Shown here piece after piece: positions 1 through 64,000 of a stretch of DNA of 64,000 nucleotides (positions are counted from its first letter, which is position 1; each line of letters begins with the position of its first letter). The position numbers and the translations under genes were made by a program. The notes beneath the pieces were generated by a model. The model saw only the letters and a program-made list of their open reading frames with translations, was not told the DNA's origin and ran no database searches. Source of the stretch: Candidatus Altiarchaeota archaeon. Lineage in GTDB: Archaea; Altiarchaeota; Altiarchaeia; IMC4; SCGC-AAA252-I15. The stretch covers positions 64,001-128,000 of the forward strand of contig JAZDMS010000010.1 in assembly GCA_043800705.1 (NCBI GenBank). The letters are read 5' to 3'.

Positions 1-302
1 CCGCATCATCCTCCCCCCTCCTCCTGTTCCACGTCAAATACAGCATAGAATACTACAACTCCGGAACCGGGAAGGGGGACCGCGGATTCGTGGAAGCATC
101 GTCTGACGGGATCAACTGGGACCGGCTGGGCGTCTACTCCAACACCGTATCCGACCAGTCACAGAACGGCTGGATACAGAAAACATACTCCCTCGACCCC
201 TACCGGGGGGGCAATGTCCGGTTACGATACCGGCTCAGGTCCGACGGGAATATACGCCGAGCCGGCCTCTACATAGATGACGTAAACGTCACCTGCTCAT
301 AG
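1..302 (+). CDS. 3' end of an extracellular protein with a MAM/immune-inhibitor-A-like beta-sandwich (starts before window)
   Basis: Frame is open from position 3; motifs GFVEASSDGINW...VRLRYRLRSD...GLYIDDVNV. Confidence 0.6.
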   Translation, partial: ASSSPLLLFHVKYSIEYYNSGTGKGDRGFVEASSDGINWDRLGVYSNTVSDQSQNGWIQKTYSLDPYRGGNVRLRYRLRSDGNIRRAGLYIDDVNVTCS

Positions 303-346
303 TACTCGGATTTTAACCCGTCCGGGTAATCATTAAACTCCTTAGG

Positions 347-1888
347 ATGACAGAAATCAAGGCCAGACTTCTGGGGGGTGTACAGGAAAAAAAGAAGACC
401 GGCGCCGAGAGGCTAAAGTCTATCCTGGAGGAGATAAAAACCAGAGGCACCGTCACGGAAAGCGAACTTGCCAAAGCCACAGAAATTGACAAGGCCGCCC
501 TGAAAAAATACATCAAATACCTCAGCGACAACGGCCTGATAACCATACAACGGCGGTTCTTCAGGGCGGCTGAAATATCCGCCGCCGGGGGCAGAACCAT
601 GAAAACCCCCCCAAAACAGGAGGAACGCCCCCCGGAACCCTCCACGGAGGAAACAGCCGCAGAAGAACCCGACAGGGAGGAAAAACCTCCGCCTGCCCCG
701 CCACAAAAAACGGGGGAAAATCAGGCACCTGCATCTGAGCCATTGCCTGAAAAGGAGCCGCCCGCCGAACAGCCCCCCAAGGAGACGGAATCCCAGAAAA
801 CCGACCTGGAACCGAAAAGCCCCCCGATACAGGGAGGCGAGAAGGTCATACCCGCCACCGAAGCCGAACTGAAGGAAGTGTGCGAGAGCCTCGTAACCGA
901 CTTCTTAGGCGTCATACGCCTCTTCGGAGAGATCCAGGGCAAATCGTACACCGCAGGCCTGCTCATAGACAAGGGAGACATCATAGCATCCTCATTCGAG
1001 CACATGGACACGGTCGAGATCCTCTACGGAGACGAAGCCCTCAGACAGATGCAGGAGAAATTCTGCGGCACCAGGGGAGACCTCGAGATCTACGAGCTGT
1101 CCGAGGAAGACCTCAACGAGTCCCTCATCAAGAACATCAACTACCTCCTCACCACCCCGATAAAGCTCTCGACCCTAAAGATAAAGATAAAGACGACAAC
1201 CCCCCCTCCCGAGGAGAGACGATACATGTTCTCGAACCTCGCGTGCATGTTCAACCGCCCGGACCCCAAAGCCAAGGAAGAAAGGATGACGGTGCTGAAG
1301 GAGATGAAAAAGCGGAGGGTCGAGAAACTCAGCGGAGGACTCAACCTCGTCGACTTCGCAAGAAACCTCGTATTCGACCCTGCGAAGGCGAAACGGTTCG
1401 AGGAGCTGAGAAAGGCCATGCAGAAGACCGCGCCGGAACAAGGCCGCGAAGACCCCCGCAAGGCCGCAAGGTTCGAGGAATTGAAAAACCAGCGGATGCT
1501 GCTTAAGGGCATCATCCCCCAGCAGGGCGGTCCCATGTCCAAGGAAGAACGGATCGAAAAATTCAAACAGGAGCACAAACCAATACAGGCCCTGCCGGAG
1601 AAGCTGGACAAGATCCCTGTAAAAGCCGTCAAGGAGGGGAAAAAGATAGAGACGAACATCGACAGATTCTACGATTACGTCAAAAGCAATGGCAAGCTGA
1701 AGCTCAACGACGCACTGTCGCTAAAATTGAAGGTCAGCAAGACCCAGCTCGAAGCCTGGGCGATGATACTGGAGGAGCACAGCCTCCTGGAACTCCGATA
1801 CCCGACGATCGGGGAGCCTGAAGTCGCATACAACGCCCCGGAAAAACCGGTAAAAACGGATGATGCAGATGGCAGAAAAAAAAGATAA
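347..1888 (+). CDS. Pilus-locus protein: N-terminal wHTH, Pro/Glu-rich linker, DUF2226-like domain
   Basis: 513 aa ORF; LLIDKGDIIAS..ILYGDEAL resembles DUF2226; overlaps the ATPase start. Confidence 0.55.
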   Translation: MTEIKARLLGGVQEKKKTGAERLKSILEEIKTRGTVTESELAKATEIDKAALKKYIKYLSDNGLITIQRRFFRAAEISAAGGRTMKTPPKQEERPPEPSTEETAAEEPDREEKPPPAPPQKTGENQAPASEPLPEKEPPAEQPPKETESQKTDLEPKSPPIQGGEKVIPATEAELKEVCESLVTDFLGVIRLFGEIQGKSYTAGLLIDKGDIIASSFEHMDTVEILYGDEALRQMQEKFCGTRGDLEIYELSEEDLNESLIKNINYLLTTPIKLSTLKIKIKTTTPPPEERRYMFSNLACMFNRPDPKAKEERMTVLKEMKKRRVEKLSGGLNLVDFARNLVFDPAKAKRFEELRKAMQKTAPEQGREDPRKAARFEELKNQRMLLKGIIPQQGGPMSKEERIEKFKQEHKPIQALPEKLDKIPVKAVKEGKKIETNIDRFYDYVKSNGKLKLNDALSLKLKVSKTQLEAWAMILEEHSLLELRYPTIGEPEVAYNAPEKPVKTDDADGRKKR

Positions 1889-3416
1889 GGAAGCGAAGGA
1901 GGCCGAAGTGCTGGACAGCTATGAGCTGGAGGCCGATGGGATAAAGACCCCCGTCCAGATAGTAATGAAGGACTTCGTCCCCCATTACAAGCTCATACTC
2001 CCCGAACTCGACGTCGCTACGATCGCGCTCATGGACGACATAAAGGACCGGCTCATATCCGGGGTTGAGATGAGCACCAGCGAAATACTCGACCCCAAAC
2101 AGCTCGGCCAGCTGACGAAGGAATTCTCTAACAGCGCCGACACCATCATAAACGAGGAACTGGGCAGCCTCAACGAAGACGTCAAAAAACACCTGGTCCA
2201 CCGCATGCTCCACGAGCTCCTAGGACTCGACGAGATAGAATACTTCCTCTCCGACCCCAACCTCGAAGAGATCATCGTAAACTCCGCGTCGGAGCCGATA
2301 AGGGTCTACCACAAGAAGTGGGGCTGGCTCCTGACCAACATCACCCCTGTCAGCGAGATGCGGATACAGAACTACGCCAACACGATAGCGCGGCGCGTAG
2401 GGCGGGAAATAACGACATTGAACCCCCTCCTGGACGCCCACCTTGTCAGCAAGGACAGGGCGAACGCGATACTCACGCCGATCGCCACCAAGGGAAACAC
2501 CATCACCATCAGGAAATTCGCCCGCGACCCCTGGACAGCGACGGACTTCATTAACTCAGGCACCGCGTCCCCCGACGTCCTCGCCCTCATCTGGCTCATG
2601 ATGCAATACGAGATGAACATCCTCATATCCGGGGGGACCGGTTCGGGGAAGACGAGCTTCCTGAACATAATGATGCCGTTCATACCCCCCAACCACAGGA
2701 TAATCAGCATAGAGGACACCCGTGAACTGCAGCTGCCGGAATTCCTCTACTGGTGCCCCCTCACCACCCGCGAACCCAACCCCGAAGGAAAGGGCGAAGT
2801 CAACATGCTCGACCTCATAGTCAACGCCCTCCGGATGAGACCCGACCGGATAGTCATGGGCGAGATAAGGAAGAAGAGGGAGGCGGAAGTCCTGTTCGAG
2901 GCAATGCACACAGGCCACAGCGTCTACGGCACCATCCACGCCGACACATGCGAACAGACGATAACGCGGATTACGAACCCCCCCATAGACATCCCCCACA
3001 CGATGCTCGAGGCAGTCCACCTCAACGTCGTCATGTTCCGCGACAGACGACGCGGCATAAGGCGCATCTTCGAGGTCGGCGAATTCCTCGTCGACGAGGA
3101 CAAACGGCACTCGGGCGATATAAGGTACAAACCCAACATCATCTACCGCTGGGACGCCCGCGACGACAAGATAATACCCAACGTCGAACCCATGCGCCTG
3201 TTCACGGAACTCTACAGGCACACGGGACTGACCAGGGCGGAAGTCGTTGACGACATCAACCAGAAGCGGTCGATACTCGCCTGGATGGTGAGCCACAAGG
3301 TCCGGCAGATCAACGACGTCGGGAAGGTCTTCAATCGCTACTATATCGACAGAAAAACGCTCATGAATGTCGTGGACAACGACGAAGACCCAAAAGCCAT
3401 CATAACGGACCAGTGA
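1860..3416 (+). CDS. Type IV pilus/Tad assembly ATPase (VirB11/TadA/CpaF family)
   Basis: Walker A GGTGSGKT, SIEDTREL, ALRMRPDRIVMGEIR, AMHTGH..GTIHA. Confidence 0.95.
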   Translation: MMQMAEKKDKEAKEAEVLDSYELEADGIKTPVQIVMKDFVPHYKLILPELDVATIALMDDIKDRLISGVEMSTSEILDPKQLGQLTKEFSNSADTIINEELGSLNEDVKKHLVHRMLHELLGLDEIEYFLSDPNLEEIIVNSASEPIRVYHKKWGWLLTNITPVSEMRIQNYANTIARRVGREITTLNPLLDAHLVSKDRANAILTPIATKGNTITIRKFARDPWTATDFINSGTASPDVLALIWLMMQYEMNILISGGTGSGKTSFLNIMMPFIPPNHRIISIEDTRELQLPEFLYWCPLTTREPNPEGKGEVNMLDLIVNALRMRPDRIVMGEIRKKREAEVLFEAMHTGHSVYGTIHADTCEQTITRITNPPIDIPHTMLEAVHLNVVMFRDRRRGIRRIFEVGEFLVDEDKRHSGDIRYKPNIIYRWDARDDKIIPNVEPMRLFTELYRHTGLTRAEVVDDINQKRSILAWMVSHKVRQINDVGKVFNRYYIDRKTLMNVVDNDEDPKAIITDQ

Positions 3417-4136
3417 CTACTGGACGACGATCCCGCCGGCGGAGAAATCCATTGTGTGATTGCCTGCGTTTATCCTAGTCTGGCGCATCTTCTCCACAAG
3501 GGCGCTCCTTATCACGTCGTTGCCGACGTTCACCTTGTTGAAATAGATCAGCCCATCGCAGACGAACTCGCTGACCTCGTCCCTCCCCCCATCGGGCCCC
3601 ATCTGCTCGGAGATGAGAAGAGTCGTGACACCCAGGGACTTGATCTTCGACAGGATGTGGTACACGGTCTGCCGCCTCAGCTGGTATGCGTCCAAGGGGA
3701 CCTTGGAATGCAGGTCCATCGACAGCTCCACGAGCCTCGTCTGCTCGGTGTCCTCGAGGATGTTAGTGTAGACCGACAGGACTGAGAGGCTGTCGATGAC
3801 CAGGCGCCTCGCCTTCTTCGCCGCCACCTCATCCCTCAGATACCCCATGAAGCTCTGGATGTCCTTGTGCTTGATGGACAGAAGCGAAAACAGCTTCTCG
3901 TTGCGGATGTCGCTCCACCCGAACTGCTCCGCCTGCTTGATGATGTCCTCCCGAAACTGCTCGAAACTGACGTAGATGCCAGGCTCGCCATTCTTCACAC
4001 CCTCATGGATGAACTGCAGCCCCAAGATGGTTTTGCCAGTGCCCGGCAGGCCCGAAACCAAAACATTGAATCCGACCGGTATGCCGCCCTCAATAAGATC
4101 GTCCAAACCCCCAACACCGGTGGAAACACGCTCCAT
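3417..4136 (-). CDS. KaiC/RAD55-like single-domain ATPase
   Basis: RVSTGVGGLDDLIEGG, GLPGTGKT, RLVIDS, VEKMR. Confidence 0.9.
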   Translation of the reverse strand: MERVSTGVGGLDDLIEGGIPVGFNVLVSGLPGTGKTILGLQFIHEGVKNGEPGIYVSFEQFREDIIKQAEQFGWSDIRNEKLFSLLSIKHKDIQSFMGYLRDEVAAKKARRLVIDSLSVLSVYTNILEDTEQTRLVELSMDLHSKVPLDAYQLRRQTVYHILSKIKSLGVTTLLISEQMGPDGGRDEVSEFVCDGLIYFNKVNVGNDVIRSALVEKMRQTRINAGNHTMDFSAGGIVVQ

Positions 4137-4166
4137 CGAATAGGTATTGGACGACCAAATATTTAA

Positions 4167-4466
4167 CTAACGCGTCCGCCTCCCCTTTAGCGAAGAATTC
4201 TCGGCTGCCTTCCCCCCACTCTCCCCCCCGCCCTTCACAATGGGCCTTGCAGTCTTCCTGCCGGCCTTCTCGGCCCTGCGCCTCTTCTTCTTTTTCTCCA
4301 TCGAATGCTCCAGCATCCGCAGATAGAAGATTATCATGAGAAGAAGCCTCTGCATGGGCGTCGCCTGTATCGCTTTCTTCCTTCTGCCCCTCTTCATCCC
4401 AACCCTCCTTTTGCCCGCCGCTTTTTTGCCCTTCATTCTATCACTGTCAAATATTTTGGAGAACAC
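4167..4466 (-). CDS. Small Lys/Arg-rich hypothetical protein
   Basis: 99 aa ATG ORF filling the gap, co-oriented with the KaiC-like gene; no motif. Confidence 0.4.
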   Translation of the reverse strand: MFSKIFDSDRMKGKKAAGKRRVGMKRGRRKKAIQATPMQRLLLMIIFYLRMLEHSMEKKKKRRRAEKAGRKTARPIVKGGGESGGKAAENSSLKGRRTR

Positions 4467-4538
4467 CTTAATATCCGTAAAAAACCCGCAGAAACCGCTT
4501 TCCGGCCTTTCTTTAATCCTGGATCATAATATATCCTG

Positions 4539-5438
4539 ATGGCGTCAGTCAAGATACCCCTCCTGTCATCAACACTCTTGAGGAACGCCTCACGGATATT
4601 CATAGGAGTCGGAGACATACTCACCCACCTGTTCCCGAACATGAAGAACATCGTCGAACAATCCGGCGTCAAGGAATCCTACGGCATAAACCACCGCGAA
4701 TACCTCGCCTTCTGCGCGTTCACGTCCCTGCTTATATTCATCGGCCTCGGAGGCCTCATCACCGGCCTCCTGCTGCTAAAACCCGGGTCATCGCCCTCGA
4801 TCGGGCTGATCATAGGCGGGGCCCTGGGCTGCACGTTCTTCATGTACCTCATAGTCTACCCCCAGTCCATAGTCAACAAGCGGGTCAAGAACCTCGAACG
4901 CAACCTCCTGTTCGCCCTGCGCACCCTGCTAATACAGATACGTTCCGGCGTGCCGATATTCAACGCCATGGCGTCCGTCGCCATCGGCAACTACGGGCAG
5001 ATCGCCGACGAATTCAAGCTAGTCGTCGAAAAAGTCAGCGCAGGACGCGACGTCAAGGACGTCCTTGAGGAGATGGCGGTCAGAAACCCCAGCATCTACT
5101 TCAGGCGCGCCCTCTGGCAGATGGTGAACAGCCTCAAATCCGGCAGCGACGTGGGAAAAAACCTCGAAGACGTCATAAAATCCCTCTCGAAGGAGCAGCT
5201 TGTGGAAATCAACAGGTACAAGAGCATCCTCAACCCCCTGTCGATGATGTACATGATGGTCGCAGTAATCGCCCCCTCCCTCGGGATAACGATGCTCATC
5301 ATCCTCTCATTCTTCCCCAACATGGACAAGCTCGCCAACGAAAACATCTTCTGGGGCCTCATGATATGCATCATATTCCTCCAATTCATATTCCTCGGCC
5401 TCATCAAATCCAAGAGGCCGAACCTACTCGGCTCGTAA
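4539..5438 (+). CDS. Type II secretion system F family (TadB/TadC-like) platform protein
   Basis: TM helices, NLLFALRTLLIQIRSGVP..YGQIADEF. Confidence 0.9.
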   Translation: MASVKIPLLSSTLLRNASRIFIGVGDILTHLFPNMKNIVEQSGVKESYGINHREYLAFCAFTSLLIFIGLGGLITGLLLLKPGSSPSIGLIIGGALGCTFFMYLIVYPQSIVNKRVKNLERNLLFALRTLLIQIRSGVPIFNAMASVAIGNYGQIADEFKLVVEKVSAGRDVKDVLEEMAVRNPSIYFRRALWQMVNSLKSGSDVGKNLEDVIKSLSKEQLVEINRYKSILNPLSMMYMMVAVIAPSLGITMLIILSFFPNMDKLANENIFWGLMICIIFLQFIFLGLIKSKRPNLLGS

Positions 5439-5439
5439 A

Positions 5440-6441
5440 ATGTCCTTCCTGAAACTCCTCGCAAGGGTGCTGCCGCAGGGCATGCGGGAAAAATACTCCA
5501 AAATGGTCGGGTATTCGACGCTGAAAACCAACCCCGACACGTTCATAGGATTCGCCATAACCGCCGGAATCGTCGCGGGATTCCTCCTGACCATCGCCAC
5601 AAACGGGCTAAAACCCCCATGGCCCCTCTCCATGCCCCTCGTCATGTTCACCGTCTCATTTACGGCCATGCAGCTTCTCATCTACATCTGGCTCACCCTC
5701 AACGTCAGCGCGAAAGGGCGCCAGGTCGAGACCGCCCTCCCCGACGCGCTGCAGCTCATGTCCTCAAACATACGCGCAGGCCTCACCACCGACAAGGCCC
5801 TCCTCATGTCCGCCCGCCCGGAATTCGGCGCATTGGAGGAGGAGATCAGGCGCGTGGGCAAGGAGACGATGGCGGGCAGAAACCTCACAGACGCCCTCTC
5901 CAGAATGACGCTGCACATAAAATCCACGGACCTGTCACGCACAGTAGAGCTCATAACCAACAGCATAAAATCCGGCGGCCAGCTCGCGGACCTGCTCGAC
6001 CAGACAGCGGACGACCTCAGGGACCAGCAGATCATCCAAAAGGAGATAAGCGCGAGCGTCCTCATGTATGTCCTGTTCATATTCATAGCCATAGCCATCG
6101 GAGCCCCCATGCTCTTCGCCATGTCCTCATTCCTCGTCGACCTACTGGCCAGGAACATGGCGATGATCTCCAGAGAAATGCCGAAAAACTTCGACGGCGC
6201 AGCCAAGATGCCGATAAAGATGACCGGCCTCAGCATCAGCACCGAATTCATAAAACAATACGCAGTAATATCCATCTCAATCTCCTGCATTATGGGCGCC
6301 ATGATCATGGGCCTCATACTCAAAGGCGAAGAAAAAGAAGGATTCAAATACGTCATCATAATGCTCCCCCTCGCCCTGATAATCTTCTTCGCCGCATCAT
6401 GGGGCCTCGAAATGACCATAGGCGGAATGATGCCGCGCTGA
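5440..6441 (+). CDS. Type II secretion system F family (TadC-like) platform protein
   Basis: LPDALQLMSSNIRAG..EFGAL..SGGQLADLL. Confidence 0.9.
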   Translation: MSFLKLLARVLPQGMREKYSKMVGYSTLKTNPDTFIGFAITAGIVAGFLLTIATNGLKPPWPLSMPLVMFTVSFTAMQLLIYIWLTLNVSAKGRQVETALPDALQLMSSNIRAGLTTDKALLMSARPEFGALEEEIRRVGKETMAGRNLTDALSRMTLHIKSTDLSRTVELITNSIKSGGQLADLLDQTADDLRDQQIIQKEISASVLMYVLFIFIAIAIGAPMLFAMSSFLVDLLARNMAMISREMPKNFDGAAKMPIKMTGLSISTEFIKQYAVISISISCIMGAMIMGLILKGEEKEGFKYVIIMLPLALIIFFAASWGLEMTIGGMMPR

Positions 6442-6527
6442 CGCGCAGAGGGCTACCCCCTCATTTTTTTGGATTGTAGGCCCCCCTTTTTTTAGCGAGT
6501 TTCGTCGTAAGGCAGCTCCAACCTTTC

Positions 6528-6648
6528 GGATAACATTGGGATTAAGCGAAGTCTGCGGAAGGACTGTCTATTCCTGACGTTTGCGCAGATTTGGGGCGCA
6601 GAGCACCCGACAAGGGTCCGAATGCGCCCGCTTAATCCCGCGTTATCC
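6528..6648 (-). repeat. attC-like integron recombination site 1
   Basis: Minus strand GGATAAC-5nt-ATTAAGCG...CGCTTAAT-6nt-GTTATCC; 121 bp, downstream of a cassette ORF. Confidence 0.8.
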
Positions 6649-6697
6649 GACCGAGCCCGACAAGGGCGAGGCTTGAGTTTTCGAACTGCCCCTATAC

Positions 6698-7075
6698 TTA
6701 GATAGTTATCTTTTTTTCGATTTTAATATTTTCTCCAGCGTGAGTCTTGATGATGGTATTGAATTCATCTAAATCTTTTGTTATAAGATTTGTCCGCATA
6801 TATGCAACTTGACTGCTTTCTCTTGTTAACTTCAAATCATATGGTCTCATTCCCCCATTAGATAAAAAGACACTACGAAGGATTTCTATTTTATCAAAAT
6901 CTTTCCACGCATAGAATTTATCTGGTTTGATACAATGAATTCCAGTAGAATAAACTTTAAAATATGGTTCAAACGGTTCAAAAATAAAGTTTGTTTGTAA
7001 TAACACTCTAAGTATGTTGTGCTTCTTAGGTTTATCTTCATAGACTAAACTGCCACGTTCTTTTACATCTATCAT
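6698..7075 (-). CDS. Gene cassette 1, hypothetical protein
   Basis: 125 aa AT-rich ORF between attC sites. Confidence 0.7.
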   Translation of the reverse strand: MIDVKERGSLVYEDKPKKHNILRVLLQTNFIFEPFEPYFKVYSTGIHCIKPDKFYAWKDFDKIEILRSVFLSNGGMRPYDLKLTRESSQVAYMRTNLITKDLDEFNTIIKTHAGENIKIEKKITI

Positions 7076-7125
7076 GTAGGTTATTGCAATTTCATTAAAA
7101 AGAGTTGTCTGGCAGCTCGAAAATT

Positions 7126-8335
7126 GATACTATGTAGGGTTCTTGCCTTTTGCCGTGTAATGCGGCTAAAGGAGGAGTATTAAGGAGTATTATGGAGAAC
7201 CCTACGGTTTATCTTGGATGTGATGCGCATAAAAAAGAGTGCGTTTTCTGCGGTTTGAATGAGGAAGGCAACCGTGTTTGGGAGGGTAAAACGCCCACAT
7301 GTTTGGCGGGATTCGAGTTTGTCAAAGGCAAACTCGAAGGCTATATTGTCAAAGTCGTGGTTGAGGCGGGAGGTTTCGTGTGGAAGATTACGGACTTATT
7401 CTCGGAGGTCGGTTTCCAGGTGTACGTGTGCAACCCCTCAAAGAATCCCCAGATCGGTTTGAGCAGGAAGAAAACCGATAAAGAAGATGCATTTAAGTTA
7501 GCTGATCTGCTTCGGGCGGGGTATTTGAAATGCATCTATATCCCCACGAAAGAGCAGAGGGAGTTGCGGTCTGTAAGCAGGGACAGGCATAGTCTTGGTC
7601 GATTGCGGGGTAGGCTGTTGACTCAGGCACGCACTGCATCGTATGAGCATCAGATAGAACGTCGCAAAAGGATCATTGAATGCGTAGATGATGAAATCAA
7701 GAGTCTGAAAAAAGAAATAACAGCGAATGCCGGGAAAAATCCGAGCATTCGGCTTTTAGACTCAACTCCTGGAATAGCGGAGTACGGGGCTAACCTAATC
7801 GTTGGGGAAATATGCACTATAGACCGGTTCCCCACCTGCAAACAGTACATCGCCTACTGTGGGCTGGTGCCGTCGGTACGTCAGTCGGGGAATACCTTGC
7901 ATCTGGGTGCGATAAGGAAGGATTCCAATCACCGGTTGAAGTGGGTGTATACCCAGTCTGCTTGGATAGCGGTAAGGTGGAATCAGGAACTCAGAAGATT
8001 ATACGATCGGAAAGCTCGGGAGAGGGGGAAGAAGAAGGCGATTATTGTTGTGGCGAAGAAACTCGCCACAAGGAACTATTGGATGCTCAAAGAAAACAAA
8101 ACATACCAGGAACTGGTAGCCGCTTTTATCCGAATAGGCTAATCAAGCCTTACAGATTGTTTGCGGATCAGATCCCTGGACGGATCAGTACAGTAGGCTA
8201 ACCAAGCCTGAATGGTTGAATGTCGGAAGACGACTCACAAAGTACTGACCACGAAAAAAGAAACAAGTAAAATTCTGGAAGGTCTTATTATAGCGGCAGC
8301 CCTATACACATACCAGGCAAGAACCCACATGGTTT
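7126..8335 (+). mobile_element. IS110/IS1111-type insertion sequence A
   Basis: Subterminal IRs ATGTAGGGTTCTTGCCT (7132-7148) and AGGCAAGAACCCACAT (8315-8330); TT at both junctions; non-coding region downstream of the transposase. Confidence 0.8.
7150..8142 (+). CDS. IS110-family DEDD transposase/recombinase (likely start ATG 7192)
   Basis: GCDAHK, VVEA, KTDKEDA, PGI, YCGLVPSVRQSG. Confidence 0.95.
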   Translation: MPCNAAKGGVLRSIMENPTVYLGCDAHKKECVFCGLNEEGNRVWEGKTPTCLAGFEFVKGKLEGYIVKVVVEAGGFVWKITDLFSEVGFQVYVCNPSKNPQIGLSRKKTDKEDAFKLADLLRAGYLKCIYIPTKEQRELRSVSRDRHSLGRLRGRLLTQARTASYEHQIERRKRIIECVDDEIKSLKKEITANAGKNPSIRLLDSTPGIAEYGANLIVGEICTIDRFPTCKQYIAYCGLVPSVRQSGNTLHLGAIRKDSNHRLKWVYTQSAWIAVRWNQELRRLYDRKARERGKKKAIIVVAKKLATRNYWMLKENKTYQELVAAFIRIG

Positions 8336-8336
8336 C

Positions 8337-8454
8337 GGATAACATGGCAGGTAACCGAAGTTCGCCGAAGAAACGTCGCCAGACTGACAATTGGGCGAAT
8401 TTGGGGAACCACGGACCCGCAGGCAGAGAATTCCCGCTTAGCCGTACGTTATAC
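8337..8454 (-). repeat. attC-like site 2
   Basis: Plus strand GGATAAC...CGCTTAGCCGTACGTTATAC, same branched architecture as site 1. Confidence 0.75.
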
Positions 8455-8517
8455 GAGGCGAACCGCAGTGAGCCCGAGCCCCTGAAAGGGGCGAGCGTGC
8501 CTGCCAAGTTTTTTTTG

Positions 8518-8988
8518 TTATTGTTTTAGTTTGATATACCCTTCAATTAGTCTTAGGACTTTTACTTCTCCTTCCCTGTTTAGTGGTTTTTGGACGTATT
8601 CATTTGCGCCAATTCTAGGTCTCTCTTCATCTGACGGTAGTCTACCTGACAACATTATTACTACCTGGTCACCGTTGGATGTTTTCTTTATATCTGGAAT
8701 AACAGTATCCCCAGACATTCCTGGCATTTCTCTATCACACACTACAACATCATACTTCTTTGGGGAGTACTTTTCAAGACCATCCATACCGTTAGCGGCT
8801 AAATCAACATCCCAACCTTGTCGCACCATAATCATTTGGAGTCGATCACGCAATATCTCATCATCATCTATTAAAAGAATCTTTGGTTTACTCACTCTGG
8901 CACTTAAATGTGGTTGGAGTTGACGCACCTCTCCTAAGCTTATCTTATCTGCTAAAGGATTTCTGGTTGAAATATGCTGCGTGACCAT
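8518..8988 (-). CDS. Gene cassette 2, stand-alone response-regulator receiver protein
   Basis: ILLIDDDE, VVCDREMPGMSG, LSG, YVQKP. Confidence 0.9.
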   Translation of the reverse strand: MVTQHISTRNPLADKISLGEVRQLQPHLSARVSKPKILLIDDDEILRDRLQMIMVRQGWDVDLAANGMDGLEKYSPKKYDVVVCDREMPGMSGDTVIPDIKKTSNGDQVVIMLSGRLPSDEERPRIGANEYVQKPLNREGEVKVLRLIEGYIKLKQ

Positions 8989-9214
8989 GTTATTAGATAT
9001 AATAATGAAAACTATTTAACTTGGCAGGCATGTCGTATAACATCGCGGGTAAGCGAAGTTCCCGCGATGGACTGCCTCTGACCCACTTTTGGCGGGAATT
9101 TGGGGCGCCGCGTACCCGGCAAGGGATCACGAACGCCCGCTTAGCCGCATTCCTTAGAACTTTTTCTTTTGGCTGTGTGTTTACATTTTATTAGTCCTCT
9201 ATCTTATTAATCTT

Positions 9215-9364
9215 TTGAGGGCATGGGGCTGTTCCACAATCGTTCCTCGGCGCTCACTGGGCGCAATTTGGTAAGTGGTAAACGGAGCCCCCAATCACGT
9301 TACAGAAGCTTCAGCCTCGGGTGAGGTTGGCTTAGCGGCTAAACGGGGGTGCCCGTGCCCTCAA
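9215..9364 (-). ncRNA. Predicted bridge RNA/seekRNA of IS B
   Basis: Closing stem TTGAGGGCAYGGG; two internal loops carrying matches to the attC target and to the IS circle junction. Confidence 0.75.
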
Positions 9365-9386
9365 CTGAAGTAAAGAACTTAATCTT

Positions 9387-10376
9387 TTATGCCACCTCCC
9401 TGTATGGTTCCTGGTTGGTGAGCATGTGCCAGATGATGGTCGCCATTTTCCGGGCGGTGCTTCTTCTGGCGGTTTGCATGCCTTTTCTTTTTTGGATTTT
9501 GTAGTAGTGTTTCATGAATCTTGTGTCGATTGTTGCAGCTTTCCCGGAGGATTCGTAGAGTATCCATTTGAGCCATTTGTTGACTGCGTGTTTTTCTACG
9601 GTGTGTTCTTTGCTGCCGGATTGGTAGATTCCGGGGCATAGTCCGCAGTAGCTGATGAGGTGTTGGGGTGTTTTGAATCGTTTTATGTCTCCGATTTCCG
9701 CCAGGATGAACAGGGCTGAGTATTCAGCTACTCCGGGCAGGCTCATCAGCAAACTTGTTTGATGGTTGCTGCGGCTTATTTTTTCTATCCGGTTTTTGGC
9801 TTCTTGTTCTTCGGCGTGTACGGTGTCGTAGACGTTCAGGAGGTTGGTGGTGTTCTGGTCCTGGTTTTGTTTTTTGAAGGCTGTTAGCATCTTTTTTGTC
9901 CAGAGGTTTTTGGGGCAGGTTTGACCTTCCCGAATGAGATTCGTCTTTATTTTGGTTTTTACCTGTGTTTGTATCCTGGTTATGCTGCTTTTGTGTCTGC
10001 ATAGGTCTCGTAGTTTCTGTGTTTCTTCGCCGGGTATGTAGACTTCGGGCAGGTAGTTGGTTCGCAGCAGGTCTGCGAGTATTTTGGCGTCGCCCCAGTC
10101 TGTTTTTTTGTTTGCGGCAAGTTGGTGTGTTTTTAGGGGATTAGCTAGTTTGACTGTGTATCCGAGTGTTGTTAGGTTTCTGTATGCTGGTCGCCACATT
10201 CCGCAGGCTTCTACGGCTACTGTCAGATGGGTGTTAGGTATCCCTGTCACGAACCGTTCAACAGCGTCTTTTCTGGCGGGGAATTCATTCTCCCGAACGA
10301 CTTTTCCCCTGGCATCCATGATGCACCCGGTGTACTTTTCCTTGTGTATGTCCAACCCGCAAAACAACTGATCCAT
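9387..10376 (-). CDS. IS110-family DEDD transposase/recombinase
   Basis: GLDIHK, AVEA, KTDWGDA, LPGV, YCGLCPGIYQSG; SD GGAGGTGA ahead of ATG 10376. Confidence 0.95.
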   Translation of the reverse strand: MDQLFCGLDIHKEKYTGCIMDARGKVVRENEFPARKDAVERFVTGIPNTHLTVAVEACGMWRPAYRNLTTLGYTVKLANPLKTHQLAANKKTDWGDAKILADLLRTNYLPEVYIPGEETQKLRDLCRHKSSITRIQTQVKTKIKTNLIREGQTCPKNLWTKKMLTAFKKQNQDQNTTNLLNVYDTVHAEEQEAKNRIEKISRSNHQTSLLMSLPGVAEYSALFILAEIGDIKRFKTPQHLISYCGLCPGIYQSGSKEHTVEKHAVNKWLKWILYESSGKAATIDTRFMKHYYKIQKRKGMQTARRSTARKMATIIWHMLTNQEPYREVA

Positions 10377-10506
10377 ATTTTTCACCTCCCCGGGGCTTAT
10401 AGACGGTAATAAGCCCCATAATAAACTATTTGCCTAAAGAAAAAGTTCTACTACCATCACGTTATGCGCCCCTGGGCGACAAGCCCAGGGTTCGAAGCCC
10501 AAAATA

Positions 10507-11121
10507 TTATTCTGTAAAAGAATGATTCAAGATATAGTCAGCTGGCAATACTTTCGACTCATCTTCATTATACCAGAAGCACTGTTTTTGTTTGCTATAG
10601 AAAGAGCTATTCATGTTGCAGCATATATTACAGCAAACATAGGAGTGATCAGGGATTTTAGTGACATAAAACTTTTTGAAGGTGTCATATCCGTCTTTTT
10701 CAAATTCACCAAAGAAACCCGTTACGTTAAACGGTTTAGCTCCGAAATACACTAATTTGCTGGTTTCCCTAGTCAGGCAGTTATCTGTTTTCATGTCCCA
10801 GAGGATGACGTCGTTATCCGCAAATGTGCAACTTTTGAATTTCGACTTTCTTGCTACTGCTGTTATATTCTCAATTCCAGCAGAAATTGTTTCAGTCCTA
10901 TTCGATATCCTTATAGGATACTCTTCAGAGGGTTCACAATTGAAGATATACCATCCATGGTAGTCGATAACTTTAGGGATCAAAGATAAATTCACTTGAA
11001 TAGTACTTGTAGAAATTGAGGATAATCTATGTGTCGTTGAAGTAATTCCTTGATTTGTGTCCGAACCAATACACCCACAAAAGAGTAATACCAGGGTTAA
11101 TGAAGGCAATATTTGATTCAC
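10507..11121 (-). CDS. Gene cassette 3, Cys-containing predicted lipoprotein
   Basis: LVLLFCGCIG lipobox-like N terminus, Ser/Thr linker, AT-rich. Confidence 0.7.
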   Translation of the reverse strand: MNQILPSLTLVLLFCGCIGSDTNQGITSTTHRLSSISTSTIQVNLSLIPKVIDYHGWYIFNCEPSEEYPIRISNRTETISAGIENITAVARKSKFKSCTFADNDVILWDMKTDNCLTRETSKLVYFGAKPFNVTGFFGEFEKDGYDTFKKFYVTKIPDHSYVCCNICCNMNSSFYSKQKQCFWYNEDESKVLPADYILNHSFTE

Positions 11122-11203
11122 ATTTATCTATACATCCTCTAGCAATAAAATCGTTTGGGTCGTTTGGGCTTCGAAAGTCAGTTCGCCGCAGCGAGCCGAT
11201 TGC

Positions 11204-11326
11204 GCATAACATTGGGGCTAAACGAAGTCCGCCGAGGAAACGCCGCCAGAGTGACTTTTGGGCGGATTTGGGCAACCACGTACCCCGACAAGGGGCAGAG
11301 AATTGCCGTTTAGCCCTGCGTTATCC
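11204..11326 (-). repeat. attC-like site 4
   Basis: Plus strand GCATAAC-ATTGGG-GCTAAACG...CGTTTAGC-CCTGC-GTTATCC; 123 bp. Confidence 0.8.
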
Positions 11327-11401
11327 GACCGAGCCCGGCAAGGGCGAGGCAAGCCCCTCCAAAAGGAGGGGCGTAGAGTCGCGGAGGGGCAATAGTTCTT
11401 A

Positions 11402-12289
11402 TTATTCCCTTAGCCGTAATCTTTTTTGATTTGTCTCGATTAATCTCAATCTTCTTTTTATTCGAGTCTGAGGTATTTGATTTCTTAGGAATATCATACC
11501 CTCATCAGTCAGTCTCCCAGCTTCTCTCTCACTAGGTTCTTGTAGATATCCCCGTCGTAAATATTCCTCTTCTGTCTCAATAATTTCTTTTTTAGTTTTT
11601 AGGGGTGGTTTTTGGACTGATAATACTATCACTCCATCAATACCGTATCCATCCATAAAATCAATGAGAGCAAGCTCATACGTACTATATAAACGTAATC
11701 CCCGAAAGGTCGATGCTGTATCTGTTAATGACTCCATATAAGGATTTTCTCTCCATCTTTGACAAAAGTAATTTTTACTTAATTTAAATAATCTCCAATA
11801 ATCTTTAATTCTTTTTTCATCTCTATCCAAAATTCTACTTTTTAGATGTTCATTTATAACAACACTATAATAGATCGGACTGATTACGGCAAGGGCAGAA
11901 TGAATTAATTCGTGTTCTAAGCTGTTTGTTTCATGTACTAGCTTTTCTGGCCCTTTGGAGTAAGGATAATCCGCCACACTGATAAGGTTATGGGTGAGAG
12001 AATAGCGTCCACCAACACTTTTCTTGTGTTTTATTGAAATCTGTAATGGTAATAACTCTTCAATAGGCACTTCCCAGATTTGTGATATTCGTTGAAATAA
12101 ACTTCTAACTATTGGAGTCATGTTTTCCAATCTAAACTTTCCACCCTCCTCCGGAACAATCAATAAACCATATGTCCTATCAGTCAATGAACGAGTATCA
12201 TACCCTTCCCAAATCTTTGGAAAAGAATCATTAAATCTTTGGTGAAATTCTTCAACCCGTTGGTCCTTATTTTTTTTCTTAATGTGCAT
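11402..12289 (-). CDS. Gene cassette 4, hypothetical protein with HExxH zinc-metallopeptidase motif
   Basis: SLEHELIHSA plus downstream E (YMESLT); ATG near 12289 chosen because the longer ORF crosses the recombination site. Confidence 0.6.
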   Translation of the reverse strand: MHIKKKNKDQRVEEFHQRFNDSFPKIWEGYDTRSLTDRTYGLLIVPEEGGKFRLENMTPIVRSLFQRISQIWEVPIEELLPLQISIKHKKSVGGRYSLTHNLISVADYPYSKGPEKLVHETNSLEHELIHSALAVISPIYYSVVINEHLKSRILDRDEKRIKDYWRLFKLSKNYFCQRWRENPYMESLTDTASTFRGLRLYSTYELALIDFMDGYGIDGVIVLSVQKPPLKTKKEIIETEEEYLRRGYLQEPSEREAGRLTDEGMIFLRNQIPQTRIKRRLRLIETNQKRLRLRE

Positions 12290-12342
12290 ACACACCAATA
12301 AGATATCTGAACAATGACTATATATTGCCCCTCCGTGATTTC

Positions 12343-12410
12343 GGATAACACCGATTACCCGCAATTGTTGCGGGTAATCGCTCTTTTGGGCTGGTTACCC
12401 GCAGTTATGG
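12343..12410 (-). other. Array-proximal recombination site (candidate attI or atypical attC)
   Basis: Core GTTATCC on minus strand, perfect 13-bp hairpin 12352-12380, direct repeat TTACCCGCA at 12355 and 12395. Confidence 0.5.
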
Positions 12411-12494
12411 GCATTATTTTTCCGATGCTCTGTGGGCCGTGGTTTTGGTCTTTATCGTTGGGGTTTTATATTCGCCGGCCGCCTTTTTCTTTGT

Positions 12495-12677
12495 ATGGAA
12501 TGCAGGAGGGCCTTGAATTTGAAGGCCTGCAATTGCACGTATCCGTGTGAGCGGAGGGGTTTGTGTTGCGAGTGCGTGGCATATCATCGGAAGCGGAATG
12601 AGCTGCCGGCCTGCTATTTTGATAAAGATGCTGAGAAGTCGTATGATCGGAGCATTGAGCGATTTATGCAAGGCTAA
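12495..12677 (+). CDS. Small Cys-rich protein (DUF6485-like)
   Basis: [20 protein letters not shown]...LPACYF. Confidence 0.75.
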
Positions 12678-12710
12678 GGCCGAAAATTGAGGACTAAAGA
12701 TGTAATCGGG

Positions 12711-13367
12711 TCAGTCTTCGTCTGTGCAGCAGCATTTTCTGCTGTGTTCGCTGCAGGGGCCTTTGGTGAGCGGCATCTGTATGTCTGGGGAGGTGCAGTT
12801 GTAGTTGGTGCAGTAGAATATGCCGTATCCTTCGTCGTCGCAGGCAAAGTCGCATTCGTTCAGGTATTTGGTTATGCAGCGGCCGTATTCGCACCTTTCA
12901 TAGATGTCGCAGGCTAATACGGCTGTGTTCTTCGGCTTGCCGAGGCAGTAGCTGTCCGGGTGGCCGCGGTTCACGCACGTATACGTCGTCGAGTAGTTCC
13001 ATATCGTGTTCCCCTTGCATTTGAGTTCCGATACGACTAATCCGCCGCAGTCCGCTTCGGAATTGCAGCGTTTGCCTTTGAGGGTCGTGGTCGTAGTGGA
13101 TGACGTGGTCTCTGATGACGATGTAGTGGTCGTGGATTCTGTCGATGTCGTCGTCGAGGTGGTAGTGGTGGACGACGTGGTGGTCGTGATGGTGGATGAT
13201 GTGGTCGTGGTCGTCGACGAAGTCGGCAGGACAATGTACCATACGCTGTTGAGGACGGCTTCGGCTGAATTCACGAATAGGGCCGAGGGGATTAAAAGCA
13301 GCAGAACGAGCATTATGCCCATTATTGCGACGAGGGCCGTCATGACGGCCTCTTCCTTGGCGACCAT
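12711..13367 (-). CDS. Membrane-anchored Thr-rich, Cys-rich surface protein
   Basis: N-terminal TM, poly-Thr/Ser linker, many Cys. Confidence 0.75.
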   Translation of the reverse strand: MVAKEEAVMTALVAIMGIMLVLLLLIPSALFVNSAEAVLNSVWYIVLPTSSTTTTTSSTITTTTSSTTTTSTTTSTESTTTTSSSETTSSTTTTTLKGKRCNSEADCGGLVVSELKCKGNTIWNYSTTYTCVNRGHPDSYCLGKPKNTAVLACDIYERCEYGRCITKYLNECDFACDDEGYGIFYCTNYNCTSPDIQMPLTKGPCSEHSRKCCCTDED

Positions 13368-13463
13368 GGTACTTTATCCCGTCCGGAATATATTAATCGC
13401 TCTGTGTATGGGCGGTTTTTATACTCTGGCTCGGATTTCTATCCATCAGAGGTGATTTGTAAT

Positions 13464-13892
13464 ATGGTTAAAGCATCTATCGGTAAGAGGGTCGTGGCGT
13501 ATATTATCGACAGCGTCCTCGTAGGCGTCATCGTGGGCGTTATCATCGGCGGGGCGATGGTGTTGTCCATCGTGCTGGCTTCGATGAGCGACTCGTTGGG
13601 GGCGATGTCGATGATCCTGTCGTTCGGGGCGATGGGCATATCCATGATTCTGGCGTTCGGCTACTTTCTAGTCCGGGACGGGATGGGCTCGGGCAGGAGC
13701 GTCGGAAAGAAGCTGATGGGCTTGAAGGTCATGAAGGGCGGCAGCCCGTGTTCGTACGTCGATTCGGTCAAGAGGAACATAACATTCATCGTTCCCATAC
13801 TGGGCATGATCGAGCTGATTATGCCGTTCGTCGACGCGGAAGGCCTCAGGTTCGGGGACAAGATTGCGAACACGAAGGTAGTGGACGCATAG
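13464..13892 (+). CDS. RDD family membrane protein
   Basis: ASIGKRVVAYIID...GKKLMGLKV...RFGDKIANTKV; SD GAGGTGA. Confidence 0.9.
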   Translation: MVKASIGKRVVAYIIDSVLVGVIVGVIIGGAMVLSIVLASMSDSLGAMSMILSFGAMGISMILAFGYFLVRDGMGSGRSVGKKLMGLKVMKGGSPCSYVDSVKRNITFIVPILGMIELIMPFVDAEGLRFGDKIANTKVVDA

Positions 13893-13935
13893 GCGTCCAC
13901 TCCCCCTATTTCTTTTATTACTCTCATACTCTATT

Positions 13936-14415
13936 ATGGTTTCCGCATCCGATGAGAGGTTCATGCGTAAGGCGATAGAGGTCGCGAAGAAGGGGATAGA
14001 GGCCGGCCAGACCCCGTTCGGCTCATGTATAGTCAAGGGGGGCCGGGTCGTTGCGGCGTGCCACAACACCGTTTGGGGCACATGCGACCCCACAGCCCAC
14101 TCCGAGGTCAACACAGTCAGGGAGGCGTGCAGGAAGCTCAAGAATATCGGCCTGTCCGGGTGTACCATATATTCGACGACGGAGCCGTGTCCGATGTGCT
14201 TCAGCGCATGCCATTGGGCGAAGGTCGGCAGGATCGTCTACGGGGACGGCATACTCGATGCGCAATCGGCGGGGTTCAACGAGCTCACCATCTCCAACAG
14301 GAAGATGAAGTGGGGCGGGGACAGCCCCGTCGAGATAGAGGGCGGCGTATTGAGGAAGGAGTGCAAGGAGCTGTTCGAGGAATGGGCTAAGAAGAGGAAG
14401 TGTAGGACCTACTGA
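13936..14415 (+). CDS. Nucleoside/guanine deaminase (CDA family)
   Basis: PFG, DPTAHSE, EPCPMC. Confidence 0.9.
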   Translation: MVSASDERFMRKAIEVAKKGIEAGQTPFGSCIVKGGRVVAACHNTVWGTCDPTAHSEVNTVREACRKLKNIGLSGCTIYSTTEPCPMCFSACHWAKVGRIVYGDGILDAQSAGFNELTISNRKMKWGGDSPVEIEGGVLRKECKELFEEWAKKRKCRTY

Positions 14416-14813
14416 TTGTTCCGCCTATGGCGTTGTTTCGGGTTGTATGTCTAGCTTTCCTTGGAGAACAGGAACCATGCTTCGCTGGACAGATTTAGCC
14501 TCTTCTCTTGAAGGTTCCTCGTCCCCTTAGCTAGCTGATACGTCAGTCCCCTGATATTTAAATATAATCCCGATGGTTAATCTAATGGAAAGATAGAGGA
14601 AACCAGGTTGGATAAAGTTGGGGCTTGACCGTAAAAAAGATGAAGAGCTGATTAATAAGATTCTAGGTGAGATGGAAGAAACAGGGGATGTCAAAGCCAT
14701 TGTTGTGTTCGTAACCGGAGAAGTAAAAAATTTCCAGAGCCAAAGACCATAAAGGAGGAAAAAAAAGAAATAATATCACACTTGGGGTAATCAAATCCCC
14801 ATAATTATAGTCG

Positions 14814-15614
14814 TCATGCAGTCTTATCCTCTCCCGGAGTTGGAGCTATGAATCCGTCAACCTTGACTCTTCCGCCGTATTTGTCTGCGAGGTGCTCTAT
14901 CTCACCTCTGAGTTTTTCTACCGAAAAGGTGTCATCCTGCGGGTCGCCGATGGCCACAACCATGTAGGGGTCTTCTTTTGTCAACATTTCTCCAAATCCA
15001 TGGGGCCCCATTGCTATTGAGATGCTGATCTCTATCTCCTGCCTGGCATATTCGTAGTGTTTCTCCAGGTATCTCCTGCTTATGACAAATCCGGGCGGTA
15101 GGCCTCGGGATTTTGCGCAGTCGAATCTGCCGCTGCCATCATAATATGTGATCCTAGCGATATGTCTCCCCTTTGGCCTTAGCATGTTTTTTCCTAAGAT
15201 AAGGCCTTTGTAGTGCACATCCAGGGCTTCAGCCAGCTTTTTTGACCATTCAACACCATATTTGTCTGTTATGTTGCATTCAAGACCTGCGTTTTTTGCG
15301 TATATTCCGCATGCGCCGCAGCCTTGATGGGCTGTTACACCTTCCACTTCAGCGTCACGTAAGACGTCCACTGTTTTGTCTAATCCAAGGAGTATGCCTT
15401 GTCCAGCCAACCTAATCCCTCCAGGAGTTCCCTCGTCTATGCAACGTACAACCCGGTCAGAGCGGATAAATGCCGCAGATAAGTCTCGAAGACTCAGAGA
15501 ATAGGCTGAAAAACCCTCGGCATATATCCTCCTATACATGCCCTGTTGTGGCCTCCAATTCATCCTCTTCACTTCGTGTATGCTGTGGCCACGGGTTCTA
15601 CTTGAGTTATCCAC
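14814..15614 (-). CDS. Putative zeta/beta-like carbonic-anhydrase-fold metalloprotein
   Basis: RCIDEG...AHQGCGA Cys/His/Cys ligand pattern. Confidence 0.45.
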   Translation of the reverse strand: MDNSSRTRGHSIHEVKRMNWRPQQGMYRRIYAEGFSAYSLSLRDLSAAFIRSDRVVRCIDEGTPGGIRLAGQGILLGLDKTVDVLRDAEVEGVTAHQGCGACGIYAKNAGLECNITDKYGVEWSKKLAEALDVHYKGLILGKNMLRPKGRHIARITYYDGSGRFDCAKSRGLPPGFVISRRYLEKHYEYARQEIEISISIAMGPHGFGEMLTKEDPYMVVAIGDPQDDTFSVEKLRGEIEHLADKYGGRVKVDGFIAPTPGEDKTA

Positions 15615-15709
15615 CCGTTGTCTTATGTTGCTCCCGGTTTATTAACTTTGACTGGGAGGTTTTGTTTCTTCCAATGATTAATTAATAGAAACCCTATGAC
15701 AAGAGTAAG

Positions 15710-17335
15710 ATGAAGATTGGACTTGCGCAGCTGAATCCGACCGTGGGCGATCTAGACGGGAACCTTGCGAAGATGGGGGCCGCACTCGAAAAGTCCTCGG
15801 GCGCGGACCTGGTGGTCTTCCCGGAGCTGTTTCTGACAGGTTATCCGCCGAAGGACCTCCTTCAGAACAAGGGATTTTTCAAAAGGTCGCAGAAGGCGGT
15901 GCGGGAGGCGCTCAGGCTTACGGCAAAGACAGAGAAGCACATCCTCTTCGGCGCTCCTGTCAGTGTGGACGGATCCCTCTACAACGGCGCCATACTGGCG
16001 GGGAAGGGGCGGCTCGTCTTCGTCCAGCACAAGTCACTCCTGCCGACGTACGATGTCTTCGACGAGGGGCGGTATTTCAGCTCCGCTAAGAAGATATCGA
16101 CCGTCCGGCTCGGCGGCGAAATCCTGGGGATCTCCATATGCGAGGACGCATGGAACGCCCCGCCGGTTTCGAAGGCGCGCAGATACCCGGTCGATCCGAT
16201 AACCGTCCTTGCCTTAGCAGGCGCGACACTTCTAATAAACCTCTCGGCGTCGCCGTTCCAGCTAGGCAAGGAGGAGATTAGGGTGAAGACATTGGGAGCC
16301 CACGCGAGGAGGCACGGGATCCCGTTCGTCTACGTCAACCAGGTGGGCGCGAACGACGAGCTCGTCTTCGACGGCAGGAGCATGGCATTCGACCCGAAAG
16401 GTAGGCCGACCTTCGTGTCGCCTCCGTTCGTAGAGTGTGTACGCCTCATAGACACCAGTGCCGCGGGCAGGCCGTCCATACACGTCCCGCAGGATAGGAT
16501 CACGAGCCTGCGCCAGGCCCTCGTCCTCGGGATCAGGGACTACATGAGCAAATGCGGATTTAGGCAGGCGGTCCTCGGCCTCTCCGGCGGAGTGGATTCC
16601 GCGGTGTCTGCGGTTTTGGCGGCTGAGGCTGCGGGTGCCGGGAACGTCCTCGGCGTCGCGATGCCTGGTCCCTACTCCTCGAAGGGCAGCCTCACTGACG
16701 CGCAGAATCTTGCCGAGAACCTCGGGATCCATTTCATGGTCGTGCCGATAGGCGGAGCATTCGATGCCTATCTGGAATCGCTCGCCCCGGCGTTCGAAGG
16801 CCTGCATTCGGACCACGCGGAGGAAAACATCCAGGCGAGGATCCGGGGCAACATACTCATGGCGTTATCCAACAAGTTCGGCCACCTCGTCCTGTCCACC
16901 GGCAACAAGAGCGAACTGTCCGTCGGCTACTGCACCCTCTACGGCGACATGAGCGGGGGCCTCGCCGCGATCAGTGACGTCCCGAAGACGCTGATTTACG
17001 AGCTGGCGAGGAACATCAACCGCGGCAGGACGATCATACCAGCGTCGTCGATCACGAAGCCGCCTTCCGCGGAGCTTCGGTCGAACCAGACGGACCAGGA
17101 CAGCCTCCCCCCATATGAGGTGCTCGACCGGATATTGTCCCATTATATCGACGAAGGCCTCGGAAGGGACGAAATCGTGCGAAAGAGGCTATCTGCGAAG
17201 ACCGTCGATTGGGTGCTGAAGACCGTCAACGCGAACGAGTACAAGCGCAGGCAGGCGGCGCCGGGGATAAAGGTGACGTCGAAGGCGTTCGGCTCAGGCA
17301 GGAGGATGCCGATAGCTGCGAGATATTCGCTTTAG
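15710..17335 (+). CDS. nadE: Glutamine-dependent NAD+ synthetase
   Basis: Nitrilase domain (FPEL, ICED) plus SGGVDS, ENIQARIRG, TGNKSE, GYCTLYGD. Confidence 0.97.
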   Translation: MKIGLAQLNPTVGDLDGNLAKMGAALEKSSGADLVVFPELFLTGYPPKDLLQNKGFFKRSQKAVREALRLTAKTEKHILFGAPVSVDGSLYNGAILAGKGRLVFVQHKSLLPTYDVFDEGRYFSSAKKISTVRLGGEILGISICEDAWNAPPVSKARRYPVDPITVLALAGATLLINLSASPFQLGKEEIRVKTLGAHARRHGIPFVYVNQVGANDELVFDGRSMAFDPKGRPTFVSPPFVECVRLIDTSAAGRPSIHVPQDRITSLRQALVLGIRDYMSKCGFRQAVLGLSGGVDSAVSAVLAAEAAGAGNVLGVAMPGPYSSKGSLTDAQNLAENLGIHFMVVPIGGAFDAYLESLAPAFEGLHSDHAEENIQARIRGNILMALSNKFGHLVLSTGNKSELSVGYCTLYGDMSGGLAAISDVPKTLIYELARNINRGRTIIPASSITKPPSAELRSNQTDQDSLPPYEVLDRILSHYIDEGLGRDEIVRKRLSAKTVDWVLKTVNANEYKRRQAAPGIKVTSKAFGSGRRMPIAARYSL

Positions 17336-19612
17336 CGTTTCTTCCGTCTTCGGATGAGGATAACTGCGGCTGCGATGAGGATGTTTGCCGATATCGCAGC
17401 GGCCGTGACTATCATCCCAATCACGGTGCCGCCTGCGGCGAGCCACAGCCAGCCTGGCGTATCCTTATTCTTTGCCCATTCAGGGATAGGCGGCTGCGGC
17501 GGTATCTTGCCTGTGACCCTGAAGTCGTGCTCCATGTAGTATCCCCTCTTTGCCGATTGCGGGTATTCCCTGTTGAAGTCCTCGCTCAGGAAGACGAGCG
17601 GGTGTCCGGTCTTCACCCCTTCGCCGCGTATCACCATGGTGGCGTTGTAGCCTGCCGGGGGGACCCTTAGGTATATCATCCCTCCCATGTTGCGGGTCCT
17701 GTAGGCGTGGGTCAGCTGCGGCTTCCCGGGGAATATGACCTCGACCATGTAGAACGGGACGTCGTTGCCGACCTTGACGTACTGCCCTGGGACCTCCAGG
17801 GGCGTGTGCCTCAGCGGCCGCTGGTAGTTGGATGCGGAGCCGATTGCCATGCCTGGGCGGTACTGCGGCGTCTCGGCCGACAGGTCCACGAACTTCTCCC
17901 CCGTCGTCCCGCTCCCCGTTCTTGTTGGCGTCATCGAAGGGCTCGAAGTCGTCGTATTGCCCGTTGCCCCTCATGTCATCGGCGAAGAAGCCGTGCTTGA
18001 CGAACACGTCGTCGATTGCCGTCTTCTGGTCCGGACGCCTCTTGACGATGTCGTTGTATACGTCGGAGAAGTCGCTGTGGTAGGTGCGAAGGACTGGCCA
18101 GACATCCTTTTGGAAGTCGAGCTCGGCCTGGTCGTCGTCGAGCCTGGCGGTATCCATGTCATGCCGCGTGTATTGCGGGATGTCGATGAGGGGCTCTTCG
18201 GGGTACTCCCTCCTCGTGTATTCGTTGGCCTCCTCCATGTCCGTCTTCCACTCCAGGTAGTTCTTCCACATCTGATCAGGGTTCACATCCTCCCTGTACC
18301 CCTTCTCGTTGTCGATGAGGTCCCATAGTATTCCCGCCCCGGCGTACTCCTCCATCTTCCCCTGCTTGTCCCAGGCCTTGTAGTCGGTCTCAAGGTCGGA
18401 TACGGGCCCGTTGCCGTAGATTGCTATGAGCTGCGACAGGCTCAGCTTGGAGTCGTCCCTTCCGGAGGGGACGGTCTGCCCGTACGCCTCCATCATGGCC
18501 ACCGACATGAAGGATGCGAAAGCCTCCACGTAGGCGTCGGAGGTGCTTGGGTTCATGAATCCGCCGTGGTTCCTCTCCTTCACGTCAGTCTGCCCCTCCG
18601 GGTAGGGCCACTTGCCATAGAGGGCCTGCATCACGTAGTGGCTGAATTCGTGATAAATCTCCATCTGCCTGTCGGGGCTTCCCTGGACGGAGTCCCTGGT
18701 CTGAATGTAAATGTTGCTTTCGCCGTTGTCGCCGTTGTACTGCGCCCTCGGAGCGTTCGGGTCGTCCGGCATGAAGCTGTGGACGTGCAAGGGCAGCTGA
18801 AAGTCCAAGTCCTCCTTGAGGCCGTCGATGTAGAACTCCAGCGCCTCCGTCATGTGCATGTACACGGCGGCCTGCGCCTCGCCGCCGTCGGAGTCCTCAG
18901 CCAGGAGCTTCTCCATGGCCATGTCCCCGTCCGTCCCACCGAGCTTGAACTTGTGGTTCAATGTCGCAGGTTCGGTGTCGTCCTGGTTGTGGACCTGGAA
19001 GTAGGTCCTGCCGTTTCGGACGTATTCGAAGCGGACCTCGCAGTCGTAGTCCTCCCCCGCCTTGCCGCCAACGGCCTCGAACTCGAAGACGCCGTTCTCG
19101 TCGGTCGTGACCTCGACCCTCCCGTCGCCGCAGTACATCCTTACGTACTTCAGCGGCTTGCCGAACGCGGTCATCCTCCCCTTGACCTTGGCGGTATTGT
19201 TGGCCTCGGCTTTGATGGTGGTCGTCGTCTTCTGCCCCTTTATCGTCGTCGGCGGCAGCGGGACCGAGGCCGTCTGCGCATCCTTCTCCCCTGGGCACTT
19301 GTCCTTCGGGTTTATGCACAGGTAGAGGCAACCGGGGCAGCTTTTGTCTTCGTGAGGCCGCCGGCATTCCTTCTCGAAGCCTTTGTCTCCGGAGCAGCCG
19401 GCGTCGCCGCATGCGCTGCAGACGCAGTATCCGACGTAGCTGTAGAATCCGTGTGGGACGTCCCTGCATTTGTCCTGGACGCAGCCTACGCCGGACATCC
19501 GGTCGAACCTGTAGCCTGCGGGGCAGTCAGTGATGGCTGCCAAGGCGGTGCCGCATGATAGGAGCAGGAAGGCGAATGCCAAAGTCCAAGTGCTGACAGA
19601 CAAATCAACCAC
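17332..19612 (-). pseudogene. Secreted, C-terminally anchored Cys-rich HExxH metalloprotein, split by a +1 frameshift near 17900
   Basis: Signal peptide, YHEFSHY; deleting one base of C5 at 17898-17902 joins ...RDDG to EKFVDLS... and a TM+RRRKKR tail. Confidence 0.7.
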
Positions 19613-19659
19613 CCGTTGAATATGTTCGATTAAAACCTTAAAAGGCGCGGGGGAAGGCG

Positions 19660-20265
19660 CTATCTCTTCGCCTGCTTGACGAAGTTCTCGAGTATCCTCA
19701 GGCCCTGGGGTCCGCTCTTTTCGGGGTGGAACTGGGTCGCGAACACGTTCCTGTCCGCCACTACGGATGGAAAGGCCGTTCCATAGCCCGTTTCCGCAGC
19801 AATAACCCCCCTCTCTTTAGGCACTACGTGGTAGCTGTGTACGAAGTAGAAGTATTCGCCGTCCTTGGTGCCTTCGAGTATGGGGCAGTCCCCCACCTTC
19901 GTTATCGTGTTCCATCCCATGTGCGGGACCTTGAGCCCTTTCGCATGGAACCTCTTGCACGTCCCCTCGAAGAGGCCGAGGCCCTCGACTGCGGGGCTTT
20001 CGTCGCTGGATTCGAATATGACCTGCTCCCCGAGGCACATCCCGATGAACGGAGTACCCGCTTCGACGGCCTCCAGGATTGCAGGCTTGAACGTGATAAG
20101 CTTCTCCATGGCGTCTCCGAAGGAGCCGACACCCGGCAGGACGATGGCATCCGCAGTCTTCAGTCTTCCGGGGTCTTCCGTCAACTCGACCTTTGCCCCT
20201 ACCTTCCTGAAGCCGTTGACGATGCTCCTGAGATTCCCCGCCCCGTAGTCGATGCAGACGATCAC
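19660..20265 (-). CDS. hisH: Imidazole glycerol phosphate synthase glutaminase subunit
   Basis: IDYGAGNL, LPGVGSF, GMCLG, PHMGWN, QFHPEKS. Confidence 0.97.
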   Translation of the reverse strand: MIVCIDYGAGNLRSIVNGFRKVGAKVELTEDPGRLKTADAIVLPGVGSFGDAMEKLITFKPAILEAVEAGTPFIGMCLGEQVIFESSDESPAVEGLGLFEGTCKRFHAKGLKVPHMGWNTITKVGDCPILEGTKDGEYFYFVHSYHVVPKERGVIAAETGYGTAFPSVVADRNVFATQFHPEKSGPQGLRILENFVKQAKR

Positions 20266-20297
20266 TGTATATATTCAGTGCCTGCCGGATATTATAT

Positions 20298-21269
20298 ATG
20301 AGCGTACCGCCGCAGCCGCTGCCGCCAGGTGAGGGAAGCGGCCAAAGCAGGGAAGTCCCAGCCTGGGAATATCCGGGCCTTGGAAGGGTGCTGGTGCACT
20401 TCATCAAACGTACAGGCTCTGTCGAAGTCGGGGGAAAGACGCAGGCTCTTGACAACGGCTACGTCGAGGTTAAGGGTCAGAGGTACATCGTCCTGGGAGG
20501 GATCGATGCGCCCGAGGTTGGGATCGAACTTCCTCTAGGGATCAACGCGGTATTCGACAAGTCCTGCGCTGCGATGGGGGATGTCGCGGCCGCTGGGAAG
20601 GTGGCGTTCACTGGGCCTGTGCATGTCAAGTCCGTCTCGGCCTCAAGCATCCAGTTCGCAGGCGATTTAGACTCGTTTGGCGTCGTCTTTGCCAGGGAGG
20701 GGAGCCTGGAGGGGCGCGGCGACGTCAATGCCGGGGACGTGAAGGCAAGGGACAATATCTCCGTCTACGGAGACATCCGGGGACAGCTTGTCATGGCTTT
20801 GAACGGATTCCTGCAGGCGAATTCCATCAAAGGTGAGGCGATACTGGGGAGGCTTGGAATCAATGCCCTCACCGGCGGCATGGGGTACGGCAGTGACAAA
20901 CCCACTGCCGAAAGGCCCAGCTGTATGATCTGGTGCAACGAAGGCAGGATATATTCCGCAAAGGACATCACGACGGGAAAAATATGCGCAGGCCAGGATA
21001 TCCAGACCTCGGATGGGGACCTTACCCTCGTGGGCGACGCGTTCTGTCTGGGGGCGAAGATCAACGGGCGGGTCCTCGACAGCGCAGGGAAACCCGCGGC
21101 CGACAACGTATACTCAAGGTACGCGTGGGAGTGCTGGGGCCTGGGCGATCGCAAATCGAGGATACCTCCGAAGGAGATACCCGAGGAAGAGCTCGTGAGG
21201 AAACTCGAGCATTCGCCGTTCGCCATCGACAGATGGGAAAAATACTTCACCAAATATGAGACCGACTAG
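20298..21269 (+). CDS. Hypothetical protein with Gly-rich beta-helix-like (bactofilin/FapA-like) repeats
   Basis: GDVNAGDVKARDNISVYGDI-type periodicity. Confidence 0.5.
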   Translation: MSVPPQPLPPGEGSGQSREVPAWEYPGLGRVLVHFIKRTGSVEVGGKTQALDNGYVEVKGQRYIVLGGIDAPEVGIELPLGINAVFDKSCAAMGDVAAAGKVAFTGPVHVKSVSASSIQFAGDLDSFGVVFAREGSLEGRGDVNAGDVKARDNISVYGDIRGQLVMALNGFLQANSIKGEAILGRLGINALTGGMGYGSDKPTAERPSCMIWCNEGRIYSAKDITTGKICAGQDIQTSDGDLTLVGDAFCLGAKINGRVLDSAGKPAADNVYSRYAWECWGLGDRKSRIPPKEIPEEELVRKLEHSPFAIDRWEKYFTKYETD

Positions 21270-21395
21270 TCCATTCCCTGGCCACTAGCCGGGCATTGGC
21301 TCTTCCAGTTTTCTGCATCGGCTCGGGGTATCCGACATCGGGGGCCTTACGTTCACCAGAGGCTCGAATAGGAAAACATCATATTAGCCGGAATA

Positions 21396-22121
21396 TCAGC
21401 CTTTGACTGCCGACACGATCTCCTCCAGCCTCTTCGGGTCCCTCTCCGCAATCGTTCCAGTCACTATGACGTCCGCTCCGGCATCTATCGCTGCCTTCGC
21501 GGCCAGTGGGTCCCTAATCCCTCCCCCCACTATCAAGGGAATGCTAAGCGCGGCCTTGACTGCCTTCACCATCTCGGCCGGCACCGGCTTGTCGGCGCCT
21601 GATCCGGCCTCGAGGTAGATACATTCCATCCCGTAGTATTCGGCGGTGAGCGCGTAGGCGACCGCCTTGTCGACCTCCTCTTCGCCTATCCTGTCGACTT
21701 CGCCGACCTTTTCGACCGTCGTCGGCTTCGCGCTCGTCGATATCACGACGTAGCCCATGGGGATGAGCTTGAGCCCGAGCTTCTTGATGAACGGGGCGGC
21801 CTTCACCTGTTCGCCGACGAGGAACCTCCTGTTGGTGCTGTTCATCAGCATCATCCAGTAGAGGTAGTCTGCGTGGCGGCTGACTCCGGCCGCGGTCCCG
21901 GGGAACAGTATCGTCGGCAGTTTGCATGCTGCCTTGATCGCTGCCGTCACGGCGTCCGTGACCTCGTGTCCCGCGGTGGAGCCGCCTATCATTATCGCAT
22001 CGGAGCCGAATCCTTCAGCCTGTGCCGCCAGCTTTCCCGCAGCCTCAGGAGGCTGTTTGTCGGGGTCTATGAGCGTGAAGTGGAGCTTCCCTCCTGAAAG
22101 CCATGATCTCAGAGTCCTCAT
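21396..22121 (-). CDS. Geranylgeranylglyceryl phosphate synthase
   Basis: HFTLIDPDK, IMIGGS, YLEAGSGA, VGGGIR. Confidence 0.95.
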   Translation of the reverse strand: MRTLRSWLSGGKLHFTLIDPDKQPPEAAGKLAAQAEGFGSDAIMIGGSTAGHEVTDAVTAAIKAACKLPTILFPGTAAGVSRHADYLYWMMLMNSTNRRFLVGEQVKAAPFIKKLGLKLIPMGYVVISTSAKPTTVEKVGEVDRIGEEEVDKAVAYALTAEYYGMECIYLEAGSGADKPVPAEMVKAVKAALSIPLIVGGGIRDPLAAKAAIDAGADVIVTGTIAERDPKRLEEIVSAVKG

Positions 22122-22207
22122 ATGTTGAGAAAATAGGTATCTTGGGAAATATATATCTATCCTATCCGCCCACACGGTATAAAAAGGAAACAATACCATA
22201 TCTGTAT

Positions 22208-23164
22208 ATGTCCTCGCAGGGGCCTTTGCAGGTGCCTCCCGGTGATGTCCCATCCCCGGATGTCTCGCCACATGAGCTCCATGAGGCGAAGATGTATGCC
22301 GTCATCAGGGCGCTAGTTCCGCCGGGTCCTCAGGCGCAGGCATATACGGACTATGCGACTGCCAGCTTCACACCTGCCGGGCTTTCCGGCTATCTTGCCA
22401 AGGCTCCCCGGACGGGTGAAAAACCAAAGTTTGTCTTTCTCGATTTTTCATCGCCTGGATATAAGACCGACGAGGTGACGAGCCAGCATAGGCCTGCTCC
22501 TTTTACGCTGGTGCCTATAGCGCTCGCGAACGAGCCCGACGGCAAGGGAACGAATGACCCCCCAGACATCAGGGTAATCATCCAAATACCTGCCGGCATG
22601 GTCGGCCAGGCTCAAAAGGCCTTGGAGGGCAAGGTCTTCGATAAATGGCATGGGTTGGGGCTGCCGGCCACAGGACAGAGCTTGAACTACAACTCGGCAC
22701 CCACGCAGGTGCAGGCATTGGCGGAGCTGAAGGAGAGGGGGGTTCTTTGCGACAAGATGTCTGTCAGAAATCCAAACCCCCAGTGGCCCCCTGAGTACAT
22801 GCGTCAGCTGGCGGAGGCGATGCTCGAGCGGTTGAACGTCGATAAGACCATCCACCCGATAGGGGCCAGCGTCCTCATCGGCCATGAACCCAAGTTCGGA
22901 CTATATCAGCCGCATGAGCAGTTCATCGACGTCTTCAAGAGGACTGCGGCAGAGCAGGGATTCGAAGTGTTCCAGTCCTCGACGCACAACGTCGCAGGCG
23001 AGGGCCGCCCCGCCGAGCTCATGTACCTGCGGCGAAGGGGGAAGCCCCCGGAAAAACAGGCAGAGGAACCAAGAATGGAGAAGCCGCACATTTATGGCGC
23101 CGTAAAGCCGTATTTTGGCGGGAGAACATTAGATGACCTCCTCGGCAAAAAATCAGAGTTTTAG
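22208..23164 (+). CDS. Hypothetical protein
   Basis: Long ORF filling the gap between GGGPS and egsA; no recognisable motif. Confidence 0.6.
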   Translation: MSSQGPLQVPPGDVPSPDVSPHELHEAKMYAVIRALVPPGPQAQAYTDYATASFTPAGLSGYLAKAPRTGEKPKFVFLDFSSPGYKTDEVTSQHRPAPFTLVPIALANEPDGKGTNDPPDIRVIIQIPAGMVGQAQKALEGKVFDKWHGLGLPATGQSLNYNSAPTQVQALAELKERGVLCDKMSVRNPNPQWPPEYMRQLAEAMLERLNVDKTIHPIGASVLIGHEPKFGLYQPHEQFIDVFKRTAAEQGFEVFQSSTHNVAGEGRPAELMYLRRRGKPPEKQAEEPRMEKPHIYGAVKPYFGGRTLDDLLGKKSEF

Positions 23165-23166
23165 GC

Positions 23167-24174
23167 TCAAATCACTCCCGTCTCCTTCGCCACCCTCTCA
23201 GCCTCCTTCGCGCCGAGGCCCTTCCTGAGTATGGTGTACCTTTCCCTGACGCTGTGTGCCGTTGTGAGGGCCTGGATTATCTTCTCTTCCGGTATCTTCA
23301 TCTCGGCTGCGGTCGTCGGTGCCTCGCATTTTTTCAGCGCCGCCTTGACCTTTTGCCAGTCGGCTCCGTGCAGGTGCGCCATCATTATCGTACCTACCCC
23401 GCATTGTTCGCCGTGTAGCGCCGGCCTTTCGCATATGAGGTCGAGGGTGTGGCTGAAGAGGTGTTCGGAGCCGCTGCACGGGCGGCTCGATCCCGCGATT
23501 CCGATGGCGACTCCGCTGGAGATGAGGGCTTCGACGAGTATGCTTATGTTCTTGTAAACCTGGGCGTTCTTCTCCATGATTATCTCGGCGCTCATCATGG
23601 AGAGGGCGCTGGCGTAGTCTCCAAAGTATTCCTTCCTCTCCTCATGGGCCAGCTGCCAGTCGAGGACGGCGGTGTAGTTGGATATTGCGTCAGCGCATCC
23701 TGCGGCAAGGAGCCTCCTCGGGGCCTTTGCGATTATCTTCGTATCCGCGATGACCGCCATCGGGCAGTGGACCTGGACCGTGACCGGCTTGTCGGCCTTC
23801 AGCGAGGCCTGCGGCGACGCGATCCCGTCGTGGGAGGCCGCGGTGGGCATGCTGATGTATGGCACCTTGTTCTCGAACGCGATGACCTTGCCGCTATCGA
23901 TGACCCTGCCGCCTCCGACCCCGACGACGTATGCGACGTCGTCGTCCCTGATCGCGTTGTGTATGTGCCGAAGCTCCGACGCGCAGAAGTCGTTGATGAC
24001 GGTGGCCTTGGCGCCGAGTTCCTCGGCGACGGCGTCGCCGGCTATGTCCCTGGTCGTCGTGTCGCACAGGATGAGCGGCCTGCCTTTGAGGCCGAGTTCG
24101 GCGACGACTTCGTCTATCTCGTAGATGGCGTCCTCTCCGACCAGGACCTTCCTAGGCAACTCGATGTTTTTCAT
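23167..24174 (-). CDS. egsA: sn-glycerol-1-phosphate dehydrogenase
   Basis: GGGRVID, PTAASHDGIASP, SSRPCSGSEHLFSH, LHGEQ. Confidence 0.95.
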   Translation of the reverse strand: MKNIELPRKVLVGEDAIYEIDEVVAELGLKGRPLILCDTTTRDIAGDAVAEELGAKATVINDFCASELRHIHNAIRDDDVAYVVGVGGGRVIDSGKVIAFENKVPYISMPTAASHDGIASPQASLKADKPVTVQVHCPMAVIADTKIIAKAPRRLLAAGCADAISNYTAVLDWQLAHEERKEYFGDYASALSMMSAEIIMEKNAQVYKNISILVEALISSGVAIGIAGSSRPCSGSEHLFSHTLDLICERPALHGEQCGVGTIMMAHLHGADWQKVKAALKKCEAPTTAAEMKIPEEKIIQALTTAHSVRERYTILRKGLGAKEAERVAKETGVI

Positions 24175-24210
24175 TTGTTAAATGTAAAAATCCGTCGTGT
24201 AGGCGGTGTT

Positions 24211-24504
24211 TCACACGCAGTACAGCTGCGCATGCTTCGTCCCGCAGACTTCGACGACTCCGGACTCTTCGATGAGGCCCTGCTCCAGCGCGAATCGGAC
24301 GACTTCGTCGCCGATCAGGTTGGCTGCGGTGGCCTCCTTCATCAGGCTCTTGAGGTCATCGGAGCCGACTTTCTGCCCGCCATAGAACGATTCCTCTATG
24401 TGTATCTCCAGTTCCCCGGATTTCAGCCTTTTGCCGAGGATTTCCGCGTCGCAGCATGCGATGAGGACCTCGCCCCCCCTCTTGTGGACTTTGGCGTAGA
24501 ACAT
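24211..24504 (-). CDS. DUF424 family protein
   Basis: LIACCDAEILGK..ESFYGG..ANLIG. Confidence 0.85.
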   Translation of the reverse strand: MFYAKVHKRGGEVLIACCDAEILGKRLKSGELEIHIEESFYGGQKVGSDDLKSLMKEATAANLIGDEVVRFALEQGLIEESGVVEVCGTKHAQLYCV

Positions 24505-24506
24505 CT

Positions 24507-24929
24507 TCACTTTATCCTGCGCATCGGCCACCAGGCGCCGCAGGCCTCGCATTTCACTATCTTCTGGCTTTCCAGTTCGCTGATCTTGGTGTCGGGCCTG
24601 CCGCATTCGTGGCAGACCACGAATTCCTGGGCGTATGCCTTGATTTTGTCGTCTACTATCTGCTTCCTGAGCTTCCTCTGTATCATCACCCTGCTGCCGT
24701 CCTGTGAAGCGGGGGCTGCGAGCTCTTTGGACAGGAACTTCATGATGTGCTCGACTGGGCGGTTGAAGGCCTGCGCGATGTCGTTGAAGTTCCTTATGAT
24801 CGTCACGTTCCCCTCGTTGAATGCGTCGGCCTGGGGCATCTCGAACCGGTCGTGCTTCTTCAGCTTCTCCGGCAGCCCGCTCCAGACGCGTTCCAGGAGC
24901 TTGTCGTAGTCGTATAGTCCGTAATCCAT
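24507..24929 (-). CDS. eif2b: Translation initiation factor aIF2 beta subunit
   Basis: RFEMP, TIIRNF, CHECGRPDT...CEACGA. Confidence 0.95.
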   Translation of the reverse strand: MDYGLYDYDKLLERVWSGLPEKLKKHDRFEMPQADAFNEGNVTIIRNFNDIAQAFNRPVEHIMKFLSKELAAPASQDGSRVMIQRKLRKQIVDDKIKAYAQEFVVCHECGRPDTKISELESQKIVKCEACGAWWPMRRIK

Positions 24930-25023
24930 AATAGGAAATACATTAGCGCACATGTCAATAAAAGGCGGCGTTCGGCATATATAATGTTCCATTACTTATT
25001 CATCCTACATTCGGGCGTTTTTC

Positions 25024-25851
25024 ATGGTTGCGATGGCTTCTGGGCACGGCGGCGGGGGGCGGCCGGGGAAATCAGGGTTCGAGAGGTTCCTGGGGCCGGT
25101 TCTGCGCCCATGGAGGGCGTTATGCCGGAGGTGGGAGGCATTCCTCGGGCTTCTGCCCGGATGGCTTTCGCCCTGGGTCAGGGATCTGGCCGACGTCGGC
25201 GTGACGGTCCTCGTCGTCATCGCGGTTTTGAAGCTTCTGTTCGGAGCCGACATGCTCGTGCCGCTCGTCGTCGTCACCTCGGAGAGCATGGTCCACGAGA
25301 GCGGCGACATGAGCTGGTCTACGTGGATGACTGACCGGGGCATGTCGCATGCCTTGATATCCGCATTTCCCATGAGCGGCGGATTCAACGTAGGGGACAT
25401 GATCGTCGTCAGGGATCCTGAATCCGGGTTGGGCGACATCATCATATACGAGCGGGACCTGGACCACCTGACCTTTACGAGCAGGGACCCCATCATCCAT
25501 CGGGTAGTGGGTGTCGCGCACGTAAAGGATTACGGCATCTCAGGCGTCGAGGGGACGCTGGACTGCTTCAGCGGTCAGACCCTCCAGCCTTACATCCAGA
25601 CCATCAGGGCCTGCCAGGGGGGGAGGGGATACTGCCCGTATCCGCGCCTGCCCGAAGGCGGCGACTTCAAGCTGTTCATCACCAAAGGCGACCACAACGA
25701 AGGCTCCGACCAGTGCAACAGCAGGCTTAACATCTCATACCCGGTCAACTCCGCCCAGGTCACCGGCCGCGCGTTCATCCGCCTCCCATACCTGGGCTGG
25801 CCGAAGCTGGCGCTTAGCATCATCTTCCGCCTGTTGAGCGGCCAATTATAA
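25024..25851 (+). CDS. Signal peptidase I (S26B/Sec11-like)
   Basis: VVTSESM, GDIII, IIHRV, TKGDHN, PYLGWPK. Confidence 0.85.
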   Translation: MVAMASGHGGGGRPGKSGFERFLGPVLRPWRALCRRWEAFLGLLPGWLSPWVRDLADVGVTVLVVIAVLKLLFGADMLVPLVVVTSESMVHESGDMSWSTWMTDRGMSHALISAFPMSGGFNVGDMIVVRDPESGLGDIIIYERDLDHLTFTSRDPIIHRVVGVAHVKDYGISGVEGTLDCFSGQTLQPYIQTIRACQGGRGYCPYPRLPEGGDFKLFITKGDHNEGSDQCNSRLNISYPVNSAQVTGRAFIRLPYLGWPKLALSIIFRLLSGQL

Positions 25852-25876
25852 ATAGGGCCCGCCCTAGAATACTCCT

Positions 25877-26494
25877 ATGGCAGTGGAGGCGTTCGTTTTC
25901 CTGCGGTCGATGCTGGCCTATTTCGCGGCCTTGTTCCTGGTGTCTTCCAGCGCATTGGCGGTCCATGAGTTCTCCCACATCTACGCCGCGCAGTACATCA
26001 CGAAGGACTGCATATTCACGGAGACAGTCCTTCGGTTCGACGCGCTTGTCATCCGCCGTTCGGGGATGACGTATTTCACCTGCAGCCACGGCGTGAGCCG
26101 GCTGAATCCGCCTACGTTATCGCTCGTTTGGGACGACATAACAATGCCGACTGTTCGGATCGTTGCTGCCAAGCCGGCGGGTATCCCGCAGATCACGAGC
26201 CCCCTGACGACCGGCTGGTTCACCGCCCTCTTCGGGCCCGCCGCCGAGGTGGCATTCGTCGCGTTCATCACGGATTGGCTCACCCGCGCTTCGAAACGGT
26301 TCAAGGGTGCGTGGGTCTTTTTCCTCCCCCTGCTCGTAATCATATACTGGGGCAGCTGGTCGGATTTCGCCAGGGCGAGCCCATCCGGGTCCTCCGGCCT
26401 GTTCGAGGCGTCATATACTCTGGCGTTCATTGTCATCGGCATGCTCCACATATCCTTCAACTTCGAATGCTACAAGAGGGTAGTAGACCTATGA
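25877..26494 (+). CDS. Membrane protein with HExxH (M50-like)
   Basis: AVHEFSH after a TM, LFGP. Confidence 0.5.
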   Translation: MAVEAFVFLRSMLAYFAALFLVSSSALAVHEFSHIYAAQYITKDCIFTETVLRFDALVIRRSGMTYFTCSHGVSRLNPPTLSLVWDDITMPTVRIVAAKPAGIPQITSPLTTGWFTALFGPAAEVAFVAFITDWLTRASKRFKGAWVFFLPLLVIIYWGSWSDFARASPSGSSGLFEASYTLAFIVIGMLHISFNFECYKRVVDL

Positions 26495-27267
26495 TGCCGC
26501 AGGTGCTTCGTCTTCAGGGAGTGTCTAAGGATTTCGGCGACGGCAGGCTGGCGCTGGATCGCGTCGACTGGACGGTGAACGGGGGCGAACACTGGGTCGT
26601 CCTCGGGTTGAACGGCTCGGGGAAGACGACGATACTGCGCATCGCATCCGGCCGCCTCTGGCCCACTTCCGGCGATGTGTCAATCCTCGGCAAAATGCTC
26701 GGCTCCGTCGACCTTCGCAGCCTGCGACGGAGCATCGGCTGGGTGAGTTCGGCCCTCTCGACGAGGATGCCTCCCGGACTGTCCGCGATCGACGTCGTCA
26801 AGTCCGGCCGCTTCGACAGCGTGGGATTGTATGAGGAGACCGGGGAGGGGGAGGAAAATGATGCAAAGCGGCAGATGAGGCTCATGGGCTGCATGTCCGT
26901 TGCTTCGAAGCGGTTCGGGACGCTCTCCCAGGGCGAGGCCCAGAGGGTCCTGATAGCGCGGGCGCTCCTGGCCGCGCCGAGGCTTCTGGTCCTTGACGAG
27001 CCGTGCATCGGCCTGGACATGAAGGCGAGGGAGTCTTTCCTGGAATCGGTCGGAAGGCTAACGGGTTCCGGGCTGACGGTCCTTTTCGTAACCCACCACC
27101 TAGAGGAGATAATTTCCGAGTTCACGCACGTGCTTCTGATGAAGGACGGGCGGGTCATGAAGGCGGGCCCGAAGGGGGAAGTAGTCTCTTCGGAAAATCT
27201 TTCGAATGCCTTCGAGCTGAGCCTCGATCTGGAATGTAGAAGCGGCAGATACTACGTCAGGATTTAG
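26491..27267 (+). CDS. ABC transporter ATP-binding protein (ModF/YlmA-like)
   Basis: GLNGSGKT, LSQGE, LVLDEP, VTHH. Confidence 0.92.
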   Translation: MMPQVLRLQGVSKDFGDGRLALDRVDWTVNGGEHWVVLGLNGSGKTTILRIASGRLWPTSGDVSILGKMLGSVDLRSLRRSIGWVSSALSTRMPPGLSAIDVVKSGRFDSVGLYEETGEGEENDAKRQMRLMGCMSVASKRFGTLSQGEAQRVLIARALLAAPRLLVLDEPCIGLDMKARESFLESVGRLTGSGLTVLFVTHHLEEIISEFTHVLLMKDGRVMKAGPKGEVVSSENLSNAFELSLDLECRSGRYYVRI

Positions 27268-29266
27268 GCTCCGCAGGCGGCGCGGCCATGACCCTGGCAA
27301 GGCATGTTACCACTACCATCAGCGCGCCTGCCGCCAGGGCGGCGATAAGTAGGGGGTTCGACAGGGCCGACTCCTGCGCATTTGCCAGTGTCTTCTTCAG
27401 TTCGGCGGCTCTCGGGAGGCTCAAGCTCATGTAAGGCGTCTCAAGGACCAGGGGGTCCTCTATCGTGATCGCGGCCGCCGCTTCGGCGACGTGCTCACTT
27501 TCCTGGTCCAACACGTCGGCGCCTATGATATAGTCGCCGTATGGGGTGTCGTATCCGGCGTAGGCGTCGAATCTGGCGATTCCAACTCCCCCCCCTTGGA
27601 CAAAGACCTCCTTTGTCGAGTCTCCGGCTTCGCTCAGCCCCTGCGGCATGTCGATGATGATCAGGTATTTCCCGGTCCTGTTGGCCGTGATGCTGGCGAC
27701 TATGGCGAAGCTCTCGCCTCTTCCTGCGACATAGGGCGCAACGATGCTCAGGCCGACGGCTGGCTTCGGGCATTTCGGACAGGGACCTCCGCAGTCGACG
27801 TCCGCCTCTTCGTTGTTCCTGATGAGGTCGCCGCAGCCTGCATCGGTCCTTCCAGAAGGGATCGTCATGGTCGTCGTCGCCATCCCCCGGCCTGTGCAGT
27901 CGTGCCTGCCGAAGTTGCCGTTGAGCCTGCTTGAGTCTTTTTCGCCGACCATTCCGTCGCGGTTGTTGTCTGCGCCGGCGCACCAGCCCCCCTCGGGGGA
28001 GCAGTCGTTCGCGCCGAACCATTCCTTCATGATCGCCAGGTCCTTTTCGTCGACTTTGGAGTCGCGGTTGGCGTCGGACCATTCGCACCAGTCATCCGGC
28101 CGAATCGGCATCGTAGCCGTCGTCTGTGTTTTCGCCAGGGTCGTGCTCGTCACCTGCTGAAAGCCCTTAAGCGTTGTCGTCACAGGCGGATGATCCCTCG
28201 CCGTCGAGGTTGTCGTAGATTGGCTTCTCGGCGTTGCGGTCACGTTCAGGGGGTTGCAGTCGAGCCTGCCTTTGTTGTAGTTGACGAGGTCGAGCTCGAT
28301 CCTGTTCACAAAACCGTCGCGGTTGATGTCCGATTCCCTGCACCATTCGTTGAATTTTTCGCAGTCGTCCCTGTTCCAGTTGTCGATGACGGTCTCAAGG
28401 TCCTCGCCGTCGACGTATCCATTCCGGTCAATGTCCGCGCCCCAGCACCACCAATGCCTGGGCAGTGTCGTGGTCGTCGTGGCCATGAGAGTCGTCGTGG
28501 GCGGCGGCCTGCAGTCTGTGCGTTTGTAGTTCTTTATGATACGCGTCTCGTCGTCTTTGTCCACATCCCCGTCATTGTCTATGTCGGCGCCTTTGCAGAA
28601 GCCGTTGCCGCTGTAGCAGTCCGTTCTGCCGAAATATTTTATGAAAATGGTTATGTCCCTTTCGCCTACGGTCCTGTCCCAGTTGATGTCCGCTCCTTGG
28701 CACCATGCCCCCTGGGGCTGTATGATCGTGGTTGTCGTGGTCTCGGGAATCACGGCTATCAAGGTGGTGTTGACAATGGCGGTCTTCAGGTTGACGACGT
28801 TGACGGACGTGGAATACCTGTTGTATCCGGGCTTGGCCAGCGATATCGTGTGTTGTCCTGTCGTGATGTTCCTCATCATATACGGGCTCAGGCCCCTGAA
28901 GAAGCCGTCTATCCTCACATATGCGCCTGGGGGGGAGGAGTCGACGAGAATGTTGCCCATGCTTATAAGCTGCAGCGTCGCGTTGACTATCGTAGTGTGG
29001 TAGGATATCACTTCAGTCTTTTTCTTGTAGACCTCGTAGTAGGGGTGCGATATGACGATCCTATACACGTCTACCGGCGCCCAGTCCCTCCTGTACGGGG
29101 TCTCGCCGACGGCCGAGCCGTTGATCGTGACTTGGGACCCCCGTGGTACTGAGTCGACGATGAGGGTGCCCGGGAACGGAATGGTGGTGGTCGTGGTCGT
29201 GGTCGCCTGCGAGAATCCGATGAGACATGCAAGGGCAAGGGCGGCGTATGCGGTTTTGGCGCTCAT
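27257..29266 (-). CDS. Surface protein: two PEGA domains, three Cys-flanked dockerin-like repeats, Ig-like domain, C-terminal TM
   Basis: VDSxPxG PEGA starts; WCxxADxxxDxxVxxxD repeats; Thr linkers. Confidence 0.8.
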   Translation of the reverse strand: MSAKTAYAALALACLIGFSQATTTTTTTIPFPGTLIVDSVPRGSQVTINGSAVGETPYRRDWAPVDVYRIVISHPYYEVYKKKTEVISYHTTIVNATLQLISMGNILVDSSPPGAYVRIDGFFRGLSPYMMRNITTGQHTISLAKPGYNRYSTSVNVVNLKTAIVNTTLIAVIPETTTTTIIQPQGAWCQGADINWDRTVGERDITIFIKYFGRTDCYSGNGFCKGADIDNDGDVDKDDETRIIKNYKRTDCRPPPTTTLMATTTTTLPRHWWCWGADIDRNGYVDGEDLETVIDNWNRDDCEKFNEWCRESDINRDGFVNRIELDLVNYNKGRLDCNPLNVTATPRSQSTTTSTARDHPPVTTTLKGFQQVTSTTLAKTQTTATMPIRPDDWCEWSDANRDSKVDEKDLAIMKEWFGANDCSPEGGWCAGADNNRDGMVGEKDSSRLNGNFGRHDCTGRGMATTTMTIPSGRTDAGCGDLIRNNEEADVDCGGPCPKCPKPAVGLSIVAPYVAGRGESFAIVASITANRTGKYLIIIDMPQGLSEAGDSTKEVFVQGGGVGIARFDAYAGYDTPYGDYIIGADVLDQESEHVAEAAAAITIEDPLVLETPYMSLSLPRAAELKKTLANAQESALSNPLLIAALAAGALMVVVTCLARVMAAPPAEPKS

Positions 29267-29293
29267 CGATGAAACTATTGTCGGATGCGAATA

Positions 29294-30526
29294 TTAAGTT
29301 CGGAAGTCCCCGAGCTTTTTCTGGCCTCCCCTGTAGTATCTGTCCTTTTCGCCTGTGAGGCTCGGGTGGCCGTAGTTCCCTCCCCCGCCTGCGACGTACC
29401 TCATCCTGCCCTGCCTGAAGAGGTTGATGACGGTCCCGACCTCCTTGTCCGCCTTTAGGACCTCGGATATGTCTGCGTCGACAAGGACGTCGATCTCGGT
29501 GCCGAAGCTGGCAACGAGCGCGTCCCACCGGTTCTTCACCCTCTTGCTCGTGATGGTCGCGGTCTTCGTCGCAAGGGCGATGGCCTCCGCAAGGGGGATG
29601 ATGTGCAGGTACGGCGGCCTGTGTTCCGGGTGCCTCGGCGCATCATGGGTCGCGAGCTCGTCTATCCTGTCGGCGACGCCCTTCTTCACGATGCCCCTGC
29701 ATTCGGGGCATCGCCTGTTCATCTTCAGGGCGTCGGCCCATCTGAACTTCAGGAAGCAGCGGCTGCATGCGCTGACGTGGTATTTCCCCTCGAGGGGGTT
29801 GAGTCCCGCGTTCATGGTGAACTTTCTGCCGCCCTCCCTGCAGATAGCCTTGCGGATCTCATCGAATGTCGGCTCCTTCACGAGGATGCGGTTGAATTCG
29901 CGCCCGAGCCTGTGTGGCCAGGGGCTGTGGCAGTCGCTGTTGGACATGTAAGTCAGCCCGGACAGCTCCGCCACCCTGTCTGCGCTGTCGGCGTCGGCGC
30001 TGAGCCCGAGCTCAAGGAACCTGACACGCTTCAGCCTGTCGCCGTAGCATTCCGCGAGTGAACTGAACTCCTTGTACAGCGAGGTCCAGGGCGTGAATGC
30101 GTGCGCCGGGCCGATCAGGCCGCCGACGGATTCGACGCAGTCGACGAGCTCCGGTGCGCCCATGCGGACGTTCGGCCTCCCGTCGGTGTCGATGTTGACT
30201 GACCTCTTCCTCAGCGCGTCGGCCAGCTGATCCGCGGCCTCTAACGACGGCAGGAGGATGACGTGGTGGACGCGCCTTTCGTCCTCGACCTCGGTCTGAA
30301 TGACGAACCTGGTCGGGGAATTCGGGGCCTTGTAGAGTCCTGCCTCGGATTCGGTGAGGCATTCCCTGAGGTGCCTGCGCCATCCGCCGTGCAGCGCGTC
30401 CGCGGTGGCGAGCACGTCGAGGCCTTTGAGCGGGGCCTGGCTTGCAAGGAGCGGTATGCTCATCTCCTCGCTCGTTCCGCCCGAGTATCTTCCGTGTATG
30501 TGGAAGTCGACGTCCAGCTCGATCAT
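29294..30526 (-). CDS. Endonuclease Q / TIGR00375 PHP-family nuclease
   Basis: DFHIHGRYS, PAHAFTPW, ELGLSAD, SNSDCHS, GREFN, Zn ribbon. Confidence 0.9.
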   Translation of the reverse strand: MIELDVDFHIHGRYSGGTSEEMSIPLLASQAPLKGLDVLATADALHGGWRRHLRECLTESEAGLYKAPNSPTRFVIQTEVEDERRVHHVILLPSLEAADQLADALRKRSVNIDTDGRPNVRMGAPELVDCVESVGGLIGPAHAFTPWTSLYKEFSSLAECYGDRLKRVRFLELGLSADADSADRVAELSGLTYMSNSDCHSPWPHRLGREFNRILVKEPTFDEIRKAICREGGRKFTMNAGLNPLEGKYHVSACSRCFLKFRWADALKMNRRCPECRGIVKKGVADRIDELATHDAPRHPEHRPPYLHIIPLAEAIALATKTATITSKRVKNRWDALVASFGTEIDVLVDADISEVLKADKEVGTVINLFRQGRMRYVAGGGGNYGHPSLTGEKDRYYRGGQKKLGDFRT

Positions 30527-30562
30527 ATTGTGGGATTACTTGTCGCAGCCGCTAAAATACCT

Positions 30563-32257
30563 CTAGCCTGTCTGGTTCCTCAAGGCCAGCTTGAAGAGGA
30601 CCGACCTGTACTTGCTGTTCTCTATGCAGCTGTGGTGCCAGTCCTCGTTGTCGGTCATGAAAATGAGGCGGGCTGAGAACCTGTCGAACAGTTCCAGGGA
30701 GTAGATGCCTCCGAGGGGATAGATGCCGTCGGTGCTCCTGTCAAAAAGGAGCCTCTTGCCCGTGTCGAACCTCACATTGGAGTAGTCCCTCCCAGTCTGG
30801 GTGTTTATCAGCGCCTGGCGGTCGGAGTCGTATGCGAGCATGCCCTCCTGCATCCCGTCGTATGACAGGCCCTGTGTCGTGACGTAGACCGGCGTTCCGT
30901 TCCTGATCATCGCCTCGATGTCGTCAAGGCTCTTCCTCACCTGTTTCGGGTCGCTTAGGCTCGAGCCGGATGGGTGGCCGATTCCCTTCCGCTTCGCGTA
31001 GTATTCGTAGTGCATCGTCTCATCCATGCCCATGATGACGGCATTCGCCTCAGTGACGTTGCCTATCCTCTTGGAGAAGTCGCACGGGCCGCATGTGACT
31101 CTCCTGTATTCGAGCACCGGGTATATGTTCGAGAACATCCAGCCGACGAGGACCACCATGACGATGGCGACCGGGAGATAGTCGTATTTCAGCCAGAGCT
31201 TCTCCACCGTGACCGCTGCGAGGATGACCGGGGCGGCGAGGGCCGGTATGACGAACCTCGGCGACGTGGATATGAGGTTGCCGAGATACAGGAAGAACAG
31301 AAGGAACCATAGGATGAGGGCCAATGCCTTGATCTTGTCCTCCCTCCATGCGAGGAAGGCCCCCACGAGGGCGAGGACCCAGCCGAGGGGGGTCATGGAT
31401 ACCGTCGCCCACATGAGCGATAGCATCAGCATCGGCGAGAAGAGGCTGAATCCGACGTTGGTCTCCGCGCTCACGGACCTGAACCGGCTGACGAGGTCGA
31501 ATCCCGGCTCGTTGATCATCTTCGGAACGAAGAATACGACGAAGACCGCGAACGAGACTGCGACTATGATCGCCACGTCCCCTACCAGGCCCTCCTTAGG
31601 CCGGTTGAACTTTATCCTGAGCGCCTTGCCCTTCTTCTTAAGCTCGAAGGGGTTGTTCGCGCGGAAGTACAGAAGAAACAAGGCAGGAAGGAAAAGGACG
31701 CTCGTCTGCCTGATAGCCATCGTAAACCCCATCGAGGCTGCGGTGAGGACCTTCAGCCCCAGGCTGTCCCTCTCCCCGGCCAGGATGCCGATGTATCCGG
31801 TGAGCATGATGAAGAACAGCTCCATCCCGTGGCCGTGGCCCCAGGTCGAAAGCGACAGCTGCACCGGCAGGAACGTCATCATCAGAGCGGAGTAGACTCC
31901 GACATGTTCTGAATCGAAGATCTTCCTCGATAGGAGGAATATCATCGGCACACACAGGGCGCCGAATAGGACGCCGGAGAACAGCGTGGACGCCTCCGCG
32001 TTCGAGGCCCCAAAGAGCCTGAATACAGCATAGGTCGCGGTGTTGAGTACCGCCTGGCCGGGGTAGCCGAGCTCCCCCTGCAGGTAGTAGAGCCTTCCGG
32101 TCTCAATCGTCTTCTCCGCGGCGTTGGCTTCGATGACGGAGTCCGTGTGGAAAAGGCCCCCTGCCTGGAAATGGTAGCGGAGGCCGAAGGCGAGAATGAA
32201 CAGGACGAATGCCATCTGCAGGTCCCTGTTTCCTGCCAGGGCCTTCCTCATGTCCAT
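30563..32257 (-). CDS. GT-C fold glycosyltransferase (GT39/PMT-like)
   Basis: Multi-TM protein with early acidic loop; in glycosylation cluster. Confidence 0.75.
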   Translation of the reverse strand: MDMRKALAGNRDLQMAFVLFILAFGLRYHFQAGGLFHTDSVIEANAAEKTIETGRLYYLQGELGYPGQAVLNTATYAVFRLFGASNAEASTLFSGVLFGALCVPMIFLLSRKIFDSEHVGVYSALMMTFLPVQLSLSTWGHGHGMELFFIMLTGYIGILAGERDSLGLKVLTAASMGFTMAIRQTSVLFLPALFLLYFRANNPFELKKKGKALRIKFNRPKEGLVGDVAIIVAVSFAVFVVFFVPKMINEPGFDLVSRFRSVSAETNVGFSLFSPMLMLSLMWATVSMTPLGWVLALVGAFLAWREDKIKALALILWFLLFFLYLGNLISTSPRFVIPALAAPVILAAVTVEKLWLKYDYLPVAIVMVVLVGWMFSNIYPVLEYRRVTCGPCDFSKRIGNVTEANAVIMGMDETMHYEYYAKRKGIGHPSGSSLSDPKQVRKSLDDIEAMIRNGTPVYVTTQGLSYDGMQEGMLAYDSDRQALINTQTGRDYSNVRFDTGKRLLFDRSTDGIYPLGGIYSLELFDRFSARLIFMTDNEDWHHSCIENSKYRSVLFKLALRNQTG

Positions 32258-33709
32258 CTAACCGTCCCTCGCTGCCAAAGACGCCATATGCCCCCTCAGG
32301 ACCGCCGCCGTCCCCCTGATCAGGAGCTTCAGGTCGTGAACGTTCCTGACCGCGGACAGCTTCTTGAATATGAACTTCGGCCTGAAGTAGACCTCCTTCC
32401 AGGCGCTCTCGCACATGGCGACTATCTCCTTCGCGGACATGTTCGGGTTCAGAAGCGACGGCTCGCTCATGTCGAACCTCTCCCACTCACCCTCCGGATA
32501 GCGGAGCCACCCGCTATTCTTCGCCTCCTCGAACAGCTTCGTCCCCGGATACACGATAGGTATCGAGAACTGGACGGTGTCGACGTCCAACTCCTTGACG
32601 AATTCGATGGTCTTGCGCATGTCCTCGCGGTTCTCCCACGGGTAGCCTATCATCACGGTCCCGTGGCGCATGATCCCCGCCTCCTTCGCCGCCTTGAACC
32701 CGGCCCTGACCTGCTCCACCGTGTATCCTTTCTGTATCCTCTCCAGCGTTTTCGGGCTTGCGCTTTCCACCCCGAACTTTATGAGCCTGCACCCAGACGA
32801 CTTCATAGTCTTCAAAAGCTCGAGGTCGACGTTGTCGACGCGGCCATTGCAGCTCCAAACGACCCTTATACCCCTCTCCTTGATGCCGCTGCAGAAGTCC
32901 ATCAGCCACTGGCGGTCGCAGGTGAATGTGTGGTCGTCGAAGAATATCTCCCTGAGCCCGTGCTTGGCGATGACCTCCTGCATCTCGTCAAGGACCCTCT
33001 TCACGCCCCTGAACCTGACCTTGTTCGAATAGAGCATCTGCGGCCACGAACAGAAGGTGCACCTGTACGGGCAGCCGCGTGAGGCCATCATGTACGCGAA
33101 CTCGTCGTGGAGCCTCCACGATTCGTGGTAGTTGCGCCAGGGTATGATCTCCCTGTCGATGAAGGGAAGGCTGTCGAGGTCTTCGAGGAGTTCGTATCTG
33201 CCTGTGTCCATTACCTTGCCGCCTTCGCGGTAGTATGTCCCTGCGGGAAGGGGTGAGCCCTTGTCAAGGTGCCTTGCGAGCTTGAGCATGCTGATGTCGA
33301 AGTCCCCGCCGGTAAGGACGTAGTCGACCTTCGAGTTCTCCAGCGTCTCCCTAGGGAGGACGGAGACGTGGTCCCCGCAGACGGCGACCTTAAGGCCGGG
33401 GAGCCTTTCCTTTATCCTGCCGACTGTCTCCCAGCTTCCCTTTATCGTCGGCGTCTTCGCCTCGTAGACCAAGAGGTCAGGCTTGAATCCCTCGAGGCGC
33501 GAAATAAACTCCTCGTCAGAGAGGGACTCGTAGATGGAGTCGACGAAACCCACGTCGTAGCCTTCGGCCTTCCACTGGGTGACGCCGCTTGCAGGGATCA
33601 TGGGATATATGAGCTCCCTGTCGCCCCTCATCTTCGCGAAACGGTTCTGGCTGACTGTGATATATCCCCTCTCGCTGCGGAAAGGCATGTATGCGAAGAC
33701 CGTCCTCAT
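32258..33709 (-). CDS. B12-binding radical SAM protein
   Basis: SRGCPYRCTFC, FFDDHTF, FGVES. Confidence 0.92.
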   Translation of the reverse strand: MRTVFAYMPFRSERGYITVSQNRFAKMRGDRELIYPMIPASGVTQWKAEGYDVGFVDSIYESLSDEEFISRLEGFKPDLLVYEAKTPTIKGSWETVGRIKERLPGLKVAVCGDHVSVLPRETLENSKVDYVLTGGDFDISMLKLARHLDKGSPLPAGTYYREGGKVMDTGRYELLEDLDSLPFIDREIIPWRNYHESWRLHDEFAYMMASRGCPYRCTFCSWPQMLYSNKVRFRGVKRVLDEMQEVIAKHGLREIFFDDHTFTCDRQWLMDFCSGIKERGIRVVWSCNGRVDNVDLELLKTMKSSGCRLIKFGVESASPKTLERIQKGYTVEQVRAGFKAAKEAGIMRHGTVMIGYPWENREDMRKTIEFVKELDVDTVQFSIPIVYPGTKLFEEAKNSGWLRYPEGEWERFDMSEPSLLNPNMSAKEIVAMCESAWKEVYFRPKFIFKKLSAVRNVHDLKLLIRGTAAVLRGHMASLAARDG

Positions 33710-34668
33710 AGATTCACCCTGCTCACTTTGACCTCCGAATCCCCTCTCTTACCCAGCCCCAGAACCTGCATAAGCAGGCCCCAGACGAAACCTGCCCCGT
33801 ACGACACATGTATCGTCGGATAAAGCAGCCACATAATCGGGAAAATCAACGGTTCCCCTCTCTTGGCCGCGCTCCTGAGGCTTTCCAGGCCGGTGAAGGT
33901 TAAGTATAGCAACAAGGGCATTAAATATGCTGCCGAATCAGAAGCCAGGACGACCGGTGCCGCCGATAACAGATACGCGGCAAAGAGCGACGGCATCGCG
34001 AAAACGGGCTTGAATGAAGTCGGCTGTATGATCATCTGTTCCATCCTCCCGCGGCCGTAGCTCACGTTCTTCCTGATCACCCCCAATATCGTCGACGCCC
34101 TGCTGTGGTAGACCAAGGATCTGGGCTCGTAGATCATCCTGTGACCCTTTGATGCAAGCCTGTTGAAGAACTCGTTCTCCTCGTTGGGGAAGAGATCGGG
34201 TCGTAGGCCGCCCTCATTGAGGTAGACGTCCCTCCTGCATGTGAGGTTGCATAGTACGAGTCTGGTCTCGTCCGCTTCGCATGTGTCCCCTATGGGCTTG
34301 AACCTGTACCTCATCCCCGCCGCGCCGATGTAGGACTCCATCGTGTACCCGAAGCACCGTGCGATGAGGGGGTCGTCTTCCGGCGTTATCATCGGCCCTC
34401 CGACGGCGGCGACACCCTCCTTGCCAAAATGGGGGAGGAAATGCTCCAGTACGTCGGGCGCGACGATGACGTCGTCGTCGAGGAAGTAGACTATATCGCC
34501 CTTCGCCTTCCTCACGGCCTCGTTACGCTGCTTCGAGGGCGAGCGGCCCTGGGCGACGATGACCTCCTTCAGCTTCTTCGGGTAATCTATCCTTCTGATG
34601 GACTTTACGCAGACGTCCGGCTTCAGCCCCGGCCCGATCGGTATGATGAAACTTATCCTGTGCTGCAT
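33706..34668 (-). CDS. Glycosyltransferase family 2
   Basis: QRNEAV, FLDDD, NEENEF, YGRGR. Confidence 0.9.
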   Translation of the reverse strand: MQHRISFIIPIGPGLKPDVCVKSIRRIDYPKKLKEVIVAQGRSPSKQRNEAVRKAKGDIVYFLDDDVIVAPDVLEHFLPHFGKEGVAAVGGPMITPEDDPLIARCFGYTMESYIGAAGMRYRFKPIGDTCEADETRLVLCNLTCRRDVYLNEGGLRPDLFPNEENEFFNRLASKGHRMIYEPRSLVYHSRASTILGVIRKNVSYGRGRMEQMIIQPTSFKPVFAMPSLFAAYLLSAAPVVLASDSAAYLMPLLLYLTFTGLESLRSAAKRGEPLIFPIMWLLYPTIHVSYGAGFVWGLLMQVLGLGKRGDSEVKVSRVNL

Positions 34669-34692
34669 GCTAATCCGCTATGTTGGATAAGT

Positions 34693-35028
34693 CTAAGGAA
34701 ACCCAGTTTTTATACGCGATGGCGGAACCTGCAAGCACCTGCGGCATATCGCCAAAATGAACATCAGCATCGATATCGCGACCATAGTCTCGGCAGGGAC
34801 TCCGACCGGACGAAGCGCCAACGAGAGGGCCTTCCTTGAGAAAAGGGCCGCAGCGAATGCGCCTAGGGCGGCCAATGCCGCGGCGACCGCGGTGGCGTTC
34901 ACCTCCCCCCGTAATTATGATGGCGAGGAAGGCGTAGCCTGCGCAGGCGGAGAGGACGAGGTCCTGGAAAGCACGAGCGCGAATATCGCTATCCCGACGA
35001 CCGACAGGTACTTCGTGGATATCTTCAT
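34693..35028 (-). pseudogene. Internally deleted remnant of a flippase-like (UPF0104/LPG-synthase TM) gene
   Basis: MKISTKYLSVVGIAIFALVLSR start, then out-of-frame hydrophobic fragments; lies between dpm1-like and GT2 genes. Confidence 0.4.
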
Positions 35029-35036
35029 AAGCAAAC

Positions 35037-35735
35037 CTAGACCGTCAGCCTCAGCCTTATCACAGCGAACGGGTATGCTAGGATGATCCTCCAATTCAGC
35101 TTCGAGGACCCGGACGCCCTCGGATTGAATACGATCGGTATCTCCCTCATCATGAAGCCCGCCTTCTTGCACCTGTAGAGTATCTCCGCGCCCACGGAAT
35201 ATCCGGTCGATATGAAATGGTCCAGGTCGATGGACTTGAGCACATCGGCCCTGTAGCATTTGTACCCCCCGCTCGAGTCCTTTACCGGCAGGCCGAGGAC
35301 GAATATGTTGAAATAGTTGGCGAACTTGGAAAGCAGGTGCTGAATGTGAGCCTTCGTCTTCGTGCCCCCGCCTTCTACGTACCTTGAGCCGACTACGACG
35401 TCGGTGCCTTCGATCCCCCTAAGCATCGCCGGGATGTACTTTGGGTCGTGGCTGAAGTCCGCGTCCATCTCTATCACGACATCGTAGCCGTTTTCGATCG
35501 CATACCTGAATCCGGCCGTCCCAGCGCTCGTGCGCCCGCGGACCCCCTTCCTCGAAAGAAGATGGATCCTCGGCTCCCCCCTCGACATCTCCCGCACGAT
35601 CCCGCCGGTGCCGTCCGGGCTGTCGTCATCCACGACTACGGCCTCGATCCTCCCATCCTGCGAAAGCACCTCCTCCAGGAGCCTGCCAATATTCCCGGCC
35701 TCGTTGTACGTGGGCACCATTGCGATCGGCCTCAT
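35037..35735 (-). CDS. Polyprenol-phosphate mannose synthase (DPM1-like GT2)
   Basis: PTYNEAGN, VDDDSPDGT, MDADFSHDP, GSRY. Confidence 0.93.
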   Translation of the reverse strand: MRPIAMVPTYNEAGNIGRLLEEVLSQDGRIEAVVVDDDSPDGTGGIVREMSRGEPRIHLLSRKGVRGRTSAGTAGFRYAIENGYDVVIEMDADFSHDPKYIPAMLRGIEGTDVVVGSRYVEGGGTKTKAHIQHLLSKFANYFNIFVLGLPVKDSSGGYKCYRADVLKSIDLDHFISTGYSVGAEILYRCKKAGFMMREIPIVFNPRASGSSKLNWRIILAYPFAVIRLRLTV

Positions 35736-35787
35736 CAGAGAATCATCTGAATCATCGAATAAATATCTATCCGGTACAATACCTACC

Positions 35788-36972
35788 ATGCGGATACTCT
35801 ATCTGACGCGCCAGAGGTTCCTGCCTCCGGAAGACCGGGAGGGCGAGGTCGACAGGAACATCGTGGCCAGGATGGTCTCCCGGGGCCACGAGGTGACCGT
35901 GCTCGCCCCCCATGAGCTCGGCGAGGAAGAGGTCAAGCAGGTGCAGACGAGGCACAACATACGCCTCATACGATTCATCGGCCATGGAGCGTCCCGAAGC
36001 CCGACGGAGAGCCTCTCAGCAGCCGTAACCTTCTGCATCCTCGCCTCCTTCAAGCTCTTGACGATCAGGCTGACGGAAAGATACGACATAGTGTTCCTCT
36101 CGGACGCTCCGGCCGTAAGCCCCGCAATGTTCATTCGAAGGCTGGACGGCAGCCTCTTCGCGATCAACCTGACAGACTTCATCTCCAGGCTGTCAGGTCG
36201 CGGCGGAAAAGGCCTCGGATTCCTGGGCAGGGCGCTATTCAGGCTCGAATGCCTGTCCATCTCGATGTTCGACCTGGCGTTCGCCCCTTCGCCGCAGATG
36301 AAGATGCTCCTTGTCCAAGGAGGGTGTACGCCGAGCAAGTTGCACGTGGCATACAGCGGCGTAGACACATGCCGCTTCAGCGCGCAGTCCGTCGACGACA
36401 AGGATGTCGGCTGGATCAGGATGGAATGCGGCATAGAGCGGAGGATAATCCTATACAACGGATCACTCGAAGGCGGAATATCAGACCGGTTCAAGGCCAT
36501 AGCGGAGGAGGTGCTGAGCGCAAATAACGACGTCACATTCCTGATATTCGGCGAGGGGTCCAGCTACGGCCGCCTCAAGAGCGAGATCCAGTCAGACAAC
36601 GTCAAATTCGTCGGCCCCATGCCGCCGGACCTGTATATGGCCTACGTTTTCGCCGCAAACGCCGGGCTGGTCCTCACTGACGAGTCCTTCGAGAACGAAT
36701 ACCGCGTGCCGCCGCAGATATTCGAGTACCTGTCGATCGGCCTGCCAGTGGCGAGCACCGGTTCCAGGGCGATCAGTGAGCTGTTTCGCGTGCACGACTT
36801 CATCCGTCTATCTGATTCCCCCAAGGAGCTTGCGAATTTCCTCATCGAACTGATAGACCGGCCCAAATCAGACGACGCCGTCAACCTAGTCAGGGAACGC
36901 CACAGCTGGGAGGCCATAGCCACCAACATAACCGAGATAGTCGAGCTGAAAGCCGGAAAGAACAGCATGTGA
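35788..36972 (+). CDS. Glycosyltransferase family 4
   Basis: RGHEVTVL, SGVD, IFEYLSIGLPV. Confidence 0.85.
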   Translation: MRILYLTRQRFLPPEDREGEVDRNIVARMVSRGHEVTVLAPHELGEEEVKQVQTRHNIRLIRFIGHGASRSPTESLSAAVTFCILASFKLLTIRLTERYDIVFLSDAPAVSPAMFIRRLDGSLFAINLTDFISRLSGRGGKGLGFLGRALFRLECLSISMFDLAFAPSPQMKMLLVQGGCTPSKLHVAYSGVDTCRFSAQSVDDKDVGWIRMECGIERRIILYNGSLEGGISDRFKAIAEEVLSANNDVTFLIFGEGSSYGRLKSEIQSDNVKFVGPMPPDLYMAYVFAANAGLVLTDESFENEYRVPPQIFEYLSIGLPVASTGSRAISELFRVHDFIRLSDSPKELANFLIELIDRPKSDDAVNLVRERHSWEAIATNITEIVELKAGKNSM

Positions 36973-37175
36973 CTGAGGCTCGAAGCGGAAAAGACTCAGA
37001 AGGGAAGCCGCCCTTTCAGCCGTAATGCGGTTGGAGGGGGTGTGGGCCTACAACCCCCTCCGTGGGTGGTCTAATTACGCATTTACCCCATCAGTAGCTT
37101 AACGTAAGCTATTGACGTATAGTCTAGTACTCCTATATGCGTTTAAGTATCTACGTTTCCTAAGGGAAAGTAAGC

Positions 37176-37490
37176 ATGATAAAGAAACCAAAACAGACGG
37201 GCATCCTGGAATTCCTCGCCTCGAAGAAATGGATGCTCCTTGTGCTCACCGAGCTGCACTTCCACGGCACGCAGAGGTTCAGCGAGCTTCTTGAAAACCT
37301 CCGCAACGTCAGCCCGAAGATACTGTCCAAGCGCCTGAAGGAGCTTGAGGAGAGGGGGCTGATAACGAGGCAGCGGTTCAACGAGATCCCCCCCCGCGTC
37401 GAATACACGCTGACCCAGAAGGGCGGCGAGCTGGTCAAGTCATTCAAGGACGTCGGCAAATGGGCGCTCGAATGGGAAAGCGGGCCCTAA
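37176..37490 (+). CDS. HxlR-family wHTH regulator
   Basis: RFSEL..SPKILSKRLKELE..PPRVEYTLT. Confidence 0.93.
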   Translation: MIKKPKQTGILEFLASKKWMLLVLTELHFHGTQRFSELLENLRNVSPKILSKRLKELEERGLITRQRFNEIPPRVEYTLTQKGGELVKSFKDVGKWALEWESGP

Positions 37491-38020
37491 CCAAGCGATT
37501 CCAGGACGCAGCGGAATTCCAGAGTCCAATCCTTCTCGCTCACCCTCCTGCCCCCCTTCACCAGCCACCGCCTGATCTCATCGACGTCCACGGAAGAGGT
37601 ATTGTCCGCCTCGAAAACATTCCGGCAACGGCCGACGCTCTCATAGAGTATGATGCCGGAATACTCAGCCTCGATGTTCTCCATCATCTTCTCCCTGGAA
37701 TACCCGCGTTCGCGCATCCTCTCCTGAAGGAGCCTGGGATCGCAGCGCAGGACGAGGATGTGCGTAACATCAAGGAGGTGGCTGACGAGGCCGTCCAAGA
37801 TGACGTTCCCTTGTCCTGCATTTTTCAAATGTGCCCTCAGCCGCTTCACATCCACAATCCTCGTGTCCCTAGCCTCGTCATAGCCCGCTAAGAGCCCGGC
37901 CTCATCGGCCAATTCGTTCAGGCCAATGACCTTTGCGCCGAGGATGGGGCCCAGCCTCCCTGAGAGGGTCGTCTTCCCTGTGCACGGGACACCCGACACT
38001 GCAAGCGCGAAAGGCTTCAT
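37487..38020 (-). CDS. Archaeal AK6-type adenylate kinase
   Basis: SGVPCTGKTT, ILDGLVSH, LRCDP..RGYS..KMMEN. Confidence 0.88.
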   Translation of the reverse strand: MKPFALAVSGVPCTGKTTLSGRLGPILGAKVIGLNELADEAGLLAGYDEARDTRIVDVKRLRAHLKNAGQGNVILDGLVSHLLDVTHILVLRCDPRLLQERMRERGYSREKMMENIEAEYSGIILYESVGRCRNVFEADNTSSVDVDEIRRWLVKGGRRVSEKDWTLEFRCVLESLG

Positions 38021-38087
38021 CTCTTTGTAGGCAGATATTTAACCTATTGCATGTATATCTAAAACAATGGCGGATATCAGGTTCAGC

Positions 38088-38411
38088 CGGGTTCTTGCGG
38101 TGATTCTTCTCCTGCCGCAACTGGCGGCCGCGACGACGATGTCGGACATCATCTGCAGCATCATGGGCCCCATCTTTACGACCCTCTTCGCCGCCGGGGG
38201 GACGCTCGTCGTCATAATGTTCATCTACGGAGGGATAAAATACGTCTACGCCTCCGACGACCCCGGCGGCAGGAAGGAGGCGAAGAACATCTGCATCCAC
38301 ACACTTGTCGCGGGGATACTGATGGTCGTCGCCGTCTCTGCAGTCCGCCTGCTTGGCGCCACCTTCATAACCTACATCTGCCCAAGCATCAGGGCCAGCA
38401 CCGGACTATGA
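38088..38411 (+). CDS. VirB2/TrbC-like pilin paralog 1
   Basis: Signal, TM-YGGIKYVYASDDPGGRK-TM. Confidence 0.75.
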   Translation, partial: RVLAVILLLPQLAAATTMSDIICSIMGPIFTTLFAAGGTLVVIMFIYGGIKYVYASDDPGGRKEAKNICIHTLVAGILMVVAVSAVRLLGATFITYICPSIRASTGL

Positions 38412-38491
38412 TCTGAATACGGGCCTTCCCCGCACCGTTCACTTTTAACCTCATCCGGTGAATATCATCACATATTCTTCAGAAGTGTTTT

Positions 38492-38875
38492 ATGGAAAAG
38501 TACAATGTTACGGGCGTTTTAAAGGCTTATCGGACTATGCTGACTGTTTTCGTAGTGGCCCAGCTTCTATTCATCATACTGCCCATAAACGCAATGGCGG
38601 GTACCGCAGTCCCGACCGGAACTCTCGCGATGAGGAACACGGTGTGCCGGATCCTCGATGCCATTGAATTCGTGATCACGGCATTGGGCTCAAGCCTAGT
38701 CATCATCATGTTCACCTACGGCGGCCTGAAATACGTGTTCGGAGCCGACGACCCCGGCGCAAGGAAACAGGGAAAGAATACATGTATCCACTCGGTCATC
38801 GGCGGCATAATCATCGTCATCGCGTCCCTGGTCGTGAACATGATCGGCTTCACGGCTGCCATGTCATGTCCCTGA
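38492..38875 (+). CDS. VirB2/TrbC-like pilin paralog 2
   Basis: YGGLKYVFGADDPGARK motif. Confidence 0.75.
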   Translation: MEKYNVTGVLKAYRTMLTVFVVAQLLFIILPINAMAGTAVPTGTLAMRNTVCRILDAIEFVITALGSSLVIIMFTYGGLKYVFGADDPGARKQGKNTCIHSVIGGIIIVIASLVVNMIGFTAAMSCP

Positions 38876-38926
38876 GGAGTCTTTCAGCACCGAAGATGTT
38901 CAATCGCCACGGAGGGGTTAGCGAGG

Positions 38927-39274
38927 ATGTTTAACGCGATTAACCGGATGATGGCCCGAAGAAGGCTGGCTTTTTTAATAGTCCCCCTGTCCCTGCTTCC
39001 CTCGATTGCAGACGCCACGGCGATCACGTTCAAACCCCTCGTCTGCACCCTTCTCCTCGAGGTACGGGCCGCAGTCAGGACGGCGGGAGCGTCGTTGGTC
39101 GTGATAATGTTCATCTACGGCGCCGTCAAATACGCGTTCTCGGCAGACGACCCGGGCGGCAGAAAATCCGGCAAAATGACCTGCATACACGCCCTTATAG
39201 GCGGAATACTCATAGTATTGTTCGAGGTCATCCAAACCCTAGTGTCTTTGACCTGGTGGGGGACGTGCCCATGA
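38927..39274 (+). CDS. VirB2/TrbC-like pilin paralog 3
   Basis: YGAVKYAFSADDPGGRK motif. Confidence 0.75.
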   Translation: MFNAINRMMARRRLAFLIVPLSLLPSIADATAITFKPLVCTLLLEVRAAVRTAGASLVVIMFIYGAVKYAFSADDPGGRKSGKMTCIHALIGGILIVLFEVIQTLVSLTWWGTCP

Positions 39275-39612
39275 ACCTTAAACAACAGGCGAAACGCGCA
39301 TTGGCGGCGATAATGCTCAGCGGTGCAGCGTCCGCCACATTGACGCCGATCCACGCGGTCCCCTGCGCCGTGATCGAGGCCATGTGGGAGGCAGTAAGGT
39401 CGGTTGCGCCGATGATCTTCGCGATAATGTTCCTCTACGGCGCCGCCAGATACGTCTACTCCGCAGATGATCCGGGCGGAAGGAAGCAGGGGAAGAACAT
39501 CATCATACACGCGATCATAGGGGTGCTGATCATGGGCGTCCTCGTCGCGATCGTCTCGATAATGACTAATTTAGGCGACTTTCCCCTCTGTCCAGGGATC
39601 ACCATCACATGA
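39271..39612 (+). CDS. VirB2/TrbC-like pilin paralog 4
   Basis: YGAARYVYSADDPGGRK motif; ATGA overlap. Confidence 0.75.
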   Translation: MNLKQQAKRALAAIMLSGAASATLTPIHAVPCAVIEAMWEAVRSVAPMIFAIMFLYGAARYVYSADDPGGRKQGKNIIIHAIIGVLIMGVLVAIVSIMTNLGDFPLCPGITIT

Positions 39613-39974
39613 AAACAATTCAAGGGAAACTGATGCGGGCTGCCGCGGCAGGAGCCCTAATGCCCTACGCACTTGCGCAGGCGGTCTCGGCGGCCTATCT
39701 GACTGTGATAAACGGCTTCATATGCTCCCTGATAGGGTCATTCCAGATAATGGGGAACTCCATAGCCATCATAATGTTCGTCTACGGGGGCATAAAGTAC
39801 ATCTACACCGCCGACGACCCGGGCGGCAGGAAACAGGCCATGGGGATATGCGTCGCAGCAATAATCGCGATGATAATCATCCAGGCAGCGAGGGGAGTCA
39901 TAGGGGAGATAGGGCAGATCATAATAACAACCGCAGGATTCGCTGCCGGTTCAGTGGCGGATCCGTGTCCATGA
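39609..39974 (+). CDS. VirB2/TrbC-like pilin paralog 5
   Basis: YGGIKYIYTADDPGGRK motif; ATGA overlap. Confidence 0.75.
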   Translation: MKTIQGKLMRAAAAGALMPYALAQAVSAAYLTVINGFICSLIGSFQIMGNSIAIIMFVYGGIKYIYTADDPGGRKQAMGICVAAIIAMIIIQAARGVIGEIGQIIITTAGFAAGSVADPCP

Positions 39975-39978
39975 AAAA

Positions 39979-40311
39979 ATGAAAATGAGAAAAACCTTGT
40001 TGGGGCTGTCGGCGGCGGCGTTTTTTGCACAGTCGGTTTCCGCCACCGCACCCGACGCTGCGACCATAATCAGAAACATCATCTGCACCCTCATACCGGA
40101 GGTCATCAACCTGTCATGGGCGCTGGCGGTCCTGGTCTTCGTATACGGCGGCGCCAAATACGCCCACGCGGCGGACGACCCCGGCGGAAGAAAGCAGGGC
40201 AAGAGCATCGCACTCAATGCCATCATCGGTTTCATAATAATCGCGGCATCCAAGGCAGTGGTTGAGGCAATCGCTTTCGCCGGTGGTACGGGAAACATCT
40301 GCCCGCCTTAG
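39979..40311 (+). CDS. VirB2/TrbC-like pilin paralog 6
   Basis: YGGAKYAHAADDPGGRK motif. Confidence 0.75.
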   Translation: MKMRKTLLGLSAAAFFAQSVSATAPDAATIIRNIICTLIPEVINLSWALAVLVFVYGGAKYAHAADDPGGRKQGKSIALNAIIGFIIIAASKAVVEAIAFAGGTGNICPP

Positions 40312-40317
40312 GCGCAT

Positions 40318-43227
40318 CTATCCTGTCGAGGTGGCATTCGCCGGTTGCCTGTCGAATCCTTCATAGCTGATCTCGTATGAGCGCACAAAACCGTAGCTGA
40401 ACTCGCCGTCTGGCGTCCCGTCGCCGTCGTAGTCGGGTATCTGCCTGAAGTGCAGCAGCGGCTTCACTTCCCGTGTGTACAGCCCGTACCTCCTGTATTC
40501 GTCGAGGTATTTGCCGAGGTACAGCCTCGTCGTCATGAAGTCGTTGAACTCCTGGGGCACGTAGACGAGCGTTTTGAACTGCGGCAGATTGCATATGCTT
40601 CCCCTCGGCAGGCTGTTCCAGTTCAGGGCGCAGTAGAGGATGCTCGGTATCTCCTCTTCCTCGTTTACGCGAAGGAGGGGCTGTACCCCCAGGAGCGAGG
40701 CGTCGTTGGCCTTGCTCCACTTGTCCCACGGTATGTGGTTGCCGTAGGGGTCGACCGCTGTTATGCCCCTTATCCCGCTGCCTTCGAGCTCGAATATGAC
40801 GCCTGAAACGTACCCCTGGCACCCGAAAACGACCTGCCTCACCTTGGAGAAGCTGCCGTTCTGGGAGACCGATATCCGCTCTTCGAGCTGGCTCTGTGCC
40901 GGGAGGAACTGGCACTCTGCGTAGTTCTTCCAGGAGCCGGGAGTCACGTCCTCTATGTTGCCTGTGGCGATGAAGTGCAGGGCGCTTCCCTTGCCGATCA
41001 TCGTCCAATCGATGGCCGCATACCTGAGGCCCCAGCTCTGGTTATAATCCCTGTAGGCCTTGTCGTACGCCTTGACCATCTCGAACGCCTCCTCCTCCGA
41101 CGTCTTGTTCTCGAAGAACGTCGCCACGTCCTGTATCTCGTAGTAGTCGGCCTGGAGGTTGTCTATGAGGACTGGCCTGTGGGAGACTGCCGTAATCCAG
41201 TGGCCGTAGTCCCACCACGTGAGTATGGCGTCGCCGGGGCCCGTATTGTTCGCGTGCCATTCGAGCATCGGGTACCAGTAGAATATGTCCTCGGTGGGGC
41301 CCATGTGGAGCACGACGTATCCGACGGCCTTGGAGTAGAGGGCCGGGCCGAACATGGGGACGTAGGCGATTGGGATGCATATGACGAGGATCGTGCCTAT
41401 GATCCTCAGGCTTTCGAGGTCGCTTTTCTTTATAGTTGAAAACAGGCCTATTGTGGCCCCCAATGCGGTTATCGACGCGCTTGAGGCGAATATCCAGGCG
41501 CTCTTGTTGTAGGCACCCCACATCATCGGGATGCTCCATGTCAGGATGAAGAGGGCGCCGATGCTGCCTGTAGAATATACGATGTAGGCCATCAGCGGTA
41601 TGGTGATGATGGAGTACAGGAGCGCTATCCCATACCTATTGTATCCCTGGGTGAGGAATTCGTTGAATGATGAGGCGAGCGGGTTCTGTTCCGCGACCGT
41701 CTGGTGGACTACGCTCTTATCCTTTGCAGAGAGTATCACCTGGGCCGCGAAATCGACGAGGTCGGTGGGCGTCTTATAGAACGCAAGGATTATCCCCGCA
41801 AGTATCAGCGCGACTATGCCGAGGGCGATGACGTTCTTCTCTATGGCGTCCACTGTCCTGTCCTCGATGGAAGCCCCTCCCGTGAGCTGCATGCCCCTGC
41901 TTTTCACCCTTATCATCTCCAATATGAGGGAGAGGCATAAGGTCGCCGCTATGGGGTAAAGCTCGTTCGGGGACATCGAAGGGAAAATCCATGCACCGCC
42001 CCTGGCATGCACCATCGTCCCCATCAGGTTGTATACGATGACCGGTATCAGTATGTACGGCAGATGCTCTATGGCGTTCTTGTTGTGTGCCAACCTCACG
42101 AAGGCATATAATGTGCCGAACGTGCCTATCGTCATCATGGCGTATGCGCTGCCAGCCCAGCTCATCCTGAGCATCAGGGCGGCAATGCCGGTCAGGAGCG
42201 CATACCTGAAGCTCTTCCTCTGATATGAGGCGAAGAAAAGGAAGAGGGTGGCAACCATGAGGAACATCCCGAAGGAGTCGTCTTCTGGGTTGGTGGCCGT
42301 GGCGTTCGCCGCAAGAGCCGGGCTCAGCATGAGCATGAACGCGGCAAGGAGCGCCGCCAACTTGTTGTACGGCCTCATGTCCGAGAACATCTCCTTGACG
42401 AGGAGGTACATGACGACGACCGTCAGGGCTGCTAGTATCCCCGGGAAGAGCATGGCGACCTGAAACATGGAGACGCCGAGGGGATCCAGGGCCAAGGCGA
42501 GCCCCGTGTAGCTGATCTGCATCATCATGGGGGAATCCGATTGTACGAGGCCGAATGTGGTCGGCCTCTGGCTCGTGTATGCCAGGTCCGAGCTGTGGCT
42601 GAGCCCCCCGTACATGGGGTACACCAGCGGGTCGTATTCCGGCGGGTAGCCAGTGTTGTATATGACCTGCATCCACTTGTAGTGCCAGTATGAGTCAAGG
42701 TTAGCCAGCAGGTTGGCGTTGGCGGGGACCAGGTGCAGAAGGAGCGCCGCGAGGAAGAGCGCCAAGACCATGGAAAACTCCACGTTGACGACCTTGTGGT
42801 AGCTCAGCGCATAGAATAAGGCGAAAATCGCCGCCATGATGCTGAAATAGGGGTAATCGACGTTCTGCGGATACCCGTATGCGTTCGAGTAGTATGAGAA
42901 CACCCCCGAAATGAGTATGAGTATCGGTATGCCCCAGCTCCACTGGTCCGACCTCAAAGCCTGCTGGCTGAAGACGGCATAAGCGCTCAGGATCCCGAGC
43001 ACGATCAGCATCAGCGGCCCGCCGTCGTAGAAGAAGCCGCTCGTCATCGGCTTGATGCATGCAAGGGTCAGTGCGAGCAGAGCCGCCAGAAGGAGGGGTT
43101 TGGTGAACTGGCCGAAGACTCCTTCGAATGCGCCGAGGGAGAGCGTTATCGACTGACTGTCGCCTTCCGGATCGGTTATCTTATCCCCCGGCGTATCCCG
43201 CGCTTTTTTAGAAGAAGCCATCCTCAT
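40318..43227 (-). CDS. aglB: Oligosaccharyltransferase AglB/STT3
   Basis: LDSYWH, TVAEQ, WWDYGHWI, many TMs; start near 43222-43227. Confidence 0.92.
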   Translation of the reverse strand: MRMASSKKARDTPGDKITDPEGDSQSITLSLGAFEGVFGQFTKPLLLAALLALTLACIKPMTSGFFYDGGPLMLIVLGILSAYAVFSQQALRSDQWSWGIPILILISGVFSYYSNAYGYPQNVDYPYFSIMAAIFALFYALSYHKVVNVEFSMVLALFLAALLLHLVPANANLLANLDSYWHYKWMQVIYNTGYPPEYDPLVYPMYGGLSHSSDLAYTSQRPTTFGLVQSDSPMMMQISYTGLALALDPLGVSMFQVAMLFPGILAALTVVVMYLLVKEMFSDMRPYNKLAALLAAFMLMLSPALAANATATNPEDDSFGMFLMVATLFLFFASYQRKSFRYALLTGIAALMLRMSWAGSAYAMMTIGTFGTLYAFVRLAHNKNAIEHLPYILIPVIVYNLMGTMVHARGGAWIFPSMSPNELYPIAATLCLSLILEMIRVKSRGMQLTGGASIEDRTVDAIEKNVIALGIVALILAGIILAFYKTPTDLVDFAAQVILSAKDKSVVHQTVAEQNPLASSFNEFLTQGYNRYGIALLYSIITIPLMAYIVYSTGSIGALFILTWSIPMMWGAYNKSAWIFASSASITALGATIGLFSTIKKSDLESLRIIGTILVICIPIAYVPMFGPALYSKAVGYVVLHMGPTEDIFYWYPMLEWHANNTGPGDAILTWWDYGHWITAVSHRPVLIDNLQADYYEIQDVATFFENKTSEEEAFEMVKAYDKAYRDYNQSWGLRYAAIDWTMIGKGSALHFIATGNIEDVTPGSWKNYAECQFLPAQSQLEERISVSQNGSFSKVRQVVFGCQGYVSGVIFELEGSGIRGITAVDPYGNHIPWDKWSKANDASLLGVQPLLRVNEEEEIPSILYCALNWNSLPRGSICNLPQFKTLVYVPQEFNDFMTTRLYLGKYLDEYRRYGLYTREVKPLLHFRQIPDYDGDGTPDGEFSYGFVRSYEISYEGFDRQPANATSTG

Positions 43228-43916
43228 CTGCCGTATCTGCGTTCCCTGCTTGTGTAGTCCTGGATGACCTTCTTGAGGTCCTCCTTGTCGAATTCCTGCC
43301 AGAGCTTGGGGATGAAATATATCTCGCTGTAGGCGGACTGCCACAGGAGGAAATTGCTCAGCCTGTCCTCGCTCGTCCGTATGATGATGTCCGGGTCGCC
43401 CTTCACCCAGAGGTTCCCGCCGAGGTTCTCCTCGTTTATCTCCTGCCCCTGTTCGATCATCTTCCTGACCGCGTGGATTATCTCCTGCCTCCCACCGTAG
43501 GCGATAGCCAGGTTGAGCTTGAACTTATCGTATCCTTTCGTGGCCTCCTCGAGCCTTTCCATGTTGGCTACCATCTCGGCAGCCAGCTCCCTGTTGACTT
43601 CCTGTTTGCGGAGGAACTCCCTGTCGCCGCAGAGGCTGACCCTGACCTTATTCTCGTGCATGCTCTTGTCCGAGAGCCCCTTAAGGGCGTGCTTGTTGAA
43701 GGCCTTGAAGAGCGTCTCTATCTCCTTCTTGTTCCTGCTCGTTATGTTCTCTGTGGAAAGCGCGTAGAGCGTGACCTCGTCGACTTTGAGGTCGTAGCAC
43801 CACTCCAGGAAGTCGTAGAACCTGTTGATGCCCAAGTCATAAGACACAAGAAGGTCGCCTATGCCCCTCTTGGCCATGAATCTCCTGTTCCCGTCCGGAA
43901 TCAAGCCTATATGCAT
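43224..43916 (-). CDS. uppS: cis-prenyltransferase (polyprenyl diphosphate synthase)
   Basis: HIGLIPDGNRR, YALSTEN, YGGRQEI, RLSNFLLWQSAYSE. Confidence 0.95.
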   Translation of the reverse strand: MHIGLIPDGNRRFMAKRGIGDLLVSYDLGINRFYDFLEWCYDLKVDEVTLYALSTENITSRNKKEIETLFKAFNKHALKGLSDKSMHENKVRVSLCGDREFLRKQEVNRELAAEMVANMERLEEATKGYDKFKLNLAIAYGGRQEIIHAVRKMIEQGQEINEENLGGNLWVKGDPDIIIRTSEDRLSNFLLWQSAYSEIYFIPKLWQEFDKEDLKKVIQDYTSRERRYGR

Positions 43917-43984
43917 TTCACACCCAAACTCAACCGATGTCTAAAATATGAGTAAAGATATAAATTAATAGTATAAAACCTGTC

Positions 43985-44461
43985 ATGGCCAAGCTTTCCT
44001 GTGTTTTGGATGCGTCGGGGATCAATCGCAGCAGCCTCGACTTCACCCGGGGCGGATACGGCATACCCTCCTCGGTCCTGTCGGAGCTGAAGGACGAGAG
44101 AGTGCGCTCCAGGGTGGAGGATTCGATAAGGGTCGGCGACGTAACCGTGGTCGCCCCCGGCGGGGATTCCCTGGAAAAGGCATCCGCCACCGCGAAGGAG
44201 ACCGGCGACATATCCTCCCTCAGCAGGCCAGACCTCGACGTCCTAGCGGCCGCGATAGAGCACGGCCTTACGATAGTGTCAGACGACTACGCTATACAGA
44301 ATACCGCAGCCAGGCTCGGCATCAGGGTCGAGGCCACAAGCCAGAAGGCCATCAGCCGCCAGCTCACATGGGTGTGGTCCTGTGAAGGCTGCGGCAGGAA
44401 GATGGAAGGTCCGGGGGCGTGCGGGGTCTGCGGTCACAAGGCGAGGAAGAGGCCGGCTTAG
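43985..44461 (+). CDS. nob1: Nob1-like PIN endonuclease with Zn ribbon
   Basis: VLDAS, TGD..LS.PD, SDDYAIQN, CEGC..CGVCG. Confidence 0.88.
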   Translation: MAKLSCVLDASGINRSSLDFTRGGYGIPSSVLSELKDERVRSRVEDSIRVGDVTVVAPGGDSLEKASATAKETGDISSLSRPDLDVLAAAIEHGLTIVSDDYAIQNTAARLGIRVEATSQKAISRQLTWVWSCEGCGRKMEGPGACGVCGHKARKRPA

Positions 44462-45859
44462 CCGAACCAGTGCCCTTCGGTCGCCACCTTCAGGTAGTCC
44501 GTGTTCTTGTCTGTGACGCTCTTCGCAGCCGTCTGCCCCATGCTGATGCTGTGGTCCATGTTGTTGTAGCGGAATAGGCCGTTCCTTCCGAAGAAGCGGA
44601 GGTTCTTCACGCCCTTCAGGTGCCCTATGGCCTTGTCGAGGTTGGGCCTGTATTCCAGGTCGTATATGGGGTATGCGTGTGGCATGTAATGTATCCTCGA
44701 ACCCAGGTATTCGCCCTTTTTCACGAGGCCTATGTCGGCAAGGTCGTCCAGCACGCGCTTGGCGAGCGTTTCCTTGTCTGCCTTCCAGGTCTCGTCCCCG
44801 AGCTGACAGGTGATCTCTGCGCCTATTATGGTCTTCCCCTCCGGGGCGTTGCCGGCGGAGAAGTTCCTGGATTCGCTGACGCGGTTGGCGAGGTACTTCA
44901 GCTCCGGGAGGTAGATCCAGTGGTCGGGGCTTATGCCGTCCCTGCCGAACATGAGGTGCACGAGGACAATCGACCTGAATTTTAGGCTGCCTGAGGCCTC
45001 CAACACGTCCTTCGGCGGGCTGGGAGTCAATGCTCCGATGAAATCCGTGATAGGAATCGTCGAAAACACGAGGTCTTCGGGGCCCACGGCGACGGAACCC
45101 CCGGAATAACTGACTTTCGTGATTCTGTCATCCGCCATCTCGATGCCGGTTACTTTTGCGTTGAGCCTGACCTGCCCGCCGGCCTCCCTCATCCGTTTGG
45201 CATATTCCTCACTGATCGCTCCGATACCTCCGTGTGTCGGATAATAGAACCTGCTCACGTACGTCCTCGGCGTGTCCGAGGATTTCATCGCCTTCTTCAG
45301 CGTCTGTACGAAAGTGTCCCACAGGCTCAGTAGGCTGATCCTCTGCGCAGCCCAGTCGGCGCTCAGCCTCGTGCACGGGATGCCCCACGTCTTCTCCGTG
45401 TACACCCTGAAGTAGATGTCGTAGAGCCTCCGGCCGAACCTGTTCACGACCCAGTCCTCGAAGCTGAGATCCGGCGCCTTTGCGAACAGGTTCTTTGCCT
45501 TTATCGCGACGTAGTCCGCGATTATCCTCGCCGTCGTCAACGGCGGCATGTTGAAGAACGCGTTGCCCACCTTCAGGGGGATAGTCGAAGAACCTCCCCT
45601 CGAGCCTTATCCTCGACAGCCTGTCCCTCTCCACGAAGCCCCCCTCCATTATCCTCTTGAACTCGGCGTTCACCCCCTCCTCGTTTGTATGAAACCTGTG
45701 GGGCCCCAGGTCGTAGGTGAATCCGCCGTCTTCGAAGCTCCTAGCCATCCCCCCGACGCCGTCATCGGCCTCCAAGACGACGACGGGGACGCTCTCCATA
45801 GAGAGCGAATAGGCGGCGGAAAGCCCTGCAAGCCCGCCGCCAAGAACGATGACCTTCAT
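44458..45859 (-). pseudogene. FAD-dependent oxidoreductase (HemY/UDP-galactopyranose-mutase-like), +1 frameshift near 45578
   Basis: GGGLAG, DLGPHRF, FGRNGLFRYNNMDHS; removing one base of G5 at 45576-45580 gives FFDYPLKVGNAFF. Confidence 0.8.
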
Positions 45860-45927
45860 TTTATCGTTGATACCCCGCAGCTCTGCTGCGGGGATGGTTT
45901 ATTTTTTCCATACTATTCGTATCTCCG

Positions 45928-47079
45928 CTATTTAACGGCTACATGCTCTGCCTTGTCCTTCAGCATGAGGTAGACCGCTGCGGCCTCGTCCATCTGCGCC
46001 TCTTCGCCGCTCCGGTAGGGTCCCCAGTCCCTTCCCTTCAGCTGGAACACGCCGACGTCCTTCGTCAGCGCCGCCTTCACGGGGCCGCCGGCGAATGCGA
46101 CCGCATCCGTCAGGGGGTCGAAGGTCTCGAGGTCCGCAACCCTCTTTGCCAGTAGGCCGCTTCCCCCGTGTATGGTGTCCGGCAGCCTGATGAGCCTCGA
46201 TATATCCGCTGTGACCTGTTTGTCTGTGTCCTCCATATCCTTTACTGCGAATTCCTTGACTACCATATCCCTTAAAACCTTGGGGATGATCTCCCTGTGC
46301 CACTTCCCCCTTTCAAGGAAATCAAGATATTTTTCCCTATTCTCTACTATACCCCTCACTTTAAGCTTTGAAAGCCCGTATCTGTCCCTCAGCGTTTGTT
46401 CATCGGAGTTCACAATGCCCTCCATGGTCTTGAATATTCGACCTGCCCATCCATTGTCTTGTCGTTTCGGGCCTACGCCTACTGGGCTCATGATCATTTT
46501 CGGCCTGCCTGCTTTGTACTTTATTCCGCTCGGTGAATCGTCGTCGCGTATGAAAAACTCGATGTCGAGACCCGCACCAGTGATGTAATCCACGATCTCC
46601 CGCCTCGCGTCCGTGTTGAGCGGCTTCACATCATCGGAGCCGACGTGTATGTGGTACCCCTTGCTTCCCGAGAAATTCACGGAAATATCCTTCCTGTCGA
46701 AGCCGAAATCATCCTCAAGGAATGCGAGCAGGTTGCCGGCTTCCGCCTTCACCTCTTCGAGGTGTTTCCCGTTCAGAAGCTCCATCGGCTTGTCGAGGTC
46801 GAAGACGAGGTCCGCGCCCCTCCAGCATTTGTCGGCCATCGGCTGGCTCGGGTACTCGTAGTAGGCGGTCGAATACGATATGTAGTACGGCGCCTCGGTC
46901 TTGAGGTACTGGTTGAGCTCCCTCTCCGTCGCGAAGGCCTTGTGCCTGAACTTGATCTTGTCCTCGAGGGTTCCGACGCCGAACTCCCTCCTGTGGACCT
47001 CCCTCGGCGCGGACACGGAATGGTTCCAGTAGTAGTCTTTGAACCTCTTCTTCAGGAATACCTTTGTTTCCGTGTTCAT
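45928..47079 (-). CDS. priS: DNA primase small (catalytic) subunit
   Basis: REFG, ADLVFDLD, FSGSKGYHIHV, D..RLIRLP.TIHG. Confidence 0.95.
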   Translation of the reverse strand: MNTETKVFLKKRFKDYYWNHSVSAPREVHRREFGVGTLEDKIKFRHKAFATERELNQYLKTEAPYYISYSTAYYEYPSQPMADKCWRGADLVFDLDKPMELLNGKHLEEVKAEAGNLLAFLEDDFGFDRKDISVNFSGSKGYHIHVGSDDVKPLNTDARREIVDYITGAGLDIEFFIRDDDSPSGIKYKAGRPKMIMSPVGVGPKRQDNGWAGRIFKTMEGIVNSDEQTLRDRYGLSKLKVRGIVENREKYLDFLERGKWHREIIPKVLRDMVVKEFAVKDMEDTDKQVTADISRLIRLPDTIHGGSGLLAKRVADLETFDPLTDAVAFAGGPVKAALTKDVGVFQLKGRDWGPYRSGEEAQMDEAAAVYLMLKDKAEHVAVK

Positions 47080-47119
47080 CCAGACCAAAAGAAATACGCA
47101 TTACCGTAAAAAATAGCCC

Positions 47120-47746
47120 CTAAAGCTCCTTCCTCACCATGTCCTCCGACCCCTCCAGCCTCTCCGGCACGTGGCAGACCTTCCCGGTGACGGTGTGGTA
47201 GAGGAGGGCCAGTATCCTGACCCTGCCGTCCCTGACCTCCCGGTAAAGCTTCGGATACCTGAACATCAGGAAGTTCACGACCGCCTCCCTCTGTATCCTG
47301 CAGCCTTCCTCCAAAAGGAGCTGCTCCAGCTGAGCGTGATCTGGCTTAATCCCCCTTTGGGAAAGGTAGCCGTCGACCCTTACCTTCGCATGCAGGCCTC
47401 CGCCGTCGACGAGGTGCCTCCTGATTTCGGGCTCGGCCTCGTTCGAGACTCCTTCGTAGCCTCCGCAGCGGGTGTGGTGCATGAGGATGATGAGCTCCGG
47501 CTTCAGGTGCGCGAGGGCGTAGACGAGCGCGGCCTTCGCGTCGTCGGTGAACAGGCCCCCGACATTCTTCACCTCGAATATGGTGCCAGGCTCGTTGATG
47601 TCGAATATCTCGTGGACGCTTACCCTGGAGTCGCTGCATGAGAGGCAGAAGACCTTCGGATCCTGTCCTGCGGCGAACCGTTCCCTAAGCCTCCTGAAAT
47701 GCCTAAGATGCCTTCGCCAACCCGTATGCAGGGCCTTGAGCTCCAT
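47120..47746 (-). CDS. Beta-class carbonic anhydrase
   Basis: CSDSRV, NVGG, HTRCGG. Confidence 0.9.
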   Translation of the reverse strand: MELKALHTGWRRHLRHFRRLRERFAAGQDPKVFCLSCSDSRVSVHEIFDINEPGTIFEVKNVGGLFTDDAKAALVYALAHLKPELIILMHHTRCGGYEGVSNEAEPEIRRHLVDGGGLHAKVRVDGYLSQRGIKPDHAQLEQLLLEEGCRIQREAVVNFLMFRYPKLYREVRDGRVRILALLYHTVTGKVCHVPERLEGSEDMVRKEL

Positions 47747-47805
47747 ATCCCTCTCAATATTGTTCGCGGAGGGCTAAATATAACCCTCTCCGCACATTAT
47801 CCTCA

Positions 47806-48096
47806 GATGGCATTTTTCGGGCGGCTCAAGGGCGGGGACCACGAGAAGGACGTCGCCGCCTCCCTCATCCGGACCCGGACTGCCTCTTCCAGGCGATGCT
47901 CTTCTGGCACAACCCCACCCACGTGAGGCCCTACTCGAAAGGCTGCCTGGGCTCTGAGCTGGAAAAAGCCGGCTTCGAGGCCGTGGAACATCATGGGGCG
48001 AAATACTGCCTGCACCCCCTCAGGGTCCTCGCAGCCGTCCTGACGCTCTCAGACCCCAACAACCGCAACATACTCGTCGCAAGGAAAAGAAAGTGA
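47806..48096 (+). pseudogene. Deleted remnant of a class I SAM methyltransferase-like gene
   Basis: Short N terminus joined out of frame to FWHNPTHVRPYS..LEKAGF; no SAM-binding core. Confidence 0.45.
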
Positions 48097-48130
48097 GCCT
48101 ATTATAATATCGCCTGCCATAGGATATGGT

Positions 48131-49972
48131 ATGTCCCTCGATTACAAGAAGCTCGGCTTCAAGTGCGGCATCGAGATCCATCAACAGCTCGACACCCACA
48201 AGCTTTTCTGCGACTGCCCGTCGGCCGCCCGCGACGACAAGCCGGACATCACAGTCGAGAGGAAGATGAGGGCCGTCGCCGGAGAGCTCGGAGACGTCGA
48301 CCCCGCGGCGCTCCACGAATTCCTCAGAAACAGGACGCTCGTATACGAGGCCTACCGCGACACCACATGCCTTGTGGAACTCGACGAGGAGCCTCCTCAT
48401 CCCCTCAACCTGGGCGCGCTGAGGACCGTCCTCGAGGTCGCGTTCCTCATGGAGGCCAAGCCCGTCGACGAGCTCCATGTCATGCGCAAGACCGTCATCG
48501 ACGGCTCCAACACGAGCGGATTCCAGCGGACGATGCTCGTCGCGGTCGACGGCGTACTTCAGACGAGCGAAGGCCCCATCGGCGTCCCCACCATCTGCCT
48601 CGAGGAGGACGCCGCCCGGATAATCAGCGAGGACGGCGGCAAAGTACGCTACCACCTCGACCGCCTCGGCATCCCACTCATCGAACTGGCGACGAGCCCC
48701 GACATCAAAAGCCCCCAGCACGCCAGGGAAGTCGCCGAGAAGATCGGCGGCATACTCCGCTCAAGCCAGGTGAAACGCGGCCTCGGAACCATCCGCCAGG
48801 ACCTCAACGTATCCATAGCGGAGGGGCAGCGGATAGAGGTCAAGGGGGTCCAGGACCTCCGCCTCATATCGAAGGTCGTCGAAGGCGAGGTCGAACGCCA
48901 GGCCATGCTCGTCGAGGCGAAAAAGGAGCTGGCAAGACGCGGAATCAGGGAGAATGACTACGACCGAGAGCCCGCAGACGTCACGGACCTGTTCAAAGGC
49001 ACGCAGTCCGCGGTCGTAAGGAAAGGCCTAGAATCCGGCGGGATAGTCCATGGCGTTATCCTGAAGGGGCTCAAAGGCCTGCTGAAAGGAAGGCTCGGCC
49101 CGCAGCTGGCGCAGTACGCCCGCGCCATGGCCGGCGTCAAGGGGATATTCCACGGAGACGAACTGCCTGCCTATGGGATAAGCCCAGCGGAAGTCGATGC
49201 GGTGATGAAAAGGCTCGACGTATCCGGAGACGACTCATACCTCCTGGTGGCCGGAACCACGGAACAGGCGAAGAAAGCGCTAGATGCGGTCCTCGGCCGC
49301 TGCAGGAGCACTTTGGCAGGCGTACCGGACGAGGTCCGCCGAGCGAAAGACGACGGATCGACGGAATACATGCGGCCCCTCCCTGGCTCGAAGAGGATGT
49401 ATCCCGAGACCGACGAGCCGCTTCTCCCGTTGGACTCCTCGCTCCTGAAGGACGTGTCCTCGCATCTGCCGGAGCTTCGCGAAGACAAGGCGAAACGGTA
49501 CATGGAACTCGGCCTAGGCGCCGAAATGGCGTCCCAGATATCCCGCTCGAAGGAGGCCGGGCTCTTCGAGGAGCTGGCCGGCGAATTCCCGAAAGTGGAA
49601 GCCACCCTCATTGCGCAGACTCTGACAGCCACCCCCAAGGAGGCTGAGAAGAGGTACAAGGCGGACGTGGCGAAGCTCACAGTCGAACACCAGAGACAGA
49701 TCCTCCGGCTCATTTCAGAAGGCCGCATATCCAAGAACGTCGTCGCGGAACTGATGGCTAAGGTGTGCGAGAACCCCGGCGACCAGGTCGAGAAGTCCGC
49801 GGAAAAAAACAGGCTCACAACCCTCACCGACGCGGAACTGAAGGCGGTCATCGCAAGGCTGAAGACCGAAGACCCGAGACTTCAGGGCGCCCAGCTGATG
49901 GGGAAGGTCATGGCCGAGACCAAAGGCAGGGCGGACCCGAAAAAGGTGGGCGAATTACAAAACTCAGGCTAA
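48131..49972 (+). CDS. gatE: Glu-tRNA(Gln) amidotransferase subunit E
   Basis: GIEIHQQL, MRKTVIDGSNTSGFQRT, RGLGTIRQD, RMYPETD. Confidence 0.97.
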   Translation: MSLDYKKLGFKCGIEIHQQLDTHKLFCDCPSAARDDKPDITVERKMRAVAGELGDVDPAALHEFLRNRTLVYEAYRDTTCLVELDEEPPHPLNLGALRTVLEVAFLMEAKPVDELHVMRKTVIDGSNTSGFQRTMLVAVDGVLQTSEGPIGVPTICLEEDAARIISEDGGKVRYHLDRLGIPLIELATSPDIKSPQHAREVAEKIGGILRSSQVKRGLGTIRQDLNVSIAEGQRIEVKGVQDLRLISKVVEGEVERQAMLVEAKKELARRGIRENDYDREPADVTDLFKGTQSAVVRKGLESGGIVHGVILKGLKGLLKGRLGPQLAQYARAMAGVKGIFHGDELPAYGISPAEVDAVMKRLDVSGDDSYLLVAGTTEQAKKALDAVLGRCRSTLAGVPDEVRRAKDDGSTEYMRPLPGSKRMYPETDEPLLPLDSSLLKDVSSHLPELREDKAKRYMELGLGAEMASQISRSKEAGLFEELAGEFPKVEATLIAQTLTATPKEAEKRYKADVAKLTVEHQRQILRLISEGRISKNVVAELMAKVCENPGDQVEKSAEKNRLTTLTDAELKAVIARLKTEDPRLQGAQLMGKVMAETKGRADPKKVGELQNSG

Positions 49973-50298
49973 AGCCCTTCCACGTGGCTGAGCCTGAGCC
50001 TCGCGAACAGGTCCCTGGGCCCCTTGTTCTCGGTTATCCCGTACTGGCTGAACATCGCAAGGAGCCTCCTTCTGAGGCCTTTGCCTGCCCGGTCCATGTC
50101 GGTGAGTATGACGACGTCCTTCTGATCCGACAACGCCTCCACGGTCTCGAGGATGCTAAGTTCCGTCTTCACCTCGACGATATTCTCCCCCTTCACTCCG
50201 AGGGAAACCAGGGCGGCCTTGTCCTTCCTGCCTTCGACGAGGATGACTGAGTCCCCCAGGGAATCGAGAAAATCCTCCAGAAGCAATCCCTCGATCAT
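49969..50298 (-). CDS. Stand-alone Toprim-domain protein
   Basis: ILVEGRKD, ILTDMDRAG. Confidence 0.88.
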   Translation of the reverse strand: MIEGLLLEDFLDSLGDSVILVEGRKDKAALVSLGVKGENIVEVKTELSILETVEALSDQKDVVILTDMDRAGKGLRRRLLAMFSQYGITENKGPRDLFARLRLSHVEGL

Positions 50299-50429
50299 TG
50301 TCCCCATCTGTTGCCGCAGGCCCTGCACAGGCACAGGATGGTCCCAAGCTCATGGTGGTTGGAAATGTCGATCTCTATGCTGTTGCAGTACGTGCACCTG
50401 GACACCCTGCGCATTAATCTCTCGTTCAT
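50295..50429 (-). CDS. Small zinc-ribbon protein
   Basis: CTYC...CRACG in 44 aa; ATGA overlap with the Toprim gene. Confidence 0.6.
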   Translation of the reverse strand: MNERLMRRVSRCTYCNSIEIDISNHHELGTILCLCRACGNRWGQ

Positions 50430-50512
50430 TCTAAAATGCGCAACCCCCCTATGTTCATAGTATTCCCCTGCGGAGGATATATACTCCCGGCAAATAGGCC
50501 GGAGCAAAAGGC

Positions 50513-50998
50513 CTAATGCGTCACCAACCTGCAGGATTCCGTGGATCCGGAGTACAGTCTCACGGCCCCGCCCTCCAGATCGCCCTGGTCCTCGGTGTAA
50601 TACAGGGCGTATTCGACGTCGATTCTCCCGGCCGGATCCGAGTCGATGCTCCACATCTGCCCCCTCCTGCCGTCGGTCCAGTTGACCTCCCCCCACAGCA
50701 CCTCGCTCGCACGATACTGCCTGTTCAAGACGATGCAATGCGGCCTGTTGCTGATGTCCTGCTCGAGGCAGACCCACGCCGGAGAATTCGTCGGGGTCTC
50801 GGCGGTCTCTATGATCCTGAAGAAGAGGCTAAATCTGGCCTTCCCCTCATCGGGGTACCTGTCGTAAGAGCATGAGACGAGGTCAGTCCTGAAGGCCGGA
50901 GCATCAGGCAGAGGCGAAAACGCAACCTCTTCGACGTCGCCCTGCTGCAGGCAACCGCATACCAGGGCAGCCAATGCCAAAAATGCAAGGAATCTCAT
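50513..50998 (-). CDS. Predicted lipoprotein
   Basis: MRFLAFLALAALVCGC. Confidence 0.7.
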   Translation of the reverse strand: MRFLAFLALAALVCGCLQQGDVEEVAFSPLPDAPAFRTDLVSCSYDRYPDEGKARFSLFFRIIETAETPTNSPAWVCLEQDISNRPHCIVLNRQYRASEVLWGEVNWTDGRRGQMWSIDSDPAGRIDVEYALYYTEDQGDLEGGAVRLYSGSTESCRLVTH

Positions 50999-51043
50999 CG
51001 ATACTACTTTAGCCGCGGGTATAAAAATAGCCCCGATAAAATA

Positions 51044-52027
51044 ATGAATCACATGGACACACGCCTGTCTGCCGCAATAGCGATAATGTTCCTCCTAACG
51101 GCACCCGCCTGCGCGGACCTGGGCGGGCTTCAGCCATTCGTGTTCTCTGCAGCAAAGTTCATCGTGCTCTCCGAAAAGACGGGGGAAGAGAAGTTCCGCG
51201 TGAACGAGACCCTGAAGGAGACCCTGAAGCAGACCCTGAAGTTCCAGACCCAAAAGAGAAAAGCAGCACAATACTCCCCCCTCGCATGGTACATGCCGGA
51301 GTCATGGGTCCCTGCCGCGGCCTCGGCCATCGGCGTATTCCTCATATCCCTCACGCACATGTCGATGTCCCTCGGCCAGGCCGTCGTCGAATCCCTGATA
51401 GCGGACCAGAAAAAGAAGAAGATAACCGTGAAGAAGACCGCCCTCAAGGTGGGCCTCATCAAGGTCAGGGAGGCACTGTCCGTCATAGCCGCCGCGGTCG
51501 TCCTCGGAGCAGCCATCAGCTGGACCTATGCCGGCCCAACGTATGAATTCATCTGGCTCATGGTATTGAGCACCGTCGTCTGCCTCATAGCGGGGATATC
51601 CCATGAGGCGGTCCACAGGATCGCCGGCAAGGCGCTCGGCATCTCCGCGGAATACACGTTCTGGTTCACAGGCTCCTTCCTCACCATCGTCACCGCCCTG
51701 TTGGGCAACGCATTCGGCCTACAGGGGATGCTCGTGGAGCAAATAAAGGGAGACGTCTCCCCCAGGAGGCTCGGCCTAATGAAACTGGCCGGCCCAGTCT
51801 TCAGCATCGTCGTGATGGGATTCTTCGTCGGATTGAACTTCGTACGCCCGAGCGTCATATTCCAGATCGCGTTCTCCATATCGGGGATGATCGCGATGGC
51901 CGAGATACTGCCCTTCAAACCGATGGACGGCTACGACGTCAGGAAATGGAGCTTCCTCATCTGGCTGCTGTCATTCATCGTCATCGGGTTGATGTTCAGC
52001 CTCGTAAACTTCATCCTGATGGTCTGA
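51044..52027 (+). CDS. Site-2 protease (M50) family membrane metalloprotease
   Basis: SHEAVH, LAGP, LPFKPMDG. Confidence 0.8.
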   Translation: MNHMDTRLSAAIAIMFLLTAPACADLGGLQPFVFSAAKFIVLSEKTGEEKFRVNETLKETLKQTLKFQTQKRKAAQYSPLAWYMPESWVPAAASAIGVFLISLTHMSMSLGQAVVESLIADQKKKKITVKKTALKVGLIKVREALSVIAAAVVLGAAISWTYAGPTYEFIWLMVLSTVVCLIAGISHEAVHRIAGKALGISAEYTFWFTGSFLTIVTALLGNAFGLQGMLVEQIKGDVSPRRLGLMKLAGPVFSIVVMGFFVGLNFVRPSVIFQIAFSISGMIAMAEILPFKPMDGYDVRKWSFLIWLLSFIVIGLMFSLVNFILMV

Positions 52028-52636
52028 TCAGCCCAACGCATACCTGTCCAGCTTGGAATCATACTGGTAATCGTATGCCCCCTGCCCCGGATTGAACGTC
52101 CTCTTCTGCGGAGTGAAAATGCCCTCCGGCAGAGTGGCCGGGCGGCAGACGACATCCTTCGCATTGACGAGGTCGATATACTCGGTGGGCACGGCGACGG
52201 TCCTGTTGGCCTTGACCTCCGCCTTCTCGATGTGCTCCCTGAGCCCCTTTATCTGGGATATCATGTATTTGTCGCCCGGGCCCGGCTGGCTATCGGCCCA
52301 TACGTAAACGTAGACCCCGTCGTTGATGACGTGCGTCTCGCCCGCCCTGCCGGCAACCGTAACGGCATGGTATCTCCCCCCCTCGGACCACATCTGCGTC
52401 CTAGTGACCTGCCCGATCCTCGCCTGGTTGGAGAAGTTGCAAAGATACGGGCTCCACATGAACAGGGCTTCGCCGACGCTGTGCAGCTCGAAAACGGTCT
52501 GGTTCGTCACGTTTTTCAATATCTTGACCGAATTATTAGCTGGCTTTATCACGACTGGTTTCGCCTCCTCGGACCCGGGAACGCACATGCAGCCGCAGAC
52601 CAGGGCTGCCAGCGTTAACGCCAAAGCAAATCTCAT
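52028..52636 (-). CDS. Predicted lipoprotein
   Basis: MRFALALTLAALVCGC. Confidence 0.7.
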   Translation of the reverse strand: MRFALALTLAALVCGCMCVPGSEEAKPVVIKPANNSVKILKNVTNQTVFELHSVGEALFMWSPYLCNFSNQARIGQVTRTQMWSEGGRYHAVTVAGRAGETHVINDGVYVYVWADSQPGPGDKYMISQIKGLREHIEKAEVKANRTVAVPTEYIDLVNAKDVVCRPATLPEGIFTPQKRTFNPGQGAYDYQYDSKLDRYALG

Positions 52637-52665
52637 GCCGATAAAGTATGTCCGCCCGCCCTTAA

Positions 52666-54048
52666 ATGGCAGTCATATTTTACTCCCCGTTCTCATTCCC
52701 TAACGTGAGAGTCTACGACGTCGTCCACGGCTACCAGCCGTTCACCAGGGAACTGGTATCGGACTGGGTGGCGCCGAACCTTCAGAAGATATTCCTGCCG
52801 ACATCCAAAGCAATGGCGGAAGGCCTCGTCAGAAGAAGCGTGCAACTGCAGGGCTGGACAATAGACGCCTGGCTCTCGGCGCCGAAGGAGATAAGCTCCC
52901 CTGCCGCAACCGTGCTGTCCAACCTCCGCTGCGCCAAGAAGAAAAACAACATAGAATTCGGCTTCAGCTCATACGGCCACGCCCTCCTGCCCCTTTTGGG
53001 AGAGCGCCTGACCTACGCATCCATGCTCGCGGACTACGAAACCGTCAAAACCCGCCTGGCAGAGCCGACATTCTTCTGGTTCCCCGAGAACGCAGTCGAC
53101 GCCACCCGCCTACGGATACTCCATGAGAGATTCACCGGAAAAATCGCGGTCATACCCTCCGGCTCCGTTGGCGGGATGAAAACCGCGTTCCTGAAGCTCA
53201 CAGGCCTAGGAGCCCCCAGAAAGGCCAAACCAGGCTCCCGCGTGCCGAGCCACTACGGCTGCGAGTCGCCGCTGAAGGAGGGTGTCGGGCCAGATTCGAT
53301 GCCGGCCGCGCTCGCCAACACGCTCGTAAAGGACGTCCTCATGAACTCGACAGTGTACGAGAAGCCGGGATACGTCCCCCCGGCCCTGGACTGGGGGAAG
53401 GCGAAAAAATCCATGCGGGACGGAAAAGAACTCTCACATACCCTCTCAGTCCTCGACCCCGGTCAAGAACACCTCATCGTCCGCGACTGGGAGAACGGCG
53501 AAAGCAGGGACTCCCTCAGGCATATCGGAGACAAAGCCGACGTCTCCGCAATGATGGACCCTGATGTCGAATACCGCCTCCTCTCAGAGGCCGAATACGC
53601 CGGCCCATTCAGCATCAAGGACGTACGCCCCTCATGCTGGGAGCCGTATTCGACTCCCGCAAATCCGTACCCCTACTGGGCGCCGACGAACATGGACGGC
53701 TGGAAGACGAAAGCAAAAGACTACTGGCTCGAAATACTCTCCATCTACGAGCGCGGATTCGACGCAGCCGTCGGCGAAGGAGGCCTCGACTCCGTCGATG
53801 ACGCCTTCAGGAACAAAGGATTCAACGCCCTCTTCAAGAGGACCTCCCCAGCACTACTATCATGCCTCCCATGGCACCTGTTCGCCCGCCCAGAATGGGA
53901 GAGGTTCCCCGAATTCCCCCGGCAGCTTCTAGAAAAAATCGTCCTGCCTTACACGACCGAGATGTTAGCTTATGCAGGGCAGGAAAGGGAAGTGGATTGG
54001 CTAATAAAGACAGTCAAAAACTTCATAAATACAATCTCTCTGAAGTAG
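52666..54048 (+). CDS. Glycoside hydrolase family 57-like protein
   Basis: HGYQP, HALLPL, FWFPENA, DWEN. Confidence 0.7.
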   Translation: MAVIFYSPFSFPNVRVYDVVHGYQPFTRELVSDWVAPNLQKIFLPTSKAMAEGLVRRSVQLQGWTIDAWLSAPKEISSPAATVLSNLRCAKKKNNIEFGFSSYGHALLPLLGERLTYASMLADYETVKTRLAEPTFFWFPENAVDATRLRILHERFTGKIAVIPSGSVGGMKTAFLKLTGLGAPRKAKPGSRVPSHYGCESPLKEGVGPDSMPAALANTLVKDVLMNSTVYEKPGYVPPALDWGKAKKSMRDGKELSHTLSVLDPGQEHLIVRDWENGESRDSLRHIGDKADVSAMMDPDVEYRLLSEAEYAGPFSIKDVRPSCWEPYSTPANPYPYWAPTNMDGWKTKAKDYWLEILSIYERGFDAAVGEGGLDSVDDAFRNKGFNALFKRTSPALLSCLPWHLFARPEWERFPEFPRQLLEKIVLPYTTEMLAYAGQEREVDWLIKTVKNFINTISLK

Positions 54049-54053
54049 GTATC

Positions 54054-54179
54054 ATGAAAATCTCCAAAACCCTCAAGGCAGAACTTGAAAAATCTCGTGG
54101 TGAAATCCGAGCCGGCAATTTCTACACCCTTGAAGAAGTCAAATCAGCGTTGAAAATATCCTGGAAGGATCACCTATAA
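54054..54179 (+). CDS. Short antitoxin-like peptide
   Basis: LEKSRGEIRAGNFYTLEEVK resembles archaeal RelB-type C termini. Confidence 0.5.
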   Translation: MKISKTLKAELEKSRGEIRAGNFYTLEEVKSALKISWKDHL

Positions 54180-54436
54180 CCCTTATACCATCTCTCATAC
54201 TCCTTGTGGTCTGTGAAACACTGTACTATGCGTACCTTCTCATCCTCGCATTCAAAGACGATCCCGGCCTGTTTGGTCACTTCGTCTACGTGGTACGGGA
54301 TACCGTATTTCATATGCCTTCTAGGCGGCATTTCCAGTATCTTCTCGAAATGTTTCAGGAATATCGGCTTCATGCTTGGCGGCAACTTCTCCAGCTGTCT
54401 CTTGGCATTGTCGGAGAAAAGAAGTTCCATCTTCAA
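54170..54436 (-). CDS. RelE/ParE-like toxin
   Basis: FSDNAKRQLEKL...HKEYERWY; overlaps the upstream antitoxin. Confidence 0.7.
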   Translation of the reverse strand: MKMELLFSDNAKRQLEKLPPSMKPIFLKHFEKILEMPPRRHMKYGIPYHVDEVTKQAGIVFECEDEKVRIVQCFTDHKEYERWYKGYR

Positions 54437-54669
54437 TCCTTAAGGATCTTCCTAATCTCCTCGAAACCGTGGGTTCTCACCCTGCCTGACTTCATCTCGG
54501 CAACTTCAAACTCCACAGCCTTATGGACCAGCATCATCTCCTCCTCCTCGAGCATCCTCTCATAGGCTGAGATAGCCTGTCTTATGACTTCCGTCTGATT
54601 GCCTGCATACCCCTTCTCGATAATCCTATTGATACTGGTCTCATAGGGTATGCCAAGATTAACATTCAT
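54433..54669 (-). CDS. RHH antitoxin (ParD/CopG-like)
   Basis: KGYAGNQTEVIRQAI. Confidence 0.75.
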   Translation of the reverse strand: MNVNLGIPYETSINRIIEKGYAGNQTEVIRQAISAYERMLEEEEMMLVHKAVEFEVAEMKSGRVRTHGFEEIRKILKD

Positions 54670-54720
54670 GTTAACTAGATGTGCATTCTAGTATATAACT
54701 AATGTACCTTAGATATTATA

Positions 54721-55755
54721 TTAAATATTCACTAGATTAGCATAGTCGTGGTGTATCAACTGGTCAGTCTCTCCTAATGGAAACAGCTTCACGACCGGCT
54801 CGTCGCTGAGGAGGCAGTTCTTCTTGTAGACCTCCATGAGGCTGTCGTGGCTCTTCTTGAAGCTCGAATAGTCGGGGTATACTGATAACATCACCGACTC
54901 CAGGTCCCCGGACACCTTCAGCACATGGGCCGGGTCTTCGAGGACCGAATCCGTATGCTTCAGCCTGTCCTGGATGCCATGGTGCGGGCTTATATGCAGG
55001 TGCGTGAACGCCAACAGCCCGAAACCCAATTTCCCCACATCCGGGATGTTGACAGGCCTCAGAAGCCTCCCGTCCAGGAACTTGTTCCTCAAACCGTTCA
55101 CCGTCTGCCTGCTGACCCCCGCCGCATCCGCCACAACCTCATCCGAGGCCGAAGGATGCCCCACCAAAGCCGCAAAGACCTTCAGCTCCCTGCTGGTCGG
55201 CTTCCACTCATCCCCCTCCCTTGCTTTAGCCTTCTCGGCCGTGTGCTCGAGGCCCAGATGATTCGCCAGAAGAGGCGCATAGTCGAAGAACCTGGGGATG
55301 TTCGTAAGGCTCAGCGGGAAGAAGACATAGTTGTGCCTCTTGTCCGTCAGGTATCCGCTGTCGTGGTGGACCTTATGGTGGGCTCCGATGCTCTCCCTCA
55401 CCTTCGTCAGATTCTCGGCCGCACCGAAGCTCAGATGTTGGCCGCCGCAGCGCACCATATAGAACGCATTAGAGACGCCGTCCCTGACGACCTTCCTGAA
55501 CGCCGCCAGATCATGCGAAGCCGCCCCCCCGAACTCCCCATACAAGGCCGTAAAAAGCTCACAGCCGACGCGGCCGAAATCCGGGACGAGGACGTGGTGT
55601 ACGAGGCCGTTCTTCTCCAGCCGCTGCCTGACGACGGTCACCGTAGTACGCACAACACCCAGCCTATCGGACAACTCGACATCGTTCAAACCCGGCCACC
55701 GAACCAGGCCATACAGGACCTCCCGCTCACGGGAAGTCAAATCCCCCGAACCCAC
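54721..55755 (-). CDS. Tandem Lrp/AsnC-like HTH regulator
   Basis: Two repeats of LT/PT-SRE...HTH...PDxGxxG; start uncertain. Confidence 0.75.
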   Translation of the reverse strand: MGSGDLTSREREVLYGLVRWPGLNDVELSDRLGVVRTTVTVVRQRLEKNGLVHHVLVPDFGRVGCELFTALYGEFGGAASHDLAAFRKVVRDGVSNAFYMVRCGGQHLSFGAAENLTKVRESIGAHHKVHHDSGYLTDKRHNYVFFPLSLTNIPRFFDYAPLLANHLGLEHTAEKAKAREGDEWKPTSRELKVFAALVGHPSASDEVVADAAGVSRQTVNGLRNKFLDGRLLRPVNIPDVGKLGFGLLAFTHLHISPHHGIQDRLKHTDSVLEDPAHVLKVSGDLESVMLSVYPDYSSFKKSHDSLMEVYKKNCLLSDEPVVKLFPLGETDQLIHHDYANLVNI

Positions 55756-55771
55756 AAAGACATAATTACAA
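55685..55771 (+). repeat. 87-bp direct repeat, copy 1
   Basis: Identical to 59972-60058. Confidence 0.92.
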
Positions 55772-55907
55772 ACAGAGATATAAAAAGGGGACAAAAAGAC
55801 AAAAAAGCCGAATAGCGGAAAACCATCCGCTTCTGACAGAGGGAGCCACCGCCCCCGTATGTATTTAAATATGCATTCACTAAATGAATTATTCACTTGG
55901 TGAATGT

Positions 55908-57281
55908 ATGATGTTCATCGGCCGGGAAAGCGAGCTGAAGCAGCTTGGAGAACTGGAGCACTTATCAAAGAAGAAGCATTTCATTGTCGTCCTGTACGGC
56001 TTGAGAAGAGTGGGGAAGACGAGGCTTTTGCTCGAATTCGTGAAAAATCGGGGTTCATACTTTTTCGTGAACAAGAACAAGACTTCGGCGGATCTACTGA
56101 ACGAGTTCCAGAACATTCTGAAGGATGACAAAACCCTCAGCGAATTGGAGGATCTACGCACATGGGATGATTTTTTCAAGGTTATAATGGCGCGTAAAAC
56201 CACCCCCGTCATTTTCGACGAATTCCAAAACTTCGCCTACGTCGAGCCCGCAGTATTCGGAATAGTGCAAAAGAACGCCGACCTGCACGAAGACCGCCCC
56301 GGCATGATGCTCTTGTCAGGCTCGCTCATCGGCCTGATGAAAAAGCTCTTCCGGGACTCTGGAGAGCCGCTATACGGAAGAATCAAGAAGGGGCTGAAAA
56401 TCGATCCATTGAACCTGGCATCCTGTCTGGAGTTCGGGACGGAACTGGACATATCCAAAGAAGACGCCGCCAAACTATACTGCGTATTCGGAGGCTACCC
56501 AAAATATTATGTCGCCGTGGAGGATTTCGGCCTGAACGGCAGGAGTGCCGATGAAATAATCGACTCGCTGCTATTATCCGCCGACGCCCCACTCGAGGAC
56601 GAAGTCAACATCATACTCTCTCAGGAGTTCGGCGGCAGAAGCGGCGTATACTACTCCATCCTGGAGGCGATAGCCAGCGGCAACAACACCCTATCCTCCA
56701 TCGCCGGCTACCTTAATGCGACGCCAACATCGCTGACCCGCCAAATCAAGGAACTGAAGGACTACTTCGAACTGATAGAACTAGAAATGCCATACGAAGG
56801 AAAACGCGGCATCTACAGGATAAAACACCCCCTCATATATTTCTGGTTCTCGCAGATATACAAGAACTACTCCGAATACGTCTCCAGACGGCCGAAGCTC
56901 ATGGATAAGCTAAGACGCAACCTTGACGGAGCATACGGGCACATGTTCGAGAGAACTGCAAGCGAATTCCTTGCCTACAAAATCGGATTGACAGAGGCGA
57001 GACGACAGTGGGGGAAGATACCCGGCGCCAAAAAAGGCGAAAACACCTACGAAATAGACCTAATCGGAAGAAGCGGAGAAACAACATACCTATTTGAGTT
57101 CAAATGGGCTGAAGTAGGCTTCGGCGAAGCAAAGCGGATAATACAAAAACTACAGCAGAACTCAAAACACATCCCCTCCCTGAAAGGGGAAATAAAATAC
57201 GGAATCGTCGCCAAAAAAATACTGCAAAAAAACACACTACAAGCAGCCGGCCACGCAGCATACGACATACGCGACTTCTGA
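55908..57281 (+). CDS. Archaeal ATPase (ATPase_2/DUF234) with C-terminal PD-(D/E)xK-like domain
   Basis: FIGRESEL, YGLRRVGKT, IFDEFQ, GGYPKY, EIDL...EFKW. Confidence 0.92.
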   Translation: MMFIGRESELKQLGELEHLSKKKHFIVVLYGLRRVGKTRLLLEFVKNRGSYFFVNKNKTSADLLNEFQNILKDDKTLSELEDLRTWDDFFKVIMARKTTPVIFDEFQNFAYVEPAVFGIVQKNADLHEDRPGMMLLSGSLIGLMKKLFRDSGEPLYGRIKKGLKIDPLNLASCLEFGTELDISKEDAAKLYCVFGGYPKYYVAVEDFGLNGRSADEIIDSLLLSADAPLEDEVNIILSQEFGGRSGVYYSILEAIASGNNTLSSIAGYLNATPTSLTRQIKELKDYFELIELEMPYEGKRGIYRIKHPLIYFWFSQIYKNYSEYVSRRPKLMDKLRRNLDGAYGHMFERTASEFLAYKIGLTEARRQWGKIPGAKKGENTYEIDLIGRSGETTYLFEFKWAEVGFGEAKRIIQKLQQNSKHIPSLKGEIKYGIVAKKILQKNTLQAAGHAAYDIRDF

Positions 57282-57313
57282 AAAAACTTTTCCGAACCAT
57301 ATGTATCTCGTTA

Positions 57314-58762
57314 TCACAGTTTTTTATTTGCCTCCGCTACGCTGAAGTGTTCTGGGTCGTATTCTTCCCCAAGCCATTCCACGATGCTCTCCTCGTATTG
57401 GGGGTGGTTCCTGTTTTTCCGGATCTCCATGAGTTCTATATATCCCCAGACGCTGCCGCAGTCCTCCGGCGGACAGGCCCTCTCCCCTGCAATGCAGACT
57501 GGGGACTTCTGGGGGCCTTTTTCCATGATTTTTTCGACAGACAGGGTGTGCTGCCAGTTGTCGCCGAAATCGTATGTGTAGCTGAATTTTTGCCCCGCTT
57601 CCCGAATCAGCTCATTCAGCCTCTTCTTCGGAGAGGCTGCCTTACTCCCTCCCTGAAAGGCTTTGAACATTCCGTCAACGCATAGGATCTCTTCCTCCCC
57701 TTCGATGTACGTGCCGTCAACCTGGAAACTGTAGAGATGGTAATTATCCCAGCCCATCACTGCCTGGATGACTTCGTGAAGCCTCTTGAAGGAGATAGAG
57801 TCTTCGACTATGAACCTCCGCCAAACAGGCGGTTTCAGGCCGTCAAGCATGATCTTCAGCTGAAGCATTCTCGGCTTCGCGACGGCATCTGTCGATATTT
57901 TTCCGCAACACTTTTTGTATTTGACTCCCGACCCGCAGGGACACGGATCGTTTCGGCCCACCTTCGGCGGCTTCTTAGTAGCTGGCAGGGGCTTCAAGAG
58001 GTCTATTTTCCTCTTAGGCGGACCCGAATAGCTTTGATTTACTCCGTCCAGGTACTGCAGACTCTGATGCGAAAAATGCCCCCAAAGATCTTTCGTGCAG
58101 TGAGTGTATGCTTTGAGCCTGCTTGTGCCAGCATGGAGTTCCATCAGATCCTCCCTCGTCAACATCCTTTTCGCCTCATTGCTGCACTTGTGGAACGTCC
58201 TCAATCCGTCGAAAAGCTCCTCCTCCTGCACTTCCGCCATTTCAGGAATGCATAGTGCCACTAACTCTTCATCTTTTTCAGCCGCCAAGAACCGCTTGCA
58301 TTCTGCCGCGACATCCTCTTCCGTCTTTTTCCCCGTTGCCGCAAATGCACACAGCGCCGACATAGCAGCCGACCTCACGAACATATCAAGAGACGTGTCA
58401 AACGCCATCGCCTTAATTTTATCAAAGAAATCCGGCCCAAAATTATATAACACGGCTTGGAGGTCCTCTGTGATATAGTCGCCCAACTCCTCCACACGGT
58501 TCCGAACAGCATACTCTAACGTCTCAAAAGATTTTCCGCCGCCCTTCAACCCCAGGATGAAAAAAACATGATACGGGCTCCAAGCATCACCCGGCCATCC
58601 ATGATCCCAGTAACGATCTTCGCGCATAATCTCCGACAATGCCGCATGGACATCCCCCCTTTTTACTATCTCCTCCACGAGGCCTTTTTCCACATAGAGG
58701 CCGGATTCCACGAACTTCTCCATCAGCTCATCCGCTGGGCCGATTTTGGCGCGCTTCGTCAT
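57314..58762 (-). CDS. DUF1186-like + SEC-C + pRiA4b ORF3 domain fusion
   Basis: [19 protein letters not shown]; [27 protein letters not shown]. Confidence 0.88.
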
Positions 58763-59406
58763 TTCCTCCGCCCCATTATTTCTTTGATTATTTTTATGTC
58801 GTGTTTTTTCTGTTCCGGCGTTCCATGCCTGACAATGAAATCCAGGTGTTTTTCCCAGTCTCCGGAGAACAGTGCCTCGTTCACCAGCCTTATCCCCCCC
58901 TCCAGCGTGTTCGGATCCCCCCTGAAACATCTTATCCGTTCCTCATCTACTCTGAGGCCTTCCTTCTTAAGCAGATGCTCGACTGCCTCTTCGCGGGCCC
59001 CGTCGACCGTTTTCCGGGCGCGTCTGACACTCTCCGGACCTGCTGCGTAGAGCATGAAGTCCAAGGCCGCCAACGCGCCCTGATAGTAGGCCTCCTCAGC
59101 CAGCTCCTTCTTGCTCATAGTCCTAAGTATCTCCTTGGGGGGCTTGTCGCCGGGGTAGACCTCATTCCTAATGTAGTCCGCCAAATATTCCGCCTCCGGC
59201 CGGCATTCCAAGATTTTGCGCTCTTCCCTAGAGCGCGCCCTTATCTCATCCTCGCCTTCGAATCCGTCGGCCATGACGGAGGTGCAGCACTCGCATATGT
59301 GCTTTCCGGCCTTAAGCATGGATTCCGGGCATTCCATATCCTCTCCGCATATCGAGCATTGACTGGTTTTCATCTCCTCTACCTTAACATCTCGCATATC
59401 CGACAT
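58759..59406 (-). CDS. Hypothetical protein with N-terminal Zn-binding motif
   Basis: CSICG..C..HICECC; ATGA coupling to the next gene. Confidence 0.65.
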
Positions 59407-59879
59407 TTTTGGAATGTCCGCGCCGTCGGGGCGCAGAACCCCGCCCCTCTAACAAGCTGAATATACCCCCTATGCGTCATCTCCGCCTCGCCAACACCGA
59501 GCCCATGCAACCTGTTCCAGCATCTACGGCCGTATTCTTCGCTTCAAGATTTATCCTGCCGCATCTTGCGCATCTGTTGCCGAAATACCAGTTCACCCGG
59601 TGTTCGAGTTTAACCGGTTTCTTCACATTCTTCATGTTTTCGCCGGATTTTTTTTCAGGGGACTTTGTCCCAATCTGGACGCCACTAAATTGTTCCGCAT
59701 AGCGGAAATAGGCGGGCTGCGGAGGCCTCATCCAGCATATACTCCGCTATTCCCTGAGGGATCCGGCCCCTATCTGAAAAACCCGGCCACTAACTGAATA
59801 ATCTTGAGAGTTCGCTAAAATAAAAACTAATATCGCATGCCCACACCCTCTCAGGCGGCGCTTGTGGCATCGTTTCAAC

Positions 59880-60058
59880 GGAGAAATAACGACTTTGCTC
59901 CTCATCAGCCGCTGTCTAACGACAGACACCGTAGTGCCGACAACGCCCGACTGTCAAATAACTCAACATCATTCAAACCCGGCCACCGAACCAGGCCATA
60001 CAGGACCTCCCGCTCACGGGAAGTCAAATCCCCCGAACCCACAAAGACATAATTACAA
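59880..60058 (-). pseudogene. Truncated duplicate of the 5' end of the Lrp-like gene (contains direct repeat copy 2, 59972-60058)
   Basis: 87 bp identity, then degenerate similarity (SVVRQRL versus TVVRQRL). Confidence 0.8.
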
Positions 60059-60091
60059 GCACAGATATAAAAAAGAGACAAAAATACAAAA

Positions 60092-60769
60092 TTAGCCTTC
60101 TGAGGTTGTGTTAATGATCATTCGTTTGGCTGCGTTAAATAACGGGACAGTGTCGCAGATATCTAATCTGGAGCATAAATCGAGGTCATCAATCTGATTC
60201 AGTCTACTAAGACGTCTCGCGCCATCACCTCCGAGAATCCTTTCCCTCACACCGTCCCACTCAGGTCTTTCCCCCCTCAAAAGGCGCTTCAAATATTTAG
60301 CGCATTCCTCATCCTCGACAGCCTTCTTTTTACCTTCGTTCCCCAAGGCGACAAGAGACACATTATCTGGATTTTCAGCCTTAAGATGTTCGACTAATGC
60401 AGTGGCATTTGCAAAACTCCCAATCAGGATTCTGTCAGCATTCTTCGCGTTGACTAATCCCTGCGCCCCAGCAGATGATGTGAAGACTACACTTCTCCCG
60501 GTCAGAGTCAACTTAGATATGGAAGCCGGCGAATTATTGTAGTCGAAACCATCAGGAACCAAACCCATTCGCTCCCCCACAAGCAAATAATCTGGATTCG
60601 CCCTCTTCAAATCATGCGCCTCATCAAGGCCTCCTGCCACGATGATGGACTCAACTCCAACGCCGATACATGTGATAATGGTATTACTCGCCCTGAAGAC
60701 GTCTATGATGACTGCAGTACCCGTAGCGGCCCTGGCGCCTCTGAGGCAGCTTCTCACGGAAACTTCCAT
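60092..60769 (-). CDS. comB: 2-phosphosulfolactate phosphatase family
   Basis: VIIDVFRAS, GER, NSP, ED..CA. Confidence 0.88.
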   Translation of the reverse strand: MEVSVRSCLRGARAATGTAVIIDVFRASNTIITCIGVGVESIIVAGGLDEAHDLKRANPDYLLVGERMGLVPDGFDYNNSPASISKLTLTGRSVVFTSSAGAQGLVNAKNADRILIGSFANATALVEHLKAENPDNVSLVALGNEGKKKAVEDEECAKYLKRLLRGERPEWDGVRERILGGDGARRLSRLNQIDDLDLCSRLDICDTVPLFNAAKRMIINTTSEG

Positions 60770-60792
60770 GACATAAAATTATGATGCCTGTC

Positions 60793-61764
60793 CTATTTAT
60801 GTCTGCCGCTAAATTTTTCCTTGAGCTCTTTCCTTGTGTTCCTCAGTATAGTCTCCCCTTTTTTTGACTTCAGATTCGTCCCTAACAGGCATTCCCTTAA
60901 AAAAGTCTCTTTGGCCCGTTTGCCTATGTCTGGCGAATTAATGTATACTCCACCGACTATCTCATCGCTGTTGTCCCGGATATACATGAATACGTCTATC
61001 CCCTGGTGGCCCTCATGACAAACCATCTGTAGACCCGGCTGGGGATTGAGGTAGATTATGTCAAGATTCTTCGATCTCGCAAGGAACATGACATTGTCTA
61101 AGACCATCTCACACTCTTTGTAAGCCCAAACGGGGTCATGGTAACACCTGAGCGCATGGCGGTAGAGGTATTCAACGTCAAGCATAGTTATGTATGTCAC
61201 CTTAAGTTCCTTCTTCACGATACACCTGTCATAAATCGTCCTGAAGGGGCCTCCCCTATCAACGCTCTCTAGAAGCCGGGGGGTATAAAGGATGTTCGCG
61301 AATTTCCCCGCAGCATATACTGCGTTGGACCTTTTGGCGCAGAAACCGATTTTCTCGAAGAATGGCGTATGGTCCAGGTATTCGACAGTGGGTTTGAAGT
61401 AGTTAATCTTGGTCCTATTGAAATAATCCTCAAGGTCTCCTGTAAGCCTGTCAAAATCAGCCATGGTTTTCTTCAACTCCTCCTTCGAAGAGTGTAAAAT
61501 CCCACTTACTCCCTCAAAATCAACAACATAAGCCCCAAATCCGCTCTGCGTGATACAGCCCCCTCTCTTCAAGGATCTAAGGATATTAAACAGGTTCGGT
61601 TTCATTAGATACTTCCCAGTCAACTTCCGATATTCCCCCTGTATGGCCTTAGGGGAGGCCTGTATATTCTCGGATTGTAGGCGGAATATGCACTGCATGA
61701 TGTCGTACTGCTGCGGTGTCAGTCCGAGCCACTCAGGCACCCTAGCATCAAGAGAATCTTCCAT
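60793..61764 (-). CDS. wHTH/coiled-coil (TrmB-like architecture) regulator, paralog A
   Basis: WLGLTPQQYDI..KPNLFNIL..YIRD..IVGGVYINSP. Confidence 0.7.
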   Translation of the reverse strand: MEDSLDARVPEWLGLTPQQYDIMQCIFRLQSENIQASPKAIQGEYRKLTGKYLMKPNLFNILRSLKRGGCITQSGFGAYVVDFEGVSGILHSSKEELKKTMADFDRLTGDLEDYFNRTKINYFKPTVEYLDHTPFFEKIGFCAKRSNAVYAAGKFANILYTPRLLESVDRGGPFRTIYDRCIVKKELKVTYITMLDVEYLYRHALRCYHDPVWAYKECEMVLDNVMFLARSKNLDIIYLNPQPGLQMVCHEGHQGIDVFMYIRDNSDEIVGGVYINSPDIGKRAKETFLRECLLGTNLKSKKGETILRNTRKELKEKFSGRHK

Positions 61765-62710
61765 ATTTCCCCTTCAACTTCATCCTTACATTTCGTATTA
61801 TGTTCTCGCCCTTTTTGGTTTTAAGGTTTATACCGCTTTCACATTCCCTGAGGAACATCTCCTTGGCTCTTTTCCCAACGTCCGGGGAGCCTATGTGTAC
61901 TCCGCCGATGATATCCTCTCTGTTGTCTCTGATGTAAAGAAACACATCTATTGGCTGGATTTTCTCCGGGAGGACAAGATCTAAACCGAAAAGCCTTTCA
62001 GTATATACTATATCCACATTGTCCATTTTCCTAAGTTCGCACAGATTTTCTATCGTCTTCTGGCATTCGAGATATGCTAAACCGGGATTCTTGTATGTTT
62101 GTAAGGCCTGGTGATAGAGGTAATCTATGTCCAAGTTGGTAAGGTATTTGGCTTTTAGTCTTTTCTTGAAACAGCCGTCGTATATGGCTTTAACGTATTC
62201 CGCTCTTCCGATTCCGGCAAGCATTGTCGGGGTATATGAAATTTTTGCGAATTTTCCGACAACATAGTGGACCTTTGCGACCCTGACTAGTTGGGCAAGT
62301 TTATGGTAAAACTGGTCATATTCCAGATATTCGACAACTGGTTTAAACTGACTTACTTTTATCCTCGAAAAATACGCATCCACCTCGTCGACAACCTTCT
62401 CAAATTCAGAAATCTCCCTATATCTCTCCTCTTTTTTCTGCCTTAACGTCTTTTCTACAAAATCAAAATCGACCTCGTAGCATGCATACTCCGTTTGTTT
62501 AATGTGTCCCTTGTTTTTCAGTAATCTAAGAACGTTAAAGAGGTTCGGTTTCATAAGATGCTTCCCCCTAAGTTTTCTATACTCCTCTTGTATCGCCTTG
62601 GGTGCGGCAACTATTCCCCTCTCATGAATCTGATAAACGCATTGTAGAATATCGAATTGCTGGGGTGTAAGCCCTAATCCCTCTGAAACCATCTTTAAAT
62701 CAAATTCCAC
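61748..62710 (-). CDS. TrmB-like regulator, paralog B
   Basis: Aligns end to end with paralog A. Confidence 0.7.
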   Translation of the reverse strand: MEFDLKMVSEGLGLTPQQFDILQCVYQIHERGIVAAPKAIQEEYRKLRGKHLMKPNLFNVLRLLKNKGHIKQTEYACYEVDFDFVEKTLRQKKEERYREISEFEKVVDEVDAYFSRIKVSQFKPVVEYLEYDQFYHKLAQLVRVAKVHYVVGKFAKISYTPTMLAGIGRAEYVKAIYDGCFKKRLKAKYLTNLDIDYLYHQALQTYKNPGLAYLECQKTIENLCELRKMDNVDIVYTERLFGLDLVLPEKIQPIDVFLYIRDNREDIIGGVHIGSPDVGKRAKEMFLRECESGINLKTKKGENIIRNVRMKLKGKYGRFS

Positions 62711-62836
62711 CAGACCACCCTATACAATAGCGGGTAACCTAGATTAAAAAGAAACTGTAACGACTGTAATACTACAGTGTAATACTCTTCATTCAGGACA
62801 TTCGTCTGATTTCTTATGGTTGCCACCGATAATTTT

Positions 62837-63809
62837 TTACGTTTTCCGTTTTAGTTGTTGTCGAATCTTTTTATAGATTTTTCTCCCTGTGCTGTCGTTT
62901 TTTAGCAGTTGGGCATGTTTACAAACTTCATTAAACCTGTCGAGGGCATTCTTAGTTGCCTCCGGAGATCGAATGTATATTCCCCCAATATGTACCTGAT
63001 TCTCGTCACGAACGAAAATAAACATCTCTTCGGGTTCATCCTTTACTGGTATAATGACGTCCAAACCGAATGGATTACTGTAATAAAAAATATTTAGTAA
63101 TTCATTTTCAGAAATCTGTCTTTCAAGATTGTTGATTATTTTTTCACACTCAGTCTCAATCGTTTTTTTGTCATTAAACGTCAACCGTACATATTCCCAA
63201 AGGATATTTATTTATTGATAACGGGGAGAGATAAGTTATCCTCAACTCCTTTTTATTAAAGCACTGATTTTTTATGATGTCAAGGTACTCTCCTCTTTGT
63301 ATGCCTTTAGTTGAGACCTCTTCCGTATAAGAAATACCTGGAAAACCCGCCACTATGTAATACTCTCTAATCTCCTTCAACCTTGGGTTAACCATGTCCC
63401 AGAAAGCTTTCCTGTCACGGATATACTCAACATATGGCTTAGTATTTTTAATGGAACCTTTTTGGAAGAATTCCTCTATCTTAGATGATATTCCCTCAAA
63501 ATTCTTCATTTCGATTTCAAAATCCTTTTTTCTGGATTGGATTATTTCCCTTATTGCACTCATATTGACTATGTATGTGCCCTTTCCAAGTTTGCTTACT
63601 ATCTGCAGTTCGACCAATGTTTTAAGTATCCCGAATAAATTGGGTGGTTTGATCCTTTTTCCGTATCTTTTAGAATATTCCTCTAATACCGCCTTCGGTT
63701 TAGTCTCTTTTCCCCTTATTTCTAGCTCATGCAAAGAAATCAAAATCTCAAACTCTTGAATAGTTATCCCCAACCATCTATTGAACCTTTCAAAATCATC
63801 TGGTTCCAT
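62837..63809 (-). pseudogene. TrmB-like regulator, paralog C, +1 frameshift near 63197
   Basis: N half PPNLFGIL and C half FVRDENQVHIGGIYIRSP lie in different frames. Confidence 0.7.
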
Positions 63810-64000
63810 AATATACTAAGTATAATAGATACTATATCCTGATATACATATATTTATACTAATGTTGATAGATTTATTATATGTCTCTTTCAGGTAGATC
63901 GTTAATCTCTCCCCTTGATTGCGGGAGTAATTACTTCTTAAAACTTTCTGAAAGAAGTAATACCTTGACTATTCCAGGCTCTATCATTAAACAGAATGCT

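Follow-up and report, generated by a model that had tools for sequence, protein, structure and literature searches.

An integron-type cassette array in an archaeal chromosome and a XerA-family recombinase as its candidate enzyme

Archaeal integrons were described in 2022 as being nearly all arrays without an integrase, which raises the question of what moves their cassettes. Ghaly 2022 (Sci Adv, PMC9668308) reported 539 attCs and six IntIs in 75 archaeal genomes, mostly as CALINs, for which the working definition there is a cluster of two or more attC sites, spaced by less than 4 kb, that has no neighbouring integrase; given these numbers, the first-pass annotation of the DNA studied here fairly called such arrays little characterised. 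The window (the whole stretch of DNA analysed, 64,000 nt) lies on a 211-kb archaeal contig (C35), and itself contains the archaeal marker genes GatE, which scored 743 bits against a cut-off of 456, and PriS, which scored 154 bits against 143.5. The genome (G000) is 87.5% complete. The host is probably a member of Altiarchaeota, since the recombinases of two genomes of the same family are identical to proteins labelled Altiarchaeales or Altiarchaeota at NCBI.

The block at 6442–12494 is an integron-type cassette array without an adjacent integrase, i.e., a CALIN; an archaeal CALIN as such is an already known kind. As first annotated, four related palindromes were found, each just downstream of one ORF on the minus strand. 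They are structured, approximately 125 nt long and alike at 76% mean column identity in an alignment (repeat families D1, D3, D4 and D6), and together with a fifth, shorter terminal site they extend over 6526–12412; the array had been ended at 12410, and the right box of the fifth site really ends at 12412. The five sites start 1809, 698, 2169 and 1139 nt apart, within the 4-kb limit, and contig C35 contains no match to PF00589, i.e., no adjacent integrase. The third palindrome is split by a 1310-bp IS, which had been skipped without being named. The features are as follows.

6442–12494, no strand: whole inserted block, comprising the cassette array and two short end stretches; the relatives G001, G003, G004 and G005 lack it between the corresponding pair of genes
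6526–6650, plus strand: attC_D, with left box TCGGATAAC and right box GTTATCCGA; covariance-model score 149.9 bits
6651–6690, plus strand: GC-rich hairpin domain (CCGAGCCCGACAAGGGCGAGG motif) and one arm of the inverted repeat flanking cassette D; repeat family D3
6698–7075, minus strand: cassette D ORF, 125 aa; no family match
7126–8334 (approximate ends), plus strand: IS#1, an IS110-family element; transposase 7193–8142, inverted repeat 7134–7147/8316–8328
8335–8456, plus strand: attC_C; covariance-model score 127.7 bits
8518–8988, minus strand: cassette C ORF, 156 aa; response-regulator receiver domain
9033–9149, plus strand: larger part of attC_B (left box, L arms, junction hairpins); covariance-model score 111.6 bits
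9150–10459, minus strand: IS#2, IS1111-like, separating the L arm of attC_B from its right box; transposase 9387–10385
10460–10469, plus strand: right box of attC_B, CGTTATGCGC
10507–11121, minus strand: cassette B ORF, 204 aa; no family match, N-terminus resembling a lipoprotein signal
11202–11328, plus strand: attC_A; covariance-model score 146.8 bits
11402–12289, minus strand: cassette A ORF, 295 aa counted from the first ATG; no family match
12341–12412, plus strand: terminal attI-like site, with the architecture of the site upstream of the recombinase gene on contig C17
12417–12431, plus strand: leader-like motif TTTTTCCGATGCTCT, not followed by a recombinase gene here

Each cassette unit runs in the order box half, flank repeat, ORF, partner flank repeat, GC-rich hairpin domain and attC. 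The flanking inverted repeats are 13 nt long and perfect in cassettes C (8498–8510/9018–9030), B (10491–10503/11163–11175) and A (11382–11394/12323–12335), and 12 of 13 positions match in cassette D (6678–6690, partner 7111–7123). Perfect cassette-specific flank repeats of 10–15 nt were found in six of seven cassettes, a result matched by at most 1 of 300 shuffles; that of the seventh was displaced by IS#1, which was inserted between the start box of cassette D and its flanking repeat. The terminal site consists of a left box (12341–12349), 11-nt inverted arms with a 7-nt spacer (within 12353–12379), a third arm copy (12393–12403) and a right box (12404–12412). For attC_D, the plus strand is the folding 'bottom' strand. 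Elsewhere in the genome, contig C37 carries a second array, and a third attC lies at the beginning of contig C21. GC content was 0.41–0.48 over 6–13 kb, compared with 0.54–0.62 in the flanks. The word GTTATNCG occurred 11 times in the window against 5.5 expected (11 was reached in 4 of 100 shuffles), and the boxes of these sites account for nine of the 11 occurrences.

Comparison with relatives showed that the cassette block was inserted as a unit into an archaeal chromosome. The 6.05-kb block is a clean insertion between a T2SSF-like gene (5440–6441) and a DUF6485 gene (12495–12677), which are 1–5 nt apart in G001, G003 and G004 and approximately 700 nt apart in the fourth relative. It was missing at the same intergenic point in all four relatives in which that locus was assembled; thus, gene order is not fixed among relatives, whereas a fixed order would have spoken against the first-pass reading. 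Few other archaeal CALINs are so securely located on a long chromosomal contig that bears archaeal marker genes, and the insertion of this array is shown to be recent.

The boundaries of the cassettes carry a footprint of recombination. In each of the four window cassettes, the opening 9 nt are perfectly complementary to the 9 nt with which the cassette's own attC begins (9/9), and the two ends of one linear attC differ at three of the four sites; the first-pass annotation had noted this complementarity and that the two ends often do not match. In independent arrays (17 junctions), on average 2.94 of the four variable box positions matched the box of the neighbouring cassette, compared with 1.92 for the same attC's own other box and 1.87 for random pairs; none of 5000 permutations reached 2.94. 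The rule failed in arrays L039 (three junctions) and L043 (one junction). The hybrid boxes of the linear array are the footprint of crossover at G/TT of the R' box, inside GTTAT at the cassette boundaries; this footprint, with the site spacing, supports the CALIN reading. We infer from the sequences that strand exchange took place inside the invariant ATAA/C (G/TT on the other strand). Since the cassette-specific bases outside the crossover point always match the cassette's own far end, the cassettes must, on this pattern, have been circles.

The attC fold is a three-way junction composed of an R box, a short asymmetric spacer, an L box (TAANCG) and a two-hairpin junction, in which the R and L boxes are paired; covariation is strong over 47 different copies, taken from the present genome, from relatives and from named DPANN MAGs. 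Paired cells reached 93.9%, whereas shuffles gave 75.6% and slid controls no more than 49%. Compensatory changes were found in 26 of 33 pairs, and G-T wobbles outnumbered A-C on the modelled strand (104 vs 24); the alignment (A2) was fitted to the model, which favours the modelled structure and strand. Within this model, the data show that attC folds as single-stranded DNA, on the strand opposite most cassette ORFs. By eye, no conserved extrahelical or bulged base was seen in the L box or helix, unlike in integron attCs, where extrahelical bases of the L box determine which strand is used; the strand bias observed here lies instead in the excess of G-T over A-C pairs.

Which enzyme, then, serves these sites? 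No protein of this genome or of 60 relatives exceeded the cut-off of TIGR02249 for canonical IntI (265 bits; 0/61), and where both halves of this profile matched in the 61 genomes, they did so in two stretches skipping approximately profile positions 180–230. The only tyrosine recombinase found in G000, as its sole PF00589 match, is a XerA-like protein of 272 aa encoded at C17:175–993. It matched TIGR02249 at 168 bits in two stretches, without the IntI-specific additional domain. Its alignment with P. abyssi XerA was continuous over the full length, whereas that with VchIntIA fell into two pieces, with approximately 45 residues missing. Its score against the NCBI XerA model NF040815 was 172.5 bits, under the equivalog cut-off of 220. 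An integrase-type gene, as expected elsewhere in the genome by the first-pass annotation, is thus present beside a site built like the array's terminal site, although the enzyme is XerA-like and not of the IntI type.

The C17 recombinase gene directly adjoins a site built like the terminal site of the window: the C17 upstream site and 12341–12431 of the window have the box, the arms, the arm copy and the leader motif in common. Contig C17 ends 80 nt into the first cassette, and the window's array is not adjacent to a recombinase gene. The same type of site was found upstream of the recombinase gene in 14 of 22 loci inspected in relatives, and the TTTTTCCGATGCTCT motif is common to the stretches just upstream of the recombinase genes of G000:C17, G018:C109, G015:C212 and G008:C56. 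The inverted arms of the proximal site are 11 nt long, with a spacer judged by eye as 6 nt in L041 and G024 and 7 nt in C17 and the window. Complete first cassettes adjoin the XerA-family recombinase in relatives, named MAGs and metagenome contigs. In G037:C28, L041, L071 and L073, the attC box of the first cassette is complementary to the recombinase-proximal box at 9/9 positions, i.e., the cassette is bounded by an attI-like site beside the XerA-like gene; in G026, L043 and L074, the complementarity is 8/9. In Thermococcales, dif is not adjacent to xerA (Cortez 2010, PMC2958812); therefore, the adjacency of gene and site is no general feature of XerA and needs its own explanation.

Two of seven archaeal loci found by the attC pattern alone had a XerA-family recombinase gene within 2 kb. 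Among 80 metagenome loci encoding Xer-like proteins, attC matches occurred in three of the six closest and in none of the 74 others, always upstream and in the same orientation. Across the 61 genomes, covariance-model attC matches and Xer-like genes co-occurred in seven, compared with approximately 5.7 expected, which is not above chance; the model was insensitive in this survey and missed the attC of G037. In all, 15 of the 61 genomes carry attCs of this type.

We consider it somewhat better than an even chance that the whole explanation is a CALIN, circular-cassette crossover and a XerA-family enzyme serving the array in trans. The enzyme would be no canonical IntI but the C17 recombinase, which lacks the IntI-specific extra domain. 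Upstream of its gene lies a putative attI-like site, consisting of a left box, 11-nt inverted arms with a 6–7-nt spacer (the dif layout) and a third arm copy; cassettes would enter at the left box. A copy of this site, without the gene, forms the end of the window's array, which would be served in trans. The broader proposition, that in Altiarchaeota, DPANN and related archaea the cassettes of an integron-like platform are integrated by a plain XerA-family recombinase without the IntI-specific domain, is evenly poised; the platform would comprise xerA, a box-plus-dif-like attI and long three-way-junction attCs. The putative link of XerA to cassettes looks new, and would amount to a novel mode of integron operation.

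An unlikely, though not trivial, alternative is a classical CALIN with a canonical IntI whose gene lies in the 12% of the genome missing from the assembly, on a mobile element that escaped binning or in a different organism (with capture after DNA uptake), the XerA neighbourhood being incidental or a secondary-site landing. The assembly is incomplete, and the boxes are close to the canonical RYYYAAC/GTTRRRY. According to Ghaly 2022 (PMC9668308), true IntIs are present in a few archaeal MAGs and archaeal attCs are substrates for the bacterial IntI1; for bacteria, a preprint (10.1101/2022.09.11.507474) reports that IntI also drives insertion at places other than att sites. However, none of the 61 genomes sampled from the class exceeds the IntI cut-off, although 15 of them carry these attCs, and the recombinase-proximal box obeys the cassette-boundary rule (9/9) in at least four loci. 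Moreover, the arrangement of site and gene is kept in both of two well-supported clades of the recombinase; an incidental neighbourhood fails to account for this.

The chance is slimmer that the enzyme is a housekeeping XerA acting at a chromosomal dif, and that the cassettes are Xer-exploiting integrative elements (IMEX-like) with no dedicated integron; the sole difference from the XerA-served CALIN is that the enzyme would be borrowed rather than dedicated. In G037, L041 and L043, the array-linked proteins pass the XerA equivalog model (243, 231 and 272 bits; cut-off 220), array-linked proteins are approximately 55% identical to proteins of many archaeal phyla, several relatives have just one Xer-like gene, and the proximal palindrome has the published dif layout with 11-nt arms (PMC8371274, PMC2958812). 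Against a housekeeping role, 24 of the 61 genomes have no tyrosine recombinase at all, including all four relatives of the same genus (70–92% complete). Whereas archaeal dif, with two 11-nt inverted arms and a 6-nt spacer, is present once per chromosome, this genome has at least three terminal sites with 11-nt inverted arms (C17, window and C37), and the window's copy lies within an acquired block. In G026, a one-contig genome, only one of two paralogues is linked to the site.

That the palindromes are merely intergenic structured repeats (REP/MITE-like, terminators or small RNAs) has a negligible chance: they are intergenic, structured and repeated, and the adjoining GC hairpins could serve as terminators, but repeat insertion cannot yield copy-to-copy complementarity across an unrelated ORF, the raw sequence excludes an artefact of alignment choice for the boundary rule in the window, an Rfam search of the attCs returned no match, the block is a clean insertion of single-gene units, and an attC-targeting IS family sits inside the palindromes.

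The array resembles integrons and CALINs in its tandem single-gene cassettes, mostly in one orientation and each with a folded attC, comprising R and L boxes, at its end; in its G/TT crossover with hybrid boxes; in that most cassette genes are of unknown function; and in the mutual resemblance of the attCs of one genome. Like most archaeal cases (Ghaly 2022, PMC9668308), it is a CALIN. Unlike in integrons, a XerA-like recombinase lies beside the attI-like site, this genome and 60 relatives yielded no IntI bearing the IntI-specific domain, and attC is extended by a GC-rich hairpin domain and, beyond the R box, by an outer stem specific to the cassette. XerS/difSL and XerH/difH are single-recombinase systems with dif beside the gene, and in CTX phage a single-stranded DNA hairpin is integrated by XerCD. 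The system described here is similar to the former in the adjacency of gene and site, and to Xer/dif systems generally in its XerA-family recombinase and its proximal site with 11-nt inverted arms and a 6–7-nt spacer; as with CTX phage, a folded single strand appears to be the substrate. It differs from Xer/dif in its arrays of many single-gene cassettes with long structured attCs, in having several terminal sites per genome and in that the recombinase is missing from many relatives.

This case gives a concrete candidate for the mover of archaeal cassettes, namely a small XerA-type enzyme with its own insertion site, beside the first cassettes in several unrelated assemblies. If true, a XerA platform would explain the absence of IntI from almost all archaeal attC arrays, the IntI-specific domain would not be required for attC recombination, and integron searches demanding that domain would miss a whole class of platforms. 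The proposed Xer descent of integron integrases would then gain a living intermediate. The platform itself would represent either a 'proto-integron' stage that has survived between Xer/dif and integrons or a system that arose independently.

The array itself appears to be parasitised. The IS1111-like element specifically interrupts these attCs, with copies or remnants at the same attC position in the window, at C21:1–136 and C37:3734–3775 and in relative G040, and the junction CATCA/CGTTAT is identical in the window and on C21. IS#2 (1310 bp) encodes a transposase matching PF01548, PF02371 and NF033542 (220.8 bits), and has 19-nt subterminal inverted repeats (9155–9173/10432–10450; repeat I7) and a non-coding region (9150–9386) downstream of the transposase gene. 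The IS1111-attC group (ISKpn4, ISPst6) chooses its targets by seekRNA, according to Siddiquee 2024 (PMC11187229). IS#2 is like this group in its DEDD transposase, subterminal repeats, long non-coding region downstream of the transposase gene and one fixed insertion position near one attC end, and differs in its archaeal host and attC family. Its choice of attC is probably guided by RNA from the non-coding region, as suggested by two short matches within that region: a 9-mer spanning the IS end and target, and a stretch that agrees with the flanking L arm at 12 of 13 positions. This array shows that attC-hunting IS1111-type elements exist in archaea.

Four related palindromes, each of ~125 nt, and a fifth, shorter site were located in the window and are listed with the site on C17, the contig of the same genome (G000) that carries a XerA-like recombinase gene.

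6526-6650: attC_D, palindrome of ~125 nt, downstream of one minus-strand ORF (sequence reading and repeat finder)
8335-8456: attC_C, palindrome, downstream of one minus-strand ORF (sequence reading and repeat finder)
9033-9149 and 10460-10469: attC_B, palindrome split by an IS, downstream of one minus-strand ORF
11202-11328: attC_A, palindrome, downstream of one minus-strand ORF (sequence reading and repeat finder)
12341-12412: fifth, shorter site (sequence reading)
C17, just upstream of the recombinase gene: left box ATTGAGTTTAAC, four bases, 11-nt arm, 7-nt spacer, inverted arm, TTTTTGGG stretch, third arm copy, GTTAT, leader TTTTCCGGTGCTCT

The four aligned palindromes showed a mean column identity of 76%, and the GC content of the array region was 0.41-0.48 compared with 0.54-0.62 in the surroundings. 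RNAalifold folded the four copies into an L helix and two hairpins that meet in a three-way junction; compensatory changes occur in 10 of its 26 pairs. A strict hairpin finder recovered only two of the four window attCs and none in the relative G026; we used by-eye reading and a covariance model instead, the latter built on this fold with the R-box pairs added. The model matched the four window copies, two further copies on C37 (the second array of G000), 14 of 60 relatives and loci of named archaeal MAGs. The alignment of 47 distinct copies was fitted to the model, and its figures lean towards the model accordingly: pairing in 93.9% of cells, compared with 75.6% after shuffling and at most 49% with slid partners, changes on both sides in 26 of 33 pairs, and 104 G-T against 24 A-C pairs. 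The excess of G-T over A-C pairs suggests that, as in bacterial integrons, the folding strand is the one opposite most cassette ORFs. The window gave no matches with Rfam at its gathering thresholds or with a tRNA scan.

The first-pass annotation had noted that the nine nucleotides starting each cassette complement the first nine of its own attC, and this complementarity was perfect in all four window cassettes; of the four sites, three showed the mismatch it described between the boxes of a single linear attC. For arrays of relatives and named MAGs, 17 junctions were compared: at the four variable positions of a box, agreement with the box of the neighbouring cassette averaged 2.94 of 4, compared with 1.92 for the other box of the same attC and 1.87 for random pairs, and none of 5000 permutations reached the observed mean. 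The rule failed in two arrays, at three junctions in L039 and at one in L043. As the same annotation had stated, archaeal integrons, mostly CALINs, are described in PMC9668308; therefore, the window array, as a CALIN, belongs to an already known kind.

By its gene content, the 211-kb contig that carries the array is archaeal and chromosomal: the window encodes GatE and PriS, the small subunit of primase, each above its curated cut-off, together with an archaeal STT3-like protein below cut-off (90.3 vs 450 bits) and KaiC-type and archaeal pilus-type genes. The host phylum is likely Altiarchaeota, because the recombinases of two same-family genomes are identical to proteins labelled Altiarchaeales or Altiarchaeota by NCBI. 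A T2SSF-like gene flanks the block on one side and a DUF6485 gene on the other; these two genes are separated by 1-5 nt in the relatives G001, G003 and G004 and by ~700 nt in G005, and the downstream gene order of G001 is that of the window. The near-abutting flanking genes in relatives mark the 6.05-kb block, on this comparison, as a clean, lineage-specific insertion. Fixed gene order across relatives, one of the refuting conditions named in the first-pass annotation, was thus not found, the block being missing at the locus in all four of these genomes. The second array lies at C37:1040-3780, adjoining a thermosome gene, and a third attC, likewise cut by an IS, opens contig C21.

A single tyrosine recombinase was found in G000 (C17:175-993). 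Its best family matches, both below cut-off, were archaeal XerA with 172.5 of the required 220 bits and, split over two stretches, integron integrase with 168 of 265 bits; it aligned along its whole length with P. abyssi XerA and in two pieces with VchIntIA, skipping ~45 residues that correspond to the region of the IntI-specific domain. The archaeal IntIs described in PMC9668308, six for 539 attCs, carry this domain. The integrase predicted to lie elsewhere in the genome has a counterpart in the C17 tyrosine recombinase, but this protein is XerA-like rather than IntI-type. Across the 61 genomes of the class sample, no protein exceeded the IntI cut-off; in G037, L041 and L043, the proteins linked to arrays passed the NCBI XerA model. 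A literature search covering mainly the main texts of open-access papers returned nothing linking XerA-type recombinases to integron cassettes or arrays. In a recombinase tree (quick method, SH-aLRT only), IntI1 had a long branch and was part of a polytomy, so that no conclusion was drawn on the origin of IntI.

The fifth site of the window has the parts and order of the C17 site, followed by the same leader motif and no recombinase gene. Of 22 inspected loci of relatives, 14 have a site of the C17 type upstream of the recombinase gene; six of the remaining eight belong to an N-terminally extended clade, one encodes a XerC/D-like protein and one a second paralogue. In 10 of the 14 site-bearing loci the contig breaks 0-770 nt beyond the box, as expected of an assembly with variable or repeated cassettes, and wherever the sequence runs on past the proximal box, a cassette is present. 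In G037:C28, in L041 (a named locus) and in L071 and L073 (metagenome loci), the right box of an attC complements the box next to the recombinase gene at 9/9 positions; in G026, L043 and L074 it does so at 8/9. L041 and L043 were found by attC pattern alone; the recombinase gene, which occurs about once per genome, was present in two of the seven attC-pattern loci (8 kb each), which is far from chance. A metagenome scan with the recombinase alignment yielded mostly distant, presumably bacterial Xer proteins, and only the six closest of its 80 Xer-like loci were informative: attC model matches occurred in three of these six, each upstream and in the same orientation, and the remaining 74 had none. 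Counted by hand over 61 genomes, attC matches and Xer-like genes co-occurred in seven, compared with ~5.7 expected, which is not above chance and supports no claim here. The partner attC box of the first C17 cassette was absent from all contig ends of G000.

We infer from these comparisons that XerA would be the enzyme of the array. Part of the evidence favours a housekeeping XerA exploited by the cassettes over a dedicated enzyme: the proximal palindrome, with 11-nt arms and a spacer of 6 nt (L041, G024) or 7 nt (C17, window), resembles the dif layout described in PMC8371274 and PMC2958812, in which the spacer is 6 nt, and the recombinase family is ~55% identical across several archaeal phyla. 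However, a tyrosine recombinase is absent in 24 of 61 genomes, all four congeners among them, terminal sites number at least three in G000, the window copy of this site lies within the acquired block, and in the one-contig genome G026 just one of two paralogues is linked to a site. Taking the dedicated and borrowed readings together, XerA appears to be the likeliest acting enzyme and reasonably probable.

Some observations concern the recombinase genes and their sites. The 24 genomes without a PF00589 match include some that are 88-93% complete, and the Xer-like gene, where present, is very often <1 kb from a contig end or on a 2-9 kb contig. The clade of XerA-like proteins extended at the N-terminus by ~70-100 residues (…FPYNKDYIEKIK…WH…KYW…) is well supported and comprises G046:C9, G021:C49, G021:C11, G051:C2, G053:C79 and G055:C135, and no box-type site was found upstream of these six genes. 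Reading the left box and first arm as an 11+6+11 dif gave 9/11 each at C17 and in the window (by eye), failed in G037, G024 and L041, and was rejected as a general rule. A run of N, withheld or masked sequence, at G026:C1 ~1256030-1256130 (L063:1030-1130) directly follows the first small attC beside the recombinase gene, and this array is readable only up to there.

Two IS elements interrupt the window array: the 1310-bp IS1111-like IS#2 breaks attC_B, and the IS110-family IS#1 lies at the start of cassette D. IS#2 encodes a DEDD transposase (NF033542, 220.8 bits) and has 19-nt subterminal inverted repeats and, downstream of the transposase gene, a 236-nt non-coding region. The window and C21 insertions have the junction CATCA|CGTTAT in common, and IS remnants occur in two further attCs, the decayed terminal one of C37 and one of the relative G040. 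The non-coding region of IS#2 contains ATCACGTTA, spanning the IS end and target, and a stretch that matches the flanking L arm at 12/13 positions; these matches fit the seekRNA mechanism described for attC-targeting IS1111 elements in bacteria (PMC11187229). A solo copy of this region (77% over 222 nt) at G000:C4:62391-62596 has no transposase gene, is not in an obvious attC and is possibly an orphan guide-RNA region.

A new detail of these cassettes is a cassette-specific perfect inverted repeat of 10-15 nt, found in six of seven G000 cassettes (window A-C and C37 X1-X3), with its first arm 0-26 nt past the starting box and its second just past the ORF, 21-53 nt ahead of the attC. Such lengths were reached by at most 1 of 300 shuffles; in cassette D the repeat is 12/13, its arms driven apart by IS#1. 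In a circular cassette, the arms would lengthen the R-box stem. GC hairpins and a CCGAGC..GCGAGG-type motif lie between the second arm and the attC; in many relatives this motif recurs past the right box. Neither PADLOC nor the protein atlas assigned a usable function to the cassette proteins: the receiver-domain protein had a weak SduA/DUF4263 match alone, and the cassette A product sub-threshold SprT/peptidase-like leads alone. The cassette B product (10507-11121, minus) has an N-terminal hydrophobic stretch ending LLFCGC that looks like a lipoprotein signal; PMC9668308 reports secreted and membrane proteins as enriched in cassettes. In cassettes G000:C21:137-420 and L041:6132-6608, the ORF is reversed relative to the usual direction with respect to the attC.

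Elsewhere in the window, a 218-aa ORF at 12711-13367 (minus) runs over short tandem GTGGTCGTGG-type repeats; it had sub-threshold Pfam matches only and has a relative at the same position in G001 (36% identity). Towards the right end (62000-64000), GC drops to 0.34-0.40, which may mark another acquired region.

Follow-up and report, generated by a model that had tools for sequence, protein, structure and literature searches.

The 64,000-nt stretch of archaeal DNA analyzed here (the window) contains an integron-like cassette array without an integrase (CALIN). Its four attC-like sites are ~130 nt long, its cargo ORFs are AT-rich, and IS110 elements have inserted at two places (Table 1). The consensus fold of the attC-like sites shows R and L boxes and ends in two hairpins, with compensatory changes at 15 of its 42 pairs and no evident extrahelical bases. 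A second array contig of the same genome, C37, holds three further cassettes, including a reversed toxin-antitoxin cassette with a ParE toxin, and there the same IS110 end as in insertion 2 survives as a remnant at the same attC position. Each cassette ORF in the window lies between two complementary sequences, the left and right arms. Arms, spacers and attCs are GC-rich (0.46–0.75) relative to the cargo (0.30–0.40).

Table 1. Features of the cassette array in the window; the + strand corresponds to the bottom strand.
Feature	Position	Strand	Evidence or remark
attC-like site 1	6524..6655	+	covariance-model matches; distal array end, adjoins chromosomal T2SSF/FlaJ-like gene
Spacer 1, GC-rich hairpin module between R'' and left arm	6656..6677	+	sequence; GC 0.68
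Cassette 1 left arm	6678..6690	+	12/13 with 7111-7123
Cassette 1 ORF, 125 aa	6698..7075	-	no family match; GC 0.30
Cassette 1 right arm	7111..7123	+	same arm directly abuts R' box in relative locus L144
IS110-family insertion 1	7124..8332 (ends approximate)	+	exactly between right arm 1 and site 2 R' box
Insertion 1 transposase	7150-8142	+	Pfam DEDD_Tnp_IS110 and Transposase_20
Insertion 1 terminal inverted repeat, 12 nt	7137-7148/8315-8326		
attC-like site 2	8333..8461	+	covariance-model match
Spacer 2 with hairpins	8462..8497	+	fold; GC 0.72
Cassette 2 left arm	8498..8510	+	13/13 with 9018-9030
Cassette 2 ORF, 156 aa, stand-alone response-regulator receiver domain	8518..8988	-	Pfam PF00072, E = 3.9e-18; NCBIfam matches cover receiver domain only
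Cassette 2 right arm	9018..9030	+	directly abuts site 3 R' box
attC-like site 3, 5' part	9031..9150	+	covariance-model match; remainder at 10457-10470; split by IS110 insertion 2
IS110-family insertion 2	9151..10456 (ends approximate)	-	inside site 3, between L'' and R''
Insertion 2 transposase	9387-10385	-	Pfam
Insertion 2 terminal inverted repeat, 19 nt	9155-9173/10432-10450		
Spacer 3 hairpin	10471..10490	+	sequence
Cassette 3 left arm	10491..10503	+	13/13 with 11163-11175
Cassette 3 ORF, 204 aa	10507..11121	-	no family match
Cassette 3 right arm	11163..11175	+	followed by 24-nt extra hairpin, then site 4
attC-like site 4	11200..11333	+	covariance-model match
Spacer 4, two hairpins	11334..11378	+	fold
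Cassette 4 left arm	11379..11394	+	15/16 with 12323-12338
Cassette 4 ORF, about 296 aa	11402..12289	-	no family match; likely start ATG 12289, not TTG 12364 of the ORF list
Cassette 4 right arm	12323..12338	+	
Terminal R' box, then non-attC sequence with three TTACCCGCA-like motif copies	12339..12420	+	candidate attI-like array end; no recombinase gene beside it
Inverted repeat, 18 nt, within terminal R' box region	12347-12364/12368-12385		

The four arm pairs had been reported in an initial annotation, and re-checking recovered the same coordinates and the same counts of complementary positions. The stop-side arm lies 3–7 nt past the stop codon, as had been described, while the start-side arm lies 29–41 nt upstream of the likely start rather than 35–40 nt. 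When the right flank was dinucleotide-shuffled (60 times for each cassette), the duplex z-scores of cassettes 1–4 were -3.4, -6.6, -4.6 and -7.0, and 0/60 shuffles reached the observed energy in each, so the repeats of the window exceed chance. All seven cassettes of this genome carry such a private inverted repeat, those on C37 being 15/15, 12/13 and 12/12 (read from the sequence; two of the three were scored). An ungapped score of at least 13 was reached by 5/30 true pairs and 0/870 partner swaps between cassettes; for scores of 10 or more the figures were 16/30 and 1.4%.

For comparison we assembled 64 cassettes from 34 loci (15 genomes, one further MAG and three metagenome contigs), with 4032 swapped partners as the null. 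The mean duplex energy was -14.2 kcal/mol for a cassette's own flanks versus -9.0 kcal/mol for swapped flanks (Mann-Whitney p = 3e-18, a value that, like the other p-values here, overstates the case because related genomes are non-independent samples). This bears out the earlier statement that the sequences differ between cassettes with the pairing kept: own flanks pair far better than swapped ones. The own-flank duplex lay beyond the 5%, 1% and 0.1% tails of the swaps in 36/64, 23/64 and 13/64 cassettes, and dinucleotide shuffling gave a median z of -2.6, with z at or below -3 in 29/64. The remaining 28/64 have no helix beyond the 5% swap tail; the helix is therefore not obligatory, or it decays. 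Complementarity between the two flanks of one and the same site was at the null level, both in arrays (-9.2, n=89) and at solo sites (-10.2, n=21). The complementarity is thus specific across the cassette and not around one site. Cassette-private complementary ends are real, widespread in this lineage and outside the standard cassette model.

Where the arms lie is set by the attC and not by the ORF. The right arm is at most 1 nt from the next site, abutting its R' box, in 29/36 cassettes, and the left arm starts a median of 33.5 nt past the site, after a purine run that belongs to a conserved purine-rich hairpin spacer downstream of R''. Arms are equally frequent for the two ORF directions (11/19 vs 23/42, Fisher p = 1), with the ParE-toxin cassette of C37 among the reversed ones, and they are also present in ORF-less cassettes of 111 and 120 nt. 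The arm helices are mostly perfect. Across 109 spacer zones the motifs CCGA, GAGG and AGAGT are strongly oriented, and CGNAG occurs 145 times on one strand versus 13 for its complement.

The position of the crossover can be read from junctions between related loci. L145 and L170 have a 1.2-kb upstream cassette in common, and their sequences part immediately past TAAC. One downstream element is joined, from AAC onward, to three different cassettes upstream, and in the L171/L172 orthologues the divergence begins after TAA(C). These junctions put the crossover in the left R box of the window + strand, at AA^C, in agreement with the bottom-strand cleavage point given in the available text of PMC5027507; the + strand is therefore the bottom strand. 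Across a cassette, the private bases of the R boxes, left(i+1) against right(i), paired at 4.48/7 positions (n=46); the figure was 3.16/7 inside a single site (n=102) and 2.89/7 for random pairing. They obey the same own-cassette rule as the arms.

Compensatory double changes could be read from the arm sequences: two pairs between cassette 2 and L148:1555, and two each between cassette 4 and L108:4238 and between cassette 4 and L145:1285. Cassette 3 and L148:2683 have their arms in common, R boxes that differ at three compensated pairs, and unrelated ORFs; in the relative G011, arms almost identical to those of cassette 3 surround an ORF unrelated to its own. Eight cassette pairs have similar arms (Hamming distance of at most 3 of 12). 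Homologous ORFs were found in 0/8, and one pair has opposite ORF directions. In the two cassette pairs with homologous ORFs the arms differ at 7–8 of 12. The arms are uncoupled from the cargo. It had been suggested that they may record gene capture; taken to mean that the arms arrived with the gene, that idea finds no support, given similar arms around unrelated ORFs and homologous ORFs with different arms. Between L171 and L172, the stretch from R'' through the spacer to the left arm has few differences over about 70 nt (about 94% identity, counted manually from the alignment), and in the same alignment the body scores 64–92 and the attC core 62 per 100 columns. The arms of one of these two copies have decayed to 11/15 without compensation.

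We circularized the cassettes in silico at the crossover and folded the bottom strand with DNA parameters, and also folded the array and junction contexts. In the minimum-energy structure of the circle, 13/13 arm pairs of cassette 2 and 16/16 of cassette 4 form, with pair probabilities of 0.98 and 0.94. The arm helix is part of the minimum-energy fold in the array, junction and whole-circle contexts (pair probability 0.94–0.98, from thermodynamic folds of 0.7–1.2 kb of ssDNA that disregard kinetics and binding proteins); for cassette 2 the values are 0.975 in the array and 0.976 in the circle. It persists in 10/10 trials with the interior shuffled. The initial annotation had proposed a stem closing a roughly 200-nt extended attC in the circular cassette. 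The closing helix does appear in the predicted fold, but what it closes is a multi-branch junction of ~200 nt, holding the attC and one or two conserved spacer hairpins on the R'' side, and not a simple longer hairpin. The initial annotation had also suggested that the stem may assist excision. In the minimum-energy fold of the array, however, R'' of site i pairs with R' of site i+1, so that both are drawn out of their own hairpins, which could hinder recombination in the array instead of promoting it. The bottom strand comes out slightly ahead (26 cassettes against 10; Wilcoxon p = 0.014), with G-T pairs at 28/796 vs 17/759, but the top strand folds almost equally well (pair probability 0.97 and 0.81), making the strand preference weak.

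The reading we favor, with a probability of roughly 0.55, is that the arms extend the classical own-cassette R-box pairing outward, privately for each cassette, and would close a multi-way junction of ssDNA once the cassette is excised. Along the + strand, a cassette runs from the attC core through R'', the conserved purine-rich spacer with one or two hairpins, the left arm, the ORF and the right arm to the private part of the next R' box, as far as AA^C. In the classical rule a cassette's first bases complete its own attC, and the arms would continue that complementarity outward. In the excised single-stranded cassette, or with the ORF looped out, three elements may form together: the private R'/R'' pairing, the spacer hairpins and an arm helix of 10–17 bp. 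Together they would hold the attC closed within a multi-way junction of about 200 nt. If the helix forms in vivo, the junction would presumably keep the attC of a free cassette folded and competent for insertion, resisting melting or strand-binding proteins, may offer the recombinase a larger structured substrate, and would thereby raise recombination.

Arms and spacer might instead be a footprint without present function, a cargo-independent chassis left by the process that builds cassettes, for example by inserting cargo into the loop of an existing palindromic module, or by flanking it with two copies of one module. The complementarity would then last only through a cassette's youth, or while integrase shuffling moves both arms together. 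We consider this rather doubtful, even though the uncoupling of arms from cargo, the armed ORF-less cassettes, the GC difference between arms, spacers and attCs and the cargo, the uncompensated decay in one orthologue pair and the cassettes without a clear helix are all in its favor. Several compensatory double changes, the better conservation of the R''-spacer-arm stretch than of the ORF, and the strict anchoring to the attC argue against it. So do the 21 solo sites, whose complementarity averages at the null level, with two outliers among them: they are not flanked by matching arms, and the sites are therefore not simple inverted-repeat-ended modules. Footprint and function are not mutually exclusive.

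It is less probable still that the helix acts in the array and not in the free circle, with the ORF looped out on a single-stranded bottom strand. The predicted array fold contains the arm helix and the R''(i)/R'(i+1) pairing, and the available text of Loot et al. reports that excision frequency drops with cassette length for weakly folding sites on the lagging-strand template. Such a helix could bring the flanking attCs within about 50 nt and favor excision of exactly that cassette, or it could tie up R''(i) and R'(i+1) and thereby block excision from the array. These two versions predict opposite effects, a helix across 0.5–1 kb could form only with the entire cassette single-stranded at one time, and local attC hairpins would form first.

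A stem between the 5' and 3' ends of the cassette mRNA, serving stability, processing or circularization, is very improbable. The arms of the window do bracket the ORF closely, and archaeal rRNA/tRNA processing stems are likewise long-range inverted repeats around a functional unit. Against this, the array arms are as frequent on reversed ORFs, are tied to a DNA recombination site and not to start and stop codons, flank ORF-less cassettes and lack a bulge-helix-bulge, and Rfam returned no family match at 6000-13000. A promoter would also have to fit the AT-rich 29–41 nt between right arm and start, which would put the right arm outside the cassette's own transcript. We give even less credence to the arms being terminal inverted repeats of small non-autonomous transposons that brought the ORFs into the array. 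Each unit is indeed an ORF between inverted repeats of 10–17 bp, and the arms form loose families (e.g. TTGCGGGG.. and TTTTCGAG..), but they vary between cassettes far beyond what one transposase recognizes, they hold fixed positions with respect to the attC, neighbor breakpoints fall at the R-box AAC and not at arm ends, and no target-site duplications were noticed. Chance or base composition, for which only the short length of each repeat speaks, is refuted by the repeats in all seven cassettes of the genome and by the shuffle and swap controls.

In many respects the arrays of this genome resemble classical integrons: structured R/L-box sites (59-base elements) between short ORFs, a reversed toxin-antitoxin cassette among the cargo, IS110-family elements inserted at sites, and bases past the crossover that pair with the R'' of their own cassette and not with that of the neighbor. 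The crossover in AAC of the bottom-strand R' box is likewise that of the classical attC in the available text of PMC5027507. The private pairing of the classical attC is 4 nt, whereas the archaeal array has a longer R-box part and a separate 10–17 bp helix, with a conserved 20–45 nt hairpin spacer on the R'' side between R box and outer helix. The archaeal sites also differ in having no evident extrahelical bases and no IntI over the family cut-off. To our knowledge, mobile-integron cassettes leave almost no room between ORF and attC. Long chromosomal attCs of the VCR type resemble the archaeal sites in length (~100–135 nt) and in an interior three-way junction. VCR-type sites branch inside the L box; in the predicted folds, the archaeal sites branch additionally outside the R box, where they are closed by cassette-specific sequence.

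A canonical integron integrase (IntI) over the family cut-off was not found in this genome or in five relatives. A distinct clade of Xer-like recombinases adjoins arrays in relatives and has a ~60-aa N-terminal extension that is missing from Xer-like paralogues. This extension is a likeness to lambda-like tyrosine recombinases, whose arm-type sites are, like CGNAG in the spacers, short repeated motifs beside the core on one side; that the spacer motifs may be arm-type-like recombinase sites is a lead only. The CALINs described by Ghaly et al. 2022 (PMC9668308) are likewise attC arrays in archaeal MAGs, mostly without an integrase; the paper reports 6 IntIs for 539 attCs in 75 MAGs, with attCs alike within a genome and within an order. 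Its main text mentions no inverted repeat, hairpin or stem, consistent with the initial annotation having placed the arms outside the known attC description. To the picture given in that main text, the present array adds the arms, the spacer module and the association with a non-IntI recombinase. Near the end of the array that carries the terminal R' box lie ORFs for DUF6485, RDD and a deaminase.

The island at 6.5–12.4 kb of the window has a GC content of 0.41–0.48, against 0.55–0.62 around it, and is laid out as an integron array, with tandem short ORFs between imperfect palindromic sites whose R'/R'' (..AAC / GTT..) and L'/L'' boxes are paired. In the fold of each attC-like site, an R box (..ATAAC/GTTAT..) is separated by a short spacer that stays unpaired from an L box of 10 bp, beyond which the terminal structure forms two hairpins. 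The consensus fold comprises 42 pairs, 15 of which show compensatory changes. Extrahelical bases near L'', of the kind that would mark the bottom strand, are not evident in the RNAalifold consensus, in which the central spacer is asymmetric, 3 versus 2 nt; a scan of window 6000–13000 against Rfam by E-value gave no match. The island has an AT-poor frame with AT-rich filling, the sites having a GC content of 0.54–0.58 and the spacers 0.68–0.75. The cassette ORFs, at 0.30–0.40 in a genome of 0.55, lie among GC-rich sites, spacers and arms; the cargo has a foreign look, the frame a native one. Adjoining the array are genes for T2SSE, a KaiC-like ATPase, two T2SSF proteins and DUF2226, an archaeal-type pilus/archaellum set. 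This gene set and a thermosome-like C-terminus, recognised by eye, are grounds for calling the genome archaeal. The genome, of 2.0 Mb and 87.6% complete, contains another small array on contig C37, where three cassettes, including a reversed ParE-toxin pair, are accompanied by two complete sites and a partial one.

Coordinates of the array, of its insertions and of the related elements discussed in the text
Feature	Location	Remarks
Four attC-like repeats	window, starts 6524, 8333, 9031, 11200	~130 nt each
Four cassette ORFs	window 6698–12289, minus strand	125 aa; 156 aa, stand-alone response-regulator receiver; 204 aa; ~296 aa
IS110 insertion 1	window 7124–8332	exactly between right arm and R' box
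IS110 insertion 2	window 9151–10456	between L'' and R''
Remnant of the IS end of insertion 2	C37 ~3790–3740	same attC position
Array end, candidate attI-like site	window 12339–12420	R' box, then three TTACCCGCA-like repeats, two making an 18-nt hairpin
ORF-less cassette, 111 nt	L143 2962–3072	arms 10/10
ORF-less cassette, 120 nt	L148 (reverse complement) 3462–3787; L145 (reverse complement) 4660 onward; L167 8821 onward	private R box TTTCTTG/CAAGAAA
Solo site	L178 (reverse complement) 1341–1489	palindromic outlier
Solo site	L161 4124–4240	palindromic outlier
Recombinase clade, reference gene	G051:C2:699–1757 (L196)	clade in genomes G051, G021, G036, G039, G046, G053, G055

Alternative cassette neighbours in related contigs, the sole and indirect sign of recombination at these sites, place the crossover in the AAC of the R' box. 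Two loci, L145 and L170, have an identical 1.2-kb cassette and diverge right after ..GCCTAAC. In L145, L148 and L167, three different upstream cassettes join one downstream element from AAC on, and this element ends at ..CAAGAA(A/T)C, beyond which the sequences diverge. L171 and L172 have orthologous cassettes whose identity is lost past TTGCGTATAA(C). The breakpoints thus fall at or after TAAC, and AA^C is where PMC5027507 has the R' box of the bottom strand cleaved. Breakpoints at AA^C imply that the window + strand is the bottom strand, that the ORFs are classically oriented and that both arms come from one cassette. The opposite assignment, with the window + strand as top strand, was hinted at by L145 versus L152 and overturned by the three-way alignment. 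Of the seven bases immediately 5' to AAC, 4.48 are paired with those following GTT in the previous site (n=46), compared with 3.16 of 7 within their own site (n=102) and 2.89 of 7 at random. The own-cassette R-box rule of classical integrons, by which bases past the crossover complete the attC of the cassette they belong to, applies here, and the arms extend that rule outward. Taking the arms themselves as the true R box, with a crossover at AGAG^TT, was rejected because the private bases of R' go with the upstream cassette.

The initial annotation had assigned each of the four window cassettes an inverted repeat of its own. Re-reading the window sequence reproduced all four exactly, in coordinates and in complementarity, and they exceed shuffled flanks, with z-scores of −3.4 to −7.0 and 0 of 60 shuffles as good. 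The three C37 cassettes also have their own repeats, of 15/15, 12/13 and 12/12 (read from the sequence; two of the three were scored). When flanks were swapped among 30 cassettes, a score of at least 10 was reached by 16 of 30 true pairs and 1.4% of 870 swaps, and a score of at least 13 by 5 of 30 true pairs and none of the 870 swaps. Further sites were collected with covariance models, of which the first (R1) matched in 15 of 101 related genomes and was too narrow, so that a broader model built from 52 hits (R2) was used afterwards. R2 sites occur in 36 of 61 genomes of the class, the same 61 genomes making up the phylum set, and a family-level model search returned nothing further beyond the known matches. 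One genome from a different phylum (G065) also has sites, as do MAGs bearing the names Aenigmatarchaeota and Woesearchaeota in their titles. Of the 105 stretches picked up by a 16-base degenerate attC motif, nearly all were single chance matches and only L006 and L007 fit the attC profile; no array was present in the eight bacterial loci examined from among them. A 21-base motif run against metagenomes yielded 12 loci, contributing just a few more cassettes.

The resulting set of 64 non-redundant inter-site bodies (90–3600 nt, from 34 loci, with duplicates and N-containing bodies left out) confirms that the repeats generalise beyond the window. The own-flank duplex energy averages −14.2 kcal/mol over the 64 cassettes, compared with −9.0 for 4032 swapped pairs, and 36, 23 and 13 of the 64 pass the 5%, 1% and 0.1% tails of the swaps, respectively, a significance that the related genomes in the sample overstate. 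The other 28 of 64 show no special own-flank pairing. Flanks of one single site are at the null level (−9.2, n=89; solo sites −10.2, n=21), so the complementarity is specifically across the cassette. An attC module with matching ends was accordingly rejected for solo sites, with two exceptions, the palindromic outliers L178 and L161, whose flanks pair mutually at −29.5 and −20.1 kcal/mol. Upstream of the L178 site there is also a complement of the spacer, so that a single long symmetric hairpin results.

The right arm abuts the next R' box, ending at most 1 nt from the site in 29 of 36 arm-positive cassettes. The site and the start of the left arm are a median of 33.5 nt apart (IQR 24.5–41), with a purine run (..RAG) directly in front of the arm, whose first bases are TT, TC or TG in 29 of 36. 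From the site to the left arm runs a conserved CCGA-hairpin-GAGG-(hairpin)-AGAGT module, and its motifs are strongly oriented: over 109 spacer zones, the counts in the two orientations were 39 versus 1 for AGAGT, 145 versus 13 for CGNAG and 22 versus 1 for GCGNAGC. DNA mini-hairpins of the GCGNAGC type are unusually stable. The initial annotation had positioned the arms by the stop and start codons of the ORF. This holds within the window but is incidental, as arms are equally frequent for either ORF direction (11/19 vs. 23/42, p = 1) and are also borne by ORF-less cassettes of 111 and 120 nt, the latter conserved in L148, L145 and L167 behind three different upstream cassettes.

Cassettes 2 and 4 (698 and 1139 nt) were circularised at the crossover and their bottom strands folded with DNA parameters. 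As the initial annotation had expected of a circular single-stranded cassette, the arms pair in the minimum-energy folds, at 13/13 and 16/16 positions with pair probabilities of 0.98 and 0.94, the private R' bases plus AA pair with R'', and the arm helix is kept in 10 of 10 shuffles of the interior. Folding the junction only gives the arm helix, the attC stem and 1–2 spacer hairpins. The proposal that the stem closes an extended attC is thus supported by the folds in a refined form, in which a cassette-private helix is predicted to do so. The helix is also predicted in the linear array, with pair probabilities of 0.975 and 0.94 (0.97 and 0.81 on the top strand). There it draws R'' of site i and R' of site i+1 off their own hairpins, so that within the array it could juxtapose the flanking sites or disable them. 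The balance between the strands leans slightly to the bottom one, whose helix is the more stable in 26 cassettes versus 10 (p = 0.014).

That bottom-strand edge speaks for selection on the arms, as do pair-preserving double changes between similar arms of different genomes, two each between cassette 2 and L148:1555 (locus:position), cassette 4 and L108:4238, and cassette 4 and L145:1285. Cassette 3 and L148:2683 add to this, having arms in common and three compensated R-box pairs. So does the conservation of the stretch from R'' through the spacer to the left arm, ~94% identical (counted) between L171 and L172, where the body has 64–92 and the attC core 62 identities per 100 columns. Against selection speak the arms of one L171/L172 copy, which decayed to 11/15 uncompensated, the 28 of 64 cassettes without a clear helix, the arms of L108:4238 and L143, which differ by two disrupting changes in addition to two compensated ones, and the relatedness of the genomes, through which the tests overstate significance. 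The arms do not follow the cargo: none of the eight cassette pairs with similar arms have homologous ORFs, and in both pairs with homologous ORFs the arms are dissimilar. In L139 and L148, which have an ORF in common at 72.5% nucleotide identity, the homology ends inside the arms, and the arms differ. This uncoupling argues against the arms having arrived with the gene and fits arms and spacer as a frame reusable across cargo.

Two IS110-family insertions lie in the window array, both with ORFs that combine PF01548 (DEDD N-domain) and PF02371 (Transposase_20 C-domain). The remnant of the second one's end at the same attC position on C37 suggests that these elements target the attC-like sites site-specifically, like the IS1111-attC group.

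The integron integrase model (IntI, TIGR02249, 265-bit cut-off) had no match in this genome or in five relatives (6 genomes), and the array is therefore filed as CALIN (an array without integrase) or integron-like rather than as a complete integron, which would have IntI beside attI. In this it is like the CALIN-type arrays described for archaea by Ghaly et al., 2022 (PMC9668308), who count 6 IntIs versus 539 attCs across 75 MAGs. No recombinase gene was found near the array end proposed as an attI-like candidate. A clade of tyrosine recombinases of 340–373 aa, at least 60% identical to the reference gene in G051, occurs in seven genomes, all seven of which also carry sites of this attC-like family. 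Its members have Phage_integrase and SAM_4 domains and an N-terminal extension of ~60 aa, with ~20 residues at the 61 positions (169–229) of the IntI model, and are thus without the IntI-specific insertion. An attC-like site lies ~1.5–5 kb from the clade gene in five of nine loci, the other four being short contigs, contig ends or loci with no site within the 12 kb examined. By reading, all five linked loci have the gene at the array's R'-terminal end, oriented toward the array. Relative to this clade, the window's own genome has only a 47%-identical Xer-like gene, and the end of the window array that corresponds to the gene's side is the one with the attI-like candidate.

The standard model of attC (57–141 nt; R and L boxes with a spacer between them, then a variable terminal structure) confines the entire functional fold to the interval from R' to R''. 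The conserved spacer hairpins and the cassette-private helix lie beyond the R box and so outside that model, as the initial annotation had held for the stem. Among known features, classical integrons come closest to this arrangement with their own-cassette R-box complementarity. A MITE or TIR transposon would have copies with the same terminal repeats and target-site duplications; here the arms differ between cassettes, as the swap control shows, and the breakpoints are at the R box rather than at the arm ends. A bulge-helix-bulge RNA processing stem has two 3-nt bulges on opposite strands with a 4-bp helix between them, whereas the arm helices are mostly uninterrupted and occur regardless of ORF direction. 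In the main-text passages searched we found neither cassette-private repeats outside the R box nor the outer helix, the conserved spacer module, cargo separability or the association with a non-IntI recombinase.

One reading would unite these features, although we consider it improbable, at roughly 15%. The attC core, spacer and arm helix would form a cargo-independent single-stranded DNA chassis, a multi-way junction. It would be read by an Xer-related tyrosine recombinase with an N-terminal extension, not a canonical IntI, encoded at the same array end in relatives, with the CGNAG repeats of the spacer as putative arm-type binding sites. The slot between the arms would take in or swap genes. 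If this chassis reading is true, these archaeal arrays bear visible marks of cassette formation, a process that PMC5371416 describes as largely unknown. The lineage is a natural system in which cassette ends pair over 10–17 bp outside attC, frame and cargo can be separated, and conservation within the cassette is highest in the R''-spacer-arm stretch, not in the gene. To our knowledge, what holds attC hairpins folded is an open question. In practice, the arms can serve to delimit archaeal cassettes and to spot orphan ones, and the array-linked clade is a candidate non-IntI recombinase. Should the frame prove necessary, attC as currently defined, along with the tools that rely on this definition, would have to gain an outer layer in these lineages.

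Elsewhere in the window, six copies of a 128-nt direct repeat (38205–40250), spaced 320–491 nt apart and 62–73% identical, are probably a repeated domain within a coding region. Toward its end there are a 146-nt repeat pair (55659–55804 / 59946–60091, 91% identity) and a 92-nt pair (61568–62608, 75% identity), and GC falls to 0.34–0.40 over 62000–64000; together these may mark another foreign island.

Follow-up and report, generated by a model that had tools for sequence, protein, structure and literature searches.

The window, by which we mean the whole 64,000-nucleotide stretch of DNA that was analysed, carries an insertion sequence (IS) of the IS1111 type, 1308 nt long and lying on the minus strand at 9150-10457. 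Its main parts are:

9150-10457, minus strand: the whole IS, IS1111-type, with ends set against about 70 homologues that have identical terminal motifs
9387-10385, minus strand: transposase (recombinase) ORF with the domains PF01548 and PF02371
10432-10457, minus strand: left end, formed by a 7-nt terminal extension (10451-10457) and a subterminal inverted repeat (10432-10450; inverted repeat I2)
9150-9173, minus strand: right end, formed by a 5-nt terminal extension (9150-9154) and a subterminal inverted repeat (9155-9173; inverted repeat I2)

The transposase ORF encodes 332 amino acids when read from the GTG at 10385, but the ATG at 10376 is the probable start, giving 329 amino acids. Residues 9-150 match DEDD_Tnp_IS110 (PF01548, E 6.2e-23), the N-terminal DEDD domain of RuvC-like type, and the C-terminal domain matches Transposase_20 (PF02371, E 1.6e-19). 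Sequence matches in the PDB are the transposases of ISCro4 (E 5.9e-13) and IS621 (E 1.3e-11). The translation contains GLCPGIYQSG, which agrees with the motif GL-P----S(t)G of IS1111 transposases (PMC11187229). Further marks of IS1111 elements are ends of unequal length, the left short and the right long, together with long subterminal repeats and an RNA gene carried by the right end (PMC11187229; PMC11208160). Here, the non-coding ends measure 72 nt before the GTG and 237 nt after the stop codon. The subterminal inverted repeats, reported as 7-17 bp for IS1111 (PMC11208160), are 19 nt long and 95% complementary, and lie 5 nt and 7 nt inside the ends. The terminal extensions outside the repeats are described as 7 (or 6) bp on the left and 3 bp on the right (PMC11187229); the left extension of 7 nt matches this description, and whether the right one counts as 5 nt or as the described 3 is decided by where the end of the repeat is placed. 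The two junctions share the dinucleotide TG alone, so a target duplication is absent. On the plus strand the flanks read ...GCTTAGCCGCA (to 9149) and CACGTTATGCGC (from 10458); in the orientation of the element, ...CATAACGTG closes the left flank and TGCGGCTAAGCG opens the right one. An IS1111-type recombinase had been proposed for this locus in a preliminary description, and both Pfam domains, the motif, the repeats and the end lengths bear this out.

The same description took the host to be an archaeon, which agrees with the SSU and LSU rRNA of the genome, for which the archaeal models scored best in their clan, and with a GatE encoded in the window (TIGR00134, 637.9 bits, cut-off 319.55); GatE is an archaeal enzyme. 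One complete copy of the IS is present in the assembly, which is 87.6% complete, together with three partial ones: a copy of the RNA and right end that lacks the transposase (C4), a 50-nt remnant of the right end and a copy truncated at a contig edge. In two public DNA runs, related copies agree with the window from 9133/9137 to 10465 only and then diverge, and one of the diverging flanks resembles another attC-like site of the family found in the window. Neither a circle junction nor an empty-site joint occurred in the contigs of four public DNA runs, whose uncovered parts are uninformative.

The long right end contains a structure that we predict to be the gene for a guide RNA with two internal loops:

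9215-9364, minus strand: predicted bridge RNA- or seekRNA-like non-coding RNA gene in the long right end, based on its fold and on a scaffold found in 75/104 related loci
9335-9344, minus strand: predicted target guide 1, on the 5' side of loop 1, pairing with the top strand of the right flank
9296-9303, minus strand: predicted target guide 2, in the 3' part of loop 1, with left-flank sense and therefore pairing with the bottom strand of that flank
9269-9274, minus strand: predicted donor guide 1, on the 5' side of loop 2, pairing with the top strand of the left-end extension
9241-9247, minus strand: predicted donor guide 2, in the 3' part of loop 2, with the sense of the right-end extension and core

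The arms of an outer stem (9352-9364 and 9215-9227; pair I4) are 13 nt long and 92% complementary. Read on the minus strand, loop 1 consists of CCCCC (9349-9345), GTTTAGCCGC (9344-9335), an inner hairpin, TAACGTG (9302-9296), ATT and GGGGG (9292-9288), and loop 2 of CCAC (9278-9275), TTACCA (9274-9269), a GC-rich hairpin, AGGAACG (9247-9241), ATT and GTGG (9237-9234). A two-loop structure on the minus strand after the transposase is what had been proposed, and every string and coordinate of it was found in the sequence. The minimum-free-energy fold of the minus-strand RNA recovers the outer stem and both loops (-54.2 kcal/mol), with a modest z-score of -1.87; the plus-strand (antisense) RNA folds better than the sense strand (-69.3 kcal/mol, z -3.32). 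Rfam gave no match at the gathering score across the whole window, and at E values up to 10 the region 9100-9450 had chance-level matches alone.

Loop 1 matches both strands of the target, as had been proposed with counts of 9/10 and 7/7. Target guide 1 reads the core G and 9 nt of an attC-like L box in 10/10 pairs, one of them G·U, and target guide 2 reads the R box and the core TG in 8/8 pairs, 7 Watson-Crick and one G·T. The less perfect match of loop 2 to the IS ends was likewise found: donor guide 1 pairs with the 7-nt left extension through 5 Watson-Crick pairs and one G·U (by inspection), and donor guide 2 agrees with the right extension and core at 6/7 positions, having a C where the junction core has T. 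Outside the window lineage donor guide 2 is AGGAAUG in 68/72 parsed homologues; the C is shared by the window and the loci L097 and L099. When the 1308-nt sense transcript was searched for sites that pair with the flanks, exactly the 5' guide of loop 1 ranked first for the top strand on the right, and a 10/10 site occurred in only 9/2000 shuffled ISs. The best site for the bottom strand of the left flank was the 3' guide of loop 1, and an 8/8 site occurred in 259/2000 shuffled ISs. Exact 7-mer matches to the target numbered 5 in the IS, which is not significant against shuffled sequences (mean 2.4, maximum 12). From the window alone the match between guides and flanks is suggestive, and it is the comparison with homologues that makes it significant.

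Transposase relatives numbered 440 at E ≤ 1e-30 among 1347 candidates. The closest have 93% and 88% identity and the remaining ones at most 62%; plasmid matches reach at most 32.6% among the 5000 best-scoring of 72,556 plasmid records. A scan of genome contigs with the single protein as query gave no relative, but an alignment-based scan succeeded, and the best 80 of 120 confirmed loci in genome contigs and the best 80 of 230 confirmed in metagenome contigs were taken from it. An identical RNA scaffold lies between the stop codon and the right end in 75/104 regions; the other 29/104 were unparsed (anchor missing, more distant sequence or truncation at a contig end) and are absent from all counts. 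For a test of covariation, one representative was taken per distinct guide-1 sequence with both flanks (n = 34). Guide 1 made on average 7.18 Watson-Crick pairs of 10 with the flank of its own locus and 3.84 with the flanks of other loci, and guide 2 made 5.29 of 8 with its own and 3.60 with others. The observed sum was reached in 0/10,000 permutations for guide 1 and for guide 2 alike, a count that is no true probability because the representatives are related. Covariation of guides with insertion sites in homologues, which the preliminary description had named as a way to check its reading, is thus seen across 34 guide types.

Individual loci illustrate this agreement. The guide of one homologue group reads tRNA-like GTTCAAATC and that of another reads GCGGGTCTT, and in the transposase-less C4 copy of the same genome the altered letters of loop 1 match the flank of that copy. 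Independent insertions of the window lineage with common half-sites are L097, L098 and the contig-edge copy in the same genome; L097, with 91% identity, is inserted in another attC-like site. Poor fits between guide 1 and flank also occur (Watson-Crick pairs of 10: L020, 2; L129, 3; L126, 4; L161, 0), of which the misfit of L161 probably comes from a mis-called right end. Every distinct guide is a separate retargeting.

The helices of the scaffold around the guides are conserved. The alignment contains 57 of 68 distinct sequences; rows were left out as near-copies (L015, L105, L106, L108, L129, L134, L155, L156 and L168) or for long insertions (L024 and L026). In the loop-closing stems and inner hairpins 97.3% of 1136 cells are paired, as against at most 49.7% with slid partners, and there are 19 double-change cells against 2.4 in shuffled alignments, none of 500 shuffles reaching 19. 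The outer stem, too, is conserved, but it shows no compensatory change in the 57 sequences (477 Watson-Crick, 11 G·U and 14 A·C cells). In the window lineage an A-to-C change at the sixth outer-stem pair leaves a C·A mismatch in that stem. This change is compensated by a U-to-G change just 3' of loop 1 (AU 50, CG 4), which lengthens the loop-1 stem, and RNAalifold favours the alternative pairing with the lengthened stem. Since this alternative pairing is compensated and the outer stem never is, a three-way junction, in which extended loop-1 and loop-2 stems would meet an outer helix that is short, with 9 perfect pairs in the window, is as likely as the single long outer stem of the preliminary description; of that stem the presence and conservation of both arms stand, while its pairing over the full length is never compensated and has to compete with the alternative.

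Homologues also bear on which strand is transcribed. The structure might act from the plus strand as an antisense RNA (for instance a regulator of the 3' end of the transposase mRNA), or as a DNA hairpin of the right end recognised by protein, and the flank matches would then be those of that molecule. Several observations in the window fit this: the plus-strand transcript has the better fold and z-score, guides are by symmetry complementary on either strand, and the outer-stem mismatches of the window lineage become G·U pairs on the plus strand. Among the homologues the asymmetry runs the other way. In the loop-1 closing helix, read in the sense orientation, G·U cells outnumber A·C cells by 47 to 6 in the 57 sequences, and one pair of this helix is G·U in 27/57 of them and would be C·A if the other strand were transcribed. 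Wobble pairs between guide 2 and DNA number 27 in the sense and 6 in the antisense orientation. The combinations of donor guide and left end in 69 loci obey the pairing rules, and they include UUGCCA with ATGGTAG in 25 loci (G·T) and UUACCA with ATGGCAG in none (A·C). In published members of the family, moreover, the RNA was mapped downstream of the tnp stop codon (PMC11187229). We therefore regard action from the plus strand or as DNA as highly improbable. The preliminary description had inferred the strand from guide geometry, with the caveat that some mismatches would be G·U pairs on the plus strand; the caveat stands in so far as the antisense strand of the window folds better, and the homologue asymmetry, together with the published position of seekRNAs, favours the transposase-sense strand that it had chosen.

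The site occupied by the IS belongs to a short array of palindromes, of which the following lie in the window:

6524-6656, minus strand: uninterrupted attC-like site (nhmmer family profile)
8333-8461, minus strand: uninterrupted attC-like site (nhmmer family profile)
about 9031-9149, minus strand: right target half-site with the remainder of the interrupted attC-like site (family profile, nhmmer E 8.4e-31)
10458-10470, minus strand: left target half-site, the R box of the interrupted attC-like site (flank comparison)
11200-11334, minus strand: uninterrupted attC-like site (nhmmer profile and single-strand folds)

The genome contains six palindromes of about 130 nt that form one sequence family, four in the window and two on contig C37. 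All six (6/6) have ATAAC...GTTAT ends; the terminal R boxes of attC sites are of the RYYYAAC / GTTRRRY type. The anatomy is attC-like, with an unpaired spacer of 2-3 nt, an L helix of 10-11 bp and a variable top. Single-strand DNA folds of 11192-11330 give, on both strands, an imperfect palindrome with R helix, spacer, L helix and variable top, although with weak z-scores (-1.4). The insertion point of the IS is the R/L spacer close to the 5' end of its site, so that 9031-9149 holds the L box, the variable part and, on the far arm, a further L box and R box. On this far arm of the occupied palindrome the spacer differs and lacks TG, which would explain the single orientation of insertion. The four sites of the window share one orientation and lie between 6524 and 11334 (4.8 kb). 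In 3/3 gaps between them the longest ORF is on the minus strand (125-204 amino acids) and makes up about 80% of the sequence of its gap outside the two ISs; therefore, the array reads on the minus strand. One of the gap ORFs is a response-regulator receiver. The second IS of the window lies at 7150-8142; the fold of its 3' region is no better than that of shuffled sequences (z -0.60), and guides were not found in it.

Archaeal integrons have been recognised by at least two attC sites less than 4 kb apart (PMC9668308), and the spacing in the window is of this kind. An integron integrase was not found: the 87.6%-complete assembly has no match to TIGR02249 above the cut-off, the best one (87.9 bits, cut-off 265) being a 283-amino-acid Xer-like protein on a different contig. 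This absence, the small number of copies (just six, of one sequence family) and the weak single-strand folds could mean that the target repeats are another palindromic intergenic family, REP- or MITE-like, rather than integron attC sites, and IS1111 relatives are known that also target REP sequences (ISPa11). The RNA-guided IS would stand under this reading too, which we nevertheless consider unlikely. Each site shows the boxes, the unpaired spacer, the L helix and the variable top over about 130 nt; four like-oriented sites within 4.8 kb are separated by one main minus-strand ORF per gap; IS relatives in other MAGs occupy similar palindromes; and most archaeal attC arrays likewise lack an integrase (PMC9668308). 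By anatomy and cassette-like arrangement we call the occupied sites attC-like. The attC target that had been proposed is thus supported by anatomy, as a palindrome in a cassette-like array with its R box read by guide 2 and its L box by guide 1; no integron integrase was found in the 87.6%-complete assembly.

We propose that 9150-10457 is an archaeal IS1111-type IS whose DEDD recombinase is guided by an RNA of about 150 nt encoded in the long right end, a reading to which we give a probability of roughly 0.85. The RNA, with its two internal loops, would be transcribed from the right end in the sense of the recombinase gene. In the target loop, the 5' arm would read the core G and the L box by pairing with the top strand on the right side of the insertion, and the 3' arm would read the R box and the core TG on the bottom strand of the left side. 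The donor loop would read the abutted ends of the excised element, made up of the 7-nt left extension, the 5-nt right extension and the core. By bridging both DNAs the RNA would bring about recombination at the TG core in the 2-3-nt spacer between R and L boxes, which would leave no target duplication. The anatomy, the pairing, the covariation of guides and flanks and the conserved helices are observations; that the RNA is made, bound by the protein and needed, that a circular intermediate is formed and that this copy is active we infer.

The activity of the window copy deserves separate consideration. It could be a relic that no longer moves and whose RNA gene and guides are left over as fossils from its last insertion. 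A single complete copy stands beside three partial ones, donor guide 2 has a mismatch at the core, and in the three intact sites of the window the core TG is replaced by TA, CA or CG and the L box differs, so that few good targets are left. We think this improbable: the ORF is intact and has both domains, the inverted repeats are 95% complementary, and both target guides pair fully with the flanks. The C in donor guide 2 is also kept in L097 and L099, which are located elsewhere, and since the right junction of L097 reads CG, this C may be tolerated or functional. Across the tabulated loci the left junction core is almost always TG, and the first base of the right junction core is mostly T, with A, G or C in about 10 loci. 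This pattern would fit an exchange point to the left of the core, the left core coming from the donor and the right core from the target.

A simple palindrome test placed 8/35 guide types in attC-like sites. The arrangement of the window is found in 2/8 of these guide types (the window and L097). In the other 6/8, type A, the IS has the reverse orientation with respect to the R and L boxes, and it is guide 1 that reads the R box. The right flank of these type A loci adjoins the R box, and in 5/6 of them its longest ORF runs antisense to the transposase. In the window the transposase shares the minus strand with the three cassette ORFs, so that the IS is co-directional with the cassettes. A quick tree of 62 transposases, rooted at its midpoint, sets the window and L097 on a long branch of their own (SH-aLRT 100), outside the clade that holds the inverted type (SH-aLRT 95). 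As a lead, this suggests that attC-like targets may have been acquired twice, separately. The IS1111-attC group as treated by Tetu and Holmes in 2008 is said to be monophyletic with ISPa21/ISPst6. The window IS is unlikely to belong to it, given that its best plasmid matches have at most 32.6% identity. Bacterial IS1111-attC elements insert near the 5' end of attC and antisense to the array (PMC3001079). The first of these features is shared by the window and L097, both inserted at the R/L spacer, and the second by the type A loci.

RNA guidance of IS1111 and IS110 elements, including elements that target attC, was established experimentally in 2024 (PMC11187229; PMC11208160). For the attC-targeting ISKpn4 and ISPst6 the RNA co-purifies, and for ISPa25 an equivalent was predicted (PMC11187229); bridge RNAs were predicted in 93% of the IS1111 elements of ISfinder (PMC11208160). 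Archaeal IS110-family recombinases are on record (PMC11213020), and 662 archaeal IS110 recombinases have been catalogued. ISKpn4, ISPst6 and ISPa25 resemble the window IS most in that they have the IS1111 architecture, an RNA encoded after tnp in which the match to the top strand lies on the 5' side of that to the bottom strand, and one end of attC as target (PMC11187229). The order of the matches is the same in the seekRNAs of ISEc11, ISPa11 and ISKpn4 (PMC11187229). The window IS differs from the three attC-targeting elements in its archaeal host and in its direction, which is that of the cassettes and not antisense to the array as in the bacterial group (PMC3001079). Its transposase has at most 32.6% identity to the 5000 best plasmid records, and association of RNA and protein was shown for the bacterial ISs and is predicted for the window IS.

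Other known systems share single features. In ISEc11 an essential non-coding region lies downstream of tnp and an RNA of about 150 nt holds the target matches, as predicted for the window, and the pair ISEc11 and ISXne4 shows natural retargeting through a change of guide letters, as seen among the window homologues (PMC11187229). ISEc11 differs in that its target is linear and its sequence has no detectable relation to that of the window, and in being characterised beyond its sequence. The bridge RNA of IS621, like the window RNA, has a target and a donor internal loop, each reading both strands around a core dinucleotide (PMC11208160), but it is encoded in the left end, upstream of the gene, with the guide order reversed, and its subterminal repeats are short (2-3 bp). 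In many IS1111 RNAs the donor guides lie in a multi-loop (PMC11208160); the predicted donor loop of the window is a simple internal loop, like that of IS621. ISPpu9/Ssr9 of Pseudomonas putida is also of the IS110 family, with a small-RNA gene downstream of tnp, insertion in palindromic repeats and additional copies of the RNA gene without transposase in the genome, comparable to the C4 copy; it is bacterial and its targets are REP sequences. Finally, the archaeal integrons and CALINs of Ghaly et al. (2022) resemble the window array, being attC clusters without integrase in archaeal MAGs (PMC9668308). The words 'transposase', 'insertion sequence' and 'IS110' occur 0 times in the main text of that paper, whose supplements may list IS insertions. 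Among the titles and abstracts searched, none was found that describes an archaeal IS1111 element in attC sites.

The mechanism and the targeting of attC are thus already published for bacteria, and the window IS brings no new mechanism. What appears to be new is modest: a distinct, mostly archaeal clade with at most 33% identity to plasmid-borne relatives (among the best 5000 of 72,556 records), and a lineage that seems to enter attC-like sites in the orientation opposite to that of its relatives. It is possible, although we put this forward tentatively, that this is the first described integron-targeting RNA-guided IS of archaea. It would belong to a large, mostly archaeal IS1111 clade in which a compact RNA of two simple loops was re-aimed repeatedly, at tRNA-like sequences, at other repeats and, twice independently and in opposite orientations, at the R/L spacer of attC-like sites.

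If the proposed reading is true, archaeal attC-like cassette arrays are parasitised in an RNA-guided fashion like bacterial integrons. Insertion in the cassette sense could silence the recombination site or drive the next cassette, and the flip of orientation in one lineage bears on the effects that such elements have on cassette mobility and expression. At least 440 related recombinases from archaeal and sediment metagenomes share a short conserved RNA with two loops, and about 35 natural target guides with known insertion sites amount to a table of programmability for an archaeal bridge-type recombinase. As the mechanism is already established, the value of this IS family would lie in material rather than in principle.

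The window holds a second IS110-family element beside the IS1111-type element at 9150-10457 (-), and its features, with those found near the left end of the first element, are as follows:

7130-8335, plus strand: second IS110-family element, its transposase carrying the two Pfam domains of the first element
10392-10417, minus strand: hairpin GGGGCTTAT ... ATAAGCCCC in the left end, shortly before the ribosome-binding site
10470-10492: conserved hairpin CCCTGGGCGACAAGCCCAGGG, also at about 150-172 of L002, another region of the same genome

The transposase of the second element (330 aa, 7150-8142) shares 30% identity with that of the first, and Pfam assigned to it the same PF01548/PF02371-type domain pair. 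Inverted repeats of 11 nt lie near 7138 and 8318, a 190-nt non-coding region follows the transposase downstream, and the element ends exactly on the R box of an attC-like site, the one at 8333. No guides were found in this element (7130-8335), and the fold of its 3' region was not better than those of shuffles.

The left-end hairpin of the first element keeps its position in homologues with different letters (AGTGCTTAT ... ATAAGCACT), and could serve either translation control or recognition by the protein. The hairpin CCCTGGGCGACAAGCCCAGGG sits between the R box and the cassette ORF at two different occupied sites of the genome.

Copies related to the first element occur on two other contigs of the same genome, C4 and C37, one of them near further attC-like sites:

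C4, about 62397-62596 (L003 1505-1700): RNA gene and right end without a transposase, 78% identity to those in the window
C37, 3734-3783 (L004 about 1500-1545): right-end remnant of 50 nt, 92% identity
C37, 1762-1897 and 2479-2610: two attC-like sites of the window's family

Loop 1 of the C4 copy differs in its letters from that in the window, with a 5' guide that matches the copy's own right flank; this copy could be a non-autonomous element or else a relic. The remnant on C37 lies about 1.1 kb from the two attC-like sites, which form a second small attC-like cluster of the genome.

Solely as a check of the archaeal origin of the contig, two marker matches were used:

48131-49972, plus strand: GatE, score over the cut-off
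40318-43344, minus strand: archaeal STT3-type oligosaccharyl transferase, weak match (90.3 bits, cut-off 450)

Among the homologous loci, the transposases of L014 and L015 are nearly identical (branch lengths 0.0035 and 0.0045), while their host MAGs are labelled Dehalococcoidales bacterium and Methanobacteriota archaeon, which reflects either cross-domain spread or mis-binned contigs. At L099 1110-1500 a further IS110-family element (ORF start near 1173) is inserted into the subterminal repeat at the right end of a relative 92% identical to the window element, a case of nested, probably RNA-guided ISs. Lastly, 16 transposases (L016, L018, L024, L109, L124, L125, L130-L132, L137, L141, L142, L148, L151, L154 and L173) were monophyletic in the quick tree (SH-aLRT 98). 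The guide in this group reads GTTCAAATC(C), with CCTT next in the flank, and the letters of the target resemble the end of a tRNA gene's T arm.
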